64,000 nucleotides of DNA, taken from an uncultured Candidatus Saccharibacteria bacterium (GTDB taxonomy: Bacteria > Patescibacteriota > Minisyncoccia > Minisyncoccales > GWA2-38-27). The stretch lies in NCBI GenBank assembly GCA_964387825.1, contig CAYLWZ010000003.1, positions 2,267 through 66,266 of the forward strand. The letters run 5' to 3'. Made by a program: the position numbers and the translations under genes. The notes below the pieces were generated by a model, which worked only from the letters and a program-made list of their open reading frames with translations, did no database searches and had not been told where the DNA came from. This document shows positions 1 through 64,000 of the stretch, piece after piece; within the stretch, counting starts at the first letter, position 1; every line of letters starts with the position of its first letter.

Positions 1-1212
1 AAGATTGAATCATCTCTGGGAAAAAATACCACCGAGATTTTAGGAATTATTTTAGCCGGAGCGATTAATCTTGATTCTTCGGACATCCACATTGAACCCG
101 AAAAGGAAAAAATAAAAATGAGATTAAGGGTTGACGGAATGTTAGAAGACATATTGTTTTTTGACCCTAAAATACATCGTCTCCTTCTGTCCCGGATAAA
201 ACTTCTTTCTAAGCTTAAACTAAATGTGACCAACAGGCCACAGGATGGCCGTTTTTCTATCTTAATAGGCGATACATTAATTGAAATCAGGGCTTCTTCC
301 CTGCCCAGCGAACACGGAGAATCAATCGTCCTTAGGGTCTTAAATCCAAAAAAATTAATCGGTTTGGGAAAACTTGGTTTAAGAAAAGACCTTTTTGAAA
401 TCTTTAAAAAAGAAATAAAAAAGCCGAACGGAATGATTATTGTCACCGGACCCACTGGTTCGGGGAAAACAACAACTCTTTACGCCGTTCTAAAAGAACT
501 CAATAGGCCAGAAGTAAAAATTATTACCATTGAAGACCCGATTGAATATGAGTTAGAAGGAATTTCTCAAACCCAAGTTGACCCAAAAAGAGGTTATGAC
601 TTTGCCAACGGATTAAGGGCCCTAATGCGTCAAGACCCTGATATTATCTTAGTGGGAGAAATCAGGGATTTTGAAACAGCAAAAATCGCCCTTCAAGCCG
701 CTTTAACCGGACATCTGGTTTTAAGCACCTTGCATACTAATGACGCTGCTGGAACAATAGCCCGGCTTCAGGCCTTAGGAGAAAATCCGGTCAATATCGC
801 TCCGGCAATAAATATGGCTTTTGCCCAGAGATTAGTCAGAAAAGTTTGCGAAAAGTGCGGCTCCTTAAAAACAATTTCTTCCGAGGAATTAAAAACAATA
901 AAAAAAGCCCTGGAAAGGGTCGGTTTGGATAAGATGGGAATTCCAATGCCAACGGAAAAAACCAAAATTCCTCAAAAAGAAGGATGCGAATACTGTAATT
1001 TTACCGGCTACAAAGGACGCCAAGCAATTTTTGAAAGTTTTTTAGTGGATGAAGAAATAGAAAACCTTATTTTGAAATCACCTTCTATATCTTCTTTAAG
1101 AGAATTAGCCAAAAAAAAGGGAATGGTTTCAATGCGCCAAGACGGATTTTTAAAAGTTCTTGAAGGGGTAACCACGATTGAAGAAGTAGAACGAGTAACT
1201 TCTGAGGACTAA
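1..1212 (+). CDS. pilB: GspE/PilB-family secretion or type IV pilus assembly ATPase (5' end lies outside the window)
   Basis: Frame is open from nt 1 (..AINLDSSDIHIEPEKEKIKMRLRVDG..) into the listed ORF. Walker A GPTGSGKTTT, Asp box DIILVGEIRD, His box LVLSTLHTND, C-terminal CEKCG..CEYCNFTGYKGR zinc motif. Confidence 0.85.
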   Translation, partial: KIESSLGKNTTEILGIILAGAINLDSSDIHIEPEKEKIKMRLRVDGMLEDILFFDPKIHRLLLSRIKLLSKLKLNVTNRPQDGRFSILIGDTLIEIRASSLPSEHGESIVLRVLNPKKLIGLGKLGLRKDLFEIFKKEIKKPNGMIIVTGPTGSGKTTTLYAVLKELNRPEVKIITIEDPIEYELEGISQTQVDPKRGYDFANGLRALMRQDPDIILVGEIRDFETAKIALQAALTGHLVLSTLHTNDAAGTIARLQALGENPVNIAPAINMAFAQRLVRKVCEKCGSLKTISSEELKTIKKALERVGLDKMGIPMPTEKTKIPQKEGCEYCNFTGYKGRQAIFESFLVDEEIENLILKSPSISSLRELAKKKGMVSMRQDGFLKVLEGVTTIEEVERVTSED

Positions 1213-1296
1213 ACCAGCCCCGCTTTTAGCGGGACTGGTCGCCCGATCATTAAATCGCAAAGCGATTTGATGATTTAGGGATAAAAACAAACATAA

Positions 1297-1425
1297 GGCT
1301 GGGGGTTATATAACCTTGCAGGATTTATAAGTTTAGAATCAACGCGAGGTATGGTCTCGTCCCGCTAAAAGCGGAACCAAACCACCCATCCACAGAAAAT
1401 TCCAAACCCCCAGCCCTATAATTGT
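1297..1425. repeat. Intergenic element closed by an 11-bp GC-rich inverted repeat (ggctgggggtt / aacccccagcc) with internal hairpins
   Basis: Perfect 11-bp arms at 1297-1307 and 1415-1425. Internal palindrome ggttatataacc and hairpin cccgc-taaaa-gcgg (1361-1374). Preceded by a 13-bp hairpin at 1246-1274 and hairpin cccgc-tttta-gcggg at 1219-1233. Confidence 0.5.
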
Positions 1426-1476
1426 TTTTACAATAGAATTTTATAATTTTCTATTTCTATTGTATTGTAATACTTT

Positions 1477-2520
1477 ATGAAAAATTTGTCAAGCCCTTCA
1501 AGAAAAGAAGACCCTGTTGCGCCTGAGTTGAGCGAGGAAGATGAAAATCTTGACTTAACTTTAAGGCCAAAAAATTGGATTGATTATATTGGTCAGGAGA
1601 AAGTCAAAAAAAATATTCAGATAATTATTGGAGCGGCTAAAAAAAGAGAGGAAGCGGTTGAACATCTTCTTTTTTACGGAAATTCAGGGTTGGGAAAAAC
1701 CACTTTGTCTTATCTTGTGGCTAGAGAGTTAGGAGCAAATATTCGGACTATCTCTGGACCTGTAATTGAAAAAATTGGAGATTTAGCGGCTATCTTAACT
1801 AATCTTTCAGAAGGCGATATTTTATTTTGCGACGAAATTCACCGCTTAAACAAAACAATAGAAGAATTTCTTTATCCGGTCTTGGAAGATTTCAAACTAA
1901 ATTTGATTTTGGGCAAAGGCCCGATGGCAAGGACAATGGAATTAAAAATTCCCCATTTCACCTTAATCGGCGCTACCACCCGTTTGGCTCTGCTCTCTTC
2001 TCCTTTGCGAAATCGTTTTGGAGCGACTTTTCAGCTCAATTTTTACAAGAATGAGGATATTGAGAAGATTATCCAAAGGTCCAGCAAGCTTTTAGATATA
2101 GAAATAGAATCAAAAGCGGTCAATCTTATCGCCCAGTGCTCTCGTTTTACTCCTCGAGTGGCCAATCGGCTCTTGAAAAGAGCCAGAGATTTTGCCCAGG
2201 TAGAAGGAAACGGAGTAATCACGGAAAAAATCGCTAAGCGAGCTTTGGATTTTTTAGGAATAGACCAACTTGGCCTTGAGGAAGAAGACAGAAAAATTTT
2301 AAAAACGATAATTAAAAAATTCCAAGGAGGACCGGTTGGTCTTCAAACGCTCTCTGCCGCCGCATCTGAAGAAATAGACACTGTTTTAGACGTTTACGAA
2401 CCCTATTTGATGCAACTCGGTTTTATTGAAAGAACTCCTCGCGGCCGAACCGCTACCGAATCCGCCTATCAGCATTTAGGAATAAAACACAAGAGTTCGC
2501 AAAAATTAATACATCTGTAA
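1477..2520 (+). CDS. ruvB: Holliday junction branch migration ATPase RuvB
   Basis: Walker A GNSGLGKTTL, Walker B ILFCDEIHRL, sensor region TTRLALLSSPLRNRFG, C-terminal winged-helix region. Full-length RuvB architecture. Confidence 0.95.
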   Translation: MKNLSSPSRKEDPVAPELSEEDENLDLTLRPKNWIDYIGQEKVKKNIQIIIGAAKKREEAVEHLLFYGNSGLGKTTLSYLVARELGANIRTISGPVIEKIGDLAAILTNLSEGDILFCDEIHRLNKTIEEFLYPVLEDFKLNLILGKGPMARTMELKIPHFTLIGATTRLALLSSPLRNRFGATFQLNFYKNEDIEKIIQRSSKLLDIEIESKAVNLIAQCSRFTPRVANRLLKRARDFAQVEGNGVITEKIAKRALDFLGIDQLGLEEEDRKILKTIIKKFQGGPVGLQTLSAAASEEIDTVLDVYEPYLMQLGFIERTPRGRTATESAYQHLGIKHKSSQKLIHL

Positions 2521-2590
2521 GAAGCTTGCGCGCGCGTTCTCCGGAAGGCACACGCTTTTCAAAGGCATGTACTACTATAAAATTAAAATA

Positions 2591-2728
2591 ATGAAAATAA
2601 AAGCGCTTCTGTTTATTTTTGTTTCCGCCCCTCGCCGTTCAAGGGGCTTTTTCATCTTTAATTATCAACGAAATTGCCTGGATGGGAACAAAAAATTCGC
2701 CAAACGACGAATGGATTGTCCCTACAAA
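2591..2728 (+). pseudogene. Frame-disrupted N-terminal remnant of a lamin-tail-domain (LTD) secreted protein
   Basis: Signal-peptide-like MKIKALLFIFVSAP in one frame. A second frame reads LIINEIAWMGTKNSPNDEWI, matching VVINEIAWMGTETNSSDEWV of the intact LTD gene at 4474. Homology stops abruptly after DEWI at the 21-bp direct repeat. Confidence 0.6.
2708..2728 (+). repeat. Left copy of 21-bp direct repeat cgaatggaYtgtccctacaaa
   Basis: cgaatggattgtccctacaaa here versus cgaatggactgtccctacaaa at 4367-4387 (20/21 identical). Confidence 0.7.
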
Positions 2729-2870
2729 ACAACATTTTCTGTGTTCGTAACTACCTGTTTAGTGCCCAAAAATGAAGTTAAGAAAAAGGATTTGGTAAGA
2801 ATTTAATTTTAGAAGTTCGATCCTTACCACCAAATGTCTAGGGTATTTTTGCAATAAGAAGTAAGGAGTC

Positions 2871-2900
2871 TTGACAAAGATATATCTAATTGGATATAAT
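2871..2900 (+). promoter_or_regulatory. Sigma-70-like promoter upstream of the toxin-antitoxin module
   Basis: TTGACA (2871-2876), 18-nt spacer, TATAAT (2895-2900), about 40 nt upstream of the ATG at 2942. Confidence 0.55.
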
Positions 2901-2941
2901 GTCTACAGGGTCAGCCAACTACACAACTAACAAGGTAAAGC

Positions 2942-3367
2942 ATGGAGGTTGTTTATTATTATGATGCAAACGCAGGATACTGCCCAGTTAAAACTTATCT
3001 TGCCAAATATAGAATAACCAAGAAAGATACTATTAAGAAAAAAAATTATAAAATTAAAATATTAAGTAATGTAAATGCGAAGATTGAACATGTCGTCCAA
3101 AATTGCGGAAACCCAACACCACCCATTTCTTCCAAATTAAGTGGTTATGACTATTTTGAAATTAAACATAGAAAAGATACAAATATTCTTATCAGAATTT
3201 TTTATTTTCGCTACGAGAATAAAACAGTGCTTTTAAATGCGCTCGAGAAGCCAGATAATTACGATACTAAGAAGGAAAAACGTAAGATAGATAAACAATT
3301 AGAAATTACAAAAGAATATAAAAATAAATTTATAAAGAACCCCAAATTATATGAAAAATATAAATAA
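2942..3367 (+). CDS. RelE/HigB-superfamily toxin, phage Gp49-like family
   Basis: YFEIKHRKDTNILIRIFYFRYENKTVLLNALEKP matches the ..ELR...yRi.Yf....ivlLh.f.K.. core of Gp49-like/HigB toxins. Overlaps the following HTH gene. Confidence 0.7.
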   Translation: MEVVYYYDANAGYCPVKTYLAKYRITKKDTIKKKNYKIKILSNVNAKIEHVVQNCGNPTPPISSKLSGYDYFEIKHRKDTNILIRIFYFRYENKTVLLNALEKPDNYDTKKEKRKIDKQLEITKEYKNKFIKNPKLYEKYK

Positions 3368-3752
3368 GAAAAATAAGAATATAGATGCGATGGATGAAGC
3401 TAGAGAGAAAAAGAAATTTCAAGAATATACAAAAGACGCCAATTTAAGAATACGACTTGCTGTTGAGGTTTATAATGCTCGAAGGAGCTTAGATATTAGT
3501 CAACAAAAATTAGCTAAAGAAATTAGTTCTACGCAAAAAGTAGTATCCAAGATAGAAAATGCCGATGTAAATATAGGAATAGATTTACTTTTTAGAATTA
3601 GTGAAAAGCTAAACTTTAACTCTTCTATACTAGGAAGAATTTTTGCTCAGGACATACAAGTTTTATTTTTCCCTCTCAGGGAAAGTGCGGACAGTTCTCT
3701 ATCAGAGACAAAAAAGAAAAATTCGATATTAAATAATTCCGTAATAATATGA
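3351..3752 (+). CDS. XRE-family helix-turn-helix antitoxin-like protein
   Basis: HTH_3-type motif LDISQQKLAKEISSTQKVVSKIENADVNIGIDLLFRISEKLN. 17-nt overlap with the upstream toxin gene. Confidence 0.7.
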   Translation: MKNINKKNKNIDAMDEAREKKKFQEYTKDANLRIRLAVEVYNARRSLDISQQKLAKEISSTQKVVSKIENADVNIGIDLLFRISEKLNFNSSILGRIFAQDIQVLFFPLRESADSSLSETKKKNSILNNSVII

Positions 3753-4210
3753 AACATATTTGGACAGTAATTTGTGAAAAATCGTCTGTAGATAAAGAAA
3801 CTAATCTTTTGAGCATGTTTAACTGTATTGAGCAGATGAATTTGACACTGGATAAGGAGAAAGTATTTAAAAAAGAGGGGCTGATTGTTAAAGTAGATTT
3901 ACAATTGGTTAGCTTTTGGATTATAGAAAATCACAATAAAGAAAATATTTTGGAATTTAAAGTGGAAATAATAAGTCCTGACGGAAATTCTCTTAGTTCT
4001 TATATTAATAAAGTTAATATTGCTAAAGGGATTTTGAGGTTCAGAAATATAGTGAACATACGAACATTTAAAATTGCGGGGGAAGGTAGGTATAAAATCA
4101 AAATGATGTACAAAAAAGAAAAAGGGAAAGATTTTATTCCTGTTGCCGAATTACCCTTGGATGTTAAAATCTTATATAAATTACCTGATTTTTCAAAGAA
4201 ATATAAATAA
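3749..4210 (+). CDS. Hypothetical protein, third gene of the toxin-antitoxin operon
   Basis: ATGA start/stop overlap with the HTH gene. No motif recognised; alternating hydrophobic pattern suggests a beta-rich fold. Confidence 0.45.
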   Translation: MKHIWTVICEKSSVDKETNLLSMFNCIEQMNLTLDKEKVFKKEGLIVKVDLQLVSFWIIENHNKENILEFKVEIISPDGNSLSSYINKVNIAKGILRFRNIVNIRTFKIAGEGRYKIKMMYKKEKGKDFIPVAELPLDVKILYKLPDFSKKYK

Positions 4211-4292
4211 CTTTATTTTACCAAATAGGTTCTAACATCCCTCCTTCGTTAAAACTACGGCCGGGCAAGCCGTCCGTCCCCCGGAGTCATTG

Positions 4293-4337
4293 GCCCGAGA
4301 GTACTTGTCCTAAGCTTGCCGAAGGATTCTCTCGGGC
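4293..4337 (+). terminator. GC-rich hairpin (gcccgagag / ctctcgggc) followed by TTTT
   Basis: 9-bp perfect stem, 27-nt loop, then ttttag. Embedded in a GC-rich structured stretch (about 4236-4340) that is atypical for this AT-rich DNA. Confidence 0.45.
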
Positions 4338-4366
4338 TTTTAGTTATAATTTAACGAGAACGATTC

Positions 4367-4387
4367 CGAATGGACTGTCCCTACAAA
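4367..4387 (+). repeat. Right copy of 21-bp direct repeat cgaatggaYtgtccctacaaa
   Basis: See 2708-2728. The two copies bracket a 1.6-kb three-gene segment. Confidence 0.7.
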
Positions 4388-4473
4388 TAAACTAAGAATT
4401 TCAGCATCTTTGCCACAACTTATATCCTCCCAAGAGAAAAAGTCCTTAGAAAATACTAATTTTAGATAATATA

Positions 4474-5730
4474 GTGCTAAAAACCCTAAAAATAGTCATT
4501 ATATCTCTATTTCTCTTATTTCCTTTCTATTCAGTCTTTTCTGCCGAATCATTAAGCGTTGTTATCAATGAAATAGCTTGGATGGGAACGGAAACCAATA
4601 GTTCTGATGAATGGGTAGAGTTATACAATAATACTAATCAAGATATTAATCTTGCAGAATGGGGCTTGTATGAAGCCGGGGGGACAACCTTGATTGAATC
4701 TTTAACCGGAGTAATTAAAGAAAAATCTTATTATCTTATTGAAAGAACAGATGATACAACAATAAGTGATATCCCGGCTAGCCAAGAACCAAGTAGCTGG
4801 GGAGGTTATGGTCTTAAAAATAGTGGGGAACATTTACAGCTTTTGGATAATAATTCTCAAGTAATTGACGAAGTTAATTGTTCGGAAAGTTGGTTTGCTG
4901 GTGATAATAAAACTAAAAAGACGATGGAAAAAATAAGCCCTTCTCTTCCTGGGAATGGTTCTTCAAATTGGCAAACAAGCCAGAATGCAGGCGGGACACC
5001 AAAGGACGAAAACAGCCAAATCCAACAACAACTTTCTGAACCTGAACCCGAACCCGAAACACAGCCAGTTAAAGAACAACGAGAAGAACAAAAAGAAGAA
5101 CCGATGCCTATTATTTATCCTTCTGGCATTTTAATAAACGAATTAGTTCCATCGCCCGAAGGAAAAGATGAGTTGGAGGAATGGTTGGAGTTGAAAAATA
5201 CGGACAACCAAGAAGTTGATATTTCTGGCTGGAAAATACAGGACACTATAGGTTCTACCAAAACTTATATTTTTCCTGAAGGAACAAAAATTAAAGCTAA
5301 TGGCTATTTAGTTCTTGCTCGTCCGGTTAGTAAAATTACTCTAAATAATAGTGGTGATGGATTACAATTAATACAGCCGAATGGAAATATATTAGACAAT
5401 GTAACTTATGGAAAGGCATTACTTGGTCAATCATATAATCGCACAGAATCTGGTTGGAATTGGAGTACTATTTTAACCCCGGGTGAAAAAAACGCTATCC
5501 CCGAAAAAGAACCTTCCTTTATTGAATCTTCAAAGGATAAGAAACTAAAAACAGAGAGCGGGTCTCTGTCAACAGAGAGCGGGTTTCTTAAAAAGGAGAC
5601 AGCCACCATCAAAGAGAAAATCCCTCGTCTTTTTAATTCCTCCTTCCCTTTAATAATTGCCTCTCTTGTCGCCGCTCTCTCGGCAATAATAATTTTAATT
5701 CTCAAAAGAGGACTTAAAAACAACCTTTAA
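4474..5730 (+). CDS. Secreted, C-terminally membrane-anchored protein with two lamin-tail domains
   Basis: GTG start, signal peptide. LTD motifs VINEIAWMGT..DEWVELYN..LKNSGEHLQLLD and ILINELVPSP..EEWLELKN..LNNSGDGLQLIQ. Acidic PEPEPEPETQP linker. C-terminal TM helix PLIIASLVAALSAIIILIL. Confidence 0.8.
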   Translation: MLKTLKIVIISLFLLFPFYSVFSAESLSVVINEIAWMGTETNSSDEWVELYNNTNQDINLAEWGLYEAGGTTLIESLTGVIKEKSYYLIERTDDTTISDIPASQEPSSWGGYGLKNSGEHLQLLDNNSQVIDEVNCSESWFAGDNKTKKTMEKISPSLPGNGSSNWQTSQNAGGTPKDENSQIQQQLSEPEPEPETQPVKEQREEQKEEPMPIIYPSGILINELVPSPEGKDELEEWLELKNTDNQEVDISGWKIQDTIGSTKTYIFPEGTKIKANGYLVLARPVSKITLNNSGDGLQLIQPNGNILDNVTYGKALLGQSYNRTESGWNWSTILTPGEKNAIPEKEPSFIESSKDKKLKTESGSLSTESGFLKKETATIKEKIPRLFNSSFPLIIASLVAALSAIIILILKRGLKNNL

Positions 5731-5762
5731 TTTCTTTTAGAAATTGCGCGAAGACAGAATTT

Positions 5763-7091
5763 TTAGGGATTTTTCGGAATTGAAATTAATACTTTATCTT
5801 CCAAATAATCTATTATGCCAATATATCCATTCAGAGCATGAGCAACCGAATCCGTCCTGATATATTTATTTTCCTTGTTCCAAAAAATACCGCCGATTGC
5901 TCTTTCAGGATTTTTGAGAAGAGAGATATTATCTTTTGAATAAGTATATTGGATAAGCCATCTTATTGTGTTAACAACAGCATTTTTATATTTTTCGCAA
6001 TCGTTTTTTTTCTCTTCAAGGCAAAATTCATAAACGCTTGCCATTACCTCGCCTATCCAGCCGTTTCCGCTAGTTGAATAAGCGCCGTCTATGCGTCCGT
6101 AATTTAAAACATCATTAGGGTCTTTTGTTTGATGCGAGATAATTTGAGCGCTTAATTCAAAAACTATATCTTTATAATAATTATCTTTTTTCGTTTTGTA
6201 AAAATCCATCAAAGACATTACTACCCAGGAATTTGAAATTGGGTTTTTGGAGCGATACTCTCCTATAATATAATTTCTTCCTGCGTCTTCATACTTTTTA
6301 GTAAAGTATTGAGCAATCTTTTCTGCCGCTTTGTAATATTCTTCGTTGCCGGTAACCGTATAAATTCGGGAAAGGGCAGAAAGAACCTCGCCATTATAAA
6401 GGATAGATTCTTTTGTATCATGAACCCACTTCCCTTCTTCGTTATATCTTATGTACGATTTCATGCTTCCGTTCGCTTTTTGCATAGTCGTCAGCCAATC
6501 AGCGGCTAATTCGGCAGACTCTAAATACTTTCTGTTATCAGTTAATTTGTACAGTTTTAGCAGAGTATATATGGTTTTTGAGGTCGTGCCAACCACAAAT
6601 TTCTTTTCTTTTTCCTTGTTGCCTAAATAATACGAATAGTAAAAAGCGCCATACCCTTTGCTTCCTTTCTCTTTGTTCTGCATAGAAAGAATAAATTCGG
6701 CGCATTTAAGCGCTTGATTCAAAAGCAAATCGTCTTTTTCTAAATCATAAAGCTCTAAAAGAGTAAAAGTAAGAGTTGACGTATAGGTGGTATGTAATCT
6801 ATTTTCAAAAGTGTCATTTAGAGCATAATAATATTTATGGACTCCGTTTTCTTCTTTATCTATCATTTTAAATAGATATTCTTTCCCTTGTTCAATCTTC
6901 TGCTCAATCATCTCTTTGTCTAACTTACGGACTATTAACGCCCCGTTAATAAGTTCTTTTTGCTTTTCATTAATCTCTATGGAGGACGAAAATTGTTTTT
7001 CGGGAAATAAAAATTTATAACCGACTACCCCCGCGCCCAGAATTAAAATAGCCAAAACCCAATAAAACAGTTTTTTATTTCTTTTTGCCAT
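5763..7091 (-). CDS. Membrane-anchored hypothetical protein, possibly an alpha/alpha-toroid (prenyltransferase/terpene-cyclase-like repeat) fold
   Basis: N-terminal TM helix. Repeated Q..(D/N)G-type motifs (MQNKEKGSKGYGAF, MQKANGSM, HQTKDPND..GRIDGAY). Weak motif-level inference only. Confidence 0.4.
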   Translation of the reverse strand: MAKRNKKLFYWVLAILILGAGVVGYKFLFPEKQFSSSIEINEKQKELINGALIVRKLDKEMIEQKIEQGKEYLFKMIDKEENGVHKYYYALNDTFENRLHTTYTSTLTFTLLELYDLEKDDLLLNQALKCAEFILSMQNKEKGSKGYGAFYYSYYLGNKEKEKKFVVGTTSKTIYTLLKLYKLTDNRKYLESAELAADWLTTMQKANGSMKSYIRYNEEGKWVHDTKESILYNGEVLSALSRIYTVTGNEEYYKAAEKIAQYFTKKYEDAGRNYIIGEYRSKNPISNSWVVMSLMDFYKTKKDNYYKDIVFELSAQIISHQTKDPNDVLNYGRIDGAYSTSGNGWIGEVMASVYEFCLEEKKNDCEKYKNAVVNTIRWLIQYTYSKDNISLLKNPERAIGGIFWNKENKYIRTDSVAHALNGYIGIIDYLEDKVLISIPKNP

Positions 7092-7198
7092 TTAACTATA
7101 TTAGCACTTAAAGCAAAATTGCCAACAAAGAGCGCGCCATTCTTGTTTTATACTCTCCAATGAGATAAAATAAATAAAACTAAAGAAAAAATTTTATT

Positions 7199-7933
7199 AT
7201 GTCGGGGCACAGTCATTGGCATTCAATTAAATATCAAAAAGGCGCGGCCGATGCTAAAAAGAGTAAGGCCTTTTCCAAAATAACCCGGCTCATCGCCGTT
7301 GCTGCCAGAGAAGGAGGAAGCGACCCTGGCGTTAACTCCAAATTAAGATTGGCCATTGAACAGGCAAAATCGCTCAATATGCCAAAGGATAAGATTGAGC
7401 AAGCAATAAAACGGGGGACAGGAGAACTGACCAGTGAAAAATTAGAAGAATTTACTTTGGAATCTTATGGACCCGGAGGAATCGCCATTATTATTGAAGT
7501 AATCACCGACAATAAAAACCGAACGCTCAGTGAAATTAAACAAATTTTAAATCAAAATAACGGAAAGATGGCCAACGAGGGTTCTGTAAGGTGGCTCTTT
7601 GAACGAAAAGGAATAATTACAGTGAACAACGAACAGCGAACAACGAACAGTGAATGGCGAGAAAAACTGGAATTGGCCGCGATTGAGGCAGAGGCAGAAG
7701 ATATCTCTTGGCAAAATGATATTCTTGATATTTACACTAAACCAAACGAATTGGAAAAAGTAAAAAAGAGCTTAGAAGAAAAAGGGGTCAAAATAGACTC
7801 TTCTTCTCTCGGCTGGTCCCCTAAAGAAACAATAGATACAGAAGAAACAAAAAAAGAAACTTGCCGAAAACTCTTTGAATCATTAGATGAAAACGAGGCG
7901 GTGCAAGACATATACTCAAACCTTAAAAATTAA
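7199..7933 (+). CDS. yebC: YebC/PmpR-family transcriptional regulator
   Basis: Diagnostic N-terminus MSGHSHWHSIKYQKGAADAKKSKAFSK and full-length family architecture. Contains a heptamer-array insertion at 7622-7656. Confidence 0.9.
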   Translation: MSGHSHWHSIKYQKGAADAKKSKAFSKITRLIAVAAREGGSDPGVNSKLRLAIEQAKSLNMPKDKIEQAIKRGTGELTSEKLEEFTLESYGPGGIAIIIEVITDNKNRTLSEIKQILNQNNGKMANEGSVRWLFERKGIITVNNEQRTTNSEWREKLELAAIEAEAEDISWQNDILDIYTKPNELEKVKKSLEEKGVKIDSSSLGWSPKETIDTEETKKETCRKLFESLDENEAVQDIYSNLKN

Positions 7934-8035
7934 TTGTTAAATTGTTAATTATTAAAAAGAACTTAACATTGTAACAATAAGCGACCCCGTCTTGGCGAGA
8001 GAGCGGTAACAATTTAACAATTTAACAATTTAACA
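7932..8035. repeat. Inverted octamer arrays (aattgtta x2 / taacaatt x3) enclosing ~56 nt between yebC and ruvC
   Basis: attgttaaattgttaa (left) is the exact reverse complement of ttaacaatttaacaat (right). The arrays abut the yebC stop codon and the ruvC start codon. Confidence 0.7.
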
Positions 8036-8536
8036 ATGATTATAATGGGCATTGATCCCGGCACTGCCACGACGGGATTTTCAATCATTAACAAAACAAA
8101 GAAAGGCATTAAAGTCCTTGATTATGGATGTATTATTACCAGTCCGGATTTATCTCCGGGAGAACGTTTAAAAATAATAAATAACGAACTTAACAAGTTA
8201 ATTAAAAAATATCGACCGGAAATAATGGCCGTTGAAAGTTTATACTTTTTTAAAAATTTTAAAACAGCTATGCCAGTAAGTCAGGCAAAAGGAGTAATTT
8301 TGCTTACTGCCGCCAAGAAAAAAATCCCGGTTTATGAATATACTCCTCTCCAAATGAAAATGGCTATTGCCGGCTATGGCAGGGCGGAAAAAAAACAGGT
8401 CCAGAAAATGATCCAATCCCTATTTAATTTAGAGGCAAAGCCAAAAGACAAAAATAAAAGAAAGGACGACGCAACAGACGCCTTAGGCATTGCTTTCTGT
8501 TACGTCCTCCAATCAAGAAACGCCACTGTTAAATAA
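8036..8536 (+). CDS. ruvC: Crossover junction endodeoxyribonuclease RuvC
   Basis: N-terminal GIDPGTATTGFSII catalytic Asp motif, AVESLYF, C-terminal DDATDALGIAFC motif. Confidence 0.9.
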   Translation: MIIMGIDPGTATTGFSIINKTKKGIKVLDYGCIITSPDLSPGERLKIINNELNKLIKKYRPEIMAVESLYFFKNFKTAMPVSQAKGVILLTAAKKKIPVYEYTPLQMKMAIAGYGRAEKKQVQKMIQSLFNLEAKPKDKNKRKDDATDALGIAFCYVLQSRNATVK

Positions 8537-8559
8537 AAACCCGGGTGGACACGGGTAAA

Positions 8560-8618
8560 CCCCGTTAGAGATTCTGAGAACAGGGATAAATTAAAGAAAG
8601 AGAGTATCTCTAACAGGG
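8560..8618. terminator. Hairpin repeat family E (ccccgttagagat ... atctctaacaggg) between convergent ruvC and tyrS
   Basis: 12-13-bp stem. Loop start tctgagaacaggga is conserved with the copy at 11790-11848. Confidence 0.55.
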
Positions 8619-8639
8619 TAAATTATTTTTATGGCAATC

Positions 8640-9824
8640 TTATAGTAATTTGGCGAATCTTCTTCTGCCAACTTGCAATATCGTTCCTTTTTCGGGAATT
8701 ATAACTGCTTTCCAATCACTCTGAATTTTCCCGTCTATTTTTACTCCCTTCTGTAATATTAATCTTTTTGCTTCTGATTTTGAGACGGCTAATTTTGTTT
8801 CAACCAATAAGTTTAAAATGGAAATTTCTTTTTTCCCGGTCCTAAACGCCGGAATTTTTGAAGGCGTTTCTTTTTTCTTAAAAATCTTTTCAAATTCCTT
8901 CTCCGCTTTCTGAGCCGCTTTCTCTCCATGATAAATTTCAACGATTTTTTCAGCCAGCTCTATTTTTAAGTACTTCGGGTTCTTTTTGCTCTCTCTAATC
9001 TTTTTTATTTCAGGCAAAGAGGTGTTTGTAAGCAACTCAAAATAGTTAAAAATAAGATTGTCTGGAATAGACATAATTTTCCCGTACATCTCATCGGTAG
9101 AATCCTCAATCCAAACGCAATTACCGGATGTCTTGCTCATTTGTTTTCCGTCAATCCCGGTAATCATAGGAAAGGTCAAAACAAATTTTTCTTTATCTTC
9201 CATTTTTTTCTCCAGTTCTCTACCAATAAGCATATTAAAAACTTGGTCGGTTCCCCCTATTTCTAAATCAACGCCTAAATGGACGGAATCGTATCCTTGA
9301 AGCAAGGGATATAAAATTTCGTGGGTCCAAACCGTTCCTCCTTCTTTAATTCTTCTTCGGAAAGTGTCTCTTTGAAAAAGTTTTATTGCCGAAATATTGG
9401 AAGCAATATCAATAATGTCTTCCAATTTTAATTTTGAAAGCCATTCTCCGTTATATTTAATCTTTATTTTCGAAAAATCCAAAATTTTTGCCGCCTGTTT
9501 TTTCCAGGTTCTAATATTTCTCAGAATTTCCTCTTTAGAGATTTTCTTCCTCGCTTCTTTTTTTAAAGAAGGATCGCCGGCCAAAACTGTTCCTGTCCCA
9601 ACCACTAAAAAGGTTTCGCATCCTAAATCCGCGAACTCTTGAAGTTTCTTTAAGCCGATGGTGTGGCCAAGATGAAGCTTAGATGCCGTAGGGTCAATCC
9701 CAAAATAAAGCCGTATCCTCTTTTTTTGCATTATTTCTTTTAGTTCGGCTTTGCTGGGAAAAATTTGTTCTACCCCTTTTGTCAAAACTTCTTCAATTTT
9801 TTGAGATTTACTCTTTATTTCCAT
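8640..9824 (-). CDS. tyrS: Tyrosine--tRNA ligase
   Basis: HIGH motif (KLHLGHTIG), KMSKS motif (KMSKTSGN), C-terminal S4 RNA-binding domain (SKSEAKRLILQKGVKIDG). Confidence 0.88.
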   Translation of the reverse strand: MEIKSKSQKIEEVLTKGVEQIFPSKAELKEIMQKKRIRLYFGIDPTASKLHLGHTIGLKKLQEFADLGCETFLVVGTGTVLAGDPSLKKEARKKISKEEILRNIRTWKKQAAKILDFSKIKIKYNGEWLSKLKLEDIIDIASNISAIKLFQRDTFRRRIKEGGTVWTHEILYPLLQGYDSVHLGVDLEIGGTDQVFNMLIGRELEKKMEDKEKFVLTFPMITGIDGKQMSKTSGNCVWIEDSTDEMYGKIMSIPDNLIFNYFELLTNTSLPEIKKIRESKKNPKYLKIELAEKIVEIYHGEKAAQKAEKEFEKIFKKKETPSKIPAFRTGKKEISILNLLVETKLAVSKSEAKRLILQKGVKIDGKIQSDWKAVIIPEKGTILQVGRRRFAKLL

Positions 9825-9863
9825 ACATTTTTATCGTAGAATAAAAATATAAAATTGTAAACA

Positions 9864-11798
9864 ATGGCAGAAAGAATTTTTTATCGAAAAATTTATAAAA
9901 AAAAGAAAAGAAAAAAGATATTTATCCGAATTCTTATTTTTTTCAGCGTTTGCCTGTCGTTTTTTATTTTCTTCCCGCTGTCTGTATTTTTTTATTACGC
10001 CAAAGACCTTCCCCGGCCAGAGGATTTTAACGAAAGACAGCCCATACAATCAACTAAAATCTACGACCGGAGCGGTAAAGTCCTTCTTTACGAACTCTAT
10101 GGCGAGGAAAAAAGAGAAATTATTCCCTTTGACCAGATACCCGAACACCTAAAAGAGGCGGTAATCGCCACCGAAGACGCTAACTTTTACAGGCATTATG
10201 GAATAGATTTTGACGGAATTATTCGCGCTGTTAAACTTGATTTAAAAATAAGAAAATTAACTTACGGCGGTTCTACTATTTCCCAACAGCTTATCCGTTC
10301 CACTTTTCTAAGCACGGAAAAAACTGTGAAAAGAAAAATAAGAGAAATTATTTTAACTTTAGAATTAGAAAGACGCTATTCAAAAGAGCAGATTTTAGGA
10401 TGGTATTTAAACCAGGTTCCTTTTGGCCCCAACATTTACGGAGTTGAAACCGCATCAAAGACCTATTTTAATAAATCGGCTAAAGACATCTCTATAAGCG
10501 AAGCCGCTGTTCTGGCCGCATTAATTAAAGCTCCCAGTTATTATTCAAACAACGAACATAGGGACGAATTAATAGAGAGAAGAAACTATGTGCTTAAACG
10601 AATGGAACAGGAAGGATTCTTAAACCAAGAAGAATCTGAAAAAGCGGAAAAAGAAAAATTAATTCTTGCCGAAAATTTACAGTCAATTAAAGCGCCACAT
10701 TTCATTCTTTATATTGAAGAATATCTTTTCAAAGAATACGGCAAAGATTTTTTAGAACAAGGAGGATTTAAAATCTATACTTCTTTGAACTGGGACCTTC
10801 AGCAAATAGCGGAAAAAACCGTCAAAGAAGGAGCGGAAAGAAATAAAATGTATAATGCCTATAACGCCGCTTTAGTTGCGATTAATCCAAAAACCGGCGA
10901 AATCTTGGCTATGGTCGGTTCAAAGGACTGGTACGCTTCAGAATCGGAAGGATGCAATGAAAAAACAGGGAAATGCAAGTTTGACCCAAAAGTTAATGTT
11001 GTTACCTATAGAATAGGGCGACAACCCGGCTCTTCCTTTAAACCCTTTGTTTACGCCACCGCTTTCCAAAATGGATATGATGATAAATATATTGTTATTG
11101 ATGAAAAAACTAATTTTGGAATCTGGGGCGGGAAACCTTATGTTCCTGGAAACTATGACGGTAGATTCAGAGGACCGGTAACCTTAAGGCAGGCACTGGC
11201 TCAATCCTTAAACGTTCCTTCTGTTAAAGTATTGGTTTATCTGGCCGGTATATCAAAAAGCATAGAAAACGCTAAAAAATTCGGAATTACCACTTTAAGC
11301 AAACCCGATTCTTTTTACGGCCCTTCAATTGTTCTGGGAGGAGGAGAGGTTAGATTGCTTGATATGGTTTCTGCTTATAGCGTATTCCCAAACGAAGGAT
11401 TAAAAATTCCCCCCGTTTCTATATTAAAAATTGAGGACTCCAAAGGAAATATTATTGAAGAATCAAAAATAAATCCTAAAAGGGTCTTGGAAAAAGAACC
11501 AGCCCGGTTAATTAATGACATTCTTTCCGACAACAAAGCCCGAACGCCAATGTTTGGTAGCCATTCGCCTCTTTATTTTGAAAATTACGAGGTAGCCGCT
11601 AAAACAGGGACAACTGATAGTTTTCGCGACGCTTGGACTATTGGATACACGCCTTCCCTGACAGTAGGGGTCTGGGCGGGAAACAACGACAACAGTCCGA
11701 TGCGAGAATATCCGGCAGTAACTATAGCCGGGCATCTCTGGAAAATTTTTATGCTAAAAGCTCTCCCGAAATTTCCAAAAGAAAATTTACCCCGTTAG
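9864..11798 (+). CDS. Class A penicillin-binding protein (glycosyltransferase GT51 + transpeptidase)
   Basis: N-terminal TM helix. GT51 motifs EDANFYRHYGID and GGSTISQQL. Transpeptidase SSFKP (SxxK) and KTGTT. Confidence 0.9.
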   Translation: MAERIFYRKIYKKKKRKKIFIRILIFFSVCLSFFIFFPLSVFFYYAKDLPRPEDFNERQPIQSTKIYDRSGKVLLYELYGEEKREIIPFDQIPEHLKEAVIATEDANFYRHYGIDFDGIIRAVKLDLKIRKLTYGGSTISQQLIRSTFLSTEKTVKRKIREIILTLELERRYSKEQILGWYLNQVPFGPNIYGVETASKTYFNKSAKDISISEAAVLAALIKAPSYYSNNEHRDELIERRNYVLKRMEQEGFLNQEESEKAEKEKLILAENLQSIKAPHFILYIEEYLFKEYGKDFLEQGGFKIYTSLNWDLQQIAEKTVKEGAERNKMYNAYNAALVAINPKTGEILAMVGSKDWYASESEGCNEKTGKCKFDPKVNVVTYRIGRQPGSSFKPFVYATAFQNGYDDKYIVIDEKTNFGIWGGKPYVPGNYDGRFRGPVTLRQALAQSLNVPSVKVLVYLAGISKSIENAKKFGITTLSKPDSFYGPSIVLGGGEVRLLDMVSAYSVFPNEGLKIPPVSILKIEDSKGNIIEESKINPKRVLEKEPARLINDILSDNKARTPMFGSHSPLYFENYEVAAKTGTTDSFRDAWTIGYTPSLTVGVWAGNNDNSPMREYPAVTIAGHLWKIFMLKALPKFPKENLPR

Positions 11799-11848
11799 AG
11801 ATTCTGGGGACAGGAAGAAAAGATAAAAAAAGCAAATCTCTAACGGGG
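11790..11848. terminator. Hairpin repeat family E, second copy, overlapping the PBP stop codon
   Basis: ccccgttagagattctggggacagga...atctctaacgggg. The stop codon TAG of the PBP gene lies inside the left arm. Confidence 0.55.
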
Positions 11849-11965
11849 CTTACCCCCGTTAAATAGTTACGAAGCAAATTTAACTGGGCTTGCCCCGCGC
11901 TCTAATAATAATTTTTATTCTTGTTTCAACTATGATATAATGAAAAAATATGGCAATGTAATTTT

Positions 11966-12388
11966 ATGGCTAAATATTCAAAAGGACAACTCCAAGAGCT
12001 CTATGACGAACTTCCTGAGGAATTAAAAAAAGCTATTTTTTCAGGAAGAGTGTCTTACGATATTTATAATATCTGCAAGGAAAACGGTATAAAAAACGAA
12101 ATTAAAATATCGCAAATTTCTGAAGATATCGGCCATCTCTTTCTTGGATTGATTGCTCCTGAAGAATTCAAAAAAACATTAGAAAAAGAAATTGGATTGA
12201 AAAAAGAAACAGCCAAAAATGTTTATTTCGGAATAACAAAACTTATCTTTCTACCCTTAAAAAAGGAGTTGGAGGGGCTTTATAAAATAAAAATTGAAAT
12301 AGAAGAGGACCAAAAAACCGCTCAACTTAAAAAATCCTTAGAGAAAAAGTCGGTAAAAAAAGATGTTTACAGAGAACCAACCGAGTAG
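11966..12388 (+). CDS. Hypothetical protein
   Basis: Clean ORF with Lys/Glu-rich C-terminus; no motif recognised. Confidence 0.4.
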   Translation: MAKYSKGQLQELYDELPEELKKAIFSGRVSYDIYNICKENGIKNEIKISQISEDIGHLFLGLIAPEEFKKTLEKEIGLKKETAKNVYFGITKLIFLPLKKELEGLYKIKIEIEEDQKTAQLKKSLEKKSVKKDVYREPTE

Positions 12389-12416
12389 TTTGTAGTTTGT
12401 ATTTAGTATCTTGTAT
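12389..12416. repeat. Heptamer tandem array (tttgtag tttgtat ttagtat cttgtat), left flank of the four-helix-bundle gene
   Basis: Four 7-nt units. Its reverse complement matches the array at 12788-12808 in 19 of 21 positions. Confidence 0.7.
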
Positions 12417-12801
12417 TCGTGTGGAAAATAAAAAATCTAAAATTAAATCTTTTACCGATTTAAACACTTGGAAAAAAGGACATAAATTGGTCTTAACAAT
12501 TTATAAAATATCAGAAAAATTCCCGAATAAAGAAATGTTTGGATTAACAAGCCAAATGAGGCGTTCTGCTATTTCAATCACCTCTAATATCGCTGAGGGC
12601 TTTAGTAGAAATACCAATAAAGACAAATGCCAATTTTATTCCATATCACAAGGTTCATTAACTGAATTACAAAATCAATTATTAATTGCTCGGGATATTG
12701 GTTATTTAAAAAATGATGAATTTCAAAAAATTGCCGAACAAACAATCGTTATTAATAAACTAATAAACGGGCTAAAAAGAATAAAATATACAAAATACTA
12801 A
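12397..12801 (+). CDS. Four-helix-bundle protein (23S rRNA intervening-sequence protein family)
   Basis: Family signature TSQMRRSAISITSNIAEGFSR and SQGSLTELQNQL. The true start is probably GTG at 12421 (VENKKSKIKSFTDL..), because the listed N-terminus is translated heptamer repeat. Confidence 0.8.
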   Translation: MYLVSCIRVENKKSKIKSFTDLNTWKKGHKLVLTIYKISEKFPNKEMFGLTSQMRRSAISITSNIAEGFSRNTNKDKCQFYSISQGSLTELQNQLLIARDIGYLKNDEFQKIAEQTIVINKLINGLKRIKYTKY

Positions 12802-12808
12802 ATACAAG
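12788..12808. repeat. Heptamer tandem array (atacaaa atactaa atacaag), right flank of the four-helix-bundle gene
   Basis: Inverted partner of 12389-12416; overlaps the stop codon of the gene. Confidence 0.7.
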
Positions 12809-12811
12809 TTT

Positions 12812-13225
12812 ATGCAATTTACTATCCCTCAATTTATTGAAAAAGAACCAAAAATAATCGGGCCTTTTACTTTTAAACAATTTACTTTTATCGGCCTTGC
12901 CGGCGCTATTTGTATTTTTCTTTATTTTACGATTCCTATGTTCCTTTTCGTAATTGCCACAATAATTCTGTTAGGAGGAGCTCTCGCTTTGGCTCTTTTA
13001 AAAATTAAAAAAATTCCTTTGCCCGTTATTATAAAAAACTTTTTTATTTTTCTCTTCAAGCCAAAAATCTATCTCTGGGAAAGAAAAAACTTTATTTCTA
13101 AAATACTAAAAAAAGAAAAAAAAGTTAAAAAACTAAAAGAAACGATTAAAAAAGAATCTCCTTTAAAGCTCGCCTCAGGCGGAAAATTAAAAGAACTATT
13201 CTCTAAGTTAGAAACCAAAAAGTGA
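12812..13225 (+). CDS. PrgI/VirB3-like small membrane protein of a T4SS-like module
   Basis: N-terminal MQFTIPQFIEKEPKIIGPFTFKQFTFIG followed by two TM helices, as in PrgI-family proteins. Sits upstream of the VirB4-like ATPase. Confidence 0.55.
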   Translation: MQFTIPQFIEKEPKIIGPFTFKQFTFIGLAGAICIFLYFTIPMFLFVIATIILLGGALALALLKIKKIPLPVIIKNFFIFLFKPKIYLWERKNFISKILKKEKKVKKLKETIKKESPLKLASGGKLKELFSKLETKK

Positions 13226-13285
13226 ATTTTCAACAATAAGGTTCGTATCCTACGCCCTAAGATTTAGCAATATAGTAATGTATTT

Positions 13286-13915
13286 ATGCAAATTCCTACT
13301 CAAAACTTTTTAGAGTTTGACCAAATCAGAAACGGCGTTATTATCCTAAAAAACAAAGGATTGAGAATGATTCTAATGGTTTCTTCTTTAAATTTTGCTC
13401 TAAAATCAGAAGAAGAACAGAACGCTATTATATATCAATTCCAGAATTTTTTAAATTCTCTGGATTTTTCCTGCCAAATTCTCGTTCAATCAAGACAACT
13501 TAATATTACCGGCTATCTGGACAATCTGAAAAAAATTGAAGAAGGAGAAACAAACGAATTACTCCAAATACAAATCGGCGAATACAGAAAATTCATTAAC
13601 CAAATAATGACCGGCGGTTCGGTTATGCAAAAAACCTTTTATGTGATAGTTCCTTTTTCTGTTACGGAAATACGAACGACCCAAGGGAAAAAGAAATTAC
13701 CCGGCATTTCTAATATAACCGAGGAAGCTTTCCAAAGAGCAAAAACCCAGCTTCTTCAACGGGTAGAATTTGCCTCTTTAGGATTAAGGGCTTGCGGGCT
13801 CAAATCCGTTCCCTTAAATAACTTAGAGCTCATAGAGCTTTTTTGGGCGCTCTACCACCAATCAGAGGCAGAACAGGGTTATTATCCCGAGTTCCCGCCG
13901 GAATTAAGCAGATAA
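13286..13915 (+). CDS. Hypothetical protein, T4SS-module associated by position
   Basis: Lies between the PrgI-like and VirB4-like genes in the same orientation; no motif recognised. Confidence 0.4.
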   Translation: MQIPTQNFLEFDQIRNGVIILKNKGLRMILMVSSLNFALKSEEEQNAIIYQFQNFLNSLDFSCQILVQSRQLNITGYLDNLKKIEEGETNELLQIQIGEYRKFINQIMTGGSVMQKTFYVIVPFSVTEIRTTQGKKKLPGISNITEEAFQRAKTQLLQRVEFASLGLRACGLKSVPLNNLELIELFWALYHQSEAEQGYYPEFPPELSR

Positions 13916-13932
13916 CATAAGGTTAAGTATTT

Positions 13933-16900
13933 ATGAAAATTTCTTTGTTTGATATTTTTAAAAAAAAGGCGAAAATTTCCGAAGAACCTTTTCAAAAAGA
14001 GCCATTAAGGATCGCTGATATTGTTTCTCCTTCTTATATTGAGGTCAAACAAAATTACATCAAGATGGGAGAAAGCTTTACTAAAAGTTACTTCGTTTTT
14101 TCTTATCCAAGATATTTAAATACCGGCTGGCTCTCCCCGATAATCAATCTCAATATACCGATGGATATTTCTTTCTATTTTCATCCGGTCTCCAGTGAAA
14201 AAATTTTAAAAAAATTGAGAAAAAGAGTCACCGAGGTTCAAGCTGAGTTATCAGAAAGAGAAGAAAAAGGATTAATTAAAGACCCGACATTGGAAACCGC
14301 CTTTCAGGACTTAGAAGAACTTAGAAATAAACTCCAAACTGCCCAAGAAAGAATGTTCCATTTCAGTTTATATATCACAGTTTACAGTAAAACAGAAAAA
14401 AAATTAGACGACATAGAAACTAGTTTGAGGTCTATATTGGAATCCCGTTTGATTTATATTAAACCGGCCCTTTATCAGCAGAAAGAAGGATTTACCTGCA
14501 CCTCTCCTTATAATCTGGACGTCCTAACAGTTTCTAACTTGATGAATACCGCTCCTCTTTCAAGCACTTTTCCTTTTGTTTCCCCTGATTTAAGCTCAAA
14601 CGAAGGGATTCTTTACGGAATCAATAAGCATAACAATTCCCTTGTTTTATTTGACCGTTTTACTTTGCCTAACGCCAATTCGGTAATTTTTGCCACTTCC
14701 GGCGCCGGGAAAAGCGTAAGAGGAGACAGTCCTGTTTTGATAAAAGATAAAAAAGGGGAAATTCAACTTACGAAAATCGGCTCCTTAATTGAAAATACAA
14801 TAAAAAAACAGGGACTTGTTCAAATTGACGAAGAATTAGAAGGAACAATTAATCCGAAAATTAAAGTTTTTAGCTTTAATAAAAACTTTAAAGGAGAATG
14901 GTCTAAAGTAACCGTAGCCGCCAGAAAAAAAGCGCCTAATTTTTTCTATGAAATTAAGACCAAAAGCGGCAGAGAAATTACTGCTACTGCCGACCATAAT
15001 ATATTAATTTTTAAAAACGGAAAAATAATTGCCGCTAAAAGTTCTGAAATAAAAAAAGGAGATCATATTCCTCTGCCCCGGAAAATATCTATTAGCCAAA
15101 AACCGTTAAAATATTTAAATCTGTTAAATCTTCTTAAAAATTCAAAAAAAGTTTACATAATCGGCGCGGAAAATTTTCTAAAAAGAAATTATGGAATTCT
15201 CAAGAAGGTTATTATAGACGAAAAATACGACCGCTATCTTTATCGGTATCGCGACAGCCGGCCTGTTCCTATTCAGTATTTTTGGAAAATTTTGAATCTT
15301 CTTAAAATTGATTTTAAAAATCCTGATTTTAAAAATTTGAAAGTTACTTCAAAAAACGGGAAAAGGCAATATTCGTTGCCCGTTAATTTTCCAGTCACGA
15401 CGGCGCTTTTAAAAATCTTGGGGTTTATTGTCGCCGAAGGAACGACAAAAGACAAAATTATTATAATAAGCAACACAAATTCCGAGTTTCTCCAAGGCGC
15501 TAAGTCTGCCTTTGATTCCTTAGGCATCCCTTCTTTTTATATAGACCGAGGCGTTAACAGCGCCAGCCGGGTATTTATAGAGACGGTCAAAACTCTTGGA
15601 GGTTTTGGAAAATCCAAACAAAAAAAAGTTTGTCCTTTTATTTTTAATTTAGAGAAAAGACAAATTGCCTCATATTTGTCGGCTTACTTTGAAGGAAACG
15701 GGGGAGTGGAAAACCACGAAATAACGGCTTGCTCGAAATCTAAAAAATTGATTTCAGAGATTTCTTATCTCCTATATTATTTCGGCATTATTGCCAGAAT
15801 TTCCAAGATTAAAAAGAAAACTCCTTACTGGGAACATAAAAAATCTTATTATAAATTAGTAATTTCAGGGCAAGATAATTTAAAAAAATTTATTAGCGAT
15901 ATTAATTTTATTTCAAAAGAAAAAGAAGATAAGCTTAAACAGACCGTTAAAAAACAAGGAAATACCAATGTTGATGTTGTTCCCGGAATACAAAGCATTT
16001 TTAGAGAAATTCAACAATTGTTTGGTTTTCAGTTATATGATATAAAAAATTTCCGGGCGCTAAAAAACGGGACGTTTAACCCTTCTCCCGAATTGCTTAA
16101 AATAATAATACTGAAAATCAAAGAAAGAGTGCAATACTTTAAAGATTTGACTTCTACTTTTGGGATTTTAAGCAAACTTCCTGAATTATCTGAAATCGTC
16201 AATCTTGGCAAAAACAATAAAGAGTTAAATAGAAAATTATGGCAAACATTAGGACAAAGCTGGCGAGTAATGAAAAACGAAGAAGTAAGACCGGGTTCTA
16301 TTAATGCCTTCAGGGCAATTGAAACTATCTCAGGCGAAAAATATCAACTCCAAGAAATTAAAGAAGTAATTCATTCAGGATTTAAAGAAACAGGATTGGC
16401 AATAAAATACCTTAACCGTTCCTTACAACCTGCCCTAACTTATCGTTTCCAAAACAACACCGATTATAAAATGATACAAACTGCGGCTCAATTTATCTGG
16501 CAAAATTACCAAAAAATACTGAATAACGGAATTCCCCAAGTTGAAAAAAAATTAGAGCAACTCAAAGCATTGGCCGAATCTAACCTTTTTTGGGACCCAA
16601 TTATAAAAATTAAAAAAATTAAGAATAAAAAAGAAAAATATGTCTACGATTTAACCGTTGACAACGAGGTCTTTCTAACAGGCGAAGGGGGAATGTTTGT
16701 CCATAATTCTTATACGGTTAAATTAGAAGCGCTGAGATATTTGATGTTGAATATAGATTGTATAATCATAGACCCGGAGAATGAATATAAATTTCTGGTT
16801 GACGCGGTTGGCGGCTCTTTCTTTAATGTTTCTTTGGCTTCCCCCAGCCATATTAATCCTTTTGATTTGCCCTCTCCAAGAGAAGACGAAAAGCCAGAAG

Positions 16901-17730
16901 ACGTTTTGAGGTCAAATATTATTAATTTAGTGGGATTAACGAGAATTATGCTTGGAGGGCTCACTCCAGAGGAGGACGGCATTATGGACCGGGCAATTAC
17001 AGAAACCTACGCCGCAAAAGACATTACTACGGAAAGCGACTCAAAATTCTGGGGCAAAGAACTTCCTTTCCCCATAATGTCGGACTTAGAAGAAGTCCTC
17101 TCGGGAATGGAGGGAACCGAATCTTTAATCAAACGGCTCCAAAGATTTACCAAAGGAGTTTATTCTAGTTTTTTCAACCAACCTTCTAATATTAACATCA
17201 GTAAAAGATTGGTTGTATTCGGCATCCGCGATATGGAAGACGAACTCCGGCCAATGGCTCTTTTTATAATTTTAAGATACATTTGGAAAACAGTTACTTC
17301 AAAAGCAAAGAAAAGATTATTAATTGTTGACGAGGCATGGTGGATGATGCAAAACGAAGACAGCGCTTCTTTTCTTTTTGGAACAGTAAAAAGAGCGAGA
17401 AAATACTGGCTCGGAGTAACCACTATTACTCAAGACGTCAACGATTTTATGAAGTCAAAATACGGCCAGCCGATAATCACCAATTCTTCTTTAGCCGTTT
17501 TATTAAAACAAAATGCAGCTACCATAGAAACGGTTAAAAAAACCTTTAACTTAACCGATGAAGAAAAAATGACTCTATTGGACACACCGGTAGGAGAAGG
17601 GATATTCTTCGCCGGAACAAAGCATGTTCTAATTAAAGTTGTGGCTTCTTACGCCGAAGACCAAATAATTACTACTTCCCCCGGAGAAATAGCTAAAATA
17701 AAAGAAGCGAAAAAAGAATTAGGAGATTAA
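13933..17730 (+). CDS. VirB4/TraC-like type IV secretion ATPase, interrupted by an intein
   Basis: Walker A FATSGAGK|S is split. After removal of 14713-16707 it reads ..SGAGKSYTVKLEALRYL... Walker B LLIVDEAWWMM. About 600 aa of extein, the usual VirB4 size range. Confidence 0.8.
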   Translation: MKISLFDIFKKKAKISEEPFQKEPLRIADIVSPSYIEVKQNYIKMGESFTKSYFVFSYPRYLNTGWLSPIINLNIPMDISFYFHPVSSEKILKKLRKRVTEVQAELSEREEKGLIKDPTLETAFQDLEELRNKLQTAQERMFHFSLYITVYSKTEKKLDDIETSLRSILESRLIYIKPALYQQKEGFTCTSPYNLDVLTVSNLMNTAPLSSTFPFVSPDLSSNEGILYGINKHNNSLVLFDRFTLPNANSVIFATSGAGKSVRGDSPVLIKDKKGEIQLTKIGSLIENTIKKQGLVQIDEELEGTINPKIKVFSFNKNFKGEWSKVTVAARKKAPNFFYEIKTKSGREITATADHNILIFKNGKIIAAKSSEIKKGDHIPLPRKISISQKPLKYLNLLNLLKNSKKVYIIGAENFLKRNYGILKKVIIDEKYDRYLYRYRDSRPVPIQYFWKILNLLKIDFKNPDFKNLKVTSKNGKRQYSLPVNFPVTTALLKILGFIVAEGTTKDKIIIISNTNSEFLQGAKSAFDSLGIPSFYIDRGVNSASRVFIETVKTLGGFGKSKQKKVCPFIFNLEKRQIASYLSAYFEGNGGVENHEITACSKSKKLISEISYLLYYFGIIARISKIKKKTPYWEHKKSYYKLVISGQDNLKKFISDINFISKEKEDKLKQTVKKQGNTNVDVVPGIQSIFREIQQLFGFQLYDIKNFRALKNGTFNPSPELLKIIILKIKERVQYFKDLTSTFGILSKLPELSEIVNLGKNNKELNRKLWQTLGQSWRVMKNEEVRPGSINAFRAIETISGEKYQLQEIKEVIHSGFKETGLAIKYLNRSLQPALTYRFQNNTDYKMIQTAAQFIWQNYQKILNNGIPQVEKKLEQLKALAESNLFWDPIIKIKKIKNKKEKYVYDLTVDNEVFLTGEGGMFVHNSYTVKLEALRYLMLNIDCIIIDPENEYKFLVDAVGGSFFNVSLASPSHINPFDLPSPREDEKPEDVLRSNIINLVGLTRIMLGGLTPEEDGIMDRAITETYAAKDITTESDSKFWGKELPFPIMSDLEEVLSGMEGTESLIKRLQRFTKGVYSSFFNQPSNINISKRLVVFGIRDMEDELRPMALFIILRYIWKTVTSKAKKRLLIVDEAWWMMQNEDSASFLFGTVKRARKYWLGVTTITQDVNDFMKSKYGQPIITNSSLAVLLKQNAATIETVKKTFNLTDEEKMTLLDTPVGEGIFFAGTKHVLIKVVASYAEDQIITTSPGEIAKIKEAKKELGD
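14713..16707 (+). mobile_element. Intein (665 aa) with LAGLIDADG homing-endonuclease domain, inserted in the VirB4 P-loop
   Basis: N-terminal splicing block SVRGDSPVLI, block B TxxH (TADH), LAGLIDADG motifs LGFIVAEGT and YLSAYFEGNGG, block F YVYDLTVDNEVFLT, terminal FVHN followed by +1 Ser. Confidence 0.85.
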
Positions 17731-17731
17731 T

Positions 17732-18082
17732 ATGCCAGAAAAAACGCCTACAATCCAAACTAAACCTGCTCCCGAACCTGCTCCCGAGAAACTAAAAAAA
17801 AACAAAAAAGGAGGATGGTTTAGTAAAATTCCCACCGATATTCTCCTTTCGCCAGGAGGAATAATTCTAATTTTTTTCGCCGTCATAATGGAAATTATTG
17901 ACATTATTCCTATTCCCTTTGTTGACCAGTTATGGGAACTGCCTTTGGAAATTATCTTTATGTTATTATTAGTTATAATAGCCAAAGTTTCTATTAAAAG
18001 CTGCGTAATCCCTTTTCTTATTGAACGCATTCCTATTATCAACGATATTGCCCCCACCTGGATAATCCGAATGTTTACGTAG
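17732..18082 (+). CDS. Small membrane protein (T4SS-module associated by position)
   Basis: Starts 1 nt after the VirB4 stop. Pro/Ala-rich N-terminus, then 2-3 hydrophobic helices. Confidence 0.45.
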   Translation: MPEKTPTIQTKPAPEPAPEKLKKNKKGGWFSKIPTDILLSPGGIILIFFAVIMEIIDIIPIPFVDQLWELPLEIIFMLLLVIIAKVSIKSCVIPFLIERIPIINDIAPTWIIRMFT

Positions 18083-18114
18083 ATAATTCAGTAACGAAAA
18101 TTTTTAAAAAAAAA

Positions 18115-18145
18115 ACAAAAAAAGGAGCTTAGCTCCTTTTTTTGT
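18115..18145. terminator. Bidirectional intrinsic terminator
   Basis: aaaaaaaggagc-tta-gctccttttttt between convergent genes; A-run and T-run on either side. Confidence 0.75.
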
Positions 18146-18160
18146 TTCAAAGAATTTAAT

Positions 18161-18622
18161 TTAAGGTTTTGGCTTAATAACTATTCTTCTTTCTGGTTCC
18201 TGCCCGACGCTCTCGCTGATAATGTCAGAAATCTCGGCTAATTCTAAATGAATAATTCTCCTCTCGTAGGCCAGCATCGGCTCTAACGTCTTTTCTTTTT
18301 TCACTGAAGAAACCTCTTCAGCCGCATCCCGAGCTATTTCTTTTAAATATTCTGTCTTTCTTTTTTTATAACTATCAATATCCATATCCAGAAAAAAATT
18401 TTCTAAAAATCTTCTTTTTAATATTACCTTTAGAAGGTGTTGAATTTCGCTTAAGACACGGCCATTTTTGCCAATTAACACTTTTGGCTCTTCGCTTTTC
18501 AATCTCAAAAAAACCGTTTCTCCTTCAATAAATAAATCTTTGACCTCAATCCAAAAACCGGTTTTTTCAAAAAAATCCTGAACTATTTTTTCTATTTCTT
18601 TTAGTTTTTCTTCTGGTATCAT
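18161..18622 (-). CDS. jag: Jag/KhpB-like RNA-binding protein (KH + R3H domains)
   Basis: KH-like LIGKNGRVLSEIQHLL and R3H region ERRIIHLEL. Conserved position downstream of yidC. Confidence 0.75.
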   Translation of the reverse strand: MIPEEKLKEIEKIVQDFFEKTGFWIEVKDLFIEGETVFLRLKSEEPKVLIGKNGRVLSEIQHLLKVILKRRFLENFFLDMDIDSYKKRKTEYLKEIARDAAEEVSSVKKEKTLEPMLAYERRIIHLELAEISDIISESVGQEPERRIVIKPKP

Positions 18623-19359
18623 GTTGATGATTTTTTAAAAATAAAATATTGCTGGATAATAGTGAATAAAGTGACTACTATCCAATAAAGGCCAATAGCC
18701 GAGGGTAAGCGAAAAAGAATTATTATCGTAAAGGCGGGCATAAAATATAGCATCTGTTTTTGCATTTGGCCGGAAAAACCAGAACTTTGCTTCTCTTTAG
18801 TTTTAGTTTTAGGAGAAACCATTTTGACTTGAAAAAACTGAAAAATTCCCGCCAAAACAGCTAAAACTAAATTTGGCTTGGCGAGATTTATAATACCTAA
18901 AAAAAAGGCGTTAATTAAACCAGGGTCAGGAACAAAACTATAAAGAAGCATCATTTGTTCCGGCTGGAATCCTTTCCAAAAAACCCGATACATAGCAATT
19001 AGGATCGGCAGCTGGATAAGCAACGGCAAACAGCCGGAAAAAGGGTTTATTTTTTCCTTTTTGTACAAGGCCATCGTTGCTTTTGTCTGTTCCTCTTTAT
19101 TGTCTTTATATTTTGCCTGAATCTCTTTTATTTTCGGCTGAATTTCAGAAAGGGCTTTTTGTGATTTAACCCCCTGTGTTCCCAAAGGATATAAAATAAA
19201 CTTAATTAGAATTGTTAAAATAATTATCGCTATGCCAAAATCATGGCCGGGAATATATTCATAAATTAAAATCAAGCCGTTCAATAACGGCTGGTATAAA
19301 ACTACATTAAAAATAGTGATAAAAAAACTCATGGTAAATCTATTCCCCCGTCGCTCCAA
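18619..19359 (-). CDS. yidC: YidC/Oxa1-family membrane protein insertase
   Basis: Short YidC architecture: [24 protein letters not shown] motif, multiple TM helices, basic C-terminus. Located in the yidD-yidC-jag context. Confidence 0.88.
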
Positions 19360-19538
19360 GGATTACACCTTAATACTCTTTTAAATCCTCTCCACGACCC
19401 CTTAACAACCCCGTACTTTTTAATTGATAAATAAGAATATTGGGAACAGCTTGGATAAAAACGGCAATGGTCGCCTAAACTAGGGGATATAAAGAATTGG
19501 TAGAACTTAATGCTTTTCAAAATCAGTTTTTTATACAT
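19329..19538 (-). CDS. yidD: Membrane protein insertion efficiency factor YidD
   Basis: Signature [16 protein letters not shown].....R.LRC.PW..GG.D. Confidence 0.9.
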
Positions 19539-19569
19539 AACTTTTTTTAATTTGAGTTTCCTAAATTTA

Positions 19570-19732
19570 CCTTGAATTACGAAATGTTTTTTAGGATAAA
19601 ATTATTTAGTTTTGTTCAGATGGTCGTCAAATTTTTTGAAGCGATATTGGAAAAATATCGTTGAGGAAAATTTGGCGGGCAGATGGGCAAAAATAAAAAT
19701 TTTAGGCAAAAACTGCATTTCGTAATTCAAGG
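19570..19732. repeat. 17-bp perfect inverted repeat (ccttgaattacgaaatg / catttcgtaattcaagg) enclosing 129 nt between rnpA and yidD
   Basis: Arms at 19570-19586 and 19716-19732. The right arm overlaps the rnpA stop codon. Internal hairpin cgatatt..aatatcg. Confidence 0.7.
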
Positions 19733-20080
19733 TAGGTTAATCAGTTTTGCTTTTTTGAAAAGGGCATACAAGGTTTCTTTTATTGATTGGAAATTATTTT
19801 CTTCAAATCCGGGTAAAATTATTATTGCCACGTCAACCCCTTTTTTAATTTCGGGCAAACTGTCTTTAATCGCTTCCCTTAATCTCCTTTTTATTTTATT
19901 TCTAACAACCGACTTTTTAGAAATTTTCTTGCTTACTATAAATCCAAAACGGCTCTGCTTTAAATTATTACTGCCAATTTTTATATATACCTTAAATGAG
20001 GACAGGCTGTATTTTTTCCCTCTGTTAAAAAGATTCTTAAAATCTTTTTCTTTGTTCAATCTGTTGCTCTTAGGAAGCAT
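19727..20080 (-). CDS. rnpA: Ribonuclease P protein component
   Basis: N-terminal LPKSNRLNKEKDFKNLF, RNR-like basic motif VVRNKIKRRLRE. Positioned downstream of rpmH. Confidence 0.88.
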   Translation of the reverse strand: MLPKSNRLNKEKDFKNLFNRGKKYSLSSFKVYIKIGSNNLKQSRFGFIVSKKISKKSVVRNKIKRRLREAIKDSLPEIKKGVDVAIIILPGFEENNFQSIKETLYALFKKAKLINLP

Positions 20081-20131
20081 AATTTAAAATTATACATTTT
20101 AGCCCTTTTATCAGCGCGTAAAAGGCGGAAT

Positions 20132-20266
20132 TTAAATTGCAATTTTTTTCCTTTTTTTTCTTCTCCTTTTTATTAATATCTGCCTGCCTGTCTTAGTTTT
20201 TTGGCGACCTCTAAAACCATGGGTTCTTTTTCTCTTCTTTTTTTTTGGTTTATAGGTAATTGACAT
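20132..20266 (-). CDS. rpmH: 50S ribosomal protein L34 (44 aa, below the ORF-track size cut-off)
   Basis: Manual translation MSITYKPKKKKRKRTHGFRGRQKTKTGRQILIKRRRKKRKKIAI matches the L34 consensus (..YqP...kR.r.HGFR.Rm.T..GR.vl..RR.KGRk.L). Canonical rpmH-rnpA order. Confidence 0.9.
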   Translation of the reverse strand: MSITYKPKKKKRKRTHGFRGRQKTKTGRQILIKRRRKKRKKIAI

Positions 20267-20585
20267 ATATTTCAAAATAAAAAATTAAATATGAATAAGT
20301 TTCTCGCAAGCGAGAGAAAAAATAAAAAATAAATATTTAGAAATTCAAAATTCTTTCTTAATAATTATTCTAATATTAAATCAAATTTAAGTCAATTCTC
20401 TCATAATATTAATTTATTAAAAAAAGAAAGCGAAGAATCCACAGAATATCCACTTATTATTAACAAAACATAGATTTTCCCTTCATTTTCTTTATAATTT
20501 GACATGTGCTACAATTACAGATAAGGAAAAAAGTTGATTATAGTCCCATAATAAAAAATATAATAAAAAATTAAAAAATAAAATC
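20267..20585. promoter_or_regulatory. rpmH-dnaA divergent intergenic region: candidate oriC segment / dnaA promoter with DnaA-box-like sites
   Basis: gaatccaca (20435-20443) and atatccact (20446-20454) each match TTATCCACA at 7/9. Extremely AT-rich. Classic rnpA-rpmH | dnaA-dnaN arrangement. Confidence 0.5.
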
Positions 20586-21935
20586 GTGATTAACGAAGAA
20601 CTCTGGCAATCGGTTCTTGCCCAAATCCAGTTGAATATATCCCAAGTAAATTTTGCGACTTGGTTTAAAAATACAGAAATTATTTCCCAAAAAAAAGAGA
20701 AAGTGGTTATTTCTGTCCCCAATTCTTTTGTAAAAGAATGGCTAGAAAATAAATACAACACGGATATTTTTAAAATTATCCATAAGTTCAATGATAAGAT
20801 TAAAGAAATTGAATATACTATAGGAAAACCAAAGCTAAAAATCTTCAAAAAGAATCCTGTGGTATCGCCGGAAACAGACCAGCTTGAATTCCAGCAATTT
20901 AAAATAGATAAAAACAGCAATCTTAATCCCCGCTATATTTTTGATTCATTTGTCGTCGGTTCGTTTAACGAGCTACCCCACGCCGCTGCCATTGCCGTTG
21001 CAAAAAATCCCGGTTTTGTTTATAACCCTTTGTTTATTTATGGAGGAACAGGATTAGGAAAAACCCATATTTTACAAGCAATCGGCAACGAGGTAATTAA
21101 AAATTTTAAAAAAAAGAAAATACAATATATTCCCTCTGAAAGATTTACCTCTGAGGTAGTTTCTGCGATTAGAAATCATCAGATGGAATTATTTAAAGCA
21201 AAATATAAAGACGTGGATGTTTTAATTATTGACGACATTCAGTTTATAGCCGGTAAAGAGAAAACTCAGGAAGAATTTTTTAATGTTTTTAACGTTTTAT
21301 ACGAAAGTAACAAACAAATTATTCTCTCTTCAGACCGACCTCCCCGGGCCATACAATCATTGGCCGAAAGGTTAAAATCAAGATTTGAAGGAGGAATGAT
21401 AGCGGATATAAGTATCCCTGATTTAGAAACAAGAATAGCAATTTTAAAAACAAAAGCTCAGGAAAAGAAAGTAGATTTTTCAACCGAGACTTATGAATAT
21501 GTCGCTTCTATAATACAAAAAAACATTAGGGAATTAGAAGGCGCCTTAAATCATTTAATTGTTTACCAAAAACTTAACAATCAAAAACCGGATATTGAAA
21601 TTGTAAAAAATATTTTTAAAAATTTATTTTCCGTTAAACAACCAATAGTTACTCCTAAAAAAATCATTCAAGAAGTTGCTGATTTTTATGAAATTAAAGA
21701 AAAAGATATTTTATCTAAATCAAGAAAAAAAGAGATTGTTGGGCCGCGCCAAGTGGCAATGTATCTCTTAAGAGAAGAATTAAAAAACTCTTTTCCTTTT
21801 ATTGGGAGAAAGTTTAACGGCAGAGACCATACCACTGCTATTCATTCTTATAAAAAAATTTTAAATGAAATAATAAAAAATAAAAGATTAGAAGGGGAAA
21901 TAGAATTAATAAAAGAAAAAATCTTAACCGGGTAA
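20586..21935 (+). CDS. dnaA: Chromosomal replication initiator protein DnaA
   Basis: GTG start. Walker A GGTGLGKTHIL, Walker B LIIDDIQF, sensor SDRPP, C-terminal DNA-binding helix region HTTAIHSYKKI. Confidence 0.95.
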   Translation: MINEELWQSVLAQIQLNISQVNFATWFKNTEIISQKKEKVVISVPNSFVKEWLENKYNTDIFKIIHKFNDKIKEIEYTIGKPKLKIFKKNPVVSPETDQLEFQQFKIDKNSNLNPRYIFDSFVVGSFNELPHAAAIAVAKNPGFVYNPLFIYGGTGLGKTHILQAIGNEVIKNFKKKKIQYIPSERFTSEVVSAIRNHQMELFKAKYKDVDVLIIDDIQFIAGKEKTQEEFFNVFNVLYESNKQIILSSDRPPRAIQSLAERLKSRFEGGMIADISIPDLETRIAILKTKAQEKKVDFSTETYEYVASIIQKNIRELEGALNHLIVYQKLNNQKPDIEIVKNIFKNLFSVKQPIVTPKKIIQEVADFYEIKEKDILSKSRKKEIVGPRQVAMYLLREELKNSFPFIGRKFNGRDHTTAIHSYKKILNEIIKNKRLEGEIELIKEKILTG

Positions 21936-22163
21936 TTAATTTAAGCACTTGTTATTAATTCTGTGTCTTATTAGTTGAAAAACATATAATAATATTAGGA
22001 AAAATAAAAACATCAACATATTAAGAGTTTATTCCTTTAAAAGGTCATACAATAAAACACAATTTTTTAAATTAAACACAATATAAAAAATATTACTTAT
22101 CCCCTTTATTAATAATAATAATAATTTTAATTATATTAAAATTTAAAACTACTAAATTAAAAT
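21936..22163. other. Very AT-rich dnaA-dnaN spacer (candidate DNA-unwinding element of oriC)
   Basis: Runs such as ttattaataataataataattttaattatattaaaatttaaaa. Only degenerate box-like sites (ttaaacaca, taaaacaca). Confidence 0.35.
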
Positions 22164-23294
22164 ATGAAATCAATTATTTTACAAGGAAAATTAAAAGAAG
22201 GATTAAATATAACAGAAAGAGTTTCCTTTAATTCATTAACTCTTCCTATTTTAAATAATATTTTAATCAGCACTGAGAAAAATTTTCTCAAGTTATCGGC
22301 TACTGATTTAGAAATAGGAATAAATTGGTGGATTTTAGCAAAAATTGAAAAAGAAGGAGAAAGTGTTGTCCCGTCGCATGTTTTTTTTGATTTTATAAAT
22401 CTTCTTCCTAATAAAAAAGTAAATCTTGAATTTAAAGAAAGTAATTTATTAATTGAGTGTGATAATTATAAAACTAAAATAAAAACCCTAAAAACAGAAG
22501 ATTTTCCTATTATTCCTAAAATTACAAAAGATAAATTTATTTCTATTAAAGGTTCTTATTTTTCTCGTGCGTTAGATCAAATTAAAGATATAATTATACC
22601 ATCAACAACTAGGCCAGAAATATCAGGTATTTATATTTTATTTCAAAAAGATTTAATTACACTTACGGCAACCGATAGTTTTAGATTAGGGGAAAAGAAA
22701 ATTTTCTTAAAAAATCAATCTTCTTTAGATGAGGATTATTCTTTAATTATTCCTCAAAAAACAGCAAAAGAAATCATAAATATATTCAACAACAAAGAAG
22801 ATAATATGAAAATATATTTTTCTCCAAACCAAATAATGTTTGAATATTTATTAAAAGAAACACCCCATCCTCAGGTTCAGCTTATTTCCAGATTAATAGA
22901 AGGCGAATACCCGGATTATAAAGAAATTATTCCTAAAAAATATACCACTAAATTGGTATTAAAAAGAGATGAGTTTATAAACCAAATAAAAAGCGCTAGT
23001 TTATTTAGCGGGAAAATAAATGAGGTAAAAATAAAATCCGACCCTAAAAATAAAAAAATAGAAATATTTAGCCAAAGCCCGGAAATCGGAGAATACCAGT
23101 CCTTTATAACGGGAGAAATTAAAGGAGAAATAGTGGATGTTTCTTTTAATCATAGATTTTTATTGGACGGGCTTTCTAATATAAAGAGCTCAGAAATTAT
23201 TTTTGAATTAAACGGCGATTCAGGGCCCGGTGTTTTAAGGCCGGTTGGCGACGACAGTTATCTTTACGTAGTAATGCCGATTAAAGGGAGCTAA
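22164..23294 (+). CDS. dnaN: DNA polymerase III beta sliding clamp
   Basis: Three-domain length (376 aa), family-typical segments LSATDLEIGI and TATDSFRLGEK, position after dnaA. Confidence 0.9.
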   Translation: MKSIILQGKLKEGLNITERVSFNSLTLPILNNILISTEKNFLKLSATDLEIGINWWILAKIEKEGESVVPSHVFFDFINLLPNKKVNLEFKESNLLIECDNYKTKIKTLKTEDFPIIPKITKDKFISIKGSYFSRALDQIKDIIIPSTTRPEISGIYILFQKDLITLTATDSFRLGEKKIFLKNQSSLDEDYSLIIPQKTAKEIINIFNNKEDNMKIYFSPNQIMFEYLLKETPHPQVQLISRLIEGEYPDYKEIIPKKYTTKLVLKRDEFINQIKSASLFSGKINEVKIKSDPKNKKIEIFSQSPEIGEYQSFITGEIKGEIVDVSFNHRFLLDGLSNIKSSEIIFELNGDSGPGVLRPVGDDSYLYVVMPIKGS

Positions 23295-23301
23295 ATTAAA
23301 T

Positions 23302-23329
23302 ATTAGATATTAGATATTGGATATTGGAT
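23302..23329. repeat. Heptamer tandem array (attagat x2, attggat x2) just after the dnaN stop
   Basis: Four consecutive 7-nt units read directly. Confidence 0.7.
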
Positions 23330-23445
23330 TATCGGGGCTTGTCCTCGATAATTTTTTTAATTTTATTATCAAGACAATTTAGGAATATTATATTATATCG
23401 GGTTAACGGGTCTGCTTTATTTCGCCGAGATATTTTTAATTTTAC

Positions 23446-23474
23446 TTGACAAATTTGTTCTAATGTAATATAAT
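23446..23474 (+). promoter_or_regulatory. Consensus sigma-70-like promoter
   Basis: TTGACA (23446-23451), 17-nt spacer, TATAAT (23469-23474), upstream of the ORF at 23564, which has the Shine-Dalgarno sequence aaaggagg. Confidence 0.65.
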
Positions 23475-23563
23475 GTAAATAATTAAAAAGAAAAAATCTC
23501 TGGAGTTTTCCAGAGGTTTAAGCAATTTAACAATTTAATATTAAAAGAAAGGAGGTAAATAAA

Positions 23564-23863
23564 ATGTTTACAATAGAGGTAGAGAAAAAAGGAAAGGATG
23601 AAGAATTTACGTTTAAAGATTTGGAAATGTTTCATCAAGAATGTTATGGAGGGAGAATAGAAATAACGCGAAGTAAACTGGGTGGTTCCCCTCCTGCGGG
23701 TTATCATTTAACCTGCCAAAGATGTAAGTGCGAAAAAGAGATAAACATTGATCCCGACGCGGTAGAGATTGTTAAAACAGCGATTGACAAGAAAGAAAGA
23801 AAATTAGAATTATCTAAGGCGCCTTATGTCAATCAACCGGATAATATTATTAAGATAATTTAG
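23564..23863 (+). CDS. Hypothetical small protein
   Basis: Strong SD (aaggaggt) 8 nt upstream. Contains CQRCKC. No family recognised. Confidence 0.45.
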   Translation: MFTIEVEKKGKDEEFTFKDLEMFHQECYGGRIEITRSKLGGSPPAGYHLTCQRCKCEKEINIDPDAVEIVKTAIDKKERKLELSKAPYVNQPDNIIKII

Positions 23864-23936
23864 AAAGAGGCATAGAGAGAAATTAATTTTTTTTTAGCTT
23901 CTCTCTATAATAACGATTTAAAAGGAGGAAAAGAAA

Positions 23937-24911
23937 ATGCAGAAAGCGAAATTATTGATGAAAGTAATTATCTTCATATTGGTTTTTTGTCTTTTGGGAA
24001 TATTATTATTGCTGTCGCTGTTGTCACAACAGTGGTTGCAAGCAACGGGATTTGGAATAGGAATGATTGTTTTTCTTTTTGGGCTCAGACAAGCTCGCGA
24101 AGAAGAACGGCTTGTGGTTGAGTTTTGGGGCCGTTTTTGGGGGATAAAAGGACCGGGTCCTTGTTGGATTATTTTTCTAATTATGAGAGTCCGGGCAATT
24201 GTTTCTATTTGGGAGCAAGACGTGGATCTTTTTCCCGAAAAGCCGAATATAGATTTTAGAGGAGGAGGTACCGCGCAGTTAGTAAATCCGAAGGCCTGGC
24301 TAAAGGTTGAGGATATATATTCCGCCGTTTATAATGTTGCTGATTGGCGGAAAGCAGTGAGGGCGAGAACAGAGAACTTGATGAGGGATTTTTTAAGCAA
24401 CCAGAGCGTGGAAGAGGTGATAGACCAAGAGTCTATTCATCCTTGGTGGCAATTAATAAAAGAAGAACTTGGAGGAAAAACGAACTCCGAAAATCCTGAG
24501 CAAGAAATTTTAGATAGTTGGGGAATTAAAATTACCAAGATTACTATTGAGGATTTTCAATGGAGCGAGGAGGTGGTGAAGACCCGGAAGGATGTTTTTG
24601 AAGCGCAAAGAGATATAGAACGACAGAAGAATTTAGCTGACGCGGCAGTGCATAAGGCGCATCAACAAGCACTTCAATCAGGTGGCGTTCACGGGGAAAT
24701 TGTACGGCTTCTTACGGCGAAGCCATACAACTATACTCACGAAAAAGCTGAGAATATTGCTTCTCGTCTTGTTGAGTATTATAAGGGGGCTGAGACAGGA
24801 ACACTCCGCGATTGGCGTGGAGGAGCGCTTGAGTCCGTAATTGAACGTTTTATTCAAGCGTTTAACTTAACAAAAAAGGAGGGGGAAAATAAAAAAGAAG
24901 TAATAAATTAA
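23937..24911 (+). CDS. SPFH/band-7 (prohibitin/stomatin-like) domain membrane protein
   Basis: N-terminal TM helices, then an SPFH-like core (ERLVVEFWGRFWGIKGPG...VEDIYSAVYNV...SWGIKITKITIEDF) and a coiled-coil tail. Confidence 0.55.
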   Translation: MQKAKLLMKVIIFILVFCLLGILLLLSLLSQQWLQATGFGIGMIVFLFGLRQAREEERLVVEFWGRFWGIKGPGPCWIIFLIMRVRAIVSIWEQDVDLFPEKPNIDFRGGGTAQLVNPKAWLKVEDIYSAVYNVADWRKAVRARTENLMRDFLSNQSVEEVIDQESIHPWWQLIKEELGGKTNSENPEQEILDSWGIKITKITIEDFQWSEEVVKTRKDVFEAQRDIERQKNLADAAVHKAHQQALQSGGVHGEIVRLLTAKPYNYTHEKAENIASRLVEYYKGAETGTLRDWRGGALESVIERFIQAFNLTKKEGENKKEVIN

Positions 24912-24918
24912 AATAAAA

Positions 24919-24942
24919 AGGGAGTTCTTAAAGGAACTCCCT
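24919..24942. terminator. Bidirectional terminator hairpin
   Basis: agggagttc-ttaaag-gaactccct flanked by A- and T-runs, between convergent genes. Confidence 0.7.
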
Positions 24943-24970
24943 TATTTCTTTTCTGTTTATTTTAAAGATA

Positions 24971-27166
24971 TTATCCTCCCCCTGTATCACGAGGGCCGCC
25001 TTTTCTTGCCCCTGACTCTCCTGTGTCTTTATATTCCCTTGCTGTCTTTTCTTTTGTCGGAGGCTTGATTTTCATTTGTTCGCCGGTAGTAGGCATAGGC
25101 GGCATGTATTTTCCTTTTCTCCAGCCCTCTCCTGTAAATCCGGGATATTCTAAGGCCTTAAAATAACCATCAAGGTCGTTATGTTTCTTTTTAAAAGATT
25201 CGTGGAATTTTTCCCAGGCCTTGTCAAGATGTGGTCCTTTGTTGTCTTTAGCGCCTATTGCTGTGGCTTTATCTTCCAGGTTCTCGCTTTTAGATAATTC
25301 ATCATTTATATATTCTGAGAAGATTGTGTCAATTGAACCAAGGGCGGTTTCCTGGGCTTTTTTAACCTGTTTTAAAGCGTTCCAATCTCCCCGGCCTTTT
25401 TCCATATATGTCTCTATCACATTTTTGTCTTCCGCCACTTCTTTTTCCCAATGGGCAACATGGGGGGACCTTGATTCTTTAGTCGCTTCCGCAACTGCTT
25501 CTTTTCCCGCTTGTTTTCCTGTCATTGACCCATATCCACCCGCCCATTTTTTACCGGCTACTAATTGGGCCAAACGAGGGTCTCTTCTCAAGACATTACT
25601 AGTTAACATTCCTCCTCCTTGGGCTATTTCTAAGGGCCTTATTATTCTTTTTTTGAAATTGTCGTCCTCCAAAATTTGCTGGTCGGTAAGTTGTTTTGTC
25701 GCCTCGTCTTTTTCGTCTTTTGTTAATTGGCCCGGCTTCTTTCCTATTTTCTCCCCATAATTTTTATAAGCCAATTCTTTGAACGGTTTTAATTGTCTTG
25801 CTTCTTTAAACAAATCCTCGGCATCTCCTCTTTCTAAAACTTCCATTAAATTGCCGGTAGCGTCGACTTGGGTGTCCGCTCCTTTTAAAATTCTGTGAGC
25901 CAGAGTTCCGGAGGAGTAGGATTTTGTTTTTTCTTGGGCTTGTTTTATAGCCGGTGTCATCTGGCCGTATTTTCTCACCGCTTCAGGTAAGAACCATCTG
26001 GCGACAGGGATTTTTTCCGCTACTCGGGATATCTTCCCCACCTTTTCTTTCGTCTTTATTTTTTCCAGGGCCGGTCTTATACCGCGTCGAGCTATATTTC
26101 CTCCTGTCCATTTTACCGCTTTTGTCCCTTTTGTCTTGGCGAAATTTATTACAGACGAAGCACCCATAGCGGAAGTGGCAAGCCCGAAGATAAAACCGAG
26201 GTCAAGAAGGGCGATAGTCACGAAGTAAGGAAAAACCTTGTCAAGAAGGCTGGCCGTGCTTGTTTCCAGCCCCGGCAAGGTCATTTGTCCTTGAAAGACG
26301 CTATTTATTTCGTTAAAAGAAGCCATTGCCAAATAGAGAAAAAAAGCCAGAGGTATGCCGATAATTGACCATTGAATTAACTGCTCCCACCATTTGTCCC
26401 AGAATTTTTTAGTTGCCGGGAGAATCCAAGCCACAAAAGCCAGAGGAGACAGAATAACTAAAACCCAAATAGCAATGTATCGCAATAAAAAAATAACGGC
26501 CAGAAGAAGAAAGATAAAAGCAATATTAAAATTCAACACTATCATCACTATTCCTTTTGTCAGTATTGATGTTTTCGTTGCTATGTCCCCGATAAAAAGT
26601 TTAAATAAATCGTTAGAGATAGAGCTTACATCAAGGCCTGTTAAAACGCCGGAAACCCCTTCCTTGATTCCGACCAAAAAATAATTCATCACAATGTTTG
26701 AGGCGTCAACTATCAGTCCGCAGACAATCGGAGCGAAATTTACCAGTAAGGCGATAAAAATTAAACGCGCCAGGGTTTTCTCGGTAGCGTATTCTTTTAA
26801 TCGCAAAGCGATAGAGAGAGCGATGAAAACTAAAGCGGCCACTAACCCTAAATTCACAAAGTTTTTGGTAATGTCTAAACCAATTCTGATAATTTCATTA
26901 TTGCTTGGATTGGTGTAGCTTAGGGTGATAAAACCAGGACCGGTTACCCAATCAAGTAAAGCGCCGGCAATCCATGCGCTGATATTGCTGATTAAGGCGA
27001 TTATCCCGATAACGATTCCGATAAAACTGGTGGGGATGCCTAAAACAGCATTTACTACTGATTCTCCTACGTAAGCAGAAGAAATAAGCGGGAAAGAAAG
27101 GAAAAGAAAAACAGCGGTTGAAACAAGAAACAAGTGATTAAGATGATATTTTTTAAAATAATTCAT
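24971..27166 (-). CDS. Polytopic membrane protein, VirB6/TrbL-like candidate, with long hydrophilic C-terminal tail
   Basis: About 8-10 predicted TM helices in the first ~400 aa, then a Lys/Glu/Gly-rich tail. Last gene of the pilin-domain operon. Assignment is by architecture and context only. Confidence 0.45.
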   Translation of the reverse strand: MNYFKKYHLNHLFLVSTAVFLFLSFPLISSAYVGESVVNAVLGIPTSFIGIVIGIIALISNISAWIAGALLDWVTGPGFITLSYTNPSNNEIIRIGLDITKNFVNLGLVAALVFIALSIALRLKEYATEKTLARLIFIALLVNFAPIVCGLIVDASNIVMNYFLVGIKEGVSGVLTGLDVSSISNDLFKLFIGDIATKTSILTKGIVMIVLNFNIAFIFLLLAVIFLLRYIAIWVLVILSPLAFVAWILPATKKFWDKWWEQLIQWSIIGIPLAFFLYLAMASFNEINSVFQGQMTLPGLETSTASLLDKVFPYFVTIALLDLGFIFGLATSAMGASSVINFAKTKGTKAVKWTGGNIARRGIRPALEKIKTKEKVGKISRVAEKIPVARWFLPEAVRKYGQMTPAIKQAQEKTKSYSSGTLAHRILKGADTQVDATGNLMEVLERGDAEDLFKEARQLKPFKELAYKNYGEKIGKKPGQLTKDEKDEATKQLTDQQILEDDNFKKRIIRPLEIAQGGGMLTSNVLRRDPRLAQLVAGKKWAGGYGSMTGKQAGKEAVAEATKESRSPHVAHWEKEVAEDKNVIETYMEKGRGDWNALKQVKKAQETALGSIDTIFSEYINDELSKSENLEDKATAIGAKDNKGPHLDKAWEKFHESFKKKHNDLDGYFKALEYPGFTGEGWRKGKYMPPMPTTGEQMKIKPPTKEKTAREYKDTGESGARKGGPRDTGGG

Positions 27167-27180
27167 AAAAATATTCAGCG

Positions 27181-28467
27181 CTACAAAACTTTCCCTTTAA
27201 CGACAAACATTGAATTAATACAGGACCAACAATTCTTGATTTCTTTTTGTTCAGTTTCCTTTAAAACAAACCAACACGAACTACCGCATCTGCCGATTGG
27301 CTGGTCAAGAAGGTTTGGGTCGCTATTATGAATAATTTCGCATTTATCTCCCTTAAATTGGTCGTCGGAAAAAAGAACGGCGAAATAGGAACCTACCGGG
27401 TCAATTTTAATTGACCTCGGTCCTTGAGAGTAATCTTCTTCTTCGGTGGGAATCATATTCACGGCTTTTAAATCGTCTTTTGATTCCTTTGTATATAGTT
27501 CAGTTCCCTGCGGTTTACAGGAAAAATATCCGGGAGATGTTACGTCCTTAGGACAAAGGGTGGGTTCGTTGTAATGAAGGCATTGGTATAAAATTACTCC
27601 CTCATATCCTTCTGGCTCAAGGTTTGGTTTTTGAAAAAAAGTGATTGAACGGCTGGTTCCGAATTCGTCAAAACTGTAACCAATGGTTTCATTATTTTCA
27701 GAATAAATATTGGCTAATTTGCACTTGCCCTGGAAATTATTTTTTTCGTGAAAAATTATCCCAAAATTATATTCCCAATCTGTCCCACTTTTTTGAGGAA
27801 TTATGAAAAAAGTATCATCATTAAGGTCAAAAGTAAAGTTTTTCAGATTTCCCGAGGAGTTTACCTTAAAACAAGTTCCTATTCCGTTCTCTTTTTTATC
27901 CATCACTCTTCTTAGGTCTTTGACTGCTTGTTTAACCGCGTTTGCGCTCCCGGATGTATAGTTCCCGATAATGACGTCTATATTAGATATTTTATAATCA
28001 CAGAGATAAATTCCCGGAGTAACAACTGGCATAATAGCGGCTGGTTCCGGCGCTTCAAAGACAGTTAATTTAGGATTAATAGTATTGAAAAGAAGGACAG
28101 AAGATAAAAGTATCAGGGCTCCCAGAAGAGAGGAGGATATTCCTTTTTTTGCTTCGGAAAGTTTTTCCGGATTACCGGCCGAGGAAAGGTATTGAATGCC
28201 GTTATAAATCATAACTCCGAATACAATAAAGCCAATAATGAAAATAGAAAAATTAAAAATATATTTTATATAATCGGGCAGTCCGCTGGAAACGGTGGTG
28301 GGCGTGACCGTTCCGGGAATATTGGGATAGGCTATTTCCAATGTGCTGGTGTTAGCGCTGGCTTTAAGGCAATAAGGGGTCAGAAGTAATAAAAAGATGG
28401 CGGCAATTATTAAAATTCCCTTGACAGAATATATGTTCTCTTTTTTCTTTCTTTTCCCGCCTTTCAT
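27181..28467 (-). CDS. T4SS-pilin-like domain protein with Cys-containing C-terminal extension
   Basis: Signal peptide, then LPDYIKYIFNFSIFIIGFIVFGVMIYNGIQYLSSAGNPEKLSEAKKGISSSLLGALILLSSVLLFNTINP: two TM helices around a G-N-P loop, as in TrbC/VirB2-type pilins. About 300 aa of extra domain. Confidence 0.55.
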   Translation of the reverse strand: MKGGKRKKKENIYSVKGILIIAAIFLLLLTPYCLKASANTSTLEIAYPNIPGTVTPTTVSSGLPDYIKYIFNFSIFIIGFIVFGVMIYNGIQYLSSAGNPEKLSEAKKGISSSLLGALILLSSVLLFNTINPKLTVFEAPEPAAIMPVVTPGIYLCDYKISNIDVIIGNYTSGSANAVKQAVKDLRRVMDKKENGIGTCFKVNSSGNLKNFTFDLNDDTFFIIPQKSGTDWEYNFGIIFHEKNNFQGKCKLANIYSENNETIGYSFDEFGTSRSITFFQKPNLEPEGYEGVILYQCLHYNEPTLCPKDVTSPGYFSCKPQGTELYTKESKDDLKAVNMIPTEEEDYSQGPRSIKIDPVGSYFAVLFSDDQFKGDKCEIIHNSDPNLLDQPIGRCGSSCWFVLKETEQKEIKNCWSCINSMFVVKGKVL

Positions 28468-28479
28468 TTTTCTTAGAAA

Positions 28480-31260
28480 TTATTGCAAAATTTCATTAAT
28501 GTTTTCAGAGGCCTTGCTGATTTTATTGTTTACAATATCATTAATTTTTTCTAAATTATCTCCAATTTTATCCATTGGATAAGGATTTCCGCCGGAAGGG
28601 GCTTTTCCTTCAAAACTGGCGTAGTTTCCTAAAGAACTTAAACTTATAGTAAGAGAAGGAATCTGAAAACCTGGCAGATTGATTTCCACTTTTTTTGTAT
28701 AACTTAATTTATCCAAAGGAATAGAGGGAAGCTTCATAGTAATAGGATTGCCAAAGTTGATTTGTTTTAAGTCCTCTGGCCAGGGGATGTTGATTTCTGT
28801 GGGGATTTGAGACAACAGATCATTAATTTTTTCTGTCGGTATAGGGATTTCTCCCCCCGAGATTTTTAATCTTTGCTCTTCTAACACCGTTTTTATTTCC
28901 GCTTTTTCTTTTATGTATTTGGCTATAGCTTCCGAAATTACTTCATTATAGATTTGGGCTAATTCGTTAAGTTTGTTTTGTAACGGTTCAATGGCTTCAT
29001 TCATTTTGTCTCTGATTTTGTCTATTTTTTCTTTTATTCCCGAGGCATCTAAAGAATCTTTTATATCTTGACAGAACTTATTTACGCTTATATATTCATT
29101 GTTGCATAAATCGGGAATTTCGGGAAATTTAGGCCAGTAAAAATGATATTTTGGAAAACATTTAGTTAAAGGGACAAAAGAGAGACTAGCGCTAATGCAT
29201 CCGCTGGGAATAGGAATAAAAGACAGTAAGTACCCCAAAAGAAGATTGAAAGCGTTTATCTTTACGCCTTCCATCTCTAAGATGATTTTTGGTTTAGGCA
29301 GCTTGATTTCCGGCAGTTCTATCTCTGCGTTAAGAAGATTGCTTAAATTGAACGGGGGGATATTGATCGGCAGAGAAGGAAGATTAATCTTATTTATTTT
29401 TATTTTCAAGCCTATGTCAGAGGGTATGGAAATTTGAGGAACTTCAATTGTTGGTATAGAAAGATAAGGATAAGGGATTTTTACATTTATAGAAGGGATA
29501 AGATTTTTACAATTGTCTAAATTACAAAGTTCCAGGTCGGGAGTGATTAAGTCCTCAAAAATGAAATCGGGAAGACAAACTTTGAAGAAAGGAGAAAAAC
29601 TGAAATCAGGAAGGTCAATGTCGGGAATTTTTATGTCTGGAAGTTCTATTTTCGGAAAAGTGGGAAACAACGAAAGAGGGCAATCCATCCTAACTCCTGT
29701 TCCTGTGTTGTCATAAAAGGTCTGGGCAGGAATGGTAGTAGAGGGGTCTTGATATGTCTGGGAACCCGGATTTTTAAATTCTCCGGTAAAAAGAGGAAGG
29801 AATTTACAAGGAGCAGGCGCTTCTTTTTCCTCGCCCGCTGATTGAGCGTCTTCTTTTATCTGAGAACATTTATCTTCTAAAGTATTTAAAACCAGAGATA
29901 TGCTTTCGGGTGTGGCGTTGCAAACTTCTTCGCCTGGAGGTCCTGAGCATACTGTGTCAATATAACAATCTCTGGGGGCTGTTTCTCCTTCTTCTTGAAA
30001 CAAATTTATACATTCTGTCTGATACGCTCTATGATTTTTAAGGGTGCCCGACATTCCTAAGAAAGCGCATACAGCGGTTGGTTCTTCACAGTCAATAGGG
30101 TGTTCTGATCTAAGGCATTCGAAATATTCTTGCCAAACGGCATTGCAAGTACTCACAATATATAAATGAACGCTTTCTACGTAGAGGCATTGAACGCTAG
30201 CTATCCCAAATTGGTTTTTTGCTTGAGGGATTGCTTGACACTGTTCGGATAACCAGGAAAATGTCTGAGAATACCATTCAATTTCAACATAATGACTAGG
30301 GGATACTTCTCCTGTTGACCCTTCCCCAGAAGAGGCCGGATTTAATTGAGGGCAGGAGAATTTTAAACTGGGAAGTTTGGGCATTTCGGGAGAAGAAGGG
30401 TTAATGACAACTGGTTCATTTAAAGGTGTTTCTCCTATAGGAATATCAATATTAGGCAGGCGAATTTTAATGTTTTTTAAATTAGCAAGGTCTGCCAATT
30501 TTATTTTGTCCGGCAGATTAATCCCAAGTTTAATTTTTATTTCTCCTAAATCTAATTTTTCTAAAGTTATTCCTACATTAAATATGATTTTAATCGGTTC
30601 TTGTTGGCCTGGCAAAAGGCAGGCTATAAGTTCAATAATTGTTCCTTCTCCCCAATTTGCGCCGCCTCGCTTTTCAACAGAGTATAGGTCATTGTTTAAG
30701 AATCCAACATTATTTAGGGCTGAGGTAATAATATTTTCAGTAGATGATTCGTCAATAAAACCAAGCAAATCGTTTAGATTGATTTTTAATTTTAGCGCTT
30801 CGTCTGTCCTTAAAGTTTTCAATTCCGCTTCCAGACCGCTTTCTTTTTCTTTGACAAGAAGTTCTCTTAAGCGAGAAATTTCGTCAATTTTATTTTTAAT
30901 TGCTAATTGAGTTTTTTCAATTTCTTCTCTGTTTGGACAAGCTTCTCCAAAAGCTTCGGGAGAGCCGGGCTTAGTATCTCCTGTCCCCTCTCTTTCAATT
31001 TTGGACTTGGCGTTTGAGCAGTCGCATTCCTCCGTCAAATCTTTCAATTTTTCACTATAATAAGCCAAATCTTTACTGGCTTGATTTATCTCGGAAACAG
31101 CGTATTTTAATCTTTCTGGATAACGGGGGGTATATCCTACTCCTTGCGCGGAGACAGTGTTTTTAAATCCAATGCTAAAAGGAAGAGCCGAACTAGACAA
31201 AAAAATTAAAAGTAAAACAATAACAACGATTTTTTTCCCTTTTTTTAAAAATTTGTTCAT
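28480..31260 (-). CDS. Large secreted Cys-rich protein with L-P-x-I/P-x-I repeat region
   Basis: Start moved to MNKFLKKGKK (31260), because the listed 18-aa extension is translated octamer repeat. Signal peptide, many Cys, degenerate repeats (IELPDIKIPDIDLPDF, IEVPQISIPSDI, INLPSLPINIPPFNL). Confidence 0.5.
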   Translation of the reverse strand: MNKFLKKGKKIVVIVLLLIFLSSSALPFSIGFKNTVSAQGVGYTPRYPERLKYAVSEINQASKDLAYYSEKLKDLTEECDCSNAKSKIEREGTGDTKPGSPEAFGEACPNREEIEKTQLAIKNKIDEISRLRELLVKEKESGLEAELKTLRTDEALKLKINLNDLLGFIDESSTENIITSALNNVGFLNNDLYSVEKRGGANWGEGTIIELIACLLPGQQEPIKIIFNVGITLEKLDLGEIKIKLGINLPDKIKLADLANLKNIKIRLPNIDIPIGETPLNEPVVINPSSPEMPKLPSLKFSCPQLNPASSGEGSTGEVSPSHYVEIEWYSQTFSWLSEQCQAIPQAKNQFGIASVQCLYVESVHLYIVSTCNAVWQEYFECLRSEHPIDCEEPTAVCAFLGMSGTLKNHRAYQTECINLFQEEGETAPRDCYIDTVCSGPPGEEVCNATPESISLVLNTLEDKCSQIKEDAQSAGEEKEAPAPCKFLPLFTGEFKNPGSQTYQDPSTTIPAQTFYDNTGTGVRMDCPLSLFPTFPKIELPDIKIPDIDLPDFSFSPFFKVCLPDFIFEDLITPDLELCNLDNCKNLIPSINVKIPYPYLSIPTIEVPQISIPSDIGLKIKINKINLPSLPINIPPFNLSNLLNAEIELPEIKLPKPKIILEMEGVKINAFNLLLGYLLSFIPIPSGCISASLSFVPLTKCFPKYHFYWPKFPEIPDLCNNEYISVNKFCQDIKDSLDASGIKEKIDKIRDKMNEAIEPLQNKLNELAQIYNEVISEAIAKYIKEKAEIKTVLEEQRLKISGGEIPIPTEKINDLLSQIPTEINIPWPEDLKQINFGNPITMKLPSIPLDKLSYTKKVEINLPGFQIPSLTISLSSLGNYASFEGKAPSGGNPYPMDKIGDNLEKINDIVNNKISKASENINEILQ

Positions 31261-31266
31261 ATTTGC

Positions 31267-31300
31267 AATTCGTATGTTCGTGCTAATTCGTAAATTCGTA
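31267..31300. repeat. Octamer tandem array (aattcgta-like units) between two pilin-operon genes
   Basis: aattcgta tgttcgtg ct aattcgta aattcgta read directly. Confidence 0.65.
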
Positions 31301-31303
31301 AGG

Positions 31304-33631
31304 TTAAAATTCATTAGAGCCGCAACTATAAACTCCTCCGATATCTATATGGGCATAAGGGAGCGTGTCTAAAACATAAGCCCCGGGCGAACATTCTTTG
31401 GCTGCTTCTATTATCTTTTTTAAATAATTTTTTTGGAAATCCGAAGAAACGTCAAATTCCAGGGCGTAAGATTTATGGTCGTAACGGCAATAAGTTCCTC
31501 CGTAATGGGCGGAAACTTGTTCTTGGCGATAGTTTATCTCGTAGGGATATGAACACCCTTCCTGTTCTTCGTGTCCTGCTTCCCAGTCGCAGGTCCCTTG
31601 ATAGAGTTTTTTGTCAGAAATAGAAGCGATTTTTCCTATAATTTCATCATCTTCTAATCCTTCTTGTTGCTGGGTTTTGTCTAAATTTGCCCGCATACAA
31701 GAAAGGAGTTGCTTTAAAGGTTCAGAGGCGTCTTCATATTGATTATAGTATTTTACGTCATAACTACAAAGCCATCCTTTTGGGCAGTTGTCTTCCGATG
31801 GCAAAGGTTGGAATTCTTCGGCCGGGACAATATAAGAAGGCGGTTTTTCGGTCGGAGGAAGAATCTCTCCTGTTTCTTCGGCAAGAGAACAGCAGTAAAA
31901 GTTTCTGGGATGGCAGGAATTGATAATTTGATTATCAGACCCGTAATTTCCCTTAACGTCTTCACAGGACAGCAAAGCCCAATCAGGGTTATCAATATCA
32001 GAACTATGGCATAATCCGGCCGATACGCTGAGATTATTTAAATTGTAGGGGTTTTCTTTATCGTTCAAGTAGAAAGAAACCATGGACAAAGTTTGTTTTA
32101 TTTCTTTGATTGCGTCAAAAATTTTATCCTCGGTTTTTTTTATTTCTTTTGATTTTTTCTCAATGTCATCTGTCGGGCAGGCGTCTCCATTGCAACTGCC
32201 AATTACCTGAGTGCATCTTGTCAGGCAGCTGGGGACGCAAATAGTGCAAGGAATTGGCACGCAGCACATAAAACATAGGTTGGGGACACAATTGCAAGAA
32301 ATATTACAGTTCTTTTTATTGCATTGTGAGACCAGTTCGGTCATTTCCTGTATTTCTTTTGTTTCTTCCTCTATTAGAAGAAAAACCCTATTTAAATTGA
32401 CAATATTAATAATTGCTAATTCTCGGAGATTATCTAATATTTCCCCTATTGGCAATTCAACGGGGCAATTGATTTTTTCAATTCCGCTTAGTTGTTCGGG
32501 AATTTCTTGGGGAGTTAATTCTTCAGAGCGAACATCTATTTTTTCCGGAAAATAGGGATAGTCGTAAACAGTTCCTCCGCTTGAGCAATAGAAAGTAAGA
32601 GGGTCTCCTCGGGAGGGCCAGTAACTGGAAATTTTAGTTATCTGATTTCCCGTTTGTTCAAAATCTTTTTGCGTGGATAGATAGTCATTAAGAGTTTTCA
32701 TATCTTTGTTTTCGTTTTGACAGGCAATAACTCTCCCTTCCACTATTTGAAACTTTCTAAGGCCTTCTCTTAAAATATCTTTTTGTTCTTTGATTTTTTT
32801 TTGGTAATCTAAAAAAGTTTTTATTTTTTCTCCGTTTATTTCCAAAATCTTATTTATTTTTGCTCTCGGGGAATCTTCTTCTACGCTATTGCCTTGGTCT
32901 TTCTGGCAAACATCGCCTACGCAGGCAACGGGCAAGCCGGTCGCCGGCTTAGTGCATAAAGGGGTAAGATTTCCGCAGTGGCATTCATCGGTTAAGGTTC
33001 CTAAGTATTTATTTAGGCCAGAAATTCGGTTGAAAGTGTTGTCTGTCAATTCAGAATCGTCTACTTGTTCCTCTTTTTCAAGAAAATTTTGGAAATCCGT
33101 AATCACTTGTTTAAAATTGTTGATTTTTGTTTCTCCCCAAAGTCCCTCTTTCGCCGCTTGCCCCAAAGGAAGTTCTTCCATAATCAAGGAAGGACTTTCT
33201 ATTGTCAGGGGCGTTGATGTCTCTGCCTCTCCCGGAATGATTGCGTTTAAAGGAGGGAGATTGAAAGTCAATAATCCGGGATTAATAATATGTAATATTA
33301 TGTAAGAAGAAAGCAAAATAACTAATCCTATCGTTCCCCCGAAAATTTCTTCCCTTGCTTCTTTCATTTTAGCAGGGTTGCCAGTTGAGATTAAATAAAG
33401 AACGCCTCCCCATATTAAAACGGCAAGGGCGATGACGCCGGAAATCATAATAGCAAAATTAAAAACATATTTCAGGTATTCGGGCAGAGTAGTATCGCTT
33501 CCCAGCGTCTGTCCGAAAATTTCCGGATAATTGATTTCTAACTGGGATGCTTTAATGAAAGAAGCAAGAAAGAGAAGAAAGGAGAAAACAAAGAGAAAGC
33601 CCAAGAATTTTTTTTTACTTTTCCACAACAT
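31304..33631 (-). CDS. Giant T4SS-pilin-like domain protein with extremely Cys-rich central region
   Basis: N-terminal LPEYLKYVFNFAIMISGVIALAVLIWGGVLYLISTGNPAKMKEAREEIFGGTIGLVILLSSYIILHIINP is a paralogue of the 27181 gene N-terminus. Central CNKKNCNISCNCVPNLCFMCCVPIPCTICVPSCLTRCTQVIGSCNGDACP. Confidence 0.55.
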   Translation of the reverse strand: MLWKSKKKFLGFLFVFSFLLFLASFIKASQLEINYPEIFGQTLGSDTTLPEYLKYVFNFAIMISGVIALAVLIWGGVLYLISTGNPAKMKEAREEIFGGTIGLVILLSSYIILHIINPGLLTFNLPPLNAIIPGEAETSTPLTIESPSLIMEELPLGQAAKEGLWGETKINNFKQVITDFQNFLEKEEQVDDSELTDNTFNRISGLNKYLGTLTDECHCGNLTPLCTKPATGLPVACVGDVCQKDQGNSVEEDSPRAKINKILEINGEKIKTFLDYQKKIKEQKDILREGLRKFQIVEGRVIACQNENKDMKTLNDYLSTQKDFEQTGNQITKISSYWPSRGDPLTFYCSSGGTVYDYPYFPEKIDVRSEELTPQEIPEQLSGIEKINCPVELPIGEILDNLRELAIINIVNLNRVFLLIEEETKEIQEMTELVSQCNKKNCNISCNCVPNLCFMCCVPIPCTICVPSCLTRCTQVIGSCNGDACPTDDIEKKSKEIKKTEDKIFDAIKEIKQTLSMVSFYLNDKENPYNLNNLSVSAGLCHSSDIDNPDWALLSCEDVKGNYGSDNQIINSCHPRNFYCCSLAEETGEILPPTEKPPSYIVPAEEFQPLPSEDNCPKGWLCSYDVKYYNQYEDASEPLKQLLSCMRANLDKTQQQEGLEDDEIIGKIASISDKKLYQGTCDWEAGHEEQEGCSYPYEINYRQEQVSAHYGGTYCRYDHKSYALEFDVSSDFQKNYLKKIIEAAKECSPGAYVLDTLPYAHIDIGGVYSCGSNEF

Positions 33632-33635
33632 TAAA

Positions 33636-34520
33636 TTATTTTAACACTTTGGCCAACTTAATCCAGTCCTGAATAGTTAATGTTTCGGCTCTTTGGGATG
33701 GCTGGATGTTATTTTTTATCAACAGGGAGTTAATCTTTTTTTTGTTTAATTTTAATTCATTTGACAAATTACTGGCAAGTTGTTTTCTGGGATAGGAAAA
33801 ACCGGCTCTGACAATCCTGAAAAATTTATCGCGAACCTGCCCGCATTGGCTATAGCGTTGCAGGCGGGAGCGAGGCGAAACAGGGATACGAAGCTGACGG
33901 GCTTGCCCGCCATGCTTCCCGCTAAAAGCGGGATGTAGGCGGGGGACTATTTTTATTATAGCCGAATCAATCTTTGGTTGAGGCCAAAAAGATTTTTTTG
34001 AGATGTAACCAAGAATTTTTGGTTTACTGTAAGATTGAACAGCGATAGCCAGAAAGTTTGTTTTTGGAGGCCGGGCGCATATTTTTTGGGCGACCTCCTT
34101 TTGGATTATTAAAATCATTTCTTTCGGCGGTTTTTTGCTTTCTAAAAATTTTCTTATTACCGGAGTAGCGATATAAAAAGGCAGATTAGCGATGATCTTG
34201 TAACTTGTAGCTTGTAACTTATAACGCAATATGTCTTCGTTGATAATTTCAATATTAGGAAGCCCTTTTAATATTTTCTTAAGAATTTCGCACATCTTTC
34301 GGTCTTTTTCTATTGCAATTACTTTCCTTACTTTCTCGGCTATTTCTTTTGTTAGGGAGCCAAGACCCGGACCGATTTCTAAGACAGTGTCTTTTTTTTG
34401 GAGAGCGGCTGCCTTGATGACTTTTTTGACAACTTTTTTGTCAATTAGAAAAGTTTGTCCCAGCCCTTTTGACGGCAGAATATGATATTCTTTTAATTTT
34501 CTTTTTAAAGAATAAAGCAT
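33636..34520 (-). CDS. rsmA: 16S rRNA (adenine1518/1519-N6)-dimethyltransferase RsmA/KsgA, carrying two in-frame repeat insertions
   Basis: GQTFLIDKKVV, SAM-binding VLEIGPGLGSLT, IIANLPFYIATPVI, C-terminal FSYPRKQL. ORF remains intact through a GC-rich insert (33831-33946) and a heptamer array (34197-34224). Confidence 0.88.
   Translation of the reverse strand: MLYSLKRKLKEYHILPSKGLGQTFLIDKKVVKKVIKAAALQKKDTVLEIGPGLGSLTKEIAEKVRKVIAIEKDRKMCEILKKILKGLPNIEIINEDILRYKLQATSYKIIANLPFYIATPVIRKFLESKKPPKEMILIIQKEVAQKICARPPKTNFLAIAVQSYSKPKILGYISKKSFWPQPKIDSAIIKIVPRLHPAFSGKHGGQARQLRIPVSPRSRLQRYSQCGQVRDKFFRIVRAGFSYPRKQLASNLSNELKLNKKKINSLLIKNNIQPSQRAETLTIQDWIKLAKVLK
33831..33946. repeat. GC-rich ~115-bp insertion inside rsmA, kept in frame
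   Basis: Encodes HPAFSGKHGGQARQLRIPVSPRSRLQRYSQCGQVR. Shares acctgcccgcattg..agcgttgcaggcggg with 55462-55498 and cccgctaaaagcgg with 1361-1374. Confidence 0.7.
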
Positions 34521-34639
34521 ATATTTACGGAGGTCTATTTTCAGAGGTCGCGCCTCCGAAAATCTTAACGGCTGTGGAAAAGTTCCTTGACCTTTATTCT
34601 TAGAATGATAATATAAAACCTACGAGGCTAAACAATATT

Positions 34640-35728
34640 ATGAGCGCGGACGAATCTGATTCTCATCTTAAAAAAATTAATAAAAAGGCGAATATATTTT
34701 TTAGAAAACACTCTATTTTTTTAGGAGTAGTTTTAATTAGTGCCTTATTATTAGGATTAGTTGTTGTTTCCGGAAAGAAAATAACGTCTCTTTCTTCCCG
34801 GGATTTTTATTCTTCAAACGCCTCCGAAGAAAAGATTCCTTCTAATAAAAATACATTTATAAGTTCTGCCAGAAATTTTTTGAGCGATTTTTCGGAGATG
34901 AGCTTTCTCCAGAATGATAGTTTGGTTGGTGTCTCTTCGCCCGTAATGATTACTTCTAAGGTTTTAGGAAGTATAGGCATAGGCATAGGCATAGAAACAA
35001 GGCAGGAGATTATTAAGTATAAAGTTAAGGCGGACGATACTCTTTCTTCTCTCGCCGCTAAATTTAATATCTCTCTAGAGACGATTTTATGGGCCAATGA
35101 TATAAAGAAGTCAATAATTAAAATAGGCCAGGAAATTACTATCTTGCCGGTTTCCGGGGTTCTTTACACGGTCAAGAAAAATGATACTCTGGGCGCTATC
35201 GCCGAGCAGCATAAAGCGGAAATAAAGGATATTATCGCTTTTAACGGGATTTCAGAAGAAGGAAATGTTTTTATTGGAGACCCTTTAATTATCCCCGGAG
35301 GGCAGATGCCTAAAAAAGTTTCCCAAATTGCCCAAACCCCGGTGGCTAATTCTTATTTCATTTTCCCTTGCGAAGGAAGGATAAGCCAAGGGCTTCATTA
35401 TTATAACGCCATTGATGTTGCCAATAATTGCGGAAAGCCAGTGGTAGCGGCTTCCGGCGGCATTGTCCAAATGGCTGGCTGGATAAAGATTGGAGGAAAA
35501 AGAGTGACAATTTTACATTCAAACGGAGTGGCTACTTATTACGGACATTTGTCAACAATTTTGGTTGGTCCTGGCCAGAATGTGAGTACGGGCGAGGTTA
35601 TTGGATATATCGGCAATACCGGATATACTTTAGGGGCTACAGGGTGTCATCTCCATTTTGCGGTTATCGGAGCAAGAAATTTTTTAGCTAACTATTCTGT
35701 AGGAAATTATATTCGCTGGAAGAAATAA
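34640..35728 (+). CDS. LysM-domain M23-family peptidoglycan metallopeptidase
   Basis: TM anchor, two LysM repeats (YKVKADDTLSSLAAKFNISLETILWAN; YTVKKNDTLGAIAEQH), M23 motifs HYYNAIDV and GCHLHFAV. Confidence 0.88.
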   Translation: MSADESDSHLKKINKKANIFFRKHSIFLGVVLISALLLGLVVVSGKKITSLSSRDFYSSNASEEKIPSNKNTFISSARNFLSDFSEMSFLQNDSLVGVSSPVMITSKVLGSIGIGIGIETRQEIIKYKVKADDTLSSLAAKFNISLETILWANDIKKSIIKIGQEITILPVSGVLYTVKKNDTLGAIAEQHKAEIKDIIAFNGISEEGNVFIGDPLIIPGGQMPKKVSQIAQTPVANSYFIFPCEGRISQGLHYYNAIDVANNCGKPVVAASGGIVQMAGWIKIGGKRVTILHSNGVATYYGHLSTILVGPGQNVSTGEVIGYIGNTGYTLGATGCHLHFAVIGARNFLANYSVGNYIRWKK

Positions 35729-35768
35729 GTGGAAAGTAGAAGGTAGAAGGTAATAAGTGGTAAGTATG
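35727..35768. repeat. Heptamer tandem array, six units (aagtgga aagtaga aggtaga aggtaat aagtggt aagtatg)
   Basis: Read directly; starts inside the stop codon of the M23 peptidase gene. Confidence 0.7.
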
Positions 35769-35806
35769 AAAGCGCCTTATTAGGGTTGCTTTTTAAATTA
35801 CTGAAA

Positions 35807-37396
35807 TTAGTTTTCTCTAATTCTATACATTAAACCCTCTGCTATATGGTTATAGTTGATTTTTTCTGAATTCTCCAAATCAGCGATTGTCCTGGCTACC
35901 TTTAAAACTCGGTGAAAGCCGCGGGCTGAAAGTTTGCCTGAATCAACAAAGCGCTTCAGGATACTCTCGCTTTTTTGGTCAATTTTGCAGTATTTTTTGA
36001 TTTGAGGAATTTGCATTTCCGAGTTGGTAAAAATTTTGTTTTCTTCTTGTCTTGCCCCGAATTTATTGAGGGGGTCGTTAAAAAACCTCTCTTTTTGGAT
36101 TTGGCGGGCTTTTTCTGTTCTTTCTTTTATTTTGGCGCTGGAATTTTCTTCGTCAATAGAGGTTAATTTTTCAAATTTTAACTGAGGTACTTTGATTGAA
36201 ATATCAATTCGGTCTGTAAGGGGTCCGGATAGCTTTCTGCGATAACCGGCAATCTGCGATTGAGTGCAGGTGCAATCTCTTTGCGGGTCGCCGTAATAGC
36301 CGCAGGGGCAGGGATTTGCCGCTGCGATTAAAGTAAATCGGGCGGGAAAAGTTAGATGGTTCCTGGCTCTCAAAATAGTGATTTTTCCTTCCTCCATCGG
36401 CTGGCGCAAAGATTCCAGGACATCGCGATGAAATTCCGGGAATTCGTCTAAAAAAAGAATTCCCCTGTGCGCCAAAGTTATCTCTCCCGGCTTGGGCGGG
36501 TTGCCTCCCCCGATTAAGGCCGGCTCAGAGCTTGTATGGTGAGGGGAACGAAACGGCCGATAGCTTATTAAAGGTTTTTCTTCTGGCAGGAGACCGGCAA
36601 TACTGTAGATTTTGGTGACTTCTAATATCTCTTCAAAAGATAGGTCGGGCAAAATAGAAGGGAGCGATTTGGCCAATAAGCTTTTCCCGGCTCCCGGGGG
36701 ACCTTCCATAATTAAATTATGGCCGCCGGCAGCGCTGATTTCCAGCGCCCTTTTTGAACTCTCCTGTCCTTTAATCCAACCGAGGTCTACTGGATAATTT
36801 GGTTTTTCCAAAAAGTTTTTAATATCGGTTTCAAACGGTTTTGCCTTGATTCTTCCTTCTAAATGAGAGATAACCTCTCTTAGCGTTCCTAAACCGATTA
36901 TTCTAATTTTTTCGGAATTTTTTTCGTTTTTTCCCAGAGACGAAATCAAAGCCGCTTCTGGACCGTTTTCTTTTGGCAAAATTATTTCTTTCCATCCTTT
37001 TTCCTGAGTGGCCAGAGCAAGAGAAAGAGCTCCTTTAACCGGCCTTAACTTGCCGTCTAAAGCAAGTTCGCCGCTAAAGATTTTGCCTTCCGGGTTAAAC
37101 CTGATTTGGCTTGAGGCGGAAAGATATCCTAATGCAATCGGTAGGTCGTATAGAGAGCCCTCTTTTTTCAGGTCGGCCGGGGCTAAACTTACCAGGACTC
37201 TTTGGGATTGCTGATGAGGCGACCGGAATCCCGAGCTTTTTATGGCCGCTCCCACTCTTTCTTTTGATTCTTCCACCGCTTTATCCGGCAATCCGACGAT
37301 TTCAAAATGTCTTAATCCGCGGGTAACGTCTGTTTCTATCTCAATGATTCGGGCGTTTAGTCCAGCGATGGCGGCAGAAAATATTTTTGAAGGCAT
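35807..37396 (-). CDS. comM: YifB/ComM-family Mg-chelatase-like AAA+ ATPase
   Basis: N-terminal Lon-like domain, Walker A GPPGAGKSLL, Walker B ILFLDEFPEF, Cys cluster CPCGYYGDPQRDCTC typical of the family. Confidence 0.9.
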   Translation of the reverse strand: MPSKIFSAAIAGLNARIIEIETDVTRGLRHFEIVGLPDKAVEESKERVGAAIKSSGFRSPHQQSQRVLVSLAPADLKKEGSLYDLPIALGYLSASSQIRFNPEGKIFSGELALDGKLRPVKGALSLALATQEKGWKEIILPKENGPEAALISSLGKNEKNSEKIRIIGLGTLREVISHLEGRIKAKPFETDIKNFLEKPNYPVDLGWIKGQESSKRALEISAAGGHNLIMEGPPGAGKSLLAKSLPSILPDLSFEEILEVTKIYSIAGLLPEEKPLISYRPFRSPHHTSSEPALIGGGNPPKPGEITLAHRGILFLDEFPEFHRDVLESLRQPMEEGKITILRARNHLTFPARFTLIAAANPCPCGYYGDPQRDCTCTQSQIAGYRRKLSGPLTDRIDISIKVPQLKFEKLTSIDEENSSAKIKERTEKARQIQKERFFNDPLNKFGARQEENKIFTNSEMQIPQIKKYCKIDQKSESILKRFVDSGKLSARGFHRVLKVARTIADLENSEKINYNHIAEGLMYRIREN

Positions 37397-37405
37397 ACCT
37401 TTATT

Positions 37406-37433
37406 TATGAATTATGAATTACGAATTAAGAAT
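37406..37433. repeat. Heptamer tandem array (tatgaat x2, tacgaat, taagaat) just upstream of comM
   Basis: Four consecutive 7-nt units read directly. Confidence 0.7.
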
Positions 37434-37628
37434 ACAATAAAAAAATCCCAATTCCCAAATTCTAACAACTAATTAATTTTGAATAATAAGTTAATTAGTT
37501 GCTTAACTTAGTTGCTTAACCCGGTTAAGCAACTAAGCAATTTTATGGAATATATTGTTATAGTATATCTTAAACATTGTTAATGTCGAGATAAAGAGCG
37601 CGAAACAGGGTTTTATTAAAAATAAAAG

Positions 37629-37667
37629 GCGTTGAGAATGACAAGTTTGATTCCCAACGCTTTTTTT
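37629..37667. terminator. Terminator hairpin downstream of the 37666 ORF
   Basis: gcgttgagaat...attcccaacgc (one mismatch) followed by ttttttt, with an A/T-rich flank on the other side. Confidence 0.6.
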
Positions 37668-37992
37668 AGAAAGAACTTTCTGTAATTTTTCTTTTCCATA
37701 TCTCAATTACCTCCTCTGTCTTTTCAAGTAATTTTTCCTTTTCCCTTCTTTCTTTTCCGTCTATATTGATAAGGTTCAGATACTTATTAAGTCCCAAGAC
37801 CAACTCTCTAACCAAACCAATTATTTGTTCTAAGGTTAATTCGCCAAATATGGTTTCGCCTTTCTTAATAGTTTTCTCTTTATCCAAGCTTTCAAGGAGC
37901 TGAATCCATTCTTGGATATCCATTTCCAGTTCTTCTATCTGCCTCCAAAAATTATCCTGGCCGATATCTTTTTTAACAATCATCTTAACCAC
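37666..37992 (-). CDS. Hypothetical protein (helical, Glu/Lys-rich)
   Basis: Clean ORF downstream of the TrmB-like regulator; no motif recognised. Confidence 0.4.
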   Translation of the reverse strand: MVKMIVKKDIGQDNFWRQIEELEMDIQEWIQLLESLDKEKTIKKGETIFGELTLEQIIGLVRELVLGLNKYLNLINIDGKERREKEKLLEKTEEVIEIWKRKITESSF

Positions 37993-38059
37993 CCCCTTTC
38001 TATTATCAAATATTAAAGAACTATTTGAAAAGAGCTAAATTAATTTAAGCCGTATTTTT

Positions 38060-38788
38060 TTATTGTGATTTCCAAATTAGAAGAAAAAAGGATTTAATCA
38101 GGTTAATTACCGCCTTGTTTTCAATAAGCAGATAGTTTTTTGAGGAAGGCAGAATAATGATTTTATCACAAATAACAATAGTTCCTTTAAAGCGAAAAGA
38201 GCTCTGGTCAAAGAGTTTTCTTTGCAAATAAGCGAATGAAGATTTATTTTTTGTCAGAGAAAGTTCCTTGACCTGGATTTTCCCTAATCTTTTTTTGATT
38301 TTTTGGTATGTTTTTTCTCTTTGTATGCTTGGCCAAATTTTCTCGTCGGTTGTTAAGATATAAATTTTTCTGGAAAGAGTAGTTGAAAAATCATCAAGTA
38401 AAACTTCTAAGCCAGTTTTGTTTTGGTAAACTTTTATTCCTTTTTCATCGTTTAAATAATATTTAGTTCTCAAAACGGCGATAATGCGAATAAACTCTCT
38501 TTCTCTCTCTTCCAATTCTTTCTTCCGCCTTTTTAAAATTCCCAAAAGATAATCCGGCGACTGGGCGGTGAAGTACTTTTTGCCTTTTTCTTTTGTTTGG
38601 CTAATCAATTCTTTTTTTTCCAGACCCTTGATAGTCCCATAAGCGGTTGGTCGGCTAATCTGGGCTTTTTTAGCGATATTCTGAACCGAAGTATAGCCCA
38701 ATTCAAGGGCAGCCAAATAAACCCGCGCTTCTTTCTCGGTCAACCCCAATTTTCTTAATTCTAAAGGCAAAGTTGCCGTATTTTTCAT
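38060..38788 (-). CDS. TrmB-family transcriptional regulator
   Basis: N-terminal winged HTH LGLTEKEARVYLAALELGYTSVQNIAKKAQISRPTAYGTIKGLEKKELI is typical of TrmB. Confidence 0.75.
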   Translation of the reverse strand: MKNTATLPLELRKLGLTEKEARVYLAALELGYTSVQNIAKKAQISRPTAYGTIKGLEKKELISQTKEKGKKYFTAQSPDYLLGILKRRKKELEEREREFIRIIAVLRTKYYLNDEKGIKVYQNKTGLEVLLDDFSTTLSRKIYILTTDEKIWPSIQREKTYQKIKKRLGKIQVKELSLTKNKSSFAYLQRKLFDQSSFRFKGTIVICDKIIILPSSKNYLLIENKAVINLIKSFFLLIWKSQ

Positions 38789-38823
38789 ATATTTAATATC
38801 TAATTACTTATATTAGAGTAAGG

Positions 38824-38895
38824 GGAAAAATAGGGTCAGCTCTGTTTTTTCTTAGAAAAAACAGTTGGAGAAAATAGAGCTGACCCTATTTTTCC
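38824..38895. repeat. Palindromic repeat family C (ggaaaaatagggtcagctct ... agagctgaccctatttttcc)
   Basis: 20-bp perfect arms with an inner hairpin ctgtttttt-ctta-gaaaaaacag. Abuts the stop codon of the 38895 gene. The left half recurs at 41395-41425. Confidence 0.75.
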
Positions 38896-39224
38896 TACTT
38901 TCCCTTAGAAATACTGAAATAAGTTTTAAAATCCAACGCTGCGATTATAGCTAATGGGACAGAAACCCCCAACAAAAAATATTGTATTCCAGGAACAAAT
39001 ATCGGCGAACTCCCAATAAACAAACCTGTTAATATTCCACCCATTGCGATGAAACTTTGTGCCAACGCACCCTTTAATATTCCGTGTACATTCGTTGTCA
39101 TTAAAACCGCAATACAGAAGATAGCAAACGGCATAAAAAAGTTTGGAAAAGCATTATTTACGACACATATAATACCAATTCCAAGACTAAGGACTGCGGC
39201 TATACTATATAAAACAATTCTCAT
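38895..39224 (-). CDS. Small integral membrane protein
   Basis: Three to four hydrophobic helices; last gene of the minus-strand operon 41239-38895. Confidence 0.45.
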   Translation of the reverse strand: MRIVLYSIAAVLSLGIGIICVVNNAFPNFFMPFAIFCIAVLMTTNVHGILKGALAQSFIAMGGILTGLFIGSSPIFVPGIQYFLLGVSVPLAIIAALDFKTYFSISKGK

Positions 39225-39251
39225 ATTTTTGATCGATAATTTTTATTAATT

Positions 39252-39578
39252 TTATTTAACCTTTTGATATCTTTCGATATCTTGTTTAAGTTTTTTTTCA
39301 AAAATAGGTCCTAATCCTATATCATAAGAATCGGCAATGGCTATCAACGGGACAATTACATCGGTGATTTCTTTCCCCAGTTCTTCTTTTGCCGATTCAA
39401 TATCCATTTTGCCCTTTCTAGACCCGAGCTCCATTCTTACTAAAACATCGGACACTTCACCTAATTCTTCTTGCGCCTTTAAACAACGAACCAGGTTAGG
39501 ATTAGAAAAATTTCCCATTTTTTTAACAATGAAGCTATCAACTTCTTTTATTGTTTTTTGGAGTTCTTCTATTGTCAT
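39252..39578 (-). CDS. MazG-like nucleotide pyrophosphohydrolase
   Basis: EELGEVSDVL and LGKEITDVIVPLIAIADSY metal-binding helix motifs (E..E / E..D pattern) of all-alpha NTP pyrophosphatases. Confidence 0.6.
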   Translation of the reverse strand: MTIEELQKTIKEVDSFIVKKMGNFSNPNLVRCLKAQEELGEVSDVLVRMELGSRKGKMDIESAKEELGKEITDVIVPLIAIADSYDIGLGPIFEKKLKQDIERYQKVK

Positions 39579-40636
39579 ATTATTTGTCCTCCTTTGTTGT
39601 CTGCCTCTAAGACTAAAATTTGGTAATTATATTTATTATAAATATTTTTTATAATATCTGTTTTATTTTTGGAAGTTAATGCGATTAAACCCGGACCCAC
39701 AGAACTCATAAAAGCCATTTCTGCTCCGGCTTGTTTAAGTTCTAATAAGCACTCTAATGGTTTGACCGAACCAAAGGCAAGGATAGCTGGTACGCCCTTT
39801 GTCCCAGCAATTAACATTTCCCAGGAAAGAATTCCAACTTGTTTAAAGTTTTTTGCCTTAAGATCTGGGATCATTTTCATCAATGTCCAGTGACAAATTT
39901 TTGCTGAATTAATCCTATCATGAAAGCTCCATCTTTCCAAGATAGGCAGTTCAATGTCGGATTCTACCACACCCTTTGCCTCAAGAGGAGGAATTCCAAC
40001 TATTACTTTGTAATTATTAGGAATTTCTTCTCTCAATACCAACTCTGCTTCAGCAGTCGTTATTATAAAACCACCCTTTAAAGAAATCCAACCAGACATT
40101 CCGGTTGATTGTCCGGGATAAAGATTACCATCTTTTCCCTCTTCAACATAATTAAATGCTTCAATTTTAACTATTTCTCTTTCATTAAACGGGTTACCCA
40201 AAGCAATATTGATTATATTTACTAGAGCACAGGTGAGACTAGCAGTACTGCCAAGACCCATATGAGGATATGAATTTGGTTCGGCCTCTATTTCAAAACC
40301 ACCCTCATAATCAGTTATTTTTTTTATAATAATTGCGAAATGATTTAGTAGAGCACTGTTTTCTTCATTTTTGAAAACAATTTTGGATTCTTTTATTAAT
40401 TTTAATTTTATTTTTGAGTACAACCCTATTCCAAATCCTATGCTTCCTGAATTACAATGCTTTCCGCCTAAATTCGACCTCATTTCAGTAAAATCCAAGA
40501 TGCAAGAATTTACCCTGCTTGGTGATTGATAATGAAATTCTTTACCGAAAATGGGATTTGTTTTCCTAGGCAAATTACTTAAATCACTCCATAAGAGAGA
40601 CCCCATTTTTACGAGTGGTAATTTTGGTTTTTCCAT
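39575..40636 (-). CDS. GHMP-kinase-superfamily protein, beta-ribofuranosylaminobenzene-5'-phosphate-synthase-like
   Basis: N-terminal SRVNSCILDF..GGKHCNSGSIGFGI resembles the R.H..L.D..G..GR..GG.G motif. GHMP phosphate-binding loop PHMGLGSTASLTCAL. ATGA-type overlap with the MazG-like gene. Confidence 0.5.
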   Translation of the reverse strand: MEKPKLPLVKMGSLLWSDLSNLPRKTNPIFGKEFHYQSPSRVNSCILDFTEMRSNLGGKHCNSGSIGFGIGLYSKIKLKLIKESKIVFKNEENSALLNHFAIIIKKITDYEGGFEIEAEPNSYPHMGLGSTASLTCALVNIINIALGNPFNEREIVKIEAFNYVEEGKDGNLYPGQSTGMSGWISLKGGFIITTAEAELVLREEIPNNYKVIVGIPPLEAKGVVESDIELPILERWSFHDRINSAKICHWTLMKMIPDLKAKNFKQVGILSWEMLIAGTKGVPAILAFGSVKPLECLLELKQAGAEMAFMSSVGPGLIALTSKNKTDIIKNIYNKYNYQILVLEADNKGGQII

Positions 40637-40714
40637 ATTATTTTAATTAGCTTTAATTATATAAATTTTATTATTTTAAAGAAAAGGGCGAAAAATTATA
40701 CTTCCTTTCGCCCT

Positions 40715-41239
40715 TTAATAGATATTAACCAATAATAAACGAAACCTTTTTGCTATTCCTTGCAGTCTTTTGAGAGAACCATTATTCTCAATTGTAATGT
40801 CGGCCATCGCGAGTATTTCTTCTAATTCCGTGATGTGTGTTTCATCCTGTTCAATACGGATAAATGCGTCATTATCAGTTCCGTCTCGCAGATTTAACCT
40901 ATCGCTTCTCATCGAAACCTTAGCTTCAATTTTGACAATAAGAACATCTGAGTAGAGCTCCTTAAGGCGCTTCACTTCTTGCAAAGACCTTGGGCCATCA
41001 ACAATAAGGAACTTTTTACTTTTTAGCGCCTCCAAAATATTGGGAATTTGCCAATACGGATTGACTATGTAGCGTTGATGCAGAATGGACTGCATGGTAT
41101 CGTGATTGACTGGCAATCTATTGTTTCTTAATTCCTTTTTTACTTGACTGCTTATTTCATAGTGATTTTCGAGACAGTTTATCTCTTTGATGAATGTGCT
41201 TTTCCCCGCTCCTGATCTACCAACGAAAATTATCAGCAT
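40715..41239 (-). CDS. P-loop nucleoside/nucleotide kinase-like protein
   Basis: Walker A at the extreme N-terminus (IIFVGRSGAGKST); size and layout match small NMP/dephospho-CoA-kinase-like enzymes. Confidence 0.5.
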   Translation of the reverse strand: MLIIFVGRSGAGKSTFIKEINCLENHYEISSQVKKELRNNRLPVNHDTMQSILHQRYIVNPYWQIPNILEALKSKKFLIVDGPRSLQEVKRLKELYSDVLIVKIEAKVSMRSDRLNLRDGTDNDAFIRIEQDETHITELEEILAMADITIENNGSLKRLQGIAKRFRLLLVNIY

Positions 41240-41271
41240 AATTTACTCCTTCCTTATTTAATTGTTAATCT

Positions 41272-41361
41272 TCAATATTGGTCCAAGCCGTCCTTAGGCC
41301 AATATTGAATAATACCACATACTAGCACTTTGTCAATTAAAAATCCTGAAACCAATATTGG
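41272..41361. promoter_or_regulatory. Three copies of the 10-bp palindrome CCAATATTGG upstream of the minus-strand kinase operon (candidate operator)
   Basis: tcaatattgg 41272-41281, ccaatattga 41299-41308, ccaatattgg 41352-41361. The first lies 33 nt upstream of the start codon at 41239. Confidence 0.45.
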
Positions 41362-41394
41362 GAAATTTGCTCCAGAGACAGAAAGTAAAAATAT

Positions 41395-41504
41395 AAAAAT
41401 AGGGTCAGCTCTGTTTTTTCTTAGCTAAAAATGGTGTCAGATCTATTTTTTCTAGCGAGGCAATAATCAAACCAGTAAGGAAAAATAGACCTGACACCAT
41501 TTTT
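41395..41504. repeat. Composite repeat: half-copy of family C plus complete hairpin of family D (aaaaatggtgtcagatctattttt ... aaaaatagacctgacaccattttt)
   Basis: 41395-41425 is identical to the left arm plus inner half-hairpin of 38824. 24-bp arms with one mismatch at 41427-41450 / 41481-41504. Confidence 0.7.
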
Positions 41505-41580
41505 CCTCTTAATTCGGGCTCATTTTGCGTTGGAATCAAGTTTCATTCGGGGGTCTTCTTGTATTGTACAAGACTTTAAT

Positions 41581-41608
41581 TTGACAAGGTTTTTAGAAAG
41601 CGTATAAT
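41581..41608 (+). promoter_or_regulatory. Sigma-70-like promoter of hicBA
   Basis: TTGACA (41581-41586), 16-nt spacer, TATAAT (41603-41608), 9 nt before the hicB ATG region. Confidence 0.55.
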
Positions 41609-41616
41609 AAAATTAT

Positions 41617-41841
41617 ATGGCAAGGCAATTTACAGCAAATTATAAGAAAAGCGGAAAATGGTTTTTGGGATGGGTAGAAGAGATTCCAGGGGTCAATACT
41701 CAAGGAAGAACTCTTAGAGAGACAAAACAAAACCTTAAAGAGGCTCTTTTGCTAATCCTTGAGACGAATAGAATTATTAGCAAGGGAGAAATTGCCAAAG
41801 GAAAGATTATTCGGGAACCGCTTTCAATTTCTGTAAAATGA
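41617..41841 (+). CDS. hicB: HicB-family antitoxin
   Basis: FTANYKKSGKWFLGWVEEIPGVNTQGRTLRETKQNLKEALLLILE is the typical HicB/UPF0150 N-terminal fold sequence. ATGA overlap with hicA. Confidence 0.75.
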   Translation: MARQFTANYKKSGKWFLGWVEEIPGVNTQGRTLRETKQNLKEALLLILETNRIISKGEIAKGKIIREPLSISVK

Positions 41842-42032
41842 AGCGGAAAAACTTAATTAAACACATTATTAAAAATAGATGTATTTTTATTAGGGAAGGC
41901 GCGAGACATAGCGTCTTTTTTAATTCTCAAACGAGGCGGAGTTCTACTGTTCCTCGGCATAATGTAATTGATAATTTTTTAGCAAGGAAAATTTGCCAAG
42001 ATCTTGGCATAGAATTACCTTCTAAAAAGTAA
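41838..42032 (+). CDS. hicA: HicA-family mRNA interferase toxin
   Basis: ..CIFIREGARHSVFFNSQTRRSSTVPRHNVIDNFLARKICQDLGI matches the HicA pattern (G.H......g....vP.H.ei...l...I.k.lgi). Confidence 0.75.
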   Translation: MKRKNLIKHIIKNRCIFIREGARHSVFFNSQTRRSSTVPRHNVIDNFLARKICQDLGIELPSKK

Positions 42033-42112
42033 TCAATAAACGAAAAAATAGTGAGAAATAATATATCGAAAATTAGTATTTAACTATTAATAATTTTATC
42101 AAAAATAAAAAT

Positions 42113-42466
42113 ATGACTCAAAAACAAATCACTATTAGAGAAATTCAAAAATGGGAAAGGAATTTCTGTAAGAAGAAAGGCATTACTTTTAATAAAAACG
42201 AGCAAATGAGGATAGCTTTATTAAAACTAATGGAAGAAGTGGGAGAAACGGCCAAAGCTGTTTTGGAGAAGAAATGGGACGAGGTTTTGGCGGAAGTCGC
42301 TGATGTTATAGTTTTTGCTTCCAAGGTGGCGAATATCACAGAAGACAATTATACTAAAGATAAATTAGAGAATGTTATAGTCCGTAAGATGAATTATTCC
42401 GAAAGGAGGAACTATGACGCGAAAATAAGAAAATTTGACAAACCAAAGAACTCGGAATTTAAATAA
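42113..42466 (+). CDS. MazG-like nucleotide pyrophosphohydrolase (second paralogue)
   Basis: LMEEVGETAKAV and LAEVADVIVFASKVANI motifs. Confidence 0.6.
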   Translation: MTQKQITIREIQKWERNFCKKKGITFNKNEQMRIALLKLMEEVGETAKAVLEKKWDEVLAEVADVIVFASKVANITEDNYTKDKLENVIVRKMNYSERRNYDAKIRKFDKPKNSEFK

Positions 42467-42585
42467 CAGAAAAATTTCCAGATAACTAATAATTGTTTTT
42501 ACGGTTGTATTTTACGTCGAACGATTATTTTTTTAAGGACACAATAAATGCCGATCAAGGGAATATATTATTAATAAATAAAAAT

Positions 42586-43605
42586 ATGAAATTATCCGAT
42601 CAAAAATTAAAAGTCGGGGTTGTAGGTCTTGGCCATCAATCTCTGGAAGACCATATTCCGGCTATCAAAGACTCTCCAGACGTTGAGCTATTTGGAGTAG
42701 TGGAACCAGAAAGAGATAAATTAAGTCTTTTTTTAAAAGAAAATAAAAAAGTTAAAGGATATACTAGTTTTGATAAATTAATAAAAAATCAAAAGTTAGA
42801 TTTTGTTATAATCGCTCTTCCCCATCATCTCTATTATGAAATCATTAAAAAAGCGATTAAAAATAAAATCCATATTTTAAAAGAGAAACCTTTTGCTATC
42901 TCCCTAAGACAGGCTAAAGAATTAGAAGAAATGGCTCGAAAAAACAAGGTTCAAATTATGGTCACCCTACAGCGGAGATTCAATCCAATCTATTCAACTT
43001 TTTTTCAACTTATTGATAAAATTGGAAAACCATTTTTTGTTGAAGCCAAATATACATTCTTCACTGATAAATCTCACGAAGGATGGCGTGGCAAGAAAGA
43101 ATTAGCCGGCGGAGGATGTTTAATTGACATGGGGTACCATATTATTGATCTTTTGATGTGGTATTTTGGTCTTCCAGACGAGATATTTGCTGAGATGTCC
43201 TGTTGGGCAAAAGAAGGCGCTGTATATGATGCTGAAGACACGACAGAGGTGATATTTAGGTATTCAAGGAAAAAAATCTGGGGATCCCTTCTTGTTTCAA
43301 GGGTGATTCCCCCAAAGCAAGAGTATATCAACGTATTTGGCACTAGAGGGATTATTCATCTTGAGCGGGGAAGAATTGAACGCCTTTCTCCTTCGGGAGA
43401 ATTACAAGAATCCCTCCAAAGGAAACACTCTTGGCCTTCTGCGGCTCAAGATCAATTAGAATATTTCATAAAAGTAATTCGTGGAGAGAAAGAAAACATT
43501 AATAATCCCGAATTTCATTTTCGTCATCTGGCTTTTATTGAGGCGGCTTACGAATCAACTAAATTACATCGATATGTTAATCCCAAAAAATTACTTAATT
43601 TATGA
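42586..43605 (+). CDS. Gfo/Idh/MocA-family NAD(P)-dependent sugar oxidoreductase
   Basis: Start moved to MKLSDQKLKVGVVGLGHQS (Rossmann GxGxxG). EKP motif (ILKEKPFA). The listed upstream extension lacks similarity to this family. Confidence 0.8.
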   Translation: MKLSDQKLKVGVVGLGHQSLEDHIPAIKDSPDVELFGVVEPERDKLSLFLKENKKVKGYTSFDKLIKNQKLDFVIIALPHHLYYEIIKKAIKNKIHILKEKPFAISLRQAKELEEMARKNKVQIMVTLQRRFNPIYSTFFQLIDKIGKPFFVEAKYTFFTDKSHEGWRGKKELAGGGCLIDMGYHIIDLLMWYFGLPDEIFAEMSCWAKEGAVYDAEDTTEVIFRYSRKKIWGSLLVSRVIPPKQEYINVFGTRGIIHLERGRIERLSPSGELQESLQRKHSWPSAAQDQLEYFIKVIRGEKENINNPEFHFRHLAFIEAAYESTKLHRYVNPKKLLNL

Positions 43606-44870
43606 AAAAACAAAAATCTAAATTAGCTATTTTAGGTGGGTTAAAAACTATTATTCAAAAAGAAGCACATTTTATGTGGCCCCCAATCACTAAACAGATA
43701 GAAAAAATAGTGATCCAACAACTTCATCAAAGTATTTCTATTTATGACCGTAGTGGGATTTTTAAAGAATTTGAAGATAGTTTTGCAGAATATCATAAAA
43801 AAAGATATGCTCTTTTGTGTAGTTCTGGGACGCTAGCTATTCATTCAATGTTTATTGCGGCTGGATTCAAACAAGGAGACGAAGTAATTTGTCCTGCCTA
43901 TACTTTTTTCGCCACAGTCACTCCTCTTTTGTTTACTGGAGCTAAGCCAATATTATGCGACATTGATGAAAACGGGAATATTGACCCAGAAGAAATTAAG
44001 AGAAAAATTACTCCGAAAACAAAAGGAGTAATTATCACTCATATGTGGGGAGTTCCTTGCCAAATGGATGAAATTGTAAAAATATGTAAAAAAAACAAAT
44101 TATTTTTATTAGAGGACTGTTCTCATGCCCATGGAGCAAAATATAAGGGAAAAGTCATTGGCTCTTTCGGCGATCTATCGGCTTGGAGTATCCAGGGAGC
44201 AAAAAATGTTACTGGCGGAGAAGGAGGTATTTTACTAACTAGTAATAAAGAGTTCTATTATCGAGCCTTACTTTTAGGACACTATAATAAACGCTGCAAA
44301 CAAGAAATTCCTAAAAATCATCCCTTTTATAAATATGCAGTTACGGGAATGGGATTAAAATATCGAGCACATCCTTTATCCGTTACAATAGCATATGAAA
44401 TTTTTAAAAATTTAGAAAAATATTTAGAAATAAAGAGATTATTTGCAAAGAAGATAATAAACGAACTTAAAAATCTTCCAGGGATCTCCCTACCTTCATC
44501 ATTTTTTGATTCTAAAATTAAACCTTCTTGGTATGCTTTTGTCTTTCAGTATAAAAAAGAAAAGCTCAAAAATCTTCCTGTTGAGAAATTTTTTGAGGCC
44601 TTGCAATCCGAAGGACTGGAAGAAATAGATAGGCCATGCTCTACTTGTCCATTAAATCTTTTACCTCTTTTTCAGACTCCTGAAAAGTTATTCCCTATTT
44701 ATAAAAAATATCCATTCTCTTATCGGCCGGGAGATTTTCCAAGAGCAGAAAAATTTTACCATAACGCTATTAAATTGCCTGTTTGGGGGCAAAAAGGGAA
44801 TTTGAGACTTGTAAAATTATATATTCAGGGAATAAAAAAAGTAATTAAAAATTTTACCGACCTTCTATGA
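43602..44870 (+). CDS. DegT/DnrJ/EryC1/StrS-family PLP-dependent sugar aminotransferase
   Basis: Family layout: SSGTLAIHSMFIAAG, DEVICPAYTFFATV, LLEDCSHAHGAKYKG, candidate PLP-Lys region SIQGAKNVTGGEGG. ATGA overlap with the oxidoreductase gene. Confidence 0.8.
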   Translation: MKKQKSKLAILGGLKTIIQKEAHFMWPPITKQIEKIVIQQLHQSISIYDRSGIFKEFEDSFAEYHKKRYALLCSSGTLAIHSMFIAAGFKQGDEVICPAYTFFATVTPLLFTGAKPILCDIDENGNIDPEEIKRKITPKTKGVIITHMWGVPCQMDEIVKICKKNKLFLLEDCSHAHGAKYKGKVIGSFGDLSAWSIQGAKNVTGGEGGILLTSNKEFYYRALLLGHYNKRCKQEIPKNHPFYKYAVTGMGLKYRAHPLSVTIAYEIFKNLEKYLEIKRLFAKKIINELKNLPGISLPSSFFDSKIKPSWYAFVFQYKKEKLKNLPVEKFFEALQSEGLEEIDRPCSTCPLNLLPLFQTPEKLFPIYKKYPFSYRPGDFPRAEKFYHNAIKLPVWGQKGNLRLVKLYIQGIKKVIKNFTDLL

Positions 44871-45313
44871 ATAAAAAAATAATCCAAAGAGTAGTTTTGG
44901 CAGGGGTTATCTTTAAAGATAATAAGGTTTTAATTTTACAAAGAAATAAAAGTGAAAAAGTTTTTCCTAATATGTGGGAACTTCCTGGCGGAAAAAGAGA
45001 ATTTTTGGAATCATCAAGGAATTGCTTGGTACGAGAAATAAAAGAAGAAACAGGCCTTGAAAACATAGAGATTATAATGCCTTTTTCTGTTTTTGATTAT
45101 CAAATTGGAAAAGAAGAAGAGATTAAGGATTCTACCCAAATAAACTTTTTAGTTAAGATAAAAGGAATTGAAGAAGTAAAATTAAGTAGCGAACATCAAA
45201 ACCTTGCTTGGATTGAAAGAAAAGAAATTAGCCAACGTAAATTATCAAAAAACACACAAAAAGTTATCCAGATAGCTTTCAAGTTAATCAAAAACTTTAA
45301 CGGGAAAATTTAA
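44867..45313 (+). CDS. NUDIX hydrolase
   Basis: Nudix box GGKREFLESSRNCLVREIKEETGL (GX5EX7REUXEEXGU). Confidence 0.85.
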   Translation: MNKKIIQRVVLAGVIFKDNKVLILQRNKSEKVFPNMWELPGGKREFLESSRNCLVREIKEETGLENIEIIMPFSVFDYQIGKEEEIKDSTQINFLVKIKGIEEVKLSSEHQNLAWIERKEISQRKLSKNTQKVIQIAFKLIKNFNGKI

Positions 45314-45345
45314 TAAAAAGAGTATTCCCTGTTAGGTGCCCAGTC

Positions 45346-45494
45346 GAAAAAATAAAGTGGCCGATAAAATTAAAAGTAGCCACTTTTTATTTTTGTCAGC
45401 AGTTGCTTTACAAGAGCGTAATGTGGGATAATCGCTTAGTTGAATTCAAATTAAGCGATTTTTTGTTGTTTTTTGGGATTAGGGATAACTTTTA
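45346..45494 (+). repeat. Copy A of a ~125-150-nt non-coding module (promoter-like element overlapping a terminator-like hairpin)
   Basis: Shares tttttatttttgtcagcagttgctttacaagagcgtaatgtgggataatcgctt.gttg..ttcaaattaagcgattttttgttgttttttg with 48429-48556. TTGCTT-18 nt-GATAAT with TG extension. Hairpin aatcgctta/taagcgatt plus T-run. Confidence 0.7.
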
Positions 45495-45583
45495 TTTGAC
45501 AAAATTTCTAAAACATATTAAAAAGAAAATAGATATTTGACAATTAAATAATCCTAAAAAAGAAAAGAAAGGAGGTGAGAGAA

Positions 45584-46702
45584 ATGAAAGAAGATATTAA
45601 ACATTATCTTGAAAAAAGCGAAGATAGTCATTGGTTTTCTGTACAAATCAAGCCCGTAGGGAGTATGTGTAATTTGAGGTGTAGATATTGTTATGCAAAA
45701 CCCTATCCATATTCAAAAGAGAAAGTAATGTCAAAAAAAGTACTTGAGCGTGTTGTTCAACAGTGTTTACAAGATTCTTTTTACCCAACCTTTAGTTGGC
45801 ATGGAGGAGAGCCGACCCTTGCGGGATACGATTTTTTCCAATACGCTATGGAATTAATGGAAGAGTATAAATACTCTGACCAAAAGGTAAGAAATTTAAT
45901 TCAAACTAATGCCACAAAAATTACGCCAGGATTAGCTAAATTGTTTAGGCAATATAATTTTGGAGTAAGTGTTAGTTTGGATGGCCCAGAACATGTACAC
46001 GGAATTAATCGAATACTAATAGATGGCGAAAACTCATTCTCTGAGGTTATGCAAGGAATCAAAATTCTTCGAGAATTTGGAGTCGACCCTTCTGTTATCT
46101 GTACTGTTTCCAAAGAAACACTACCTTTCGCGGCAGAAACCTTTAATTTTCTGGTTTCGCAAGGATTTAAAAGAATAAAATATAGTCCAGTATTTGATTC
46201 GGCAAAAGATGAATTTAGCATCACAAACGACGAGTGGTTCGAGTATTTAAAAACAGTCTTTTATCAATGGTTTGAGATCGGAGATCCAGCAATTCAAGTG
46301 CGTGATCTAGACGAAGTGATTGTTTGGCTATCAGAAAAAACGTTGAACCTTTGCTCGGTTGACAGAACCTGTTTACATTGGGTTTCAATTAATCCTACTG
46401 GAGAGATTTATCCATGCGAATACCTAAAGGAGAGGTATTATTACGGGAATATCACTCAAATGGAACTTAGTGATGTTTTTTATGCTTCTGCATTCCAGGA
46501 GTTTAAGAAAGTTTATGAAACTATTCCTTTGAAATGTCAACGATGTGAATTTTTTAAGTTATGTGGTAATGGTTGTCCAGCAACAAGAATAAGAGATGGG
46601 AAGATTTCATCAAATGGCATTTACGCTTTTTGCGAGGAAAGACAATCTTTGTTCTGTGAAATTAAAAAAGTGTTTAACGCTACACTGAAAGGAGGTGATT
46701 AA
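45584..46702 (+). CDS. Radical SAM enzyme with C-terminal SPASM domain (anSME/peptide-maturase family)
   Basis: ATG at 45584 with GGAGG 8 nt upstream. CX3CX2C cluster CNLRCRYC, GGEPTL, QTNATK, SLDGP; SPASM-type Cys motifs CEYL...CQRCEFFKLCGNGC. Confidence 0.85.
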   Translation: MKEDIKHYLEKSEDSHWFSVQIKPVGSMCNLRCRYCYAKPYPYSKEKVMSKKVLERVVQQCLQDSFYPTFSWHGGEPTLAGYDFFQYAMELMEEYKYSDQKVRNLIQTNATKITPGLAKLFRQYNFGVSVSLDGPEHVHGINRILIDGENSFSEVMQGIKILREFGVDPSVICTVSKETLPFAAETFNFLVSQGFKRIKYSPVFDSAKDEFSITNDEWFEYLKTVFYQWFEIGDPAIQVRDLDEVIVWLSEKTLNLCSVDRTCLHWVSINPTGEIYPCEYLKERYYYGNITQMELSDVFYASAFQEFKKVYETIPLKCQRCEFFKLCGNGCPATRIRDGKISSNGIYAFCEERQSLFCEIKKVFNATLKGGD

Positions 46703-46703
46703 G

Positions 46704-46814
46704 ATGAAGAAGCGGGAATTTATCCTGACGGTACTCGCCAAAGTGGCGAAGGAAGCAGAAAACATGAAGCCAGATGACTGGCGAGGACTTCTGCACAATT
46801 GGATAAAGTGTTGA
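46704..46814 (+). CDS. Unannotated 36-aa peptide, candidate RiPP precursor
   Basis: ATG 1 nt after the rSAM stop, preceded by GGAGGTG (46691-46697). MKKREFILTVLAKVAKEAENMKPDDWRGLLHNWIKC. Locally GC-rich. Followed by a hairpin. Confidence 0.55.
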   Translation: MKKREFILTVLAKVAKEAENMKPDDWRGLLHNWIKC

Positions 46815-46828
46815 TTAATACCTTTATC

Positions 46829-46865
46829 GTTGCGGGAAATTTCTTATTGGAATATTTCCCGCAAC
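46829..46865 (+). terminator. 12-bp hairpin after the peptide ORF (weak T-run)
   Basis: gttgcgggaaat / atttcccgcaac with a 13-nt loop; no strong U-tract, so terminator function is uncertain. Confidence 0.4.
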
Positions 46866-46972
46866 ACTACTTAATGCAATGCGATAATAAATGTTCAGTA
46901 TTGGATTAAAATTTGGTTATATTTTTCTAATCTGTTAAACTAAAGATAGCTAAAATAGGAAGGAGATCAAAA

Positions 46973-47734
46973 ATGAAAAAAGAAACTAACTTACAAAAAT
47001 CTTGGGATGAAATGTCGCTATATTATCAGAAAAAATATAGCGACTCTTTAATGTTTTACGAAAAGACAATCCATCTAAAGCTTTTCGGGAAGATAAAGGA
47101 CAAGAAACTTCTTGATCTTGGTTGCGGTGGAGGGCAAACTTCTATTTTTTTTGCCGAACAAGGAGCTATAGTCACGGGAGTTGATTTTTCGAAAAGACAA
47201 ATAGATTTTGCGAGAATTTTAGCAAAGAAAAAAAGAACAAACAAGGTTTTATTTCAACAAGGCAATATGGAAAACCTATCTATGTTTAAGGATTGTAGTT
47301 TCGATTTGGTTAACTCCAGCCACACTATTCATTACGTTAAAAACATACAGAGATGTTTTAACGAGATCTTCCGAGTACTTAAACCGAAAGGAAAATTTGT
47401 TTTTAGCGTTTCACATCCTTTAAATCATATCGTTGAAAAAGAAAATGATCAATTTGTAATAAAAAGAAGTTATTTCCAGAAAGGGAGGTATAGGTGGGAT
47501 TGGGAATATCCGGCAGAAGGACTAAAATATTCTATGTATCTGTTTATAAGAAAAGTAGATGATTATTTTATTGCTTTGAGAAAATCTAGTTTTATTATTG
47601 AAGACCTGTTAGAACCCAAAACTTATTTGGACAAGAACAGCCCATGGCGTGAGCAGAATAGTTCAAAGGAAGAAATGATTCCTGGGGCATTAATTTTCGG
47701 GGCTAAAAAACCCTCCCAAAAGGCAAAAACCTAA
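46973..47734 (+). CDS. Class I SAM-dependent methyltransferase
   Basis: Motif I LLDLGCGGGQTSIFFA, acidic post-I VTGVDFS, motif II/III region FDLVNSSHTIHY / LKPKGKFVFSV. Confidence 0.85.
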   Translation: MKKETNLQKSWDEMSLYYQKKYSDSLMFYEKTIHLKLFGKIKDKKLLDLGCGGGQTSIFFAEQGAIVTGVDFSKRQIDFARILAKKKRTNKVLFQQGNMENLSMFKDCSFDLVNSSHTIHYVKNIQRCFNEIFRVLKPKGKFVFSVSHPLNHIVEKENDQFVIKRSYFQKGRYRWDWEYPAEGLKYSMYLFIRKVDDYFIALRKSSFIIEDLLEPKTYLDKNSPWREQNSSKEEMIPGALIFGAKKPSQKAKT

Positions 47735-47737
47735 CCT

Positions 47738-47778
47738 AAAGAGCAGTTATCAAAATAAGATTCCTGCTCTTTTTTATT
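47738..47778 (+). terminator. Intrinsic terminator of the methyltransferase gene
   Basis: aaagagcag ... ctgctcttt followed by tttttatttc. Confidence 0.65.
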
Positions 47779-47870
47779 TCTTTATCTGAAAAAAATAAAA
47801 AAATTATTAAGTTATGAACTATTATATATTACTTTATTTTTTGGTAGGCGTATTGTAAAAAGTAGGAAAA

Positions 47871-47924
47871 GTAGGGACGTTTCCGACTTTTCTCACTTAA
47901 TTTAAAAGTCGAAAACGTCCCTAC
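47871..47924. repeat. Palindromic repeat family B (gtagggacgtttccgactttt ... aaaagtcgaaaacgtccctac)
   Basis: 21-bp arms with one mismatch. Flanked by further (a)gtagg/cctac(t) units. Second copy at 54022-54084. Confidence 0.7.
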
Positions 47925-48037
47925 TTTCTCTACTTTCCTATTTTCCGTCCCTACTTTTCTGCCGGTATATTTGCAATGCCAGTGATTGTAGAATTCTATA
48001 AGGAAGGAGTCCAGAATGTATCTGGCATTATGTAAAG

Positions 48038-48067
48038 AAGGGCATTCTTTAAAATCAGAATGCCCTT
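48038..48067 (-). terminator. Hairpin immediately downstream of the minus-strand Zn-ribbon gene
   Basis: aagggcattct / agaatgccctt, 11-bp stem, 2 nt from the stop codon at 48069. Confidence 0.55.
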
Positions 48068-48068
48068 T

Positions 48069-48317
48069 TTATCCTTTAATATACACTTTTCCTTGAATTA
48101 TTTTGTTGGCTGGCCGATTGTGATACAAGGCTTCTCTTGCAAAAGTTTGTTTGCATTTCGGACACTTTAAGTCTCCTGCCGTGTTATCTTTAATAATTTT
48201 GTCTTTGTAGCATTTTACCAAATGTCCTATTCCTTCTTTTCTGTATTTGTAGAGTAAAGTTCCACAATTGGCACAAAAAACTTTTATCGTGTATGCTCGG
48301 ATTTTTTTTCTTGCCAT
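48069..48317 (-). CDS. Small zinc-ribbon protein (hypothetical)
   Basis: Two CxxC pairs (CANCG, CPKCK). Good SD (aaggaggt) upstream. No family recognised. Confidence 0.5.
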   Translation of the reverse strand: MARKKIRAYTIKVFCANCGTLLYKYRKEGIGHLVKCYKDKIIKDNTAGDLKCPKCKQTFAREALYHNRPANKIIQGKVYIKG

Positions 48318-48428
48318 ATAAATTACCTCCTTATGGTTTTTAAATGTATTTTTTATAGAGCCTATGAAATTACGCTCTATCTGTCAACTATTTAGCCAGA
48401 CGCACTTTTTAAGCAAAACCGGACTAAA

Positions 48429-48556
48429 GAAAAATAAAGTGGTCACTTTTTATTTTTGTCAGCAGTTGCTTTACAAGAGCGTAATGTGGGATAATCGCTT
48501 GGTTGGGTTCAAATTAAGCGATTTTTTGTTGTTTTTTGAGCTTGTGGATAACTTTT
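48429..48556 (+). repeat. Copy B of the non-coding promoter/hairpin module
   Basis: See 45346-45494. The listed ORF 48364..48594 is just this repeat translated. Confidence 0.7.
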
Positions 48557-48640
48557 GTCGGAAAACACTTGACAAATGTTTTAGAGTAGAGTAACCTATG
48601 AACAGAGCGTGGAAAAGTAAAAAATAGATAACGCCAAAAT

Positions 48641-48745
48641 ATGGACAATAAAATTTTACTAATTATTGCCATAATAACGATACCAATATCATTAACCTTT
48701 TTGGTTTGGTTAATCAGCAGATATTACCGGAGGAAACAAAAGTAG
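48641..48745 (+). CDS. Possible 34-aa single-TM peptide
   Basis: MDNKILLIIAIITIPISLTFLVWLISRYYRRKQK: hydrophobic helix plus basic tail. Weak ribosome-binding site. Its 3' two-thirds lie inside the 155-bp direct repeat. Confidence 0.3.
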   Translation: MDNKILLIIAIITIPISLTFLVWLISRYYRRKQK

Positions 48746-48840
48746 TTTGTCAGAAATTGGCAAGTCGAATAAAGAGGATTGTATCTAATCTTTTTTCTTC
48801 GGTTCGGCAATTAAAAAAACCGAATGGTTCTTTAAAAATA
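48686..48840 (+). repeat. Left copy of ~155-bp direct repeat flanking the GNAT/CYTH cassette
   Basis: Near-identical to 50399-50551 (by eye, one substitution and one 1-nt indel). Contains hairpin ttcggtt..aaccgaa. Confidence 0.8.
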
Positions 48841-48909
48841 AAAAACTTTTAAGTATAAATGGTGTCGGATCTGAATTTTTTTAAAGACGTTGAATTATAA
48901 GATAATAAA

Positions 48910-49884
48910 ATGATTAAAATATCTACAATAAAAGTAAGTAATATCTGGGAGAACGATAAAAGAGTAAAAGAAATAAGAGAGAAACTTTTGCCTAAAATAA
49001 AAAAATGTAAAGAGTGGTTTGATTCTCAAGACTTAGAGCATCAAATACTTTTTAGATTAACGACTTATCATAATTGGAAACCTAAATTAGAAGAAGTTTT
49101 TCAGGAACAAAAACATATTATATTAGAAAGAATGAAAAATGCGAGAGTGAATCCTAAAAAACTATTCTGTTTTGGGAGAGAACGAACAGGTGCTTGGCAA
49201 ATGCAATGGGGAAAAGATAAGAATAATTTATATTGTATTAATAATGATAATCGCAAAAGAGAAATCTTTTTTAGAGAAATTACATTAGAAGATGAAAAAG
49301 AAGCAGCAAGAAGCATTATTAATGATTATCATTATATTCACTGGTCAAGATGTAATAAAGAGAAAGGAATGATATTCGGGTTTTTTGTTAAAGGGCATAA
49401 ATTACCATTCGCAATAGAAGAAATAGAACCTTGCGACATTTCAAGAAACTATAAAAAAGCTATATTGATGATGGCTGATATCAATTATCATACTACTTGC
49501 GAATTAACAAGATTTTATTCAGTCCCTAATACTCCTAAAAATATGATAAGTTTATTAGATAAAATGGTTGGAAGGGAGTTAAAATATAGAGGATATGAAT
49601 GGATGATGACAGCGATGATGCCTGCTTTTGCTAAAACTAAGAGTTCAACGATTGCTGGGGGGATAGATATTCCTTTATTTGCCAAAGAATTGAAACTTGA
49701 ATTCTTTAAAAGAAAAGATAATTATTATGAAGTTTGTGTCGATAGAAAAAAAGAAAAATTAAATAAAAAAACAATTGGTTCCGTTTGGAAATTATCTCCT
49801 GTTATTGAGATGATTAAATCTTTAAAACCAGAATTAAAACCAAACTTAAAAAAGAATATGTATTACTATGTTGAAAAGAATTGA
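48910..49884 (+). CDS. Hypothetical protein with C-terminal GNAT-fold, Mom-like acyltransferase motifs
   Basis: Motif order IINDYHYIHW .. MIFGFFVKG .. CELTRFYSVPNTPKNMISLLDKMVGRELK .. EWMMTAMMP resembles HY....fG.....G....EL.R......pkN..S......l....lvSyaD of Mom-like/GNAT enzymes. Motif-level inference only. Confidence 0.35.
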   Translation: MIKISTIKVSNIWENDKRVKEIREKLLPKIKKCKEWFDSQDLEHQILFRLTTYHNWKPKLEEVFQEQKHIILERMKNARVNPKKLFCFGRERTGAWQMQWGKDKNNLYCINNDNRKREIFFREITLEDEKEAARSIINDYHYIHWSRCNKEKGMIFGFFVKGHKLPFAIEEIEPCDISRNYKKAILMMADINYHTTCELTRFYSVPNTPKNMISLLDKMVGRELKYRGYEWMMTAMMPAFAKTKSSTIAGGIDIPLFAKELKLEFFKRKDNYYEVCVDRKKEKLNKKTIGSVWKLSPVIEMIKSLKPELKPNLKKNMYYYVEKN

Positions 49885-50389
49885 AACAGAGTATAAGTTT
49901 AGGATTAAAAATAAGGATACTTTTTTCAAAAAGATAGAGAAATTTTATATAAAAAATGCTTATTTAGAAAGTTGTAATTTTGTAATAGATGAAATATATG
50001 GAAAGAAAAGAAATCGTTATAAAGTTAGGAAAAGAACATATTATGATTTATTTCATTTTGCAATTAATACTGAAATAGAGAGAACAAAAAATATAAATGG
50101 ATTTTCAAAAGAAGAAAAAGCGTTAGAAGAAATACCTAAAGGATTTAAATTAGAAAATTCCTACAATAAAGTAAGAAATGTTTTTAGTGCCGATGGTTGT
50201 TCTATATCAATAGATTTTTATATCATAGGAGTATTTTGCGAAATAGAAGGAGAATTGAAGGACATAAAAAAAGTTGCTAAAAAATTAGGATTTAATCCAA
50301 AAGATAATATAAAAGAAGGGATAGATGAAATCTTCTGTAAAGAAATGAAAAAGAAAAATGCTGTACCTCCAGTACATTGGGGATTTTAA
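49868..50389 (+). CDS. CYTH-domain protein (CyaB-like adenylyl cyclase / triphosphate tunnel metalloenzyme family)
   Basis: N-terminal EXEXK signature (RIETEYKFRI), basic RKRTYY, C-terminal ISIDFYIIGVFCEIEGE (..D...g.G.f.EiE). Overlaps the upstream gene by 17 nt. Confidence 0.65.
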   Translation: MLKRIETEYKFRIKNKDTFFKKIEKFYIKNAYLESCNFVIDEIYGKKRNRYKVRKRTYYDLFHFAINTEIERTKNINGFSKEEKALEEIPKGFKLENSYNKVRNVFSADGCSISIDFYIIGVFCEIEGELKDIKKVAKKLGFNPKDNIKEGIDEIFCKEMKKKNAVPPVHWGF

Positions 50390-50398
50390 TTATTACAG

Positions 50399-50551
50399 AT
50401 ATCATTAACCTTTTTGGTTTGGTTAATCAGCAGATATTACCGGAGAAAACAAAAGTAGTTTGTCAGAAATTGGCAAGTCGAATAAAGAGGATTGTATCTA
50501 ATCTTTTTTCTTCGGTTCGGCAATTAAAAAACCGAATGGTTCTTTAAAAAT
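50399..50551 (+). repeat. Right copy of ~155-bp direct repeat
   Basis: See 48686-48840. The duplicated peptide tail is in frame with the CYTH stop codon. Confidence 0.8.
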
Positions 50552-50589
50552 AATAAATAAACTTTTAATTTAATAAGGGGGTGAGAAAG

Positions 50590-51714
50590 ATGGAAGAGAG
50601 AAATTTTGCGTTTTTAGCACATAGAGTGGAATCTTGGAATTGGCTTTTAAACTTTGGAATGTTTAATCATTTGCATCGTAGACCGAAATTGCATTGGTTG
50701 TGGATTTGGATGGCTCCTATTTATTGGACTGTTTCGGCTGTTTCCTTGTTTTTAAGGAAAGGACATGAAACTGTTGATAGTTTCCAGTTTTTTGGGATGA
50801 AAAGCCAGACTATTCTCCTTCGTAATTACGCTTGGCATTTTCTTTTTTGGAGAGCCAGAAAGAGTATAAGAAAACGTATTCTGAAGGCGGTGCTTTCTGC
50901 GCAAAAGGAAAATCAAGTCATTGGCCTAGGCGCCTTGATAAAAGCGGAATGGCTTACAAAAGGAGGACGATGGATTGTGGATAAACTTGGAAATAGTCTT
51001 CATGCGGTTCTTGTCCACGGAGACACTTTGACGGCAGCGACCTGTCTCAAGCGGATTGATATGCTGACTAAAAAATATGAGATCAGTTCTCCTATATTTA
51101 TTACCGGGGCTACTTCAAAGATAGGACGGGCAATTGTTCTTACCTTGGCCAAAAACAGGATATTAGTAAAAATGTACACGAGCAGTAAAAAGAGGTTTTT
51201 GGCGATAAAAAGAGAAGCCGGCGAATTCGACAAGTATATAATCATGTCTGTTTCTTTGGACGAAGGAAAGGACTGTCAAATCTGGCTTACTGGTAAGTCT
51301 CGGCCTGCCGGAAGAAAGTTGCTTCAAGCAATTCCCAAAAATGTTATTGTGGTAAATTTCTCTGTGCCGAATCCCTTGGGTGAAAACAACGAATGTCCTC
51401 GGAAAGACCTGTTGGTAGTAGATGGAGGATTATTGGCATATGATCCTGCTGTTACGGATTTACATTTTACAATGCGACTCAAGCCTGGTCTTACATACGC
51501 CTGTCATGCGGCCACAGCTGTTCACGCCCATAAGAGGTGGACACATCATGAGGTTGATAATGTTAATTTAAAAATGCTACGGCCAACCTGGGAGGCGGCT
51601 CAGGGGCTTGGTTTCTTCTTGCCCGCTATTCCAGAAATGGATTTATCTCAAGCAAGAGATCAAAGGCCATTTTGGAAAAAGTTGGCAGATATGCCAGCAT
51701 CAATTGTTCTTTAA
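50590..51714 (+). CDS. NAD(P)-dependent oxidoreductase resembling long-chain acyl-ACP reductase (AAR-like)
   Basis: FAFLAHRVESW.., VIGLGALIKAEW, HGDTLTAATCL, Rossmann FITGATSKIGRAIV, VVDGG and ACHAATAVHA line up in order with my recollection of cyanobacterial AAR (FGLIGHLTSLE, ALGGFTSII, TGNTHTAYV, VVGATGDIGSAV, LIDGGYP, ACFAEAML). Confidence 0.5.
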   Translation: MEERNFAFLAHRVESWNWLLNFGMFNHLHRRPKLHWLWIWMAPIYWTVSAVSLFLRKGHETVDSFQFFGMKSQTILLRNYAWHFLFWRARKSIRKRILKAVLSAQKENQVIGLGALIKAEWLTKGGRWIVDKLGNSLHAVLVHGDTLTAATCLKRIDMLTKKYEISSPIFITGATSKIGRAIVLTLAKNRILVKMYTSSKKRFLAIKREAGEFDKYIIMSVSLDEGKDCQIWLTGKSRPAGRKLLQAIPKNVIVVNFSVPNPLGENNECPRKDLLVVDGGLLAYDPAVTDLHFTMRLKPGLTYACHAATAVHAHKRWTHHEVDNVNLKMLRPTWEAAQGLGFFLPAIPEMDLSQARDQRPFWKKLADMPASIVL

Positions 51715-51719
51715 AATGT

Positions 51720-51758
51720 CCCCTGTAAATGTTTTAATAATTTACAGGGGCTTTTTTC
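51720..51758 (+). terminator. Strong intrinsic terminator
   Basis: cccctgtaaat / atttacagggg 11-bp stem followed by cttttttcg. Confidence 0.8.
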
Positions 51759-51806
51759 GTCTTGAATTTACTTTGACAGTTTTTATTGGAATGATAAAAT
51801 AATAAT

Positions 51807-53969
51807 ATGATAATAACTCTGCCAATAATTCTGCCCTTGATAAGCGCTGTATTAGTTTTCGGCTTAGGTGTTTTTGTTTATTTCAAGAATAAAAAATCAC
51901 TGCTTAATATTATTTTCGGCTTGCATTCGTTAGTAATCACTGTCTGGTTGTTTGGCACTTTTATGATGTTTTTGAGCAAAGATGCCGAAGAAATGGCGAT
52001 TTTTTGGGACAGGTTTATTTATATAGGAGTAGTTTTTATTCCTATTTTTTTATACCATTTTAGTATCGTTTATTGTAATATAAAAACTCAAGATAAGATC
52101 ATTGTTTTAGGTTATCTTTTATCTTTTATCTTTTTAATATTAAGCCGTACGGATTATTTTGTCAGCGGTTTATTTAAATATCAGTGGGGTGTTCACACCC
52201 AAGCCAGATTATTTCATCATATTTTCCTTGCTTATTTTGCTTCCTATGTTTTTCTTTGGTTTTATAACGTCTATCAATATTATCGCAAGATAACAAGTTC
52301 ATTAGCCAAACAACAGACCAAATATGTTTTTTTAGCTTTTCTTTTGTTGTTTACTATTGGTCCACTTGCTTATCTTCCTGCTTATGGTATTGGGATTTAT
52401 CCCTTTGCTTATGTTTCAGGATTACTCTTTACCATTATCCTTGCTTACGCCATTCTTAGATACCGGTTGATGGATATTCGGGTGGCGATTAAGAGAACCA
52501 CGGTTTTTTCGGCAATAGTTGTTGTCATTACAGCTGCGTATACTTTAGCAGCTTTTTTGTTGGGCTGGGTTATTTTCGGCGGCGTTTATACTTTTAGAAC
52601 TCAAATCATTACCGGCTTGATTGTCGCTTTTCTGGTGGCAATTGGTTTTAGACCCCTTTACGACTGGATAAGGAGAACGACCGACACATTTCTATTTAAA
52701 GGCGAGTACAGGCCCCAAGAGTTAATGGCTGATGTTTCCGATGTTTTGTCACGGACATTGGATTTGGATACGGTCATTGACACTTTAAAAAAGCAAATCA
52801 GCCGGGCTTTGCGAATAGAGAATATGCGGGTAATTATATTGGAAGAAGACAGCGCGCCCTGGAGAGGATATTCGTCCAAGGAAAAACGGGATGCTCTTAG
52901 ACAAATCATCGCTTATTTCAAAAAGCAGAGAGAAACAGTGGTTTTGGAAGAAATCAAGAGAAAGCAAGCCGAGAAGGTCAAATTTGAGAAAAGTTTTCTT
53001 TTAATCGCAGAATTAGAAAAGCTTAAAATGGCTTTAATGGTTCCTTTATTTCTTAAGGAAAAATTAGTCGGCTTGTTTCTTTTATCGTTTAAAAAGTCAG
53101 GCGATATGTTTACCAACGAAGACATTAAAACATTGGAAGGTATTGCTTCTCAGGCGGCTATCGCTATTGAGAATGCCCGGCTTTACGAGAAAATGAAGGA
53201 TTTTTCCAAGACACTCCAAAAAGAGGTTAAACGTCAGACCAAGAATTTGAAAGAAGCCAATATTCGCCTCCGGCAATTAGATAAAGCCAAATCAGAATTT
53301 GTCTCTCTTGCTTCTCATCAATTAAGGACGCCTTTAACTGCCATCAAAGGGTATATTTCCATGCTTTTGGAAGGCACTTGGGGGAACCTTAAAGAGGAGC
53401 AGAAAAAGCCCTTGAAAAAGGTGTATTTAAGCAACGAGCGGTTAATTAAATTAGTTGAGGACTTGCTGACTGTTTCTCGGATTGAATCAGGCCGTTTAAA
53501 ATTTGATTTTCGGCCATTGGACTTAGACAAATTAGTTGAAAGTATGGTTAAAGAACTTAATCAGATAGCAAAAAGCAAAGGGCTTTACTTGAAATATATC
53601 AAACCTAAAAAACCGTTTCCAAAAGTTAAGGCGGATTCCTTGAAAATCAGGCAGGTTATCCAGAACTTGATTGAAAACAGTATCCTTTATACTGAGAAAG
53701 GAGGGGCGACTATTCGGTTTCAAGCGGAAAAAGACAAGGTGATATTCAGCGTTGAAGACACAGGAATCGGTATTTCTCTCCAGGACCAGGCAGTTCTTTT
53801 TGAAAAATTCTCTCGCGGCAAAGGAATGGCTAAGATATATACCGAAGGAACCGGCCTTGGGCTATATTTGGCCGCTAAATTAGTTAAAGCCCATCATGGC
53901 AGAATTTGGGTGAAATCTGCGGGAAAAAACAAAGGAAGCACCTTTTACGTAGAACTGCCGGTGGGATAG
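51807..53969 (+). CDS. Sensor histidine kinase (N-terminal ~7-TM domain, GAF-like region, HisKA, HATPase_c)
   Basis: H-box SEFVSLASHQLRTPLTAIKGY, N box QNLIENSILYT, G1 VEDTGIGI, G2 GTGLGLYLA. Seven or more N-terminal hydrophobic helices. Confidence 0.9.
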   Translation: MIITLPIILPLISAVLVFGLGVFVYFKNKKSLLNIIFGLHSLVITVWLFGTFMMFLSKDAEEMAIFWDRFIYIGVVFIPIFLYHFSIVYCNIKTQDKIIVLGYLLSFIFLILSRTDYFVSGLFKYQWGVHTQARLFHHIFLAYFASYVFLWFYNVYQYYRKITSSLAKQQTKYVFLAFLLLFTIGPLAYLPAYGIGIYPFAYVSGLLFTIILAYAILRYRLMDIRVAIKRTTVFSAIVVVITAAYTLAAFLLGWVIFGGVYTFRTQIITGLIVAFLVAIGFRPLYDWIRRTTDTFLFKGEYRPQELMADVSDVLSRTLDLDTVIDTLKKQISRALRIENMRVIILEEDSAPWRGYSSKEKRDALRQIIAYFKKQRETVVLEEIKRKQAEKVKFEKSFLLIAELEKLKMALMVPLFLKEKLVGLFLLSFKKSGDMFTNEDIKTLEGIASQAAIAIENARLYEKMKDFSKTLQKEVKRQTKNLKEANIRLRQLDKAKSEFVSLASHQLRTPLTAIKGYISMLLEGTWGNLKEEQKKPLKKVYLSNERLIKLVEDLLTVSRIESGRLKFDFRPLDLDKLVESMVKELNQIAKSKGLYLKYIKPKKPFPKVKADSLKIRQVIQNLIENSILYTEKGGATIRFQAEKDKVIFSVEDTGIGISLQDQAVLFEKFSRGKGMAKIYTEGTGLGLYLAAKLVKAHHGRIWVKSAGKNKGSTFYVELPVG

Positions 53970-54021
53970 TTTGACATAAAGTTAATTTTTGAATAAAATA
54001 AAAATAGAAAAAGTAGAAAAA

Positions 54022-54084
54022 GTAGGGACGTTTCCGACTTTTAAATTAAAAAGAGGAAGCGGAAAAAGTCAAAAACGTCCTTAC
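54022..54084. repeat. Palindromic repeat family B, second copy, between the kinase and response-regulator genes
   Basis: gtagggacgtttccgactttt ... aaaagtcaaaaacgtccttac. Confidence 0.65.
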
Positions 54085-54095
54085 TCTTCTTTCTT

Positions 54096-54500
54096 ATGGC
54101 TGACTTAGGAAAAAATATTTTGCTTATTGAAGACGATTTGCCGATAATTGATGTCTACAAAACCGCTTTTGCCAAAGCCAGCCATTTTGAAGTGAAAGTG
54201 ATAATCTCGGGCAGAGAAGCTCTAAAAGAAGTAAAAAAGATACGGGATGGCAAAGCCGAAAAGCCGGATTTGGTTCTGCTTGACCTTATCCTGCCTGATA
54301 TAAACGGCATTGAGGCCTTAAAAGAAATAAGGCGATATAAGGAAACTAAAAATATCCCTGTCTTTATCCTGACTAATTATCAAAGCGAGAAATTAGAAAA
54401 AAAGGGACGCGAATTTAAAGCCGAAGAATATATCATCAAGACAAATTGCCTGCCCAGTCGGCTGGTGAAATTAATTAAAGAAAGATTAAGCGAAGAATAA
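54096..54500 (+). CDS. Single-domain response regulator (CheY-like receiver)
   Basis: ILLIEDD, phospho-acceptor context DLVLLDLILPDINGIE, conserved T (PVFILTN) and K (IIKT). Confidence 0.88.
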   Translation: MADLGKNILLIEDDLPIIDVYKTAFAKASHFEVKVIISGREALKEVKKIRDGKAEKPDLVLLDLILPDINGIEALKEIRRYKETKNIPVFILTNYQSEKLEKKGREFKAEEYIIKTNCLPSRLVKLIKERLSEE

Positions 54501-54593
54501 AGAGAAAAATAAGTTTTACATAGATGGCTTCCAAGATAAATATTTTTATGGTGCAATACCAAAAGATACCAATATAATATAAATGTAAAAAGT

Positions 54594-54914
54594 ATGAAAC
54601 AAGAGGTATTAGAAAAGCGAATAAGAGAAAATTTAGAAATTCAGGCCAAAAAAATGGCTTTATTGTTATATGATTCAACTATGCCTGATGATATCAAAGA
54701 GGCCTGGATTGCTTTATTGCCCTGGATGTCCTTAGGACAGATGGATAAGTTGCTTAATATCCTGGAAGCGAAATATTTAGACGGACAGACCAAAGATATT
54801 GATGAGAAATATAAAGATAAACTGAAGGAAGTGGCGGAGAAATTTGAAAAAGAGCAATACGAGAATGATAAAAAATTATTAGAGCAAATCAATAAATTAA
54901 AAAAGATATTATGA
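54594..54914 (+). CDS. Hypothetical coiled-coil protein
   Basis: ATGA overlap with the following large gene; no motif recognised. Confidence 0.4.
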   Translation: MKQEVLEKRIRENLEIQAKKMALLLYDSTMPDDIKEAWIALLPWMSLGQMDKLLNILEAKYLDGQTKDIDEKYKDKLKEVAEKFEKEQYENDKKLLEQINKLKKIL

Positions 54915-57577
54915 AAGGAGCAAGCGCTGAAAAATTTGAGAACCAAGAAGAGGAGCCGAAAGAAGAGTTGGAAACGGAAAAAGAGCAAGAAATAGAAGAA
55001 ACTCCTAAATTGGGTTTCGCGAAATTAGGTGTAAACGAAGAATTATTGGAGAGAACCGCTAAGGGGCTTGACGAAGAACAGGTAAACGTCATAGAAAAGA
55101 AATTATTAAAATGGCAGGATAGAAAAAAGGAGGGAAGTTTGAGAAAGGGAGAGGAGAATATTGAAGAGTTGATGGGAGAATGGAAAACAATACAAGAACG
55201 GAAGAGAGAAAGAGAGCGGTTAAAAAAGGGAGGGATGGCTTGGCAGATAGGTAAAACTATGTTGAGCACGGTCGGTTCTATTGCCGGTGTCAAAAGTTTT
55301 TACGATGTCCCGGAATATTTTAGAGAAAGGTTTAATGTCCGGGGAATGTTCGGGAAAGGCAAAGGAGTTGAGGGCTCTATAGAAGAATTGTTGTCTGCTT
55401 CGCAGCAAGCGCGGGAGGGATTTGGAGAGCCGGAAGAAAAAACAGAACATAATGAACCGAGACCTGCCCGCATTGCTACGCAAAGCGTTGCAGGCGGGCC
55501 TGAAACAAGGAAAGCCATTGAAGATTTAAACAAAAGATTAAAATTGACCAAAGAAGGCAGTCAAAAGGGTTCAGGGCAAAGAAAGTTAATCGCTAAGTTG
55601 CTGATGGAAAACAGGCAAAAAGAAAAATGGAGCAAAGAGGAAAGAAGCGGAGAAATAACCAAGATATTGGACGAATATACTACTACTAAAATAACCGGTG
55701 TTCAAGCTGCCCGCGAGGCGTTGAATAGTTTTTTCGTCGCTTCCGGCGCTTACGGCTTACGGGGCATTTCTTACGGCCTGATGGATGGGGTGGAACGGGC
55801 GTCAAGATTAAAGAAAGAGGCAAAAAAGCAGGGGGAAAAGGCGCGCTTATTTAGAGATGTTATCGCCGGAGGGGTCAAAGACACTTTTTTAGGGGCTTTT
55901 GGAAAAGGCAAAGAAAAAACAAAAAAAGAAAAGGCCTTGTCAGTCGTTAAATCTTGGGGCAGGATAGTCAGATATTTGGGCATAGCGGCTATGGTTGAGT
56001 GGCATCCGGAAACAGCCGGCAATGCGATTGATAAAGCCATTGACGCTTTTGAAGGCAAGGTTAGTTTTGGCGATGTGGCTGAGAATTTTAAGGGCAATAT
56101 TGAACGGTTGGCCGGATTTTACGGCGGGTTGATTAAAAAAGGACTGGATTGGACCGGCGTGTCAAAAGTATGGACAGGCGAAGGAGAAGAAGGATTGGGG
56201 GGAGAAGTGATAACAATGCCAATAACAAAAGAGGGAGTAATTCCCGAGGCGCCGGAAGCAGAAATGCCTCCTGAGGCGCCGGCAGCGGAGCCGTTTCAGA
56301 TAGCCGAAAACGTGAGTGTTAAGAAAGGAGATTCAATTTGGACCGTTGCCGAAAAATATCTAAGAGGCAATAAAACTTACGAGGAATTAAGCAAAGTCGG
56401 CGATAAAGATGCGGCCGAGGCGTTAGAGACATATAATATTGACAGAGTTAAGGATACTATTTTGGCCCATCCTCAGAATTATGGCTTGCCGGAGGACATT
56501 GACGTTGATAAGTTAACCGTTGGACAGCTTAAGGAAATTAACTGGGAAAAAGCGTTTAGCAACACTTATCCGGAAGGCAAGGGCCTGACCGTCGGACTGC
56601 CCAAAGAGAATATTGAAAATATTGTTAAAAACAATGAAACTTTAAGGACGTTTTTCCAGGAGCATCCAGACGCTCCCCGGACTGGCGAGAATTATGAAGC
56701 GATAATAAAGGGAAGCGGTATGACCGAGGCAGGAGAAGAGGTATCCTTTGAAGAAGCAAAAAAGTTAGAAGAAATAACCAATTTAACAAGAACCTATCAG
56801 GCTAAGGGAATTCTCTTAGGGCGCGGATTAACGCTGGGCGAAACAGAGGTCTGGCTGAATAAAGACCCAAGTCTGGAGAAAATATTAAGCGAAATACCCA
56901 AAGACGAAAATAAGGCCTGGGAAATATGGAGAGGAGATGAAACACCTGACTTGCCTCATCATGGGATGTATAGCAGCAGAGAATTTGGCCGGCAATTAGA
57001 CCTGGCTCAATGGCTTCGGGAGCAGAACCCGACTGGAGCGGAAATGAAAATGGGCATTAAAGAATATTTGGAGAAAGTTGAGCCAACGGCCGGGGTGAAT
57101 AGAGTAGGGGTTGCGGAAGTTCTTCCTTCCTCGGGAAAAATAGAGGGAGGGTTGTCCAAAGAAGGATTGCCGTTAGACCAAGAAGCAGCCAAGTCTTCAT
57201 TGGCAGAACAAATAAACGCATTAAGAGAAATGAAAGCCGAGACCATAGCAGCGGAGAATTCTGGTTTGACTTCAAGCGAATATGAAGCAATCAAAGATGT
57301 AAAAGTTGGTAAATTACTTAAGGAGATTTCCTCAAAAGATAAGGCCTGGGAAATATGGAGAGGGGATAAAATACCCGACTTGCCTCATTATGGGACGTAT
57401 GGCAGCAGAGAATTTGGCCGGCAGATTAAATTAGCCGAATATCTTCGCAAAGCATTACCCTTGATTGACAAAAGCCCTGAAGCCAAGGGCATGGCCATTA
57501 AAGATATTTTAGGAACAATTATTAGGCCAGAAGGCGAGGCGGGAAAAGGAGTTATTCATAACATTGATTTGCCGTAA
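54911..57577 (+). CDS. Large hypothetical protein with internal ~40-aa duplication and a LysM-like segment
   Basis: KAWEIWRGDETPDLPHHGMYSSREFGRQLDLAQWLRE and KAWEIWRGDKIPDLPHYGTYGSREFGRQIKLAEYLRK. VSVKKGDSIWTVAEKYL. Carries the GC-rich motif at 55462-55498 in frame (PRPARIATQSVAGGP). Confidence 0.5.
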   Translation: MKGASAEKFENQEEEPKEELETEKEQEIEETPKLGFAKLGVNEELLERTAKGLDEEQVNVIEKKLLKWQDRKKEGSLRKGEENIEELMGEWKTIQERKRERERLKKGGMAWQIGKTMLSTVGSIAGVKSFYDVPEYFRERFNVRGMFGKGKGVEGSIEELLSASQQAREGFGEPEEKTEHNEPRPARIATQSVAGGPETRKAIEDLNKRLKLTKEGSQKGSGQRKLIAKLLMENRQKEKWSKEERSGEITKILDEYTTTKITGVQAAREALNSFFVASGAYGLRGISYGLMDGVERASRLKKEAKKQGEKARLFRDVIAGGVKDTFLGAFGKGKEKTKKEKALSVVKSWGRIVRYLGIAAMVEWHPETAGNAIDKAIDAFEGKVSFGDVAENFKGNIERLAGFYGGLIKKGLDWTGVSKVWTGEGEEGLGGEVITMPITKEGVIPEAPEAEMPPEAPAAEPFQIAENVSVKKGDSIWTVAEKYLRGNKTYEELSKVGDKDAAEALETYNIDRVKDTILAHPQNYGLPEDIDVDKLTVGQLKEINWEKAFSNTYPEGKGLTVGLPKENIENIVKNNETLRTFFQEHPDAPRTGENYEAIIKGSGMTEAGEEVSFEEAKKLEEITNLTRTYQAKGILLGRGLTLGETEVWLNKDPSLEKILSEIPKDENKAWEIWRGDETPDLPHHGMYSSREFGRQLDLAQWLREQNPTGAEMKMGIKEYLEKVEPTAGVNRVGVAEVLPSSGKIEGGLSKEGLPLDQEAAKSSLAEQINALREMKAETIAAENSGLTSSEYEAIKDVKVGKLLKEISSKDKAWEIWRGDKIPDLPHYGTYGSREFGRQIKLAEYLRKALPLIDKSPEAKGMAIKDILGTIIRPEGEAGKGVIHNIDLP

Positions 57578-57600
57578 TAAATAAATTCTATGAAAAAAAG

Positions 57601-57630
57601 ACCCCGAGAAGAGAAATTCTTCTCGGGGTT
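57601..57630. terminator. Bidirectional terminator between convergent genes
   Basis: ccccgagaag / cttctcgggg 10-bp stem flanked by aaaaaaag and tttgttgtttattttttt. Confidence 0.8.
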
Positions 57631-57636
57631 TGTTGT

Positions 57637-58218
57637 TTATTTTTTTGCCGCTAATGCCGCTGGATTGCGGCAGCCGATAATGGCTACCCTGCGGTTATTT
57701 TTATAACCGCCGAAACGGGATGTTTCTCCTCCGGAGACCGTTAGGACCCCGGTTAAGTAAAGACCCTTATTTTTCAGATAGATTTTAACCGACTCGGCCC
57801 TTCGTAGGGCTAAGGATTGGTTATACCCGCTTTTCCCCCGAACATCGGCGTAGCCGACGATCTTTTTGATACTTACACCCTCTTTTTTAAGCGCCTCTAT
57901 TAAGACATCTAGTTGCTCCTTTACCTTTTCCGGCAAAGTGGAACTGTCGGTTGAAAAAGAGGCGGTCCAGAGAGCGTAAATCTGAGGAGCGGCAAAGGCC
58001 GTTTTGTCCTCAATTTCTCCGAGCCGGGGTCTAATCTTATTGATGGTGGCTCGCAGCCAGGAGATTTTTACTTCATGGCTTTTGATGACTTTCTCATCAA
58101 GAGTCAATCTCCCTTCAATCCTATTCAATCTGGTTTCTATCTTCTGAAACCTGCTTGTGCTGGCGCATCCAGCCGTCAGCAAAATCACTCCTATTACTAC
58201 TACCATCATTTTTCTCAT
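57637..58218 (-). CDS. OmpA-family peptidoglycan-binding lipoprotein
   Basis: Lipobox LLTAGC. OmpA_C motif GYADVRGKSGYNQSLALRRAESVKIYL. Confidence 0.85.
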   Translation of the reverse strand: MRKMMVVVIGVILLTAGCASTSRFQKIETRLNRIEGRLTLDEKVIKSHEVKISWLRATINKIRPRLGEIEDKTAFAAPQIYALWTASFSTDSSTLPEKVKEQLDVLIEALKKEGVSIKKIVGYADVRGKSGYNQSLALRRAESVKIYLKNKGLYLTGVLTVSGGETSRFGGYKNNRRVAIIGCRNPAALAAKK

Positions 58219-58516
58219 CTTTTCTATCCTCCTTATAAATTAAAGTTTTTAAAAAACTAATTTTACAAGATTTTGCAAGGCAAAACCTTACGCCTTTGTT
58301 CTTTTTCCTAAGAATAACATATTATATGAATTTTGTCAACTTATCAGGGGCTAATTAATCCCCCATTAACTATTTTGCTCTTTTACGTTGCGGTTATGCC
58401 GATTCATTTATATTCTCCTGTTTTCCTGTTGCCGCCTTTTGAAAATTAGGCTGTGAAAAATATTGTTGTCTGTCTGTTTTCATTATGATATACTTAAATC
58501 AAGAGCGTTGAATAAT

Positions 58517-58996
58517 ATGGAAGAAAAATCTTCTGACAAATATCAGGAACCGATTAAAAATAAACAAGAATCTTCTGTTTCGGAGGAGGAGATTCAAACA
58601 GAAAAAGAAAAACCTTTTTCAAATAAAGAGGAAATTTTAGAATTGGAAAAAAAATTGGCGGAGAAAAAAACAGAAGCGATAGAGGATGAAAAAATTGAGA
58701 AAGAACAAAACAAAGGAAGAGAGCCGGCGAAAAAAGAAGAGGGAGAAAAAGAATCTGCTTCAACCACGCCTCCCGTTTCGGCTCAAACTAAAGAAACAGT
58801 TAAACGGCTTAAAAGTTTAGACCGGACAAGCCAGGTCAAAGCGCTTTGCGGTTTAGCTTTTGAAAAAGGGTTGGGTTTTGCCATTGAAGAAGCCAGGCGC
58901 CTGAACAGCCCTTATATTTTAGATGAATTCCATGACAAATTGGTTGACGAATTCTATAAAAAATTAATTGAGGAAAACAAATTAAAACGATTTTGA
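58517..58996 (+). CDS. Hypothetical Glu/Lys-rich protein
   Basis: Start moved to MEEKSSDKYQ (58517). Low-complexity acidic N-terminal half, helical C-terminal ~60 aa. Confidence 0.4.
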   Translation: MEEKSSDKYQEPIKNKQESSVSEEEIQTEKEKPFSNKEEILELEKKLAEKKTEAIEDEKIEKEQNKGREPAKKEEGEKESASTTPPVSAQTKETVKRLKSLDRTSQVKALCGLAFEKGLGFAIEEARRLNSPYILDEFHDKLVDEFYKKLIEENKLKRF

Positions 58997-59016
58997 AATA
59001 TTAGCATTATAGTATT

Positions 59017-59760
59017 ATGTATGAAGGAGAAGAAAGAATGCCAATTGAACAGCCAGTAGAAGAAATTGAAGAAGAAAAATCAGAGTCAATGTCTCCGGAA
59101 AATTTCGAGGGCTTGAAAAAATTTGTCAAAGAAACCTATCAAGATAAAGGGCCTAATCCGGAATTAATAGAAAAATTTAATGAGCATAATGAAGCGGTTT
59201 TGGATTATGCCCGGCAATTGGCTTCTCAGGAAGAAATAAGCCCTCAGGAGTCATCCGCTCTGAAAGCAGCTGTTATTTTGCATGATGTTTCTAAATTTGA
59301 CGCGCCTCTTGTTAAACACGGCTGGGAAAGCGCCAAGATAGCCGAAGAAAAATTAAAAGAGATGGGAAAAGACAAAGAATTTATTAAGGCGGTTAAATCG
59401 GCTATTGAACGGCATATGGGGCCTATTCCCGGATTTATGGATGAGGAAGCAAAAAAGTGGGAAGAAAAAACCGGTGAAAAAATAGAGTTTCCCAGACCGG
59501 AAACAGAAGTTGACAAAATACTTTATGACGCTGATATGCTTTGTTTGATAGATAAAAAGGGAATAGAAAAAATATTGCGTCTTAGAAAAGATGTTGAGCA
59601 ATTTATTAAAGAAGACAAAGAAAGGGCGGAAAAAGAAGGTATCACCCAGGAAGAAGCCGCTCTCCAGTCGGCTTTGAAGAGTGCCCGGCAGGCGGCAGAA
59701 TCTCTCTACACCGAATCAGCCCGAAAGAAAGCAGAACAACTTTTAAAATTGAGAGAGTAG
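59017..59760 (+). CDS. HD-domain phosphohydrolase
   Basis: H..HD motif context AAVILHDVSKF, later ERHMG and YDADML. Confidence 0.7.
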   Translation: MYEGEERMPIEQPVEEIEEEKSESMSPENFEGLKKFVKETYQDKGPNPELIEKFNEHNEAVLDYARQLASQEEISPQESSALKAAVILHDVSKFDAPLVKHGWESAKIAEEKLKEMGKDKEFIKAVKSAIERHMGPIPGFMDEEAKKWEEKTGEKIEFPRPETEVDKILYDADMLCLIDKKGIEKILRLRKDVEQFIKEDKERAEKEGITQEEAALQSALKSARQAAESLYTESARKKAEQLLKLRE

Positions 59761-59787
59761 AACAATCGCCTCGCTGCGAAAAATATT

Positions 59788-59948
59788 AAACCTAATGCGT
59801 AATAATTTTTCGTTACGAAACGCAGAAATTTTGAGCGAAAATTATGAAGAACGAGGAAACGTATATGATAATATACGTTGACGAGTTCTGAACAATTTGC
59901 AGCCAAAATTTCAAAGTTGAGTAGAAAGGATTATTACGCATTAGGTTT
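59788..59948. repeat. 19-bp perfect inverted repeat (aaacctaatgcgtaataat / attattacgcattaggttt) enclosing 123 nt
   Basis: Arms at 59788-59806 and 59930-59948. Internal palindrome aacgtatat-gat-aatatacgtt. Lies just upstream of the coupling-protein gene. Confidence 0.7.
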
Positions 59949-59969
59949 ATTATTCAACACCCTCAAATT

Positions 59970-62447
59970 ATGAATTTTGAGCCTGACCAAATCTTCCTAT
60001 TGGTTACTTTTCTTTTATCTGTAGGAATTATTGCTTTAGCCGGCTGGTTTCTAATCCGCTTTTTGCGTGGGAAAGGGAAAATTTCCAGAGCTCTTAATAT
60101 GAGCTTGTTTTTAGTTACCCTGCCTAAGAAGGTAAAAAAAGGAGAAGGCGAAGCGCCTAAATCTGAAAAGGAAATTATCTCAATAATGGAGCAACTCTAT
60201 GCCAGTTTAAGTAATATTAAAGAAGGCAAAAATATCTTCATTTACGGCCGTCCCTATTTGGTTTTTGAGATAGCCACTCCCCAAAATGGCCAAGAAATAT
60301 CTTTTTATATATCTGTTCCTCGGGACCACGAAGATGTTGTTGAAAAACAAATCCATGGTTTTTATCCCGAGGCCTTGATTGAGAGAGCCGAGGATTATAA
60401 TATTTTTAATCCTCAAGGGCCGGCAGCCGGCGCTTATTTGAAATTAGTCAGAGACCCTGTTTTGCCCTTTAAAACCTATCAGAATTTAGAAAGCGACCCC
60501 CTTAACGGAATTACTAACGCTTTGAGCAAATTGGAAGAAAAAGGAGAAGGAGCGGCTATTCAGATTGTTTTTAGTCCCAATCTAACAGAATGGCAGAAAT
60601 CAGCCCTGGACATCGCCAAAGAAATACAGGAAGGAAAAAATTATTCTCAGGCCAAATCAGCGGCTGGGGGCAATTGGTTTTTTCGTTTAATTAAAGAGTT
60701 GAGCCAAGGCGTTGGTTCGTCTTCAAAAAGTCAGCAATTGTCCGAGCAAAAACAGCCAATTATCACTCCGGGACAGGAAGAAATCGTTAAGAGTTTAGAG
60801 GGAAAAGCCGCTAAAGTCGGATTTGACGTCAATTTAAGATTATTGGTTTCGGCCGGAAATAAGTTGAGGGCCGAACAGATACTTAGCCATTTAGAAGCGG
60901 CTTTTGTCCAGTTTAACGCTCCTCGTTTAAATCAGTTAAAATCAATTCGCCTGAAAGAGAAACGGGCTTTGAAAAAACTTATTTATAATTTTTCTTTTCG
61001 GCTCTTTAACAGAAAAGAGAAAATGCTTTTGAATACCGAAGAATTGACAAGTTTATTTCATTTCCCGACCGCCAATATTGAAACGCCTAAAATTAAATTT
61101 CTCAGAGCCGAGTCGGCTCCTCCGCCAGCCGATTTGCCGAAAGAGGGTATAATTTTAGGCAGGAGTTTTTACAGGGGAATAGAAACAATAGTTCGCATTC
61201 AGAAGAACGATAGGCGCCGCCATCTTTATGTCATCGGCCAAACCGGGACGGGCAAGTCCGCTTTTTTACGCAACATGATTATTCAAGACATTAGAAACGG
61301 AGAAGGCGTCGGTCTTTTAGACCCTCACGGAGATTTGGTTGAAGGAATTCTCGGTTTGATTCCAAAGGAGCGGTTTGAGGACGTGGTTGTTCTTGACCCG
61401 GCTAATTTAGAACGGCCGCTTGGCTTAAATATGCTGGAATACGACCCTAAATATCCGGAACAGAAAACGTTTGCCGTCAATGAACTGATGAATATTTTTA
61501 ATAAAATTTATGATTTAAAACAAACAGGAGGACCGATGTTTGAGCAATATACCCGTAACGCCCTTTTGCTTTTAATGGATGATCCGGCGGAAAAATTTAC
61601 TTTAATGGAAGTGCCAAAAGTTTTGGCGGATAAAGAATTCCGCGTTCATCTTTTGGCTAAATGCCAGAATATTGTCGTCAAAGATTTCTGGGAAAAAGAA
61701 GCGGAAAAAGCCGGCGGCGAGGCGGCTTTGGCCAATATAGTTCCTTATATCACTTCCAAATTCAATGTTTTTATTGCTAATGATTATATGAGGCCGATTA
61801 TCGGGCAGTCGGAGAGTTCTGTTAATTTCCGCAAGATTATTGATGAACGGAAAATTCTTTTGATTAATCTAAGCAAAGGCCGTTTGGGCGATATAAACAG
61901 CTCTTTGCTTGGTTTGATTGTAACCTGCAAGCTGTTGATGGCCGCTTTTTCTCGGATTGATATGCCCGAAGAAGAACGCCAGGATTTTTACCTTTATATG
62001 GACGAATTTCAAAATTTCGCCACTGACAGTATTGCCACTATTCTTTCCGAAGCCCGAAAATACCGGCTTTGCTTGACCATTGCCCATCAATTTATTGGCC
62101 AGTTGGATGATAAAATCCGCGGCGCGGTTTTTGGCAACGTCGGTTCAATAACCAGTTTCCGGGTCGGAGCCGAAGATGCCGAATCTCTGGCTAAGCAATT
62201 TTCTCCTGTTTTTGATGTTCAGGACTTGATTAACATTGATAATTTTAACGCTCATATTAAATTGATGATTAACAATAAAACCTCCAGGCCTTTTAATTTT
62301 TCCACTTATCTTCCGGATAAAGAGGATTTGGCTATTGCCCGGGCAACCAAAGAGCTTTCTCAGTTGAAATACGGCCGGGATAAAAATCTGGTAGAAAAAG
62401 AAATTTCCGAGCGTTGGCAGACCGCTGCTTTTAGAAAATTTAATTAG
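59970..62447 (+). CDS. VirD4/TraD-like type IV secretion coupling ATPase (FtsK/HerA superfamily)
   Basis: N-terminal TM helix, Walker A VIGQTGTGKSAF, Walker B FYLYMDEFQNF, TIAHQ sensor-like motif. About 825 aa, as for T4CPs with an extra N-domain. Confidence 0.6.
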   Translation: MNFEPDQIFLLVTFLLSVGIIALAGWFLIRFLRGKGKISRALNMSLFLVTLPKKVKKGEGEAPKSEKEIISIMEQLYASLSNIKEGKNIFIYGRPYLVFEIATPQNGQEISFYISVPRDHEDVVEKQIHGFYPEALIERAEDYNIFNPQGPAAGAYLKLVRDPVLPFKTYQNLESDPLNGITNALSKLEEKGEGAAIQIVFSPNLTEWQKSALDIAKEIQEGKNYSQAKSAAGGNWFFRLIKELSQGVGSSSKSQQLSEQKQPIITPGQEEIVKSLEGKAAKVGFDVNLRLLVSAGNKLRAEQILSHLEAAFVQFNAPRLNQLKSIRLKEKRALKKLIYNFSFRLFNRKEKMLLNTEELTSLFHFPTANIETPKIKFLRAESAPPPADLPKEGIILGRSFYRGIETIVRIQKNDRRRHLYVIGQTGTGKSAFLRNMIIQDIRNGEGVGLLDPHGDLVEGILGLIPKERFEDVVVLDPANLERPLGLNMLEYDPKYPEQKTFAVNELMNIFNKIYDLKQTGGPMFEQYTRNALLLLMDDPAEKFTLMEVPKVLADKEFRVHLLAKCQNIVVKDFWEKEAEKAGGEAALANIVPYITSKFNVFIANDYMRPIIGQSESSVNFRKIIDERKILLINLSKGRLGDINSSLLGLIVTCKLLMAAFSRIDMPEEERQDFYLYMDEFQNFATDSIATILSEARKYRLCLTIAHQFIGQLDDKIRGAVFGNVGSITSFRVGAEDAESLAKQFSPVFDVQDLINIDNFNAHIKLMINNKTSRPFNFSTYLPDKEDLAIARATKELSQLKYGRDKNLVEKEISERWQTAAFRKFN

Positions 62448-62470
62448 GCGTCCGGAAAAATATTAGCAGG

Positions 62471-62527
62471 AAAAATGGTGTCAGGTCTGAATTTTTTTTC
62501 CCATTTTTCATCCGACACCATTTTTTT
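62471..62527. terminator. Palindromic repeat family D copy acting as terminator of the coupling-protein gene
   Basis: aaaaatggtgtc...gacaccattttttt. Same arm sequence as 41427/41481, with a half-site at 48857-48880. Confidence 0.6.
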
Positions 62528-62592
62528 AAAAGGGTAAGCGTAAAAACGTTTTGCCCTTTTCTTTTTTTAAAATTTTTGCTAATATTAAGTTA

Positions 62593-63012
62593 ATGAAAAA
62601 AACATTTCCAATTATTTTTTTCTTTTTTTTGTTTTCTTTTTTATTGCCGTCTCTCATTAAAGCCGATGGGCTTGTTCCTTGTGATATTTCGGGTCCAAAC
62701 GCCTGCACATTTTGTGATTTTTTTGTGATGATAGACAGAATTATTGATTTTCTTTTAATCAAGATTGTCCCGGCTTTAGCCGCTTTGATGATAGCAATCG
62801 GAGGACTTATTTATATTTTTTCCCGGTCTGACCCGAAAATGCTTTCCTGGGCTAAAGATTTGTTTACCTCGGTAGTTTACGGTCTTTTAATAATTTATGG
62901 CGCTTTCGTTATCATCGGACTATTTTTCTGGTTTATTGGCTTAAATACTTGGACCAATGATATTTATCATAATTGGTGGGAGAACGGAATTTTTGAAATT
63001 AACTGTCATTAG
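62593..63012 (+). CDS. Small T4SS-pilin-like (TrbC/VirB2-type) protein
   Basis: Start moved to MKKTFPIIFF (signal peptide ..LIKADG). Two hydrophobic helices around the SRSDPKM loop (IVPALAALMIAIGGLIYIFSRSDPKMLSWAKDLFTSVVYGLLIIYGAFVIIGL). Confidence 0.55.
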   Translation: MKKTFPIIFFFFLFSFLLPSLIKADGLVPCDISGPNACTFCDFFVMIDRIIDFLLIKIVPALAALMIAIGGLIYIFSRSDPKMLSWAKDLFTSVVYGLLIIYGAFVIIGLFFWFIGLNTWTNDIYHNWWENGIFEINCH

Positions 63013-63038
63013 ACTGTAGAATTCTAATTATGAATAAC

Positions 63039-63112
63039 GCCCCTATAGCTCAATTGGTAGTAGCATATCTCTCTTAAAGATAAGGTTCCAGGTCCGAGTC
63101 CTGGTGGGGGCA
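63039..63112 (+). tRNA. tRNA-Lys (anticodon CUU), no encoded CCA
   Basis: Manual fold: acceptor gccccta/tgggggc (one G-U), D arm gctc-aattggtag-tagc, anticodon stem tatct/agata with loop cuCUUaa, variable aggtt, T arm ccagg-tccgagt-cctgg, discriminator A. Confidence 0.85.
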
Positions 63113-63119
63113 CATTGCT

Positions 63120-63251
63120 AATTTTGAATTTTGAATGAATTTTTAATAATCCAATAACTTAATTCTGAAACAGCTTCATTCTATTTATTAGTTTATTCAA
63201 GATTCTGTCATTATAAATTGGTTCAAAATTCAAAATTCAAAATTCAAAATT
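63120..63251. repeat. Inverted heptamer arrays (aattttg x2 / caaaatt x4) enclosing ~86 nt just downstream of tRNA-Lys
   Basis: aattttgaattttgaa (63120-63135) is the exact reverse complement of ttcaaaattcaaaatt within 63222-63251. Confidence 0.7.
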
Positions 63252-63260
63252 AATTTTATT

Positions 63261-63437
63261 ATGTTAGCCAAAGAAGAAAAAACAAAAGCTGTTCAGAAAA
63301 TTCAAGACGATATTTTTAGGAAAATGTCTGCTGAAAAAAAAATTAGATTAGTTTCGGATTTTTCTTCGTTTTGTTTAAAATTAAATCAGTATGGAAATAG
63401 AAAACCTTTTAATAAAAGTAGCAAGCATTTTACGTAA
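63261..63437 (+). CDS. Possible 58-aa protein upstream of / overlapping the nucleotidyltransferase gene
   Basis: MLAKEEKTKAVQKIQDDIFRKMSAEKKIRLVSDFSSFCLKLNQ..; 47-nt overlap with the next ORF. Could be a partner (antitoxin-like) gene or a chance ORF. Confidence 0.3.
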   Translation: MLAKEEKTKAVQKIQDDIFRKMSAEKKIRLVSDFSSFCLKLNQYGNRKPFNKSSKHFT

Positions 63438-63945
63438 ATTTGATATTCCTTACTTGATTACCGGCGGCATTGCCGTGACAGTTTGGGGAAGACCAAGGGC
63501 CACATTTGACATTGACATTGTTGTTGAATTAAAAAAAGCAAATATTCTTCCTTTATTAAAATCTTTAAGGGCTTTTTCTAAAGCCGGTTATGTGAACGAA
63601 GAGGCGGCGAAACAGGCCCTGAAAGAGAAAGGAGAGTTCAATTTTATTCATCCTGACACCGGTCTGAAAGTGGACTTTTGGGTAAAAAAGGATACAATTT
63701 TTTCAGAAGAGGAGTTTAAAAGAAAGATTGCTAAAAAAATTAAGGAAGAGAAAATTTACTTTATTTCCCCGGAAGACCTGATATTAGAGAAACTTTTGTG
63801 GTATAAACAAAGCTTTTCTACCCGCCAGTTAGAGGATATTGAATCGGTTTTGAGAATTTCCAAAGTTGATTTGAAATATATTGAGAAATGGACTAAAAGA
63901 CAGTCAACATTTAGTATTTTTAAAAAATTAAAAATTAAAAATTAA
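63391..63945 (+). CDS. Nucleotidyltransferase-fold protein (minimal NTase / AbiEii-like family)
   Basis: G[GS]-x(9-13)-DxD pattern: ITGGIAVTVWGRPRATFDIDIVV. Confidence 0.55.
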   Translation: MEIENLLIKVASILRKFDIPYLITGGIAVTVWGRPRATFDIDIVVELKKANILPLLKSLRAFSKAGYVNEEAAKQALKEKGEFNFIHPDTGLKVDFWVKKDTIFSEEEFKRKIAKKIKEEKIYFISPEDLILEKLLWYKQSFSTRQLEDIESVLRISKVDLKYIEKWTKRQSTFSIFKKLKIKN

Positions 63946-64000
63946 AAGTTAAATATTTTCGGAGGTGCGGCCTCGGAAAGTTGACAAAATTAAAATTATG

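Follow-up and report, generated by a model that had tools for sequence, protein, structure and literature searches.

The 64,000-nt stretch of DNA analyzed here (the window) derives from an 82.9-kb contig of a Patescibacteria (CPR) chromosome and carries many tandem arrays of 7–8-nt units, both at gene borders and within genes such as yebC and rsmA, which raises the question of what these arrays are. Heptamer repeats have been on record in cyanobacteria since 1990, and those of Xanthomonas and Beggiatoaceae were added later, with no agreed origin or function; polymerase slippage, G-quadruplexes, and translational control have all been proposed. An earlier note on this DNA took the arrays for footprints or stems of small stem-bounded elements, or for arrays of protein-binding sites. 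On balance, we lean towards the reading that the paired arrays are the arms of intervening-sequence (IVS)-type stem–loop inserts and that one and the same 7-nt expansion process most likely gave rise to the solitary and intragenic arrays. What the sequences themselves show is the period-7 specificity, the gene-border bias, the insertion status of two pairs, the near-universal bracketing of PF05635 genes by heptamer arrays across phyla, and one 7-nt cassette indel.

Period-7 arrays are enriched and concentrated at gene borders

All the arrays named in the earlier note were present in the TRF output, with coordinates that were exact or off by a few bases (Table 1), and the peptides it gave for the two intragenic arrays, VNNEQRTTNSEW in YebC and RYKLQATSYK in RsmA, were correct. 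The perfect TTATCTT array at 52112–52134 was absent from its list, as was the AAAAATT array at 63923–63957. The units within the 64 kb were different for every array. At the yebC array, TRF called a period of 7 with 5.1 copies, and the same stretch can be read as a period of 14 (2.6 copies, 90% matches); of the roughly six units of the loose array at 35727–35768, it called just 35732–35752, with 3.0 copies. The octamer array at 31267–31301 lies between the stop of the gene at 31304..33631 and a likely internal ATG near 31260 of a 944-aa ORF, an ATG placed by inference from reading the sequence.

Under a cut-off of at least 3.5 copies and a score of at least 35, nine period-7 arrays were observed in the window, compared with a mean of 0.05 (maximum of 1) in 100 dinucleotide-preserving shuffles, whereas period 6 was represented by two arrays and periods 8, 9, and 10 by one each. 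The possibility that these are chance low-complexity sequences in an A+T-rich genome might be suggested by the G+C content of the window (28–41%) and by the many weak TRF rows that are A/T-rich, but it is refuted by this count, and neither the enrichment of period 7 alone nor the lack of arrays in the closest relatives, which are of similar base composition, agrees with it; we consider its probability practically nil. In terms of position, 10 of the 14 arrays were located ≤10 nt from a gene end, compared with 1.1 for randomly placed arrays (none of 20,000 trials reached 10), and an 11th gene-border array was found at 63222–63251. Both the excess over shuffled sequence and the bias toward gene ends, which the earlier note had named as the checks on its proposal, were thus confirmed.

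The window sequence was identical in three further assemblies from three samples, which means that the arrays are not assembly artefacts, and no copy-number differences were found among these independent assemblies, which were identical over five arrays. Two Logan contigs (L002 and L003) stop at 8037 and 8036, just where the array at 8007–8037 ends, which hints at heterogeneity; a search for copy-number variants of this array in JGI metagenome contigs (flank + gap + flank pattern) gave no match, not even to the source-like contig, and so carries no information on polymorphism.

Several other classes of repeat were considered and rejected. Intrinsic terminators and REP hairpins do not apply because the arms are A/T-rich tandem repeats, not a G+C-rich stem followed by a T run. 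A phase-variable contingency locus was rejected because the neighbors are the housekeeping genes yebC, ruvC, dnaN, and rsmA and the three assemblies are without polymorphism. The genes rnpA, dnaA, and dnaN are in the window, yet the arrays are spread over all 64 kb without clustering, which argues against origin-related repeats. As regards CRISPR, riboswitches, and other known RNA families, the sole Rfam match in the window was a tRNA.

Table 1. Arrays, arms, and associated features in the window
Position	Strand	Feature	Context	Basis
7619-7654	+	solitary heptamer array GTGAACA ACGAACA GCGAACA ACGAACA GTGAATG	inside yebC	TRF
7930-7956	+	left octamer arm AATTGTTA x about 3, ORF-less hairpin insert	begins within yebC stop codon	
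7957-8006	+	core (loop) of yebC-ruvC insert	degenerate copies TTAACATT GTAACAAT plus G+C-rich piece	direct reading
8007-8037	+	right octamer arm TAACAATT x3.9, perfect	terminates within ruvC ATG	TRF
12385-12417	+	5' arm of IVS-type cassette, TAGTTTG TAGTTTG TATTTAG TATCTTG TAT, x4.7	begins within upstream gene's stop codon	TRF
12421-12801	+	PF05635 / TIGR02436 'four helix bundle' gene (23S rRNA IVS protein, Avd-like)		
12780-12807	+	3' cassette arm ATACAAA ATACTAA ATACAAG, x4.0	includes IVP stop codon; ends 4 nt 5' of prgI ATG	TRF
23295-23329	+	solitary heptamer array ATTAGAT x5 (TRF x5.0)	directly 3' of dnaN stop, just 5' of terminator-like hairpin	TRF
31267-31301	-	interrupted octamer array (TACGAATT-type on minus strand), 2 + 2 copies		TRF
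34197-34225	-	solitary heptamer array CTTGTAA x4.1 (plus-strand unit)	inside rsmA	TRF
35727-35768	+	loose heptamer array AAGTGGA AAGTAGA AGGTAGA AGGTAAT AAGTGGT AAGTATG	begins in LysM/M23 gene stop codon	
37405-37433	+	heptamer array TTATGAA x4.1	9 nt upstream of comM-like gene start (minus strand)	
52112-52134	+	perfect heptamer array TTATCTT x3.3	inside histidine kinase 7TM region	
63120-63136	+	left arm AATTTTG x2.4, ORF-less hairpin	7 nt after tRNA-Lys	TRF
63222-63251	+	right arm TTCAAAA x4.3, perfect	ends 10 nt 5' of 58-aa ORF's ATG	
63923-63957	+	solitary heptamer array AAAAATT x5	across DUF6036 gene stop, then G+C-rich hairpin	

A PF05635 gene is located in the predicted loop of a heptamer-armed cassette

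The gene at 12421–12801, which likely starts with the GTG at 12421, was assigned to Pfam PF05635 (E = 7.8e-39) and NCBIfam TIGR02436 and matched PDB 2GSC (XCC0516) with E = 3.7e-25. PF05635, annotated as the '23S rRNA IVS protein' (IVP), is related to Avd, an accessory protein of diversity-generating retroelements. The two arms that enclose the gene (pair I23, 12385–12417 and 12780–12807) were 95% complementary over 20 nt, the variant unit being mirrored on the two sides (TTAGTAT / ATACTAA), and the minimum-energy and centroid structures of the cassette were both closed by this arm stem. The cassette is located between two protein-coding genes, outside helices 25 and 45 of the 23S rRNA gene.

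In the syntenic relative L009, the 423-nt unit and its PF05635 gene were absent, and the hyp140–prgI gap was about 5 nt. The same cassette, with inverted arms of 25–46 nt, was found at six further loci (L084–L089); at L084–L087, the IVP gene was again found where it is in the window, flanked by the upstream hypothetical gene and by prgI, and at L088, the cassette occurred in a different gene context. Because four loci share the site, the insert may be old and vertically inherited rather than recently mobile. Furthermore, an exact one-unit (7-nt) indel was found between related cassettes from other genomes. Of the window's arrays or pairs, roughly 14 in all, the one at 12385–12807 is the only one tied to a PF05635 gene, and the kinship of the others to this cassette is solely one of architecture; when their units were compared with the units flanking IVP genes, six of eight were within one mismatch, which was not significant against a null of 44% from random window heptamers.

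ORF-less inserts share the design of the cassette

The octamer arms at the yebC–ruvC junction (pair I12, 7930–7956 and 8007–8037) were 84% complementary over 25 nt, and the fold of 7925–8045 had a dG of -21.3 kcal/mol (z = -2.7). Most relatives have overlapping yebC and ruvC genes or a gap of 2–12 nt between them, which identifies 7934–8035 as an insertion; in the syntenic L009, the two genes overlap (ATGA). The pair is an ORF-less insert with the same design as the PF05635 cassette. The same junction contained inverted heptamer pairs with different units in L018 and L028, probable looser inverted heptamer pairs in L048 and L078, and single-copy arms apparently homologous to those of the window in L006, and it was occupied in L004 by other selfish inserts with HNH/NUMOD ORFs. 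Within pieces of roughly 20 kb, L018, L019, and L029 had no PF05635 genes close to their heptamer arrays.

The second ORF-less pair (I5, 63120–63136 and 63222–63251) was 89% complementary over 28 nt and folded with a dG of -26.2 kcal/mol (z = -3.2). The TTATGAA array at 37405–37433 has a weak inverted partner, CCAATTCCCAAATTCTAA, at about 37447–37465, with which it forms a weak hairpin (dG -11.4 kcal/mol, z = -1.6), and the TTATCTT array at 52112–52134 has a short one, AAGATAAGAT, at 52090–52099. Two nonamer-armed hairpins, at 47858–47946 and 54000–54095, have one core sequence common to both. The earlier suggestion that the arrays are stems of small stem-bounded elements is supported for the paired arrays, which fold into long stems and two of which are insertions relative to L009; its proposed comparison of orthologous sites showed that L009 lacks both the yebC–ruvC insert and the PF05635 cassette.

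Inverted arms and hairpins are also known from other elements: the foldback elements of Drosophila have inverted arms of short tandem subrepeats, and bacterial MITE and REP sequences are small intergenic hairpins. The paired arrays could accordingly be read as the terminal inverted repeats of miniature foldback- or MITE-like transposable elements mobilized in trans. This reading is suggested by the inverted termini of the pairs, by their status as insertions when compared with relatives, by the HNH/NUMOD inserts that the yebC–ruvC junction holds in L004, and by the core shared by the nonamer-armed hairpins. However, no unit or core is common to the heptamer-armed inserts of the window, no transposase is encoded nearby, the arms are only about 80–95% complementary, and inspection of the junctions revealed no visible target-site duplications, although a direct repeat could hide inside the arrays. 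The likeness to foldback, MITE, and REP elements is one of analogy only, and we regard this origin as very improbable.

Solitary and intragenic arrays

The array in yebC encodes a hypervariable inter-domain loop, the length of which varies by 0 to >11 residues among the homologues in the YebC alignment. The array in rsmA encodes a variable loop that precedes the ANLPY motif and varies in length relative to Bacillus subtilis KsgA. In L009, yebC contains GTGAACA and ATGAACA at the position of the array but no array, and a heptamer array independent of this one is present at a similar offset in the yebC gene of L062, as judged from coordinates only. The earlier note regarded the yebC and rsmA arrays as insertions tolerated in variable loops. 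Both loops are indeed variable in length, but neither array is a net foreign insertion: the YebC loop is just a few residues longer than those of relatives, and the RsmA loop is shorter than that of B. subtilis KsgA. The two arrays look like in-situ expansions that preserve the reading frame. The histidine kinase that hosts the TTATCTT array matches Pfam HisKA_7TM over residues 11–224.

The RNA of the yebC array was predicted to be unstructured (dG -2.6 kcal/mol), as were those of the rsmA array (dG 0), the octamer array at 31267–31301, and the solitary arrays in general. Terminator-like hairpins separate from the arrays adjoin three of the solitary arrays.

We propose the following scenario for these observations. 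The full insert (12385–12807) would hold the PF05635 gene in its loop, and the inserts at 7930–8037 and 63120–63251 would be its ORF-less counterparts. On the transcript, the two arms would base-pair, forming a stem of at least about 20 bp, and RNase III, whose cleavage has been demonstrated experimentally for 23S rRNA IVSs, may by analogy cut this stem and free the insert from its neighbors. The length of the arrays would change in either direction through slippage, 7 nt at a time. The solitary border arrays and the three intragenic arrays most likely arose by the same 7-nt process and would persist only in spacers or in tolerant protein segments, in the latter case at frame-preserving sizes. 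If so, the compact operons of the CPR are interrupted by stem–loop inserts that probably alter the co-translation or processing of neighboring genes.

The arrays might instead be neutral heptanucleotide simple-sequence repeats, generated by lineage-specific 7-nt replication slippage and purged by selection from coding DNA only, with neither an element nor a function behind them. The 7-nt step of such slippage has been explained by the footprint of the polymerase, an idea attributed to Mrazek et al. (2007) where that work is quoted in PMC4692102. Several observations agree with neutral slippage. The enrichment is restricted to period 7, which also ranked first among the non-triplet periods when unrelated bacterial loci (about 1.2 Mb) were scanned, and the unit is private to each array. 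The yebC array appears to have grown from the GTGAACA and ATGAACA already present in L009; both it and the rsmA array are located in variable loops, and mismatches inside arrays are distributed evenly over the seven positions. Whole-unit indels occur between cassettes and, according to the literature, between strains (PMC4990558, PMC4679880). Nevertheless, neutral slippage accounts neither for the coincidence of the paired arrays with insertions nor for the lack of arrays in the closest relatives, and it is further weakened by the flanks of PF05635 genes described below; we consider it unlikely.

Heptamer arrays bracket PF05635 genes across phyla

A set of 73 non-redundant metagenomic IVP loci was surveyed for identical 4-mer cores at an exact spacing of 7 nt in at least three units. 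Such cores were found upstream of 57 and downstream of 63 of the 73 genes (78–86%), and cores at spacings of 5, 6, 8, 9, or 10 nt were found beside none of them. By comparison, 7 of 528 random windows and 3 of 41 other gene junctions in the same loci were positive (1–7%). Both flanks were positive in 50 loci, and in 44 of these, the cores on the two sides were complementary. The best partner stem of the arms had a median of 20 Watson–Crick pairs, compared with 12 for non-partner arms. The median array sizes on the two sides were 4.7 and 4.9 units, with a mode of 5, which is the size class of the arrays in the window, and the AATTATG unit of the TTATGAA array at 37405–37433 was the second commonest perfect-doublet unit type in these flanks (nine loci). 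Neutral slippage leaves unexplained both this difference between PF05635 flanks and controls and the fact that the two sides are usually reverse complements.

The unit counts of the left and right arms were not correlated. Among 74 arm pairs, 28 G–U and 40 A–C mismatches were counted (p = 0.18); this lack of G–U excess gives no sign of selection for pairing of the sense-strand RNA. Special constraint on the 4-nt core inside the arrays was rejected because, in a crude test, the mismatches were not clustered by position.

Flanking arrays were also found at 13 of the 14 plasmid genes inspected from Cyanobacteria, Riemerella, and Gemmatirosa; the plasmid matches to the PF05635 gene were mostly from Nostoc, Calothrix, Trichormus, and Anabaena. 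At two loci, in Pseudanabaena and Gemmatirosa, the arrays were direct, not inverted. In Azospirillum, a true 23S rRNA IVS had heptamer arms on both sides, and in the Xanthomonas accB–S23p–accC locus (XCC0516 family), the flanks consisted of GGGAATC and its complement, GGGAATC also being the unit of roughly 186 arrays elsewhere in the genome. Heptamer arrays thus bracket PF05635 genes near-universally, usually in inverted orientation, in all the phyla sampled (Patescibacteria, Cyanobacteria, Bacteroidota, Alpha- and Gammaproteobacteria, and Gemmatimonadota). A search for relatives of PF05635 in phage genomes, as an Avd outgroup control, gave no match.

This association bears on the possibility that the arrays bind an oligomeric protein, either the pentameric PF05635 protein or a translational regulator such as S1, Csp, or CsrA, which would control the translation or stability of adjacent genes, the arrays at PF05635 genes being autoregulatory. 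Arrays abut or include start codons, and their modal size of five units recalls the homopentamer of XCC0516 (Lin et al. 2006, as cited in PMC10053308 and PMC4990558), although the match between five units and a pentamer may be a coincidence. MacGregor proposed a post-transcriptional regulator for the TAACTGA arrays, the majority of which stop 1 nt short of a start codon (PMC4679880). The unit shared by the Xanthomonas S23p flanks and the arrays elsewhere in that genome also points to binding, and the direct arrays of Pseudanabaena and Gemmatirosa suit it better than pairing. However, no single sequence-specific protein could read all the arrays in the window because their units all differ, and there is no position-specific conservation inside the arrays. 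We therefore hold control by a bound protein to be distinctly unlikely here.

With respect to PF05635 itself, we tentatively raise the idea, which we think improbable as it stands, that the pentameric, Avd-like PF05635 ('S23p') protein is the missing partner of bacterial heptamer repeats, either binding them, at about five units per pentamer, or promoting their formation. If it were, the arrays at its own genes, the ORF-less hairpins and solo arrays of this CPR genome, the stems of 23S rRNA IVSs, the STRRs of cyanobacteria, and the GGGAATC repeats of Xanthomonas would be facets of one system, and the excess of period 7 that has long been noted among prokaryotic repeats would be explained. The bracketing arrays link several long-unexplained families of heptamer repeats to one gene family and, if the link is causal, give a handle on why period 7 is special. 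No earlier paper linking PF05635 genes to heptamer arrays was found in the literature searched, although one may exist beyond it.

Relationship to known IVSs and heptamer repeat families

The earlier note could not name a described element class that fits. The 23S rRNA IVS with an S23p/PF05635 ORF does fit, and the heptamer families of Xanthomonas, Nostoc, and Beggiatoaceae also match. This kind of repeat is not new because heptamers are known in Nostocales (STRR), Xanthomonas (GGGAATC), and Beggiatoaceae (TAACTGA). The STRR (short tandemly repeated repetitive) heptamers of heterocystous cyanobacteria were reportedly described by Mazel et al. in 1990. Like the arrays in the window, they are non-coding, lineage-restricted tandem heptamers, and the genera that carry them are the very ones (Nostoc, Calothrix, Trichormus, and Anabaena) that dominate the plasmid matches to the PF05635 gene, but they have a few genome-wide consensus units, whereas the arrays in the window have no common unit.

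The 23S rRNA IVSs of Coxiella burnetii and Leptospira resemble the cassette in that a PF05635 ORF is located in the loop of a stem formed by terminal inverted repeats (PMC4990558). In Coxiella, the IVS is of similar size (428–444 nt versus 423 nt), and as in the cassette, tandem heptamers are present in the stem, immediately 5′ of the ORF start (PMC4990558). The stem measures 28 bp in Coxiella, compared with 20 nt at 95% complementarity in the cassette, and contains two or three copies of GACAGAT, a number that varies among strains; RNase III cuts at the first unit (PMC4990558). Unlike the 23S rRNA IVSs, the cassette is located between two genes of a type IV secretion-like operon, its cleavage by RNase III is putative, and most of the arrays in the window enclose no ORF or have no partner.

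Among the heptamer families, the Xanthomonas GGGAATC and Nostoc GGGGA(C/T)T repeats (Rehm et al. 2015, PMC4692102) are intergenic tandem heptamers like those in the window. Many of them occur as convergent inverted pairs, 70–75 per genome, and they vary in length between species (PMC4692102), a paper in which S23p is not mentioned. Each of these genomes has one dominant G-rich unit, read as G-quadruplex-forming (PMC4692102), whereas each array in the window has an A/T-rich unit of its own, and a G-quadruplex is impossible for all of them. More generally, heptanucleotide long simple-sequence repeats are over-represented in prokaryotes (Mrazek et al. 2007, as quoted in PMC4692102 and PMC4679880); in the portions quoted, they resemble the arrays in the window in the prominence of period 7 among periods 5–11, their non-coding location, and the slippage proposed for them, and the explanation given is the polymerase footprint, with no associated gene named.

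The TAACTGA repeats occur in marine Beggiatoaceae and in some Cyanobacteria and Bacteroidetes (MacGregor 2015, PMC4679880). Their likeness to the arrays in the window extends to copy number (sets of 2–6 copies), to a nearly exclusively intergenic location with few sets inside ORFs, and to indels in 7-nt steps between strains; in addition, most sets end a few nucleotides from a start codon and some overlap an upstream stop (PMC4679880). The difference lies in the units and their orientation: there is one TAACTGA unit per genome, nearly always direct, with only one inverted set reported (PMC4679880), whereas the window contains many units and several inverted pairs.

Heptamer arrays are enriched and lie at gene ends

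The arrays listed in the earlier note were confirmed within a few bases, and two further period-7 arrays were detected (Table). The window contained nine period-7 arrays of at least 3.5 copies, against a mean of 0.05 and a maximum of one in 100 dinucleotide-preserving shuffles, and two, one, one, and one arrays of periods 6, 8, 9, and 10, respectively. This excess is thus genuine, and it is restricted to period 7. On a gene map built from ORFs and Pfam (coding fraction, 87.6%), 10 of 14 arrays had a gene end within 10 nt (1.1 expected for random placement), and an eleventh stopped 10 nt short of the ATG of a 58-aa ORF. Because the arrays both exceeded the shuffle expectation and were biased toward gene ends, the original observation stands, and it is highly non-random. 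The arrays are not assembly artefacts, and three further assemblies from three samples matched the window at 100% over 11.7, 4.8, and 1.1 kb, covering five arrays. Two independent Logan contigs (L002 and L003) ended in the final bases (8036–8037) of the octamer array that is perfect over 31 nt; a k = 31 assembler would stop there if the array varied in length in the population or were longer than assembled.

Table. Repeat arrays, hairpins, and other features in the window (forward strand) and in comparison loci
Feature	Position	Copies	Details
Period-7 array	7619–7654	5.1	TRF
Period-7 array	12385–12417	4.7	TRF; inverted pair with 12780–12807, 95% complementary over 20 nt, 371 nt between
Period-7 array	12780–12807	4.0	TRF
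Period-7 array	23295–23329	5.0	TRF
Period-7 array	34197–34225	4.1	TRF
Period-7 array	35732–35752	3.0	TRF; within a looser array of ~6 units
Period-7 array	37405–37433	4.1	TRF
Period-7 array	63222–63251	4.3	TRF; perfect; inverted pair with 63120–63136, z = −3.2
Period-7 array	52112–52134	3.3	Absent from the earlier note
Period-7 array	63923–63957	5.0	Absent from the earlier note
Octamer array	7930–7956		Inverted pair with 8007–8037, z = −2.7
Octamer array	8007–8037	3.9	Perfect
Octamer array	31267–31301		Interrupted
Hexamer array (ATAGGC)	34973–34994	3.7	Perfect; within LysM/M23 peptidase gene
Hairpins	47858–47946; 54000–54095		Common core GACGTTTCCGACTTTT and its complement; outer stems of tandem nonamers (AAAAGTAGG / CCTACTTT); first copy, dG −40.3 kcal/mol, z = −9
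Hairpins	38824–38895; 41427–41504		27–28-nt arms, similar sequences GGAAAAATAGGGTCAGCTCTGTTTTTTC and AAAAATGGTGTCAGATCTATTTTTTCT
Inverted repeat	59782–59954		Intergenic; 25 nt at 96%
Inverted repeat	1282–1430		Intergenic; 26 nt at 88%
Inverted repeat	19568–19734		Between yidC and rnpA; 81-nt arms at 72%
Chromosomal origin region	19727–23294		rnpA (minus strand); dnaA, 20586–21935; dnaN, 22164–23294
VirB4/TraG-like ATPase gene	13933–17730		Intein with LAGLIDADG endonuclease domain (Pfam Intein_splicing, LAGLIDADG_3)
58-aa ORF and DUF6036 nucleotidyltransferase gene	63261–63945		ORF (63261–63437) overlaps start of gene (63391–63945)
L004, yebC–ruvC neighbourhood	2217–2838; 3361–4437		HNH-/NUMOD-like ORFs between yebC and ruvC; 206-aa and 103-aa ORFs downstream of ruvC
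L029 (Desulfothermus okinawensis)	13465–13561		Three abutting arrays, each with its own unit
L019 (Ignavibacteria MAG)	5007–5125		Inverted pair, ATTTCGA-type / AATCCGA-type
L181 (Pseudanabaena galeata plasmid)	45965–46894		Four-helix-bundle gene between CTAAAAG (at least 14 copies) upstream and CCAAAAG (10 copies) downstream, direct

Paired arrays bound insertions

The octamer pair and the pair near 63 kb were predicted to fold into long stems, and a predicted terminal stem closes the whole 432-nt cassette bounded by the pair near 12 kb in the minimum-energy and centroid structures alike. YebC and other window proteins placed the host in Patescibacteria (CPR), with YebC 77% identical to that of the nearest species representative and 64% to that of a Nealsonbacteria genome. 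The syntenic Patescibacteria genome L009 shares the window's gene order LTD–yebC–ruvC–tyrS–PBP1–hyp140–prgI–traC; there yebC and ruvC overlap at their stop and start codons (ATGA), and ~5 nt separate hyp140 from prgI. The yebC–ruvC spacing is 2–12 nt in five more relatives. [quoted passage not shown] For the paired arrays, the predicted stems and, for two pairs, this insert status support the proposal of stem-bounded elements in the earlier note.

Other Patescibacteria also carry inserts at the yebC–ruvC junction. Inverted heptamer pairs with units different from those of the window lie between yebC and ruvC in L018 (GGTATCT TGTATAT AGTATTT TGTATTT ... five AAATACC) and L028, looser pairs are probable in L048 and L078, and single-copy arms in L006 (AAATTGTTGC ... 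GCAAGCAATTT) appear homologous to the octamer arms. In L004, the closest relative, HNH/NUMOD ORFs occupy this position instead. Judged by these junctions, ORF-less hairpins thus recur as a type of insert. The neighbourhood is a hot spot for insertions: in L004, 206-aa and 103-aa ORFs are also inserted downstream of ruvC, where they adjoin a duplicated ruvC 3′ end. Heptamer arrays near yebC were also found in unrelated phyla (L029 and L019).

Heptamer arrays bracket PF05635 genes across phyla

The gene within the 423-nt insert encodes a "four helix bundle" protein (PF05635/TIGR02436), of the family named for the ORF in 23S rRNA intervening sequences (IVSs) and distantly related to Avd of diversity-generating retroelements. 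Five close homologues (74–84% identity; four to five other genomes) had an identical cassette layout, one of them in a different gene context (YcaO–IVP–nitroreductase, where IVP is the intervening-sequence protein): four to six NNTGTAT-type units lead into the ATG, and reverse-complement units run from in or at the stop codon to the ATG of the next gene.

A metagenome scan with the family alignment returned 80 loci, of which 73 were non-redundant and complete. When an array was defined as at least three consecutive units with an identical 4-mer core at exactly 7-nt spacing, 57 of the 73 loci were positive upstream and 63 downstream, and none at spacings of 5, 6, 8, 9, or 10 nt; in the same loci, 7 of 528 random windows and 3 of 41 other gene junctions were positive. 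Among the 50 loci positive on both sides, 44 had complementary cores. The best ungapped arm pairing had a median of 20 Watson–Crick pairs, against 12 between non-partner arms, and the two arms of a cassette resembled each other more than those of other cassettes. Median array sizes were 4.7 and 4.9 units (mode 5), so that the size class described in the window recurs.

On annotated plasmids (tblastn), the family occurs chiefly in Nostoc, Calothrix, Trichormus, and Anabaena, and heptamer arrays flanked 13 of the 14 genes inspected. The flanks were inverted in Picosynechococcus, Riemerella, Anabaena sp. 90, Aulosira, Stanieria, Nostoc edaphicum, Nostoc ATCC 53789, Geminocystis, and Calothrix brevissima, and direct in Pseudanabaena and Gemmatirosa; in Nostoc PCC 7120, both flanks had arrays, with units that were not complementary. 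The direct arrays of Pseudanabaena break the inverted rule, which argues that the common denominator is periodicity, not pairing. In cultured bacteria, PF05635 genes lie inside conserved operons (L172, L173, L175–L179, L181, and L184): at cas10|cmr3 in Picosynechococcus, cas6|cas4 in Anabaena sp. 90 and Pseudanabaena, iscA-like|sufB in Riemerella, accB|accC in Xanthomonas, and between nrdB and nrdA in Nostoc edaphicum. The Azospirillum locus is a true IVS: it lies within a 23S rRNA gene (Rfam LSU, 509 bits), and heptamer arms flank its ORF on either side. The Xanthomonas S23p gene (XCC0516 family, PDB 2GSC) lies at accB|accC, with GGGAATC GGGAGTG GAGAATC GGGAATC upstream, coding its own N-terminus (MENRES), and CCCATTC-type units downstream up to the accC ATG.

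Heptamer tandem repeats and IVSs with an S23p ORF are already known as kinds. The Coxiella 23S IVS has, within its 28-bp stem, two or three GACAGAT units and a degenerate one directly before the S23p ATG (PMC4990558). Rehm et al. described ~186 GGGAATC arrays per Xanthomonas genome, with 70–75 forming convergent pairs, and found related G-rich repeats in Nostoc; they read the repeats as G-quadruplex-forming and do not mention S23p or accB (PMC4692102). MacGregor reported 169 TAACTGA repeat sets in one Beggiatoaceae genome, mostly ending no more than a few nt from a start codon, and proposed an unknown post-transcriptional regulator, with no mention of S23p (PMC4679880). As quoted in both papers, Mrazek et al. 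(2007) found heptamers over-represented in many bacteria and raised polymerase slippage. Our literature search, of limited reach so that an earlier mention is possible, found nothing tying four-helix-bundle/S23p genes to heptamer repeats generally. New here are the Patescibacteria host, the protein-coding operons instead of rRNA, and a unit of its own for each array, and the cross-phylum rule that heptamer arrays bracket PF05635 genes appears previously unstated. It links IVSs with STRR-type repeats and with the GGGAATC repeats of Xanthomonas, and makes PF05635 an experimentally tractable candidate factor behind period 7.

Solitary and intragenic arrays

No structure was predicted for the solitary arrays (dG 0 to −2.6 kcal/mol), and those 3′ of genes directly precede a separate terminator-like hairpin. 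Their kinship with the paired arrays is argued only from common period, size, and position; their units did not resemble those of IVP flanks significantly more than random heptamers did, and TTATGAA (37405) is identical to the perfect-doublet unit type that ranks second in frequency in IVP flanks.

Intragenic arrays occupy a hypervariable YebC loop, a variable RsmA loop, and the 7TM region of a histidine kinase. The earlier note saw those in yebC and rsmA as insertions tolerated in variable loops; the loops are indeed variable, but the YebC loop of L009 has GTGAACA and ATGAACA without an array, consistent with expansion in situ. Frame-keeping expansion (yebC, 36 nt; elsewhere, about three additional units) fits the intragenic arrays. 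Judging by coordinates only, an unrelated heptamer array lies at a similar offset in L062 yebC. The YebC homologue P0003 (282 aa) contains a 38-residue internal tandem duplication over the conserved NKNRSL...ERKG, ending in the variable loop, which could be real or an assembly artefact.

Possible origin of the arrays

Arrays change by whole units: related cassettes differed by a 7-nt indel, as do Cyanothece strains (PMC4679880), and in Coxiella the number of units, the first of which is the site of RNase III cleavage, varies by strain (PMC4990558). Neutral slippage alone is nevertheless an unlikely explanation, because the arrays are tightly tied to one gene family and the nearest relatives of similar base composition lack them. 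Binding of a protein to the arrays is somewhat less likely still, since mismatches fall evenly across the seven unit positions and the units in the window are diverse, which argues against sequence-specific sites. We lean toward IVS-type stem-loop inserts with slippage dynamics, whose arms would pair in RNA and whose stem would be cut by RNase III, by analogy with rRNA IVSs. A purely RNA-stem view is countered by arm mismatches without G–U excess (28 versus 40), uncorrelated unit counts of the two arms, direct arrays at two loci, and the existence of solitary arrays. A transposon-like origin ranks last and is very improbable.

Other features of the window

Besides the replication-origin genes rnpA, dnaA, and dnaN, the window carries housekeeping genes and a type IV secretion-like cluster. 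It is most A+T-rich at 20–24 kb (27.8% G+C). The ATAGGC hexamer array is in-frame, unlike the heptamers. The 58-aa ORF and DUF6036 gene, downstream of tRNA-Lys, look like a toxin–antitoxin layout. The hairpins at 47858 and 54000 form a dispersed family whose arms are built of repeats, a design related to that of the heptamer hairpins, and those at 38824 and 41427 are probably another small hairpin family.

Follow-up and report, generated by a model that had tools for sequence, protein, structure and literature searches.

The window, the whole 64,000-nucleotide stretch of DNA analyzed here, contains an ORF of 1265 aa that encodes a VirB4-like T4SS ATPase interrupted by an intein (Table 1). Genes for a PrgI-family membrane protein and a TraC-like protein lie upstream, and a small conserved ORF lies downstream, its counterparts being located immediately after virB4 in the related locus L002 and after one intervening gene in L001. 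The genes yidC, jag, dnaA, and dnaN lie between virB4 and a block of further T4SS genes on the minus strand (24971..33631). In the window, virB4 is genetically associated with PrgI-, TraC-, pilin-, VirB6-, and T4CP-like components. Of the neighbors scanned, those matched by Pfam are housekeeping or cell envelope genes (TyrRS, PBP1A, RuvC, YebC, YidC, Jag, DnaA, and DnaN), and some neighbors are without a match. No other RNA or tRNA gene was found near virB4, the only one in the window being a tRNA-Lys at 63039-63113.

Table 1. Features of the interrupted virB4 locus and of T4SS genes in the window.
Feature	Position	Strand	Basis or remarks
PrgI-family (VirB3-like) T4SS membrane protein	12812..13225	+	Pfam PrgI; syntenic in L001, L002
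TraC-like / TrsD-like protein, directly upstream of virB4	13286..13915	+	76-80% identity to PF26593 (TraC-like) proteins of L001 and L002
VirB4-like ORF, intein-interrupted	13933..17730	+	1265 aa
N-extein, aa 1-260	13933..14712	+	ends G-A-G-K (Walker A); gap-free alignment with intein-free orthologues
Intein, 665 aa, in frame, Ser1 to His-Asn, aa 261-925 of ORF	14713..16707	+	Pfam/NCBIfam matches; missing from >120 orthologues; AF2 model
N-terminal Hint region, intein aa 1-125	14713..15087	+	Ser1; NCBIfam intein_Nterm; PDB sequence matches to intein N-terminal regions
Block B T92-A-D-H95 (TADH), intein aa 92-95	14986-14997	+	T92 and H95 invariant in 78 family members
Linker / DNA-recognition-like region, intein aa 126-228	15088..15396	+	model secondary structure, occupancy map; pI 10.1
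LAGLIDADG endonuclease core, intein aa 229-400	15397..15912	+	Pfam LAGLIDADG_3, two stretches
LAGLIDADG motif 1, LGFIVAEGT, aa 236-244	15418-15444	+	acid E242
LAGLIDADG motif 2, YLSAYFEGNGG, aa 321-331	15673-15705	+	
Codon AAC, Asn329, catalytic position of motif 2	15697..15699	+	family and PI-PkoII alignment
Family-specific all-helical basic domain, ~220 aa, intein aa 401-621	15913..16575	+	AF2 pLDDT 88; pI 9.8
C-terminal Hint region, blocks F and G, YVYDLTVD (aa 643-650) to GGMFVHN	16576..16707	+	NCBIfam intein_Cterm
C-extein, aa 926-1265 and stop	16708..17730	+	Ser+1 first, completing Walker A GAGK-S; P-loop_TraG and conju_CD1110 matches
Small conserved ORF, 116 aa, downstream of virB4	17732..18082	+	62-64% identity to L001/L002 ORFs
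VirB6/TrbL_3-like gene	24971-27166	-	tblastn with L001, L002 proteins
Three large T4SS genes	27181-28467, 28480-31314, 31304-33631	-	tblastn with L001, L002 proteins; Pfam T4SS_pilin in two
T4CP-like gene	59970-62447		

In silico excision of the insert yields a VirB4-like ATPase of 600 aa in which the Walker A motif GAGKS is regained, the insertion point lying between its Lys and Ser (GAGK/S; a slash marks the insertion point or splice junction). The host protein scores 333.6 bits against NCBIfam NF045971 (conju_CD1110), above the cut-off of 325, which places it in the VirB4 family (monoderm / MPF-FATA-like, CD1110 type), and its spliced product matches Pfam P-loop_TraG at 2e-26; the C-extein carries the Walker B motif LLIVDEAW at extein residue 468. 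Against orthologues of ~600 aa the spliced product aligns end to end, with the sole large gap of the comparison falling exactly at K260/S926, and the insert is missing from the >120 intein-free orthologues compared, which show 75-86% identity and align without interruption across the site. The reconstituted intein-free site of the window reads GCCACTTCCGGCGCCGGGAAA/TCTTATACGGTTAAATTAGAA, and the intein-free site of L001, given as an example, reads TTCCGGTTCCGGAAAA/TCCTACGCAGTTAAA. The original prediction of a 665-aa insert (14713-16707) splitting the P-loop of a VirB4-like ATPase, the removal of which would restore GAGKS and a protein of about 600 aa, was therefore confirmed to the base, and the comparison that it proposed with intein-free VirB4 proteins supports the same insertion point.

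Profile searches of the insert returned Intein_splicing (E=2e-20) and LAGLIDADG_3 (E=2e-15) in Pfam, together with intein_Nterm (49.5 bits, cut-off 24.5) and intein_Cterm (17.2 bits, cut-off 15.6) in NCBIfam, so that its earlier assignment as a LAGLIDADG intein rests on matches far beyond chance. Each of the motifs quoted for that assignment (TADH, LGFIVAEGT, YLSAYFEGNGG, YVYDLTVD, and the terminal HN followed by Ser) was found, and none of the splice residues is missing: Ser1, T92xxH95, D646, H664-N665, and Ser+1 are all present, with D646, H664, and N665 invariant across 78 family members. The predicted AF2 model of the intein (pLDDT 88.4), when searched with Foldseek, superimposed on mini-inteins with an rmsd of 1.7-2.1 A and matched full inteins with E down to 1e-25, the top fold matches being PI-PkoII (2cw7, E=1e-25), TliVMA, PI-PfuI, and PI-SceI. 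These data show that the insert is a genuine class-1 intein in which a LAGLIDADG endonuclease is nested within a Hint splicing domain. The lack of a known fold match for its 220-aa helical part would suit a lineage-specific accessory domain of VirB4, but the closest orthologues are precisely without the entire insert, the Hint and LAGLIDADG profile and fold matches are strong, and the boundaries (Ser1 and HN/S) are canonical; the precise gap rules this reading out for practical purposes, and we regard its probability as negligible. Base composition, considered as a possible sign of foreign origin (GC 0.325 in the intein and 0.353-0.388 in the exteins, with lower GC3), was uninformative because the GC of the intein is inside the normal range of the window (0.23-0.45). 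No second intein was found among the 27 larger ORFs of the window scanned with Pfam.

Since 665 residues separate Lys and Ser of Walker A before splicing, it is reasonable to suppose that the VirB4-like ATPase requires protein splicing for function. The host is the chromosomally encoded VirB4-like ATPase of an ultra-small bacterium of the Patescibacteria (CPR) that is related to Nealsonbacteria, and its P-loop would be unable to form in the 1265-aa precursor. An N-to-O acyl shift at Ser1 would give an ester open to attack by Ser+1, Asn665 would cyclise with assistance from His664, and rearrangement would convert the branched ester into a peptide bond, the products being an ATPase of 600 aa whose GAGKS is intact and a free basic protein of 665 aa. 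Judged from its residues, the window copy is probably splicing-competent. Splicing by Ser1/Ser+1 inteins with Lys at position -1 may proceed slowly or vary with context. The presence of at least one degenerative change (N329, discussed below) could be taken to indicate a dead intein that no longer splices and leaves virB4 effectively inactivated in the window genome; we hold this to be very improbable, given that the splice residues are all intact, that the exteins are both complete, at 85% identity to the nearest orthologue, and free of frameshifts and stops, that stop codons occur in 0 of 80 reconstructed family inteins, and that the one Patescibacterium tested required its T4SS genes for epibiotic growth (PMC12102498).

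Examination of the endonuclease domain led to a different assessment of its activity. In the predicted model the two LAGLIDADG motifs end helices 230-242 and 315-329, as a two-helix interface requires, and the endonuclease fold matches include I-DmoI and I-Tsp061I. The original prediction of two motifs thus stands as regards their presence, but the catalytic residue of motif 2 had been misread: whereas motif 1 provides an acidic metal-binding residue (E242), motif 2 has Asn instead of an acid. Among 78 family members position 329 is Asp in 76, Glu in one, and Asn in one, the last being the window copy, and N329 aligns with the Asp of GDG in PI-PkoII. The DNA at the AAC codon is identical in two other assemblies; the three assemblies may derive from the same reads, so there is a small chance that the codon represents a rare real variant or a systematic error.

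Previous work has shown that single-chain I-CreI loses double-strand cleavage upon a single D-to-N change in one of its half-sites and that the equivalent change in I-MsoI leaves nicking only (PMC2655683). Because Asn replaces a catalytic Asp kept by the family, the endonuclease of the window copy is probably unable to make the double-strand cuts used for homing and would be at most a nickase. One Asn is no strict proof of total endonuclease loss, and nicking, as retained by the I-MsoI variant, could still aid homing. A fully mobile intein, in which Asn329 is tolerated or compensated (e.g., by the conserved Glu327) and the active endonuclease homes into intein-free virB4, would agree with the confidently predicted and otherwise intact fold of the domain, with the retention of E242, and with the clearly dynamic behavior of the family. 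We nevertheless consider it unlikely, as position 329 is Asp or Glu in every other family member (77 of 78), the I-CreI result speaks against it, and the motif 1 equivalent of E327 is Val, which places E327 off the canonical metal-binding position. The reading that we favor, and regard as very likely, is therefore that of a class-1 intein in the virB4 P-loop which belongs to a widespread homing family and whose window copy is probably splicing-competent and cleavage-deficient.

Relatives of the intein were found in at least 164 genomic instances in species-representative Patescibacteria genomes. All 80 of the loci kept have the intein in the virB4 P-loop, with the junction GxGK/S...HN/S[YF] in 79 of them and an insertion five residues upstream in the remaining one (L070). 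Position 1 is Ser in 72, Thr in three, and Cys in three of 78 members, the +1 residue is Ser at every family locus where the C-terminal junction was captured, and the linker region (aa 126-228) is missing from some members according to the occupancy map. At an extein identity of 96%, the intein is present in L004 and absent from P0010, P0016, and P0023. The retention of active-site residues, together with such near-identical alleles with and without the intein, indicates that the family is still cycling by homing and loss. No clear case of recent cross-lineage transfer was found, the largest excess of intein over extein identity being 4 points; for the window intein the comparison is ambiguous, with identity to relatives leveling off at 58-63% and extein identity ranging over 62-81%. 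A search of 72,556 plasmid records returned no related intein, apart from one weak free-standing LAGLIDADG match from Streptomyces. The Patescibacteria virB4 intein family is unmentioned in the literature searched, including a 2025 survey of 2,474 Patescibacteria VirB4 proteins, and we conclude that it is widespread and little noticed, the window intein being real but of a known sort.

The insert occupies the catalytic P-loop of a machine that is probably essential, and its retention across deep Patescibacteria lineages correlates with extein divergence (Spearman 0.75). Both points would suit a domesticated regulatory intein, in which conditional splicing would switch T4SS assembly post-translationally, the T4SS being needed for the epibiotic lifestyle. 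This seems to us a slim prospect: the nearest orthologues (the top 120 protein matches) are without the intein, as are alleles that share 96% identity with one bearing it, so that it is dispensable; Ser1/Ser+1 gives no redox switch; and the kept endonuclease residues favor selfish homing over host function.

Homing carries an intein and its short flanks only, and the intein thus indicates DNA exchange at virB4, not of the whole T4SS. The original prediction had gone further in taking the homing endonuclease to mark the T4SS module as exchanged between genomes, a claim that is not supported in view of the chromosomal housekeeping context, the synteny with intein-free relatives, and Asn329. L001 shares the upstream genes as well as jag/yidC, the T4SS genes of the window are syntenic with those of intein-free relatives, and the window ORFs scanned, which are part of its ORFs, showed neither a relaxase nor an integrase. 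Patescibacteria T4SS have been described as largely monophyletic and often near the origin (PMC12102498), and the window genes fit this description; the T4SS is a conserved chromosomal system beside the origin-region genes dnaA/dnaN and not a mobile module.

The helical domain that follows the endonuclease core and precedes the C-terminal Hint region gave no match in Pfam and no fold match in the PDB (best E=0.09), and among 1.84 billion representative proteins it had 17 matches only (E<=0.001); all nine of the matches scanned bear intein and LAGLIDADG domains. We regard it as an accessory module, so far uncharacterised, attached to a homing endonuclease. It is a highly speculative thought that the family has a role beyond selfishness, either in gating the T4SS by conditional splicing or through a second DNA-related role of the excised intein via this domain; either role, if true, would couple the spread of the intein to the DNA-transfer machine that it interrupts. 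In practical terms, VirB4 is a signature protein for the T4SS of Patescibacteria, and an insert of 665 aa, present in a minority of genomes, bears on annotation, length-based filtering, and phylogenies. Additionally, the occurrence of Ser1, Thr1, and Cys1 inteins at one site, along with the polymorphism at 96% extein identity, makes the family useful for studying intein dynamics in tiny genomes.

Inteins in ATPase P-loops are textbook knowledge and VirB4 inteins have already been listed, so no concept is changed by these results. The inteins of RFC-S site a, MCM site a, and DnaB site b likewise lie inside Walker A, in non-orthologous ATPases, and an RFC-type relative (P0151) has the equivalent junction GTGK/C...HN/T. 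It resembles the window intein only slightly (E=2e-10, 32% identity across 24% of the query), so that the inteins in the P-loops of other ATPases either arose by separate insertion or share only a very ancient ancestry with it. P-loops are named as an intein insertion hot spot by Novikova et al. (2016; PMC4760082), whose Table 3 catalogs five VirB4 (COG3451) inteins from Firmicutes and Proteobacteria; as far as this listing goes, these share the host protein family with the window intein and come from other phyla.

The closest structural counterparts are PI-PkoII (Thermococcus kodakarensis DNA polymerase intein 2, 2cw7) and PI-PfuI (1dq3), which have the same architecture of Hint domain and two-motif LAGLIDADG endonuclease, PI-PkoII being the best match in the PDB both by sequence (E=3e-18) and by fold (TM on target 0.71). 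Both are archaeal, with DNA polymerase as the host of PI-PkoII, whereas the window intein is bacterial with VirB4 as its host. PI-PkoII ends in HN as the window intein does, but its nucleophile is Cys1 and that of the window intein Ser1. Furthermore, the stretch from the endonuclease core to the C-terminal Hint region has ~180 extra, all-helical residues in the window intein, compared with ~55 residues there in PI-PkoII, and the second catalytic position is Asn in the window intein and Asp in PI-PkoII.

The insert coordinates and flanking residues given in the original prediction match the translated VirB4-like ORF exactly, with FATSGAGK↓ on the N side and ↓SYTVKLEALRYL on the C side (arrows mark the insert boundaries). 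The insert divides the Walker A motif (GxGK↓S), and Walker B (LLIVDEAW) is intact downstream. Pfam searches of the full protein returned Intein_splicing (E=2.2e-20), LAGLIDADG_3 in two stretches (E=2.2e-15) and P-loop_TraG (E=1.2e-20), while NCBIfam returned intein_Nterm at 49.5 bits (cut-off 24.5) and intein_Cterm at 17.2 bits (cut-off 15.6), together with matches to the intein parts of the archaeal RNA polymerase A'', RFC, IF2, DP2 and DnaB models. The intein and LAGLIDADG profiles match the insert, in agreement with its original identification as an intein, and the host belongs to the equivalog "VirB4-like conjugal transfer ATPase, CD1110 family" (333.6 bits, cut-off 325). The insert at these coordinates and the profile matches therefore establish that the observation is real and far beyond chance.

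The 600-aa product of conceptual splicing was used to query 5.8 billion proteins, and the best 120 matches were all 594-610 aa long with 75-86% identity over 96-100% of the query; they came from Nealsonbacteria, Parcubacteria and Patescibacteria, and some were named VirB4 or TraC components at source. When eight of these 120 were aligned with the complete ORF, the sole large gap was the 665-aa block between invariant K260 and S926, which fixes the insertion point; because all eight lack the block, a reading in which orthologues run continuously across the insert is ruled out. The exact window protein is present in public collections without a name.

Features of the window and parts of the intein (AlphaFold2 model), with intein residues numbered from Ser1
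Feature	Nucleotides	Strand	Residues	Remarks
23S rRNA-intervening-sequence (four-helix-bundle) protein gene	12397-12801	+		between conserved 140-aa ORF and PrgI-like gene
VirB4-like ORF with intein	13933-17730	+	1265 aa	
Intein SVRGDSPVLI...GGMFVHN	14713-16707	+	665 aa (ORF aa 261-925)	
Intein N329	15697-15699	+		codon AAC; motif-2 position with Asp in 76/78
Pilin-like genes and VirB6/TrbL_3-like gene	24971-33631	-		beyond jag, yidC, dnaA, dnaN
888-aa ORF	54911-57577	+	888 aa	no Pfam match
Coupling-protein-like ORF	59970-62447	+	825 aa	weak matches to T4SS-DNA_transf, TrwB_AAD_bind, DUF87
N-terminal Hint strands			intein 1-125	β-rich
Linker region			intein 126-228	mixed
LAGLIDADG core			intein 229-400	helices 230-242 and 315-329, β-sheets after each
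All-helical region			intein 401-621	long
C-terminal Hint strands			intein 625-664	

An AlphaFold2 model of the intein, built from 20 family sequences, was confident (pLDDT 88.4, pTM 0.82) and distinguished five predicted parts (Table). Foldseek against the PDB placed PI-PkoII first (2cw7, E=1.2e-25, TM on target 0.71), which was also the top sequence match within the PDB, followed by the TliVMA intein, PI-PfuI and PI-SceI and then by mini-inteins and I-DmoI. With a pI of 9.8, against 6.0 for the extein, the intein is strongly basic, as a DNA-binding endonuclease should be. The model confidently predicts a basic helical domain at residues 401-621 (pLDDT 88), where PI-PkoII has only ~55 residues. 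Neither Pfam nor a fold search of the PDB gave a match for this domain (best PDB E=0.09, TM <0.2), and it had only 17 matches at E<=0.001 among 1.84 billion representative proteins; intein and LAGLIDADG domains were present in all nine matches scanned, with P-loop_TraG (VirB4-type) in five and a DUF87/AAA_10 host in one. Our guess is that it could be an extra DNA-recognition module. In the representative-protein search, the 1196-aa protein P0167 carries an intein relative, including the helical domain, ~85 residues from the N-terminus of a DUF87/AAA_10 ATPase, and its host may be a different or truncated ATPase.

A search with the intein alone identified ~26 VirB4-like proteins that contain an intein, from Falkow-, Harrison-, Collier- and Pacebacteria, with identity up to 58% over the full intein length and up to 62% over shorter stretches; inteins in other hosts gave weak matches only. 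Some database entries already carry the automatic annotation "intein/homing endonuclease" or "LAGLIDADG family homing endonuclease", and in some database members either the first LAGLIDADG motif or the helical domain is already gone. Scanning one genome per GTDB species revealed 164 stretches encoding an intein relative, from which we kept 80 loci spanning many lineages of Patescibacteria, namely Nealson-, Yanofsky-, Taylor-, Zambryski-, Uhr-, Kaiser-, Gottesman-, Ames-, Collier-, Woese-, Harrison- and Gribaldobacteria, the organism labels of some third-party assemblies being evidently generic. The reconstructed inteins of the kept loci contain no stop codons, and 79 of the 80 loci have the junctions GxGK↓[S/T/C]...HN↓S[Y/F]. 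The exception is L070 (Gottesmanbacteria, JAUXTO010000022.1, locus 6001-7809), whose intein lies five residues upstream (FGK↓S...HN↓SGGGKSYF) and uses the first of the two contexts with a GK↓S dipeptide; homing may therefore have been ectopic here, or this may be an alternative site.

Across 78 aligned inteins, T92, H95, D646, H664 and N665 are invariant; at 665 aa the window intein is of typical size for the family, whose modal length is 657-670 aa. Residue 1 is Ser in 72, Thr in three (loci L012, L014 and L078) and Cys in three (L065, L068 and L074), and the protein search added two more Thr1 cases (P0125 and P0128). Thr at position 1 is unusual among inteins.

Motif 1 of the window endonuclease ends with E242, a Glu in 75 of 78 members. 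The original prediction took motif 2 as intact as well; this does not hold, since the family consensus is YFEGDG and its Asp position is Asp in 76 members, Glu in one and Asn only in the window copy (N329). The same change in one half-site of single-chain I-CreI or I-MsoI abolished detectable double-strand cleavage, and the I-MsoI one-half-site variant retained nicking alone (PMC2655683). Window DNA 12933-18137 was found identical in a JGI metagenome contig and a Logan assembly, whose underlying reads may be common, and the N329 codon is therefore not one assembler's artefact. The window copy has probably retained splicing and, by analogy with these enzymes, is probably no longer capable of efficient homing, its endonuclease being apparently inactivated.

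Intein and extein identities were compared for the 68 loci with complete exteins (2278 pairs). The two were correlated (Spearman 0.75), the intein was almost always the more diverged partner, and within no pair did intein similarity greatly exceed extein similarity (by 4 points at most); deep down, the family's structure therefore tracks that of the host. Nearer the tips, the intein has a patchy distribution. Neighbour-joining of the exteins places the window as sister to intein-free P0001 (85% identity), and the window's intein is roughly equidistant (58-63%) from inteins whose exteins are at 62-81% identity. Intein-bearing L004 (Nealsonbacteria) shares 96% extein identity (~4% difference) with intein-free proteins P0010, P0016 and P0023, a contrast that shows a very recent gain or precise loss of the intein. 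Patchy distribution and conserved endonuclease residues fit the usual homing cycle, in which an intein is gained, fixed, degraded and lost among related genomes.

The proposal that the homing endonuclease marks an exchange of the T4SS module between genomes is not supported: the VirB4-like gene sits in the chromosome and not in a mobile element, and it has a gene order common to intein-free loci. Upstream lie YebC, RuvC, TyrRS, a class A PBP, the 23S-rRNA-IVS protein, a PrgI-family (VirB3-like) gene and a TraC/TrsD-like gene; downstream, a small conserved ORF precedes jag, yidC, dnaA and dnaN. The intein-free orthologous loci L001 and L002 have the same PrgI-like/TraC-like/VirB4 order with three pilin-like genes directly after, followed in L002 by a TrbL_3/VirB6-like gene. 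At most, the patchy distribution of the intein shows that DNA has been exchanged, with gene conversion, at the site in virB4. No related intein was found in 72,556 plasmid records.

The T4SS gene set of the window is divided between 12812-18082 (+) and 24971-33631 (-), and the opposite strand and position of the second group beyond dnaA/dnaN suggest that the region around the origin has been inverted or rearranged. The coupling-protein-like ORF lies 42 kb from virB4, in agreement with a published report that T4CP genes in Patescibacteria usually lie away from virB4. L001, the closest relative, has merely a 72-aa version of the 23S rRNA-intervening-sequence protein in the same place. The region of the 888-aa ORF has a GC content of 0.44-0.45, versus ~0.35 elsewhere, with strong positive GC and AT skew.

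Patescibacteria T4SS are mostly monophyletic and related to monoderm conjugation systems, their genes are often near the replication origin, and in the one strain tested the system was indispensable for growth as an epibiont (2025 survey, PMC12102498). The terms intein, homing and LAGLIDADG are absent from that survey, and our literature search found no paper linking inteins to Patescibacteria/CPR VirB4; the Patescibacteria virB4 intein family is large and apparently undescribed. Its significance lies in the importance of the host VirB4 for the epibiotic lifestyle, in the size and polymorphism of the family, in the orphan helical domain, and in the apparently inactivated endonuclease of the window copy. 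The five VirB4 inteins catalogued from Firmicutes and Proteobacteria (PMC4760082) have the host protein family in common with it. The P-loop is a recognised hot spot of intein insertion, as in DnaB-b, MCM-a and RFC-a (PMC4760082), and the window insert is a real, canonical intein at a predictable kind of site.

What the first reader, a model, noticed from the sequence alone, without database searches (positions are those of the whole stretch)
33831..33946. GC-rich ~115-bp element inserted in frame inside the essential rsmA gene, sharing motifs with two other loci (one also in frame in a CDS)
Seen:
- Within AT-rich rsmA, a segment rich in cccgc/gcggg motifs encodes HPAFSGKHGGQARQLRIPVSPRSRLQRYSQCGQVR. 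It lies between the conserved ..IVPR and F.YPRK blocks, where E. coli KsgA (from memory) has about 20 residues and this protein has about 47.
- Its left end, acctgcccgcattg(N5-8)agcgttgcaggcggg (33835-33868), recurs at 55462-55498 inside the 888-aa ORF. There it is also in frame (PRPARIATQSVAGGP) although that gene is on the opposite strand relative to the element.
- Its hairpin cccgctaaaagcggg (33918-33932) recurs at 1361-1374, and as the reverse complement at 1219-1233.

Established analogue: Rickettsia palindromic elements are small repeats that insert into protein-coding genes without breaking the frame.

Inference: this is a comparable family of coding-compatible miniature GC-rich elements in this lineage.
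Basis: partly seen in the sequence, partly recalled or inferred. Interest (0 to 1): 0.65.

Follow-up and report, generated by a model that had tools for sequence, protein, structure and literature searches.

The report
Tiny mobile hairpins inside rsmA
The GC-rich patch in rsmA is two worn, in-frame copies of a 36-base hairpin repeat that is scattered, nearly unchanged, through many ultra-small (CPR) bacteria, and that clusters around a small nuclease gene next to tRNA genes, so it may mark an undescribed mobile element.

Summary
rsmA (33636-34520, minus strand) carries a 121-nt island of 63% GC in a 36%-GC window. The same gene sequence was assembled in six independent samples.

The island is not one 115-bp element. 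It is two separate in-frame insertions, of 33 nt and 42 nt, either side of an older linker stretch (RQLRIPVS). Close orthologues lack both. AlphaFold2 predicts a disordered loop between the two RsmA domains.

Both insertions belong to a family whose canonical member is 36 nt: CCTGCCCGCATTGCTACGCAAAGCGTTGCAGGCGGG. An intact copy sits in frame in the 888-aa ORF (55463-55498).

- **Distribution:** Flanks are unrelated.
- **Insertion:** there is no target-site duplication. Copies sit precisely inside the apex of other copies.
- **Structure:** covariation supports two mutually exclusive hairpins.
- **Association:** 57 of 77 loci encoding one small GIY-YIG nuclease subfamily carry the hairpin just upstream. 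Where inspected, it usually splits a duplicated tRNA 5' fragment.

No Rfam family or paper matched. The mobilising mechanism is inferred.

The parts
33636..34520 (-). rsmA/ksgA (16S rRNA dimethyladenosine transferase), 294 aa, the host gene of two hairpin insertions
   Evidence: ORF listing. Pfam RrnaAD, E = 1.4e-52. Solved KsgA 6ifs, E = 1.3e-45. The AF2 model has mean pLDDT 85.8.
33836..33868 (+). Unit A: a 33-nt decayed family member (CCTGCCCGCATTGGCTATAGCGTTGCAGGCGGG). rsmA reads it as the reverse complement, giving (P)RSRLQRYSQCGQ(V), residues about 216-229.
   Evidence: Both 9-nt arms are identical to the canonical 36-mer, and the apex is shortened. It adds a net 33 nt relative to orthologue DNA. 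The shortened apex lacks the TAG that the canonical copy has in this reading frame (read directly from the sequence).
33869..33901 (-). Older linker segment between the two insertions, encoding ARQLRIPVSPR
   Evidence: It aligns with the RQFRVPVS / RQFRILVL motif of orthologues P0030, P0002 and P0042 at both codon and protein level.
33902..33943 (+). Unit B: a 42-nt decayed family member (CTTGCCCGCCATGCTTCCCGCTAAAAGCGGGATGTAGGCGGG). rsmA reads it as the reverse complement, giving RLHPAFSGKHGGQA, residues about 194-207. Insertion boundaries are ambiguous by about 3 nt.
   Evidence: Its 5' arm and 3' end match subfamily members such as CCTGCCCGCCATGCTTCGCAAGGCGTAGCAGGCGGG (L200) and ...CATAGCGATGTAGGC (L067). 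It is a 42-nt insertion relative to orthologue DNA. It folds as a 16-bp hairpin.
33918..33932 (.). 15-nt hairpin CCCGCTAAAAGCGGG forming the apex of unit B
   Evidence: Exact copy. It stands where the subfamily has GCATAGC or GCAAGGC.
55463..55498 (+). Intact canonical 36-nt family member, in frame in the 888-aa ORF, encoding PARIATQSVAGG
   Evidence: Exact canonical sequence. The peptide is present only in this protein among 23 homologues, and it lies in a variable spacer.
54911..57577 (+). 888-aa hypothetical protein, host of the canonical copy
   Evidence: ORF listing. Its homologues are CPR hypothetical proteins with no Pfam domain.
1219..1233 (.). Copy of the 15-nt hairpin (reverse complement). 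It lies inside a longer hairpin, ACCAGCCCCGCTTTTAGCGGGACTGGT, a few bases downstream of a TAA stop codon.
1361..1375 (.). 14/15 copy of the 15-nt hairpin in an intergenic region

Best explanation
The GC-rich island in rsmA is two old, partly decayed, in-frame copies (33 nt and 42 nt) of a 36-nt palindromic mobile repeat. They inserted on either side of an older 8-residue stretch of the linker between the methyltransferase domain and the C-terminal domain.

The copies are translated. They add 25 residues that form a disordered surface loop, which the enzyme tolerates. A third, intact copy sits in frame in a variable spacer of the 888-aa ORF.

The family inserts as a precise unit without duplicating its target. 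It can insert into the apex of other copies. Its sequence is constrained to fold into two alternative 12-bp hairpins:
- hairpin A, positions 1-32, with a 3' tail CGGG;
- hairpin B, positions 5-36, with a 5' tail CCTG.

I infer that it moves through a folded single-strand or cruciform DNA intermediate, and that the enzyme acts in trans. The most likely partner is a stand-alone GIY-YIG nuclease of about 80 aa. Its gene lies between a duplicated tRNA 5' fragment and the intact tRNA, and the hairpin usually splits that fragment.

**Shown:** insertion relative to orthologues; family membership; absence of target duplication; nested insertion; covariation for both hairpins; positional association with the GIY-YIG gene and tRNA fragments.

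**Inferred:** translation of the insert; the DNA intermediate; that the GIY-YIG protein cuts or mobilises the hairpin.

**Sub-confidences:** in-frame copies of a dispersed mobile repeat, about 0.9. GIY-YIG as the mobilising or maintaining enzyme, about 0.35-0.4.
For: **Insertion in rsmA.** The 120 closest RsmA homologues mostly have a linker of 11-16 residues. The closest, at 65% identity and 260 aa, lacks the insert. Codon-level comparison shows +42 nt and net +33 nt around a conserved CGT CAG CTT CGT ATC CCT GTT TCG core.

**Real and fixed.** The gene DNA is identical in six assemblies.

**Tolerated loop.** In the AF2 model, residues 199-224 have pLDDT below 50. They lie between strand 186-193 and the first helix of the C-terminal domain. 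Mean pLDDT is 85.8. The insert falls in the gap of the KsgA alignment.

**Translated.** All three copies in the window have lengths divisible by 3 and are open. Both rsmA copies use the one frame in six where the canonical 36-mer has a stop (CGC CTG CAA CGC TTT GCG TAG), and both lack that stop (read directly from the sequence).

**Family.**
About 1 is expected by chance (my arithmetic: 2 x 5.96e11 x 15 / 4^22).
- 65 of 120 matches carry the same 11-nt loop, and the flanks are unrelated.
- 38 of 115 copies lie in long ORFs. 19 of those use the PARIATQSVAGG frame.
- There is no target-site duplication.
- Exact 36-nt nested insertions occur at CTACG^CAAAGC in L058, L066 and L067.

**Two hairpins.**
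- On 43 distinct 36-mers, hairpin A has 25 cells changed on both sides and a covariation score of 0.203 against 0.088 for shuffles.
- Hairpin B has 11 such cells and a score of 0.112 against 0.058.
- No shuffle out of 500 reached either value.
- The 39-nt variants carry triple insertions that preserve both folds. 75% of 92 variants keep both folds at least 2 kcal/mol better than inner-shuffled controls.

**GIY-YIG link.**
- In the first loci set this was the only recurrent neighbouring protein, present in 12 loci and directly adjacent in 4.
- It carries PF01541 at E = 1e-16 and resembles UPF0213 structure 1zg2.
- In 80 metagenome loci of this subfamily, 54 of 85 hairpins end less than 100 nt upstream of the start codon, 19 lie within about 200 nt after the stop, and 12 lie elsewhere in 189 kb.
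- 57 of 77 loci carry a hairpin or an expanded derivative upstream.
- In most of the 30 loci inspected, the hairpin splits a tRNA 5' fragment at varying D-arm positions. In 26 of 42 tested loci the fragment matches the intact tRNA that follows the ORF.
Against: - No enzyme activity was tested. GIY-YIG nucleases are not known to catalyse transposition, and this protein is only a catalytic core with no obvious DNA-binding domain.
- The 64-kb window carries three hairpins but no GIY-YIG gene of this subfamily. The rest of the genome was not available.
- Only 4 of about 115 dispersed copies are adjacent to a GIY-YIG gene. The association could therefore reflect a local role, such as stabilising the cassette or regulating it, rather than mobilisation.
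- No filled-versus-empty site pair at DNA level was found for any copy. The insertion in rsmA is inferred from orthologues of 65% identity or less.
- The sequences used for covariation are related by descent, so independent events are fewer than cells counted.
- Several database labels of host MAGs are unreliable, so the phylum range is approximate.
Confidence: 0.55

Rival explanations
1. The hairpins are REP-like or IS200/IS605-like single-strand DNA elements moved by another enzyme, for example a Y1/HUH (RAYT-type) transposase. On this view the GIY-YIG link is secondary. The hairpin would accumulate, or be selected, in the duplicated tRNA fragment beside the GIY-YIG gene. There it could break the direct repeat and stop loss of the cassette, destroy a cleavage site, or stabilise the mRNA.
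For: - Insertion without target duplication, a folded imperfect palindrome, and two overlapping hairpins with 4-nt tails resemble left-end and right-end hairpins of IS200/IS605 compressed into one unit.
- RAYT-like Y1 genes (YHVYNRG, LMPNHFHLL motifs) occur in 4 of the 116 loci.
- The hairpin splits the tRNA fragment at different positions in different cassettes: 7^8, 9^10, 12^13 and 20^21. This fits repeated secondary insertion.
Against: - The Y1 genes lie 0.65 to several kb from the 36-mer. Two of the four (L017, L035) are visibly flanked by their own, unrelated short hairpins.
- There is no conserved GTAG/CGTC tag at an end and no conserved target tetranucleotide.
- The positional association with GIY-YIG is far stronger: 73 of 85 hairpins lie within about 100 nt upstream or about 200 nt downstream of the ORF.
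Confidence: 0.25
2. The 36-mer is chiefly a host-useful signal kept by selection rather than a selfish mobile element. It could be a binding or cleavage site for a conserved protein, an mRNA-stabilising hairpin, a recombination site or a DNA-uptake signal. The copies inside genes would be incidental.
For: - The sequence is nearly invariant across phyla, and stays identical at orthologous sites whose flanks have diverged (L039/L044, L018/L114, L020/L118).
- Both folds are maintained by compensatory changes.
Against: - Copies are absent from orthologous positions in relatives.
- They are nested inside one another.
- They interrupt coding regions and tRNA fragments.
- Density is low, roughly a few per Mb by the strict pattern, far below known uptake signals.
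- There is no T-run as in terminators.
- Both orientations occur next to the GIY-YIG gene.
Confidence: 0.1
3. The segment is removed before the protein is made, as a mini-intron or intervening sequence. In that case the frame would be irrelevant and RsmA would be of normal length.
For: - CPR bacteria are known for intervening sequences in rRNA genes (my own knowledge).
- The island folds better than shuffles on both strands, with z about -2.5 to -2.7.
Against: - At 33-42 nt the units are far below the size of group I or II introns, and no Rfam family matches.
- All three copies in the window preserve the frame.
- The stop codon of the canonical sequence is missing in exactly the frame rsmA uses.
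- Elsewhere the family shows a strong bias to one tolerable peptide frame, 19 of 38. That bias would be pointless if the element were spliced out.
Confidence: 0.03
4. The island is an ancestral lineage-specific loop, a chance GC-rich stretch, or an assembly chimera.
For: The RsmA linker varies in length in this clade, and other relatives carry unrelated extra residues at the same place (P0042, P0083, P0035, P0059).
Against: - Its two halves match a repeat present in more than 100 unrelated loci.
- 0.00 matches are expected by chance in the window.
- Six independent assemblies are identical.
Confidence: 0.02

Closest known systems
Rickettsia palindromic elements (RPE-1 to RPE-8; Ogata et al. 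2000/2002, cited from memory)
   Same: Both are palindromic repeats that insert into protein-coding genes without breaking the frame and are translated into extra surface peptides. Both also occur in intergenic DNA and near RNA genes. No transposase is encoded, and the mechanism is unknown.
   Different: RPEs are about 100-150 bp and confined to Rickettsia. This unit is 36 nt, is nearly identical across many CPR phyla and some other bacteria, has a two-hairpin design, and clusters around a GIY-YIG gene. I did not test sequence similarity to RPE consensus sequences.
REP elements and REPtrons (REP plus RAYT Y1 transposase); GTAG/CGTC-tagged palindromes (PMC3733652)
   Same: Both are imperfect GC-rich palindromes of 20-40 nt, dispersed at low to moderate copy number and lacking target duplication. 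A minority of copies flank a candidate partner gene while most are solitary.
   Different: There is no GTAG/CGTC tag at an end. About a third of copies lie inside ORFs. The neighbouring gene is a GIY-YIG nuclease, not a Y1 transposase. REPs are species-specific, whereas this sequence crosses phyla.
IS200/IS605 family and its palindrome-associated miniature derivatives
   Same: Both insert without target duplication or terminal inverted repeats and rely on folded hairpins in single-stranded DNA. The two overlapping hairpins with 4-nt tails could act like left-end and right-end hairpins.
   Different: No TnpA or TnpB gene is linked. No conserved target tetranucleotide was seen. The unit is 36 nt rather than hundreds.
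Bacterial MITEs that add in-frame peptides (Coxiella QMITEs, PMC5896051; Neisseria Correia elements)
   Same: Both are non-autonomous small repeats found inside genes that sometimes extend proteins.
   Different: MITEs have terminal inverted repeats, produce target-site duplications and are 50-500 bp. Neither the duplication nor the size range applies here.
Free-standing GIY-YIG homing endonuclease genes (phage T4 Seg proteins, I-TevI-type)
   Same: Both involve a small GIY-YIG gene inserted beside or into a conserved gene. Here the gene is a tRNA, and a duplicated piece of the target keeps the host gene intact. Distribution across distant hosts fits a conserved target.
   Different: Known homing endonucleases have a DNA-binding domain in addition to the catalytic core. 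None is known to be accompanied by a dispersed miniature hairpin repeat.

Membership tests
Rickettsia palindromic elements | In-frame insertion into protein-coding genes, absent from orthologues | tested here: met
   rsmA. The 888-aa ORF. 38 of 115 copies lie in long ORFs.
Rickettsia palindromic elements | Unit length of about 100-150 bp and membership of the RPE-1 to RPE-8 sequence families of Rickettsia | tested here: not met
   Units are 33-42 nt. The hosts are Patescibacteria and others. Sequence comparison with RPE consensus sequences was not run.
REP / REPtron | Imperfect GC-rich palindrome of 20-40 nt dispersed in the genome | tested here: met
REP / REPtron | Conserved GTAG or CGTC tetranucleotide at one end of the palindrome | tested here: not met
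   The ends are CC... and ...GGG. GTAG occurs only in the apex of the reverse strand.
REP / REPtron | A RAYT (Y1 transposase) gene flanked by copies of the same repeat | tested here: not met
   Y1-like genes occur in 4 loci. They are not adjacent to the 36-mer. Two of them (L017, L035) are visibly flanked by different hairpins.
MITE | Terminal inverted repeats with a target-site duplication, 50-500 bp | tested here: not met
   No flanking duplication above chance was found for k = 1-8, except in 3 tandem-repeat contexts. Nested copies show exact 36-nt insertion.
IS200/IS605-type single-strand elements | Insertion 3' of a conserved tetra- or pentanucleotide, and a linked Y1 transposase | tested here: not met
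   The flank logos are weak: only position -1 is depleted in T. No linked Y1 gene was found.
IS200/IS605-type single-strand elements | No target duplication, and hairpins needed at both ends | tested here: inconclusive
   No duplication was found. Two overlapping hairpins are both conserved. Whether they act as ends cannot be tested here.
Self-splicing intron / intein | Catalytic RNA core of more than 200 nt, or a protein splicing domain of more than 130 aa | tested here: not met
   Units are 33-42 nt. No Rfam match was found.
Intrinsic terminator | GC-rich hairpin followed by a T-run | tested here: not met
   The right flanks are unrelated and lack a T-run.
CRISPR repeat | Regular array of repeats separated by unique spacers | tested here: not met
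   Copies are solitary. Only 4 of 116 loci have two copies, at irregular spacing of 99 to 4561 nt.
Free-standing GIY-YIG homing endonuclease cassette (applies to the partner gene, not the rsmA insert) | GIY-YIG catalytic domain | tested here: met
   PF01541 at E = 1e-16. UPF0213 structure 1zg2 at E = 1.6e-6.
Free-standing GIY-YIG homing endonuclease cassette (applies to the partner gene, not the rsmA insert) | Site-specific cleavage of the allele that lacks the cassette, followed by copying by repair | not testable with these tools
   Only the architecture is seen: tRNA 5' fragment, then hairpin, then ORF, then intact tRNA.

The most novel reading that the evidence does not exclude
The 36-nt two-hairpin repeat and the ~80-aa GIY-YIG gene would together form a previously undescribed kind of mobile system.

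In this reading, a nuclease cassette settles in tRNA genes and regenerates the tRNA by carrying a copy of its 5' part. That would let it cross phyla, because tRNA sequences are conserved. The cassette also sheds or captures a miniature hairpin. The hairpin is then pasted without target duplication at breaks elsewhere in the genome, including inside coding regions such as rsmA.

The two alternative folds could present the two ends for cleavage and joining. They could also serve as the protein-binding scaffold beside a target-derived (tRNA) sequence.
Probability: 0.35. Interest if true: 0.9.

Novelty: new variant of a known kind. Interest (0 to 1): 0.72.

Why it matters
Candidate Phyla Radiation bacteria have tiny, streamlined genomes and are thought to carry few mobile elements.

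This work points to a 36-nt repeat that is almost identical across their phyla, that rewrites proteins in frame, and that is tied to a nuclease gene beside tRNA genes. If that holds, it would give:
- a new marker of gene flow among uncultivated bacteria;
- a source of lineage-specific protein loops. It would explain peptides such as PARIATQSVAGG in the hypothetical proteins that carry the repeat;
- a possible new enzyme-substrate pair: a minimal GIY-YIG nuclease and a two-state DNA hairpin, which can be tested in vitro with synthetic oligonucleotides.

It also bears on annotation. Such inserts inflate protein lengths and can be mistaken for domain features.

Tried and rejected
- **Known RNA family.** I ran Rfam at gathering threshold on the window. 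I also ran it at E-value threshold on the island and on four hairpin/GIY-YIG loci. Only tRNAs and sub-threshold noise appeared.
- **tRNA genes interrupted by the hairpin.** I deleted the hairpin in silico and ran ARAGORN. No tRNA spanning the deletion site was restored. The tRNA-like flanks are partial 5' fragments lying upstream of intact tRNAs.
- **General preference for hairpin loops.** Flank complementarity is not higher overall (Mann-Whitney p = 0.56 and 0.91). Only a tail is enriched: 10% at or below -12 kcal/mol, against 4-6% in controls.
- **Target-site duplication.** None was found.
- **RAYT/Y1 transposase as neighbour.** Such genes are present in 4 loci but are not adjacent. Two of them (L017, L035) are visibly flanked by other hairpins.
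- **Phage or plasmid carriage.** There were 2 hits in 2.9 million IMG/VR contigs, and none in the INPHARED phage or PLSDB plasmid collections.
- **15-mer as a widespread family.** CCCGCTAAAAGCGGG is absent from 0.83 Mb of other CPR loci.
- **GIY-YIG gene in the window.** The only hit was a weak false one inside a 377-aa ORF with no GIY-YIG features.
- **Literature.** Seven searches found no description. They covered the sequence string, CPR plus palindromic or MITE terms, RPE plus Patescibacteria, GIY-YIG plus CPR/tRNA or REP, and UPF0213/COG2827/YhbQ.
- **Orientation call.** My first orientation count was unreliable, because the pattern matches both strands. I rely on the edit-distance calls, which show both orientations.
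Full report
**1. Observation**

rsmA is the 294-aa ORF at 33636-34520 on the minus strand. Its Pfam RrnaAD match has E = 1.4e-52. Its match to solved B. subtilis KsgA 6ifs has E = 1.3e-45.

Inside it, 33828-33948 is a 121-nt island of 63% GC in a window of 35.8% GC. This is the longest such island in the window.

The motif CCTGCCCGCATTG(N)AGCGTTGCAGGCGGG occurs at 33836-33868 and 55463-55498, where none is expected by chance. The 15-mer CCCGCTAAAAGCGGG occurs at 33918-33932 and 1219-1233, and as a 14/15 match at 1361-1375, against 0.08 expected.

The rsmA gene DNA is 100% identical in six independent assemblies from six samples. It is therefore not an assembly artefact, and it is fixed in this population.

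**2. Anatomy of the island**

The 120 closest RsmA homologues mostly have 11-16 residues between the last strand of the methyltransferase domain and the FF(K/R)IV helix of the C-terminal domain. The closest is 65% identical and 260 aa long, and it has no insert.

I fetched the DNA of four orthologues, L123 to L126. Codon by codon, the window keeps a core, CGT CAG CTT CGT ATC CCT GTT TCG, encoding RQLRIPVS. This core is homologous to the RQFRVPVS / RQFRILVL motif of its relatives. Extra DNA lies on both sides: 42 nt on the N-terminal side (unit B) and a net 33 nt on the C-terminal side (unit A).

So the '115-bp element' is two insertions plus 33 nt of older linker. Other relatives (P0042, P0083) carry different small perfect hairpins at the same place. 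The linker is therefore a hotspot that tolerates such DNA.

AlphaFold2 with 50 homologues gives a confident fold, with mean pLDDT 85.8. Residues 199-224 have pLDDT below 50, which indicates a disordered loop between the two domains. The insert falls exactly in the gap of the alignment to B. subtilis KsgA, where query 199 aligns to 216 and query 232 to 223.

**3. The family**

I scanned one genome per species (596 Gb) for TGCCCGCATTG-N(2-16)-GTTGCAGGCGG. About one chance match is expected (my arithmetic).

After setting aside about seven odd-gap matches in GC-rich genomes, the hits share one 36-nt sequence: CCTGCCCGCATTGCTACGCAAAGCGTTGCAGGCGGG. The flanks are unrelated.

Hosts span many groups:
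- Saccharibacteria
- Microgenomates, including Gottesman-, Roizman-, Woese- and Levybacteria
- Parcubacteria, including Moran-, Nealson-, Wolfe-, Portnoy- and Paceibacteria
- contigs of 50-69% GC labelled Verrucomicrobiota, Lentisphaeria or Desulfobacteraceae, with several copies each

Some labels are clearly unreliable. For example, an 'archaeon' contig is identical to a Blackburnbacteria contig. Only two IMG/VR contigs, and no cultured phage or plasmid record, carry the sequence.

The copy in the 888-aa ORF is canonical. Its peptide PARIATQSVAGG is absent from all 22 homologues and lies in a variable spacer.

Unit A has both canonical arms and a shortened apex. Unit B matches a subfamily (CCTGCCCGC[AC]ATGCTTCGC...GATG[CT]AGGCGGG) whose apex is replaced here by the local 15-nt hairpin. 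The window holds exactly these three members, all inside genes and all in frame.

**4. Structure**

The 36-mer can form two mutually exclusive 12-bp hairpins.
- Hairpin A pairs 1-5/28-32, 7-9/23-25 and 11-14/18-21. Its loop is TAC and its 3' tail is CGGG.
- Hairpin B pairs 5-9/32-36, 12-14/28-30 and 16-19/23-26. Its loop is AAA and its 5' tail is CCTG.

I tested both on 43 distinct ungapped 36-mers.

| Fold | Cells changed on both sides | Covariation score | Shuffled mean | Shuffles reaching observed |
|---|---|---|---|---|
| Hairpin A | 25 | 0.203 | 0.088 | 0 of 500 |
| Hairpin B | 11 | 0.112 | 0.058 | 0 of 500 |

For hairpin A, pair 3:30 is UA in 34 sequences, AU in 5 and CG in 4, with none unpaired. 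Pairs 11:21 and 12:20 also vary on both sides. Slid registers collapse for both folds.

The 39-nt variants carry three coordinated one-base insertions, for example TTGCC TAC GGCAA AGCC GTT. These lengthen both alternative apical helices at once. Overall, 75% of 92 distinct variants keep both folds at least 2 kcal/mol better than controls with a shuffled interior. The caveat is that these sequences are related by descent.

**5. Insertion behaviour**

- **Flanks:** they show no target-site duplication and only a weak preference, with position -1 rarely T.
- **Nested copies:** in one MAG, copies are nested. A complete 36-mer sits in inverted orientation exactly between CTACG and CAAAGC of another copy, with nothing duplicated or lost and an ambiguity of ±1 nt.
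- **Other hairpin families:** the 36-mer also sits in the tetraloop of other hairpin families (L046, L075).
- **Hairpin loops in general:** there is no overall preference for them, only an enriched tail.
- **Copies in ORFs:** 38 of 115 copies lie in long ORFs, and half of those use the frame PARIATQSVAGG.
- **Open frames:** five of the six frames of the canonical unit are open. rsmA uses the sixth, CGC CTG CAA CGC TTT GCG TAG. Both rsmA copies lack that stop. Unit A lacks it through its shortened apex. Related 39-nt variants such as L093 read RLQRFRRSQCGQ, which is open. Unit B lacks it because its subfamily reads RLHRYAKHCGQ.
- **Implication:** this, together with lengths of 33, 42 and 36 nt, argues that the inserts are translated rather than removed.
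- **Orthologous sites:** at sites shared by related genomes the hairpin stays identical while the flanks diverge (L039/L044, L018/L114).

**6. Partner gene**

I clustered all ORFs from the 116 loci. One family recurred: a GIY-YIG protein of about 80-95 aa, present in 12 loci. In four of these loci, all belonging to one subfamily, the hairpin lies less than 50 nt upstream of the start codon. The protein carries PF01541 at E = 1e-16 and resembles UPF0213 structure 1zg2.

I then searched from the protein side and obtained 80 metagenome loci of this subfamily.
- 54 of the 85 hairpins in these loci end within 100 nt upstream of the start codon, mostly 7-30 nt.
- 19 lie within about 200 nt after the stop codon.
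- Only 12 lie elsewhere in 189 kb.
- Allowing expanded apices, 57 of 77 loci have a hairpin upstream.
- Both orientations occur.

In most of the 30 loci inspected the hairpin splits a tRNA 5' fragment, consisting of the acceptor strand plus the D arm. The split falls at positions that differ between cassettes: 7^8, 9^10, 12^13 and 20^21.

An intact tRNA starts a few bases after the ORF. In 26 of 42 cases its first 18 nt match the split fragment. The tRNAs include Gln, Ile, Lys, Val, Asn and Glu. In the genome set, 20 of 116 copies have a tRNA within 300 nt, and some split fragments have no GIY-YIG gene left (L041, L122).

RAYT-like Y1 genes occur in four loci. They are not adjacent to the 36-mer. 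Two of them (L017, L035) are visibly flanked by their own different hairpins. The window itself has no GIY-YIG gene of this subfamily.

**7. Interpretation**

Two things are well supported. First, the rsmA island is two old, decayed, in-frame copies of a dispersed mobile hairpin, tolerated as a disordered linker loop. Second, the 888-aa ORF holds an intact copy.

The mechanism is inferred. I propose precise, duplication-free insertion of a folded 36-nt unit, with the small GIY-YIG nuclease of the tRNA-linked cassettes as the most likely acting enzyme. The two folds might present the two unit boundaries. The hairpin in the leftover tRNA fragment might mark or disarm a cleavage site, or break the direct repeat that would otherwise delete the cassette.

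Rival readings are:
- another enzyme, such as a Y1/HUH transposase, with a secondary GIY-YIG link;
- a host-useful signal;
- removal at RNA level;
- an ancestral loop or an artefact.

I rate the last two as unlikely on the evidence above.

**8. Comparison and novelty**

The behaviour matches Rickettsia palindromic elements: in-frame, translated palindromic repeats. In size and form it matches REP elements. It fails defining features of each family considered:

| Family | Defining features not met |
|---|---|
| RPE | size and host |
| REP | end tag and RAYT linkage |
| MITE | target duplication and size |
| IS200/IS605 | conserved target and Y1 transposase |

No Rfam family matches. Seven literature searches found no description.

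I file it as a new variant of a known kind, namely small palindromic mobile repeats. There is a substantial chance that the hairpin plus the GIY-YIG/tRNA cassette is a new kind of mobile system.

**9. Limits**

- No DNA-level empty site was found.
- The rest of this organism's genome was not examined.
- No activity or expression data exist.

Noticed in passing
window 47859-47936 and 54010-54049: A 33-nt palindrome (91% complementary) and a 40-nt inverted partner (95%), AAAGTAGAAAAAGTAGGGACGTTTCCGACTTTTAAATTAA, bracket about 6 kb. They could be the ends of a mobile unit or paired regulatory sites (I2/I6).
   Followed up: no
window 48681-48844 / 50394-50557 and 45373-45520 / 48436-48583: Direct repeats of 164 nt (91%) and 148 nt (86%). 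They are probably paralogous gene segments (D1/D2).
   Followed up: no
window 56907-57018 / 57336-57447: An internal 112-nt repeat (83%) of the 888-aa ORF. It encodes a repeated KAWEIWRGD..PDLPH.G.Y.SREFGRQ module.
   Followed up: no
window 38824-38895 and 41395-41430: A 28-nt-arm palindrome, GGAAAAATAGGGTCAGCTCTGTTTTTTC, with a 94% copy 2.6 kb away (D4/I21).
   Followed up: no
window 8559-8618 and 11789-11848: Two 60-nt hairpins, ACCCCGTTAGAGATTCTG...TCTCTAACGGGG, at 78% identity and 3.2 kb apart (D14).
   Followed up: no
L085 (many copies), L009, L099; also L046 7662-7697 and L075 1818-1853: A second CPR hairpin family, GTCAT[TC]CCCGCGNAGGCGGG[AG]AT[CG]. The 36-mer is inserted in the centre of its tetraloop in L046 and L075.
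   Followed up: partly
L123 (P0042) and L124 (P0083), rsmA linker region: Relatives carry other, unrelated perfect small hairpins in frame at the same linker, for example GAAGAGAAC-GAA-GTTCTCTTC. The clade-wide RQFRVPVSRQFRE linker is itself a direct repeat of CGCGTCAATTTCGCG.
   Followed up: partly
L017 2030-2729, L035 187-835, L090 5913-6606, L096 1738-2353: RAYT-like Y1 transposase genes in CPR contigs. L017 and L035 are flanked on both sides by their own short hairpins, for example CCTCAAAAGGTTAAACCTTTT. These are possible REPtrons unrelated to the 36-mer.
   Followed up: partly
L041, L122, L042, L080, L022, L084, L110: Hairpin-split tRNA 5' fragments lie 28-81 nt upstream of the intact tRNA with no GIY-YIG gene between them. 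They may be scars left after loss of the cassette.
   Followed up: partly
L106 versus L089; L059 versus L041; loci labelled Gammaproteobacteria, Pseudomonadales or Bdellovibrionales: Database organism labels of several hairpin-bearing MAG contigs look wrong. An 'archaeon' contig is identical to a Blackburnbacteria contig. Contigs labelled as Proteobacteria have 35-49% GC and CPR-like tRNA and GIY-YIG contexts.
   Followed up: partly
window 31304-33631 (minus strand): A 775-aa cysteine-rich protein with a T4SS_pilin Pfam hit lies directly downstream of rsmA. The order LysM-peptidase, rsmA, pilin-like gene is conserved in relatives.
   Followed up: no
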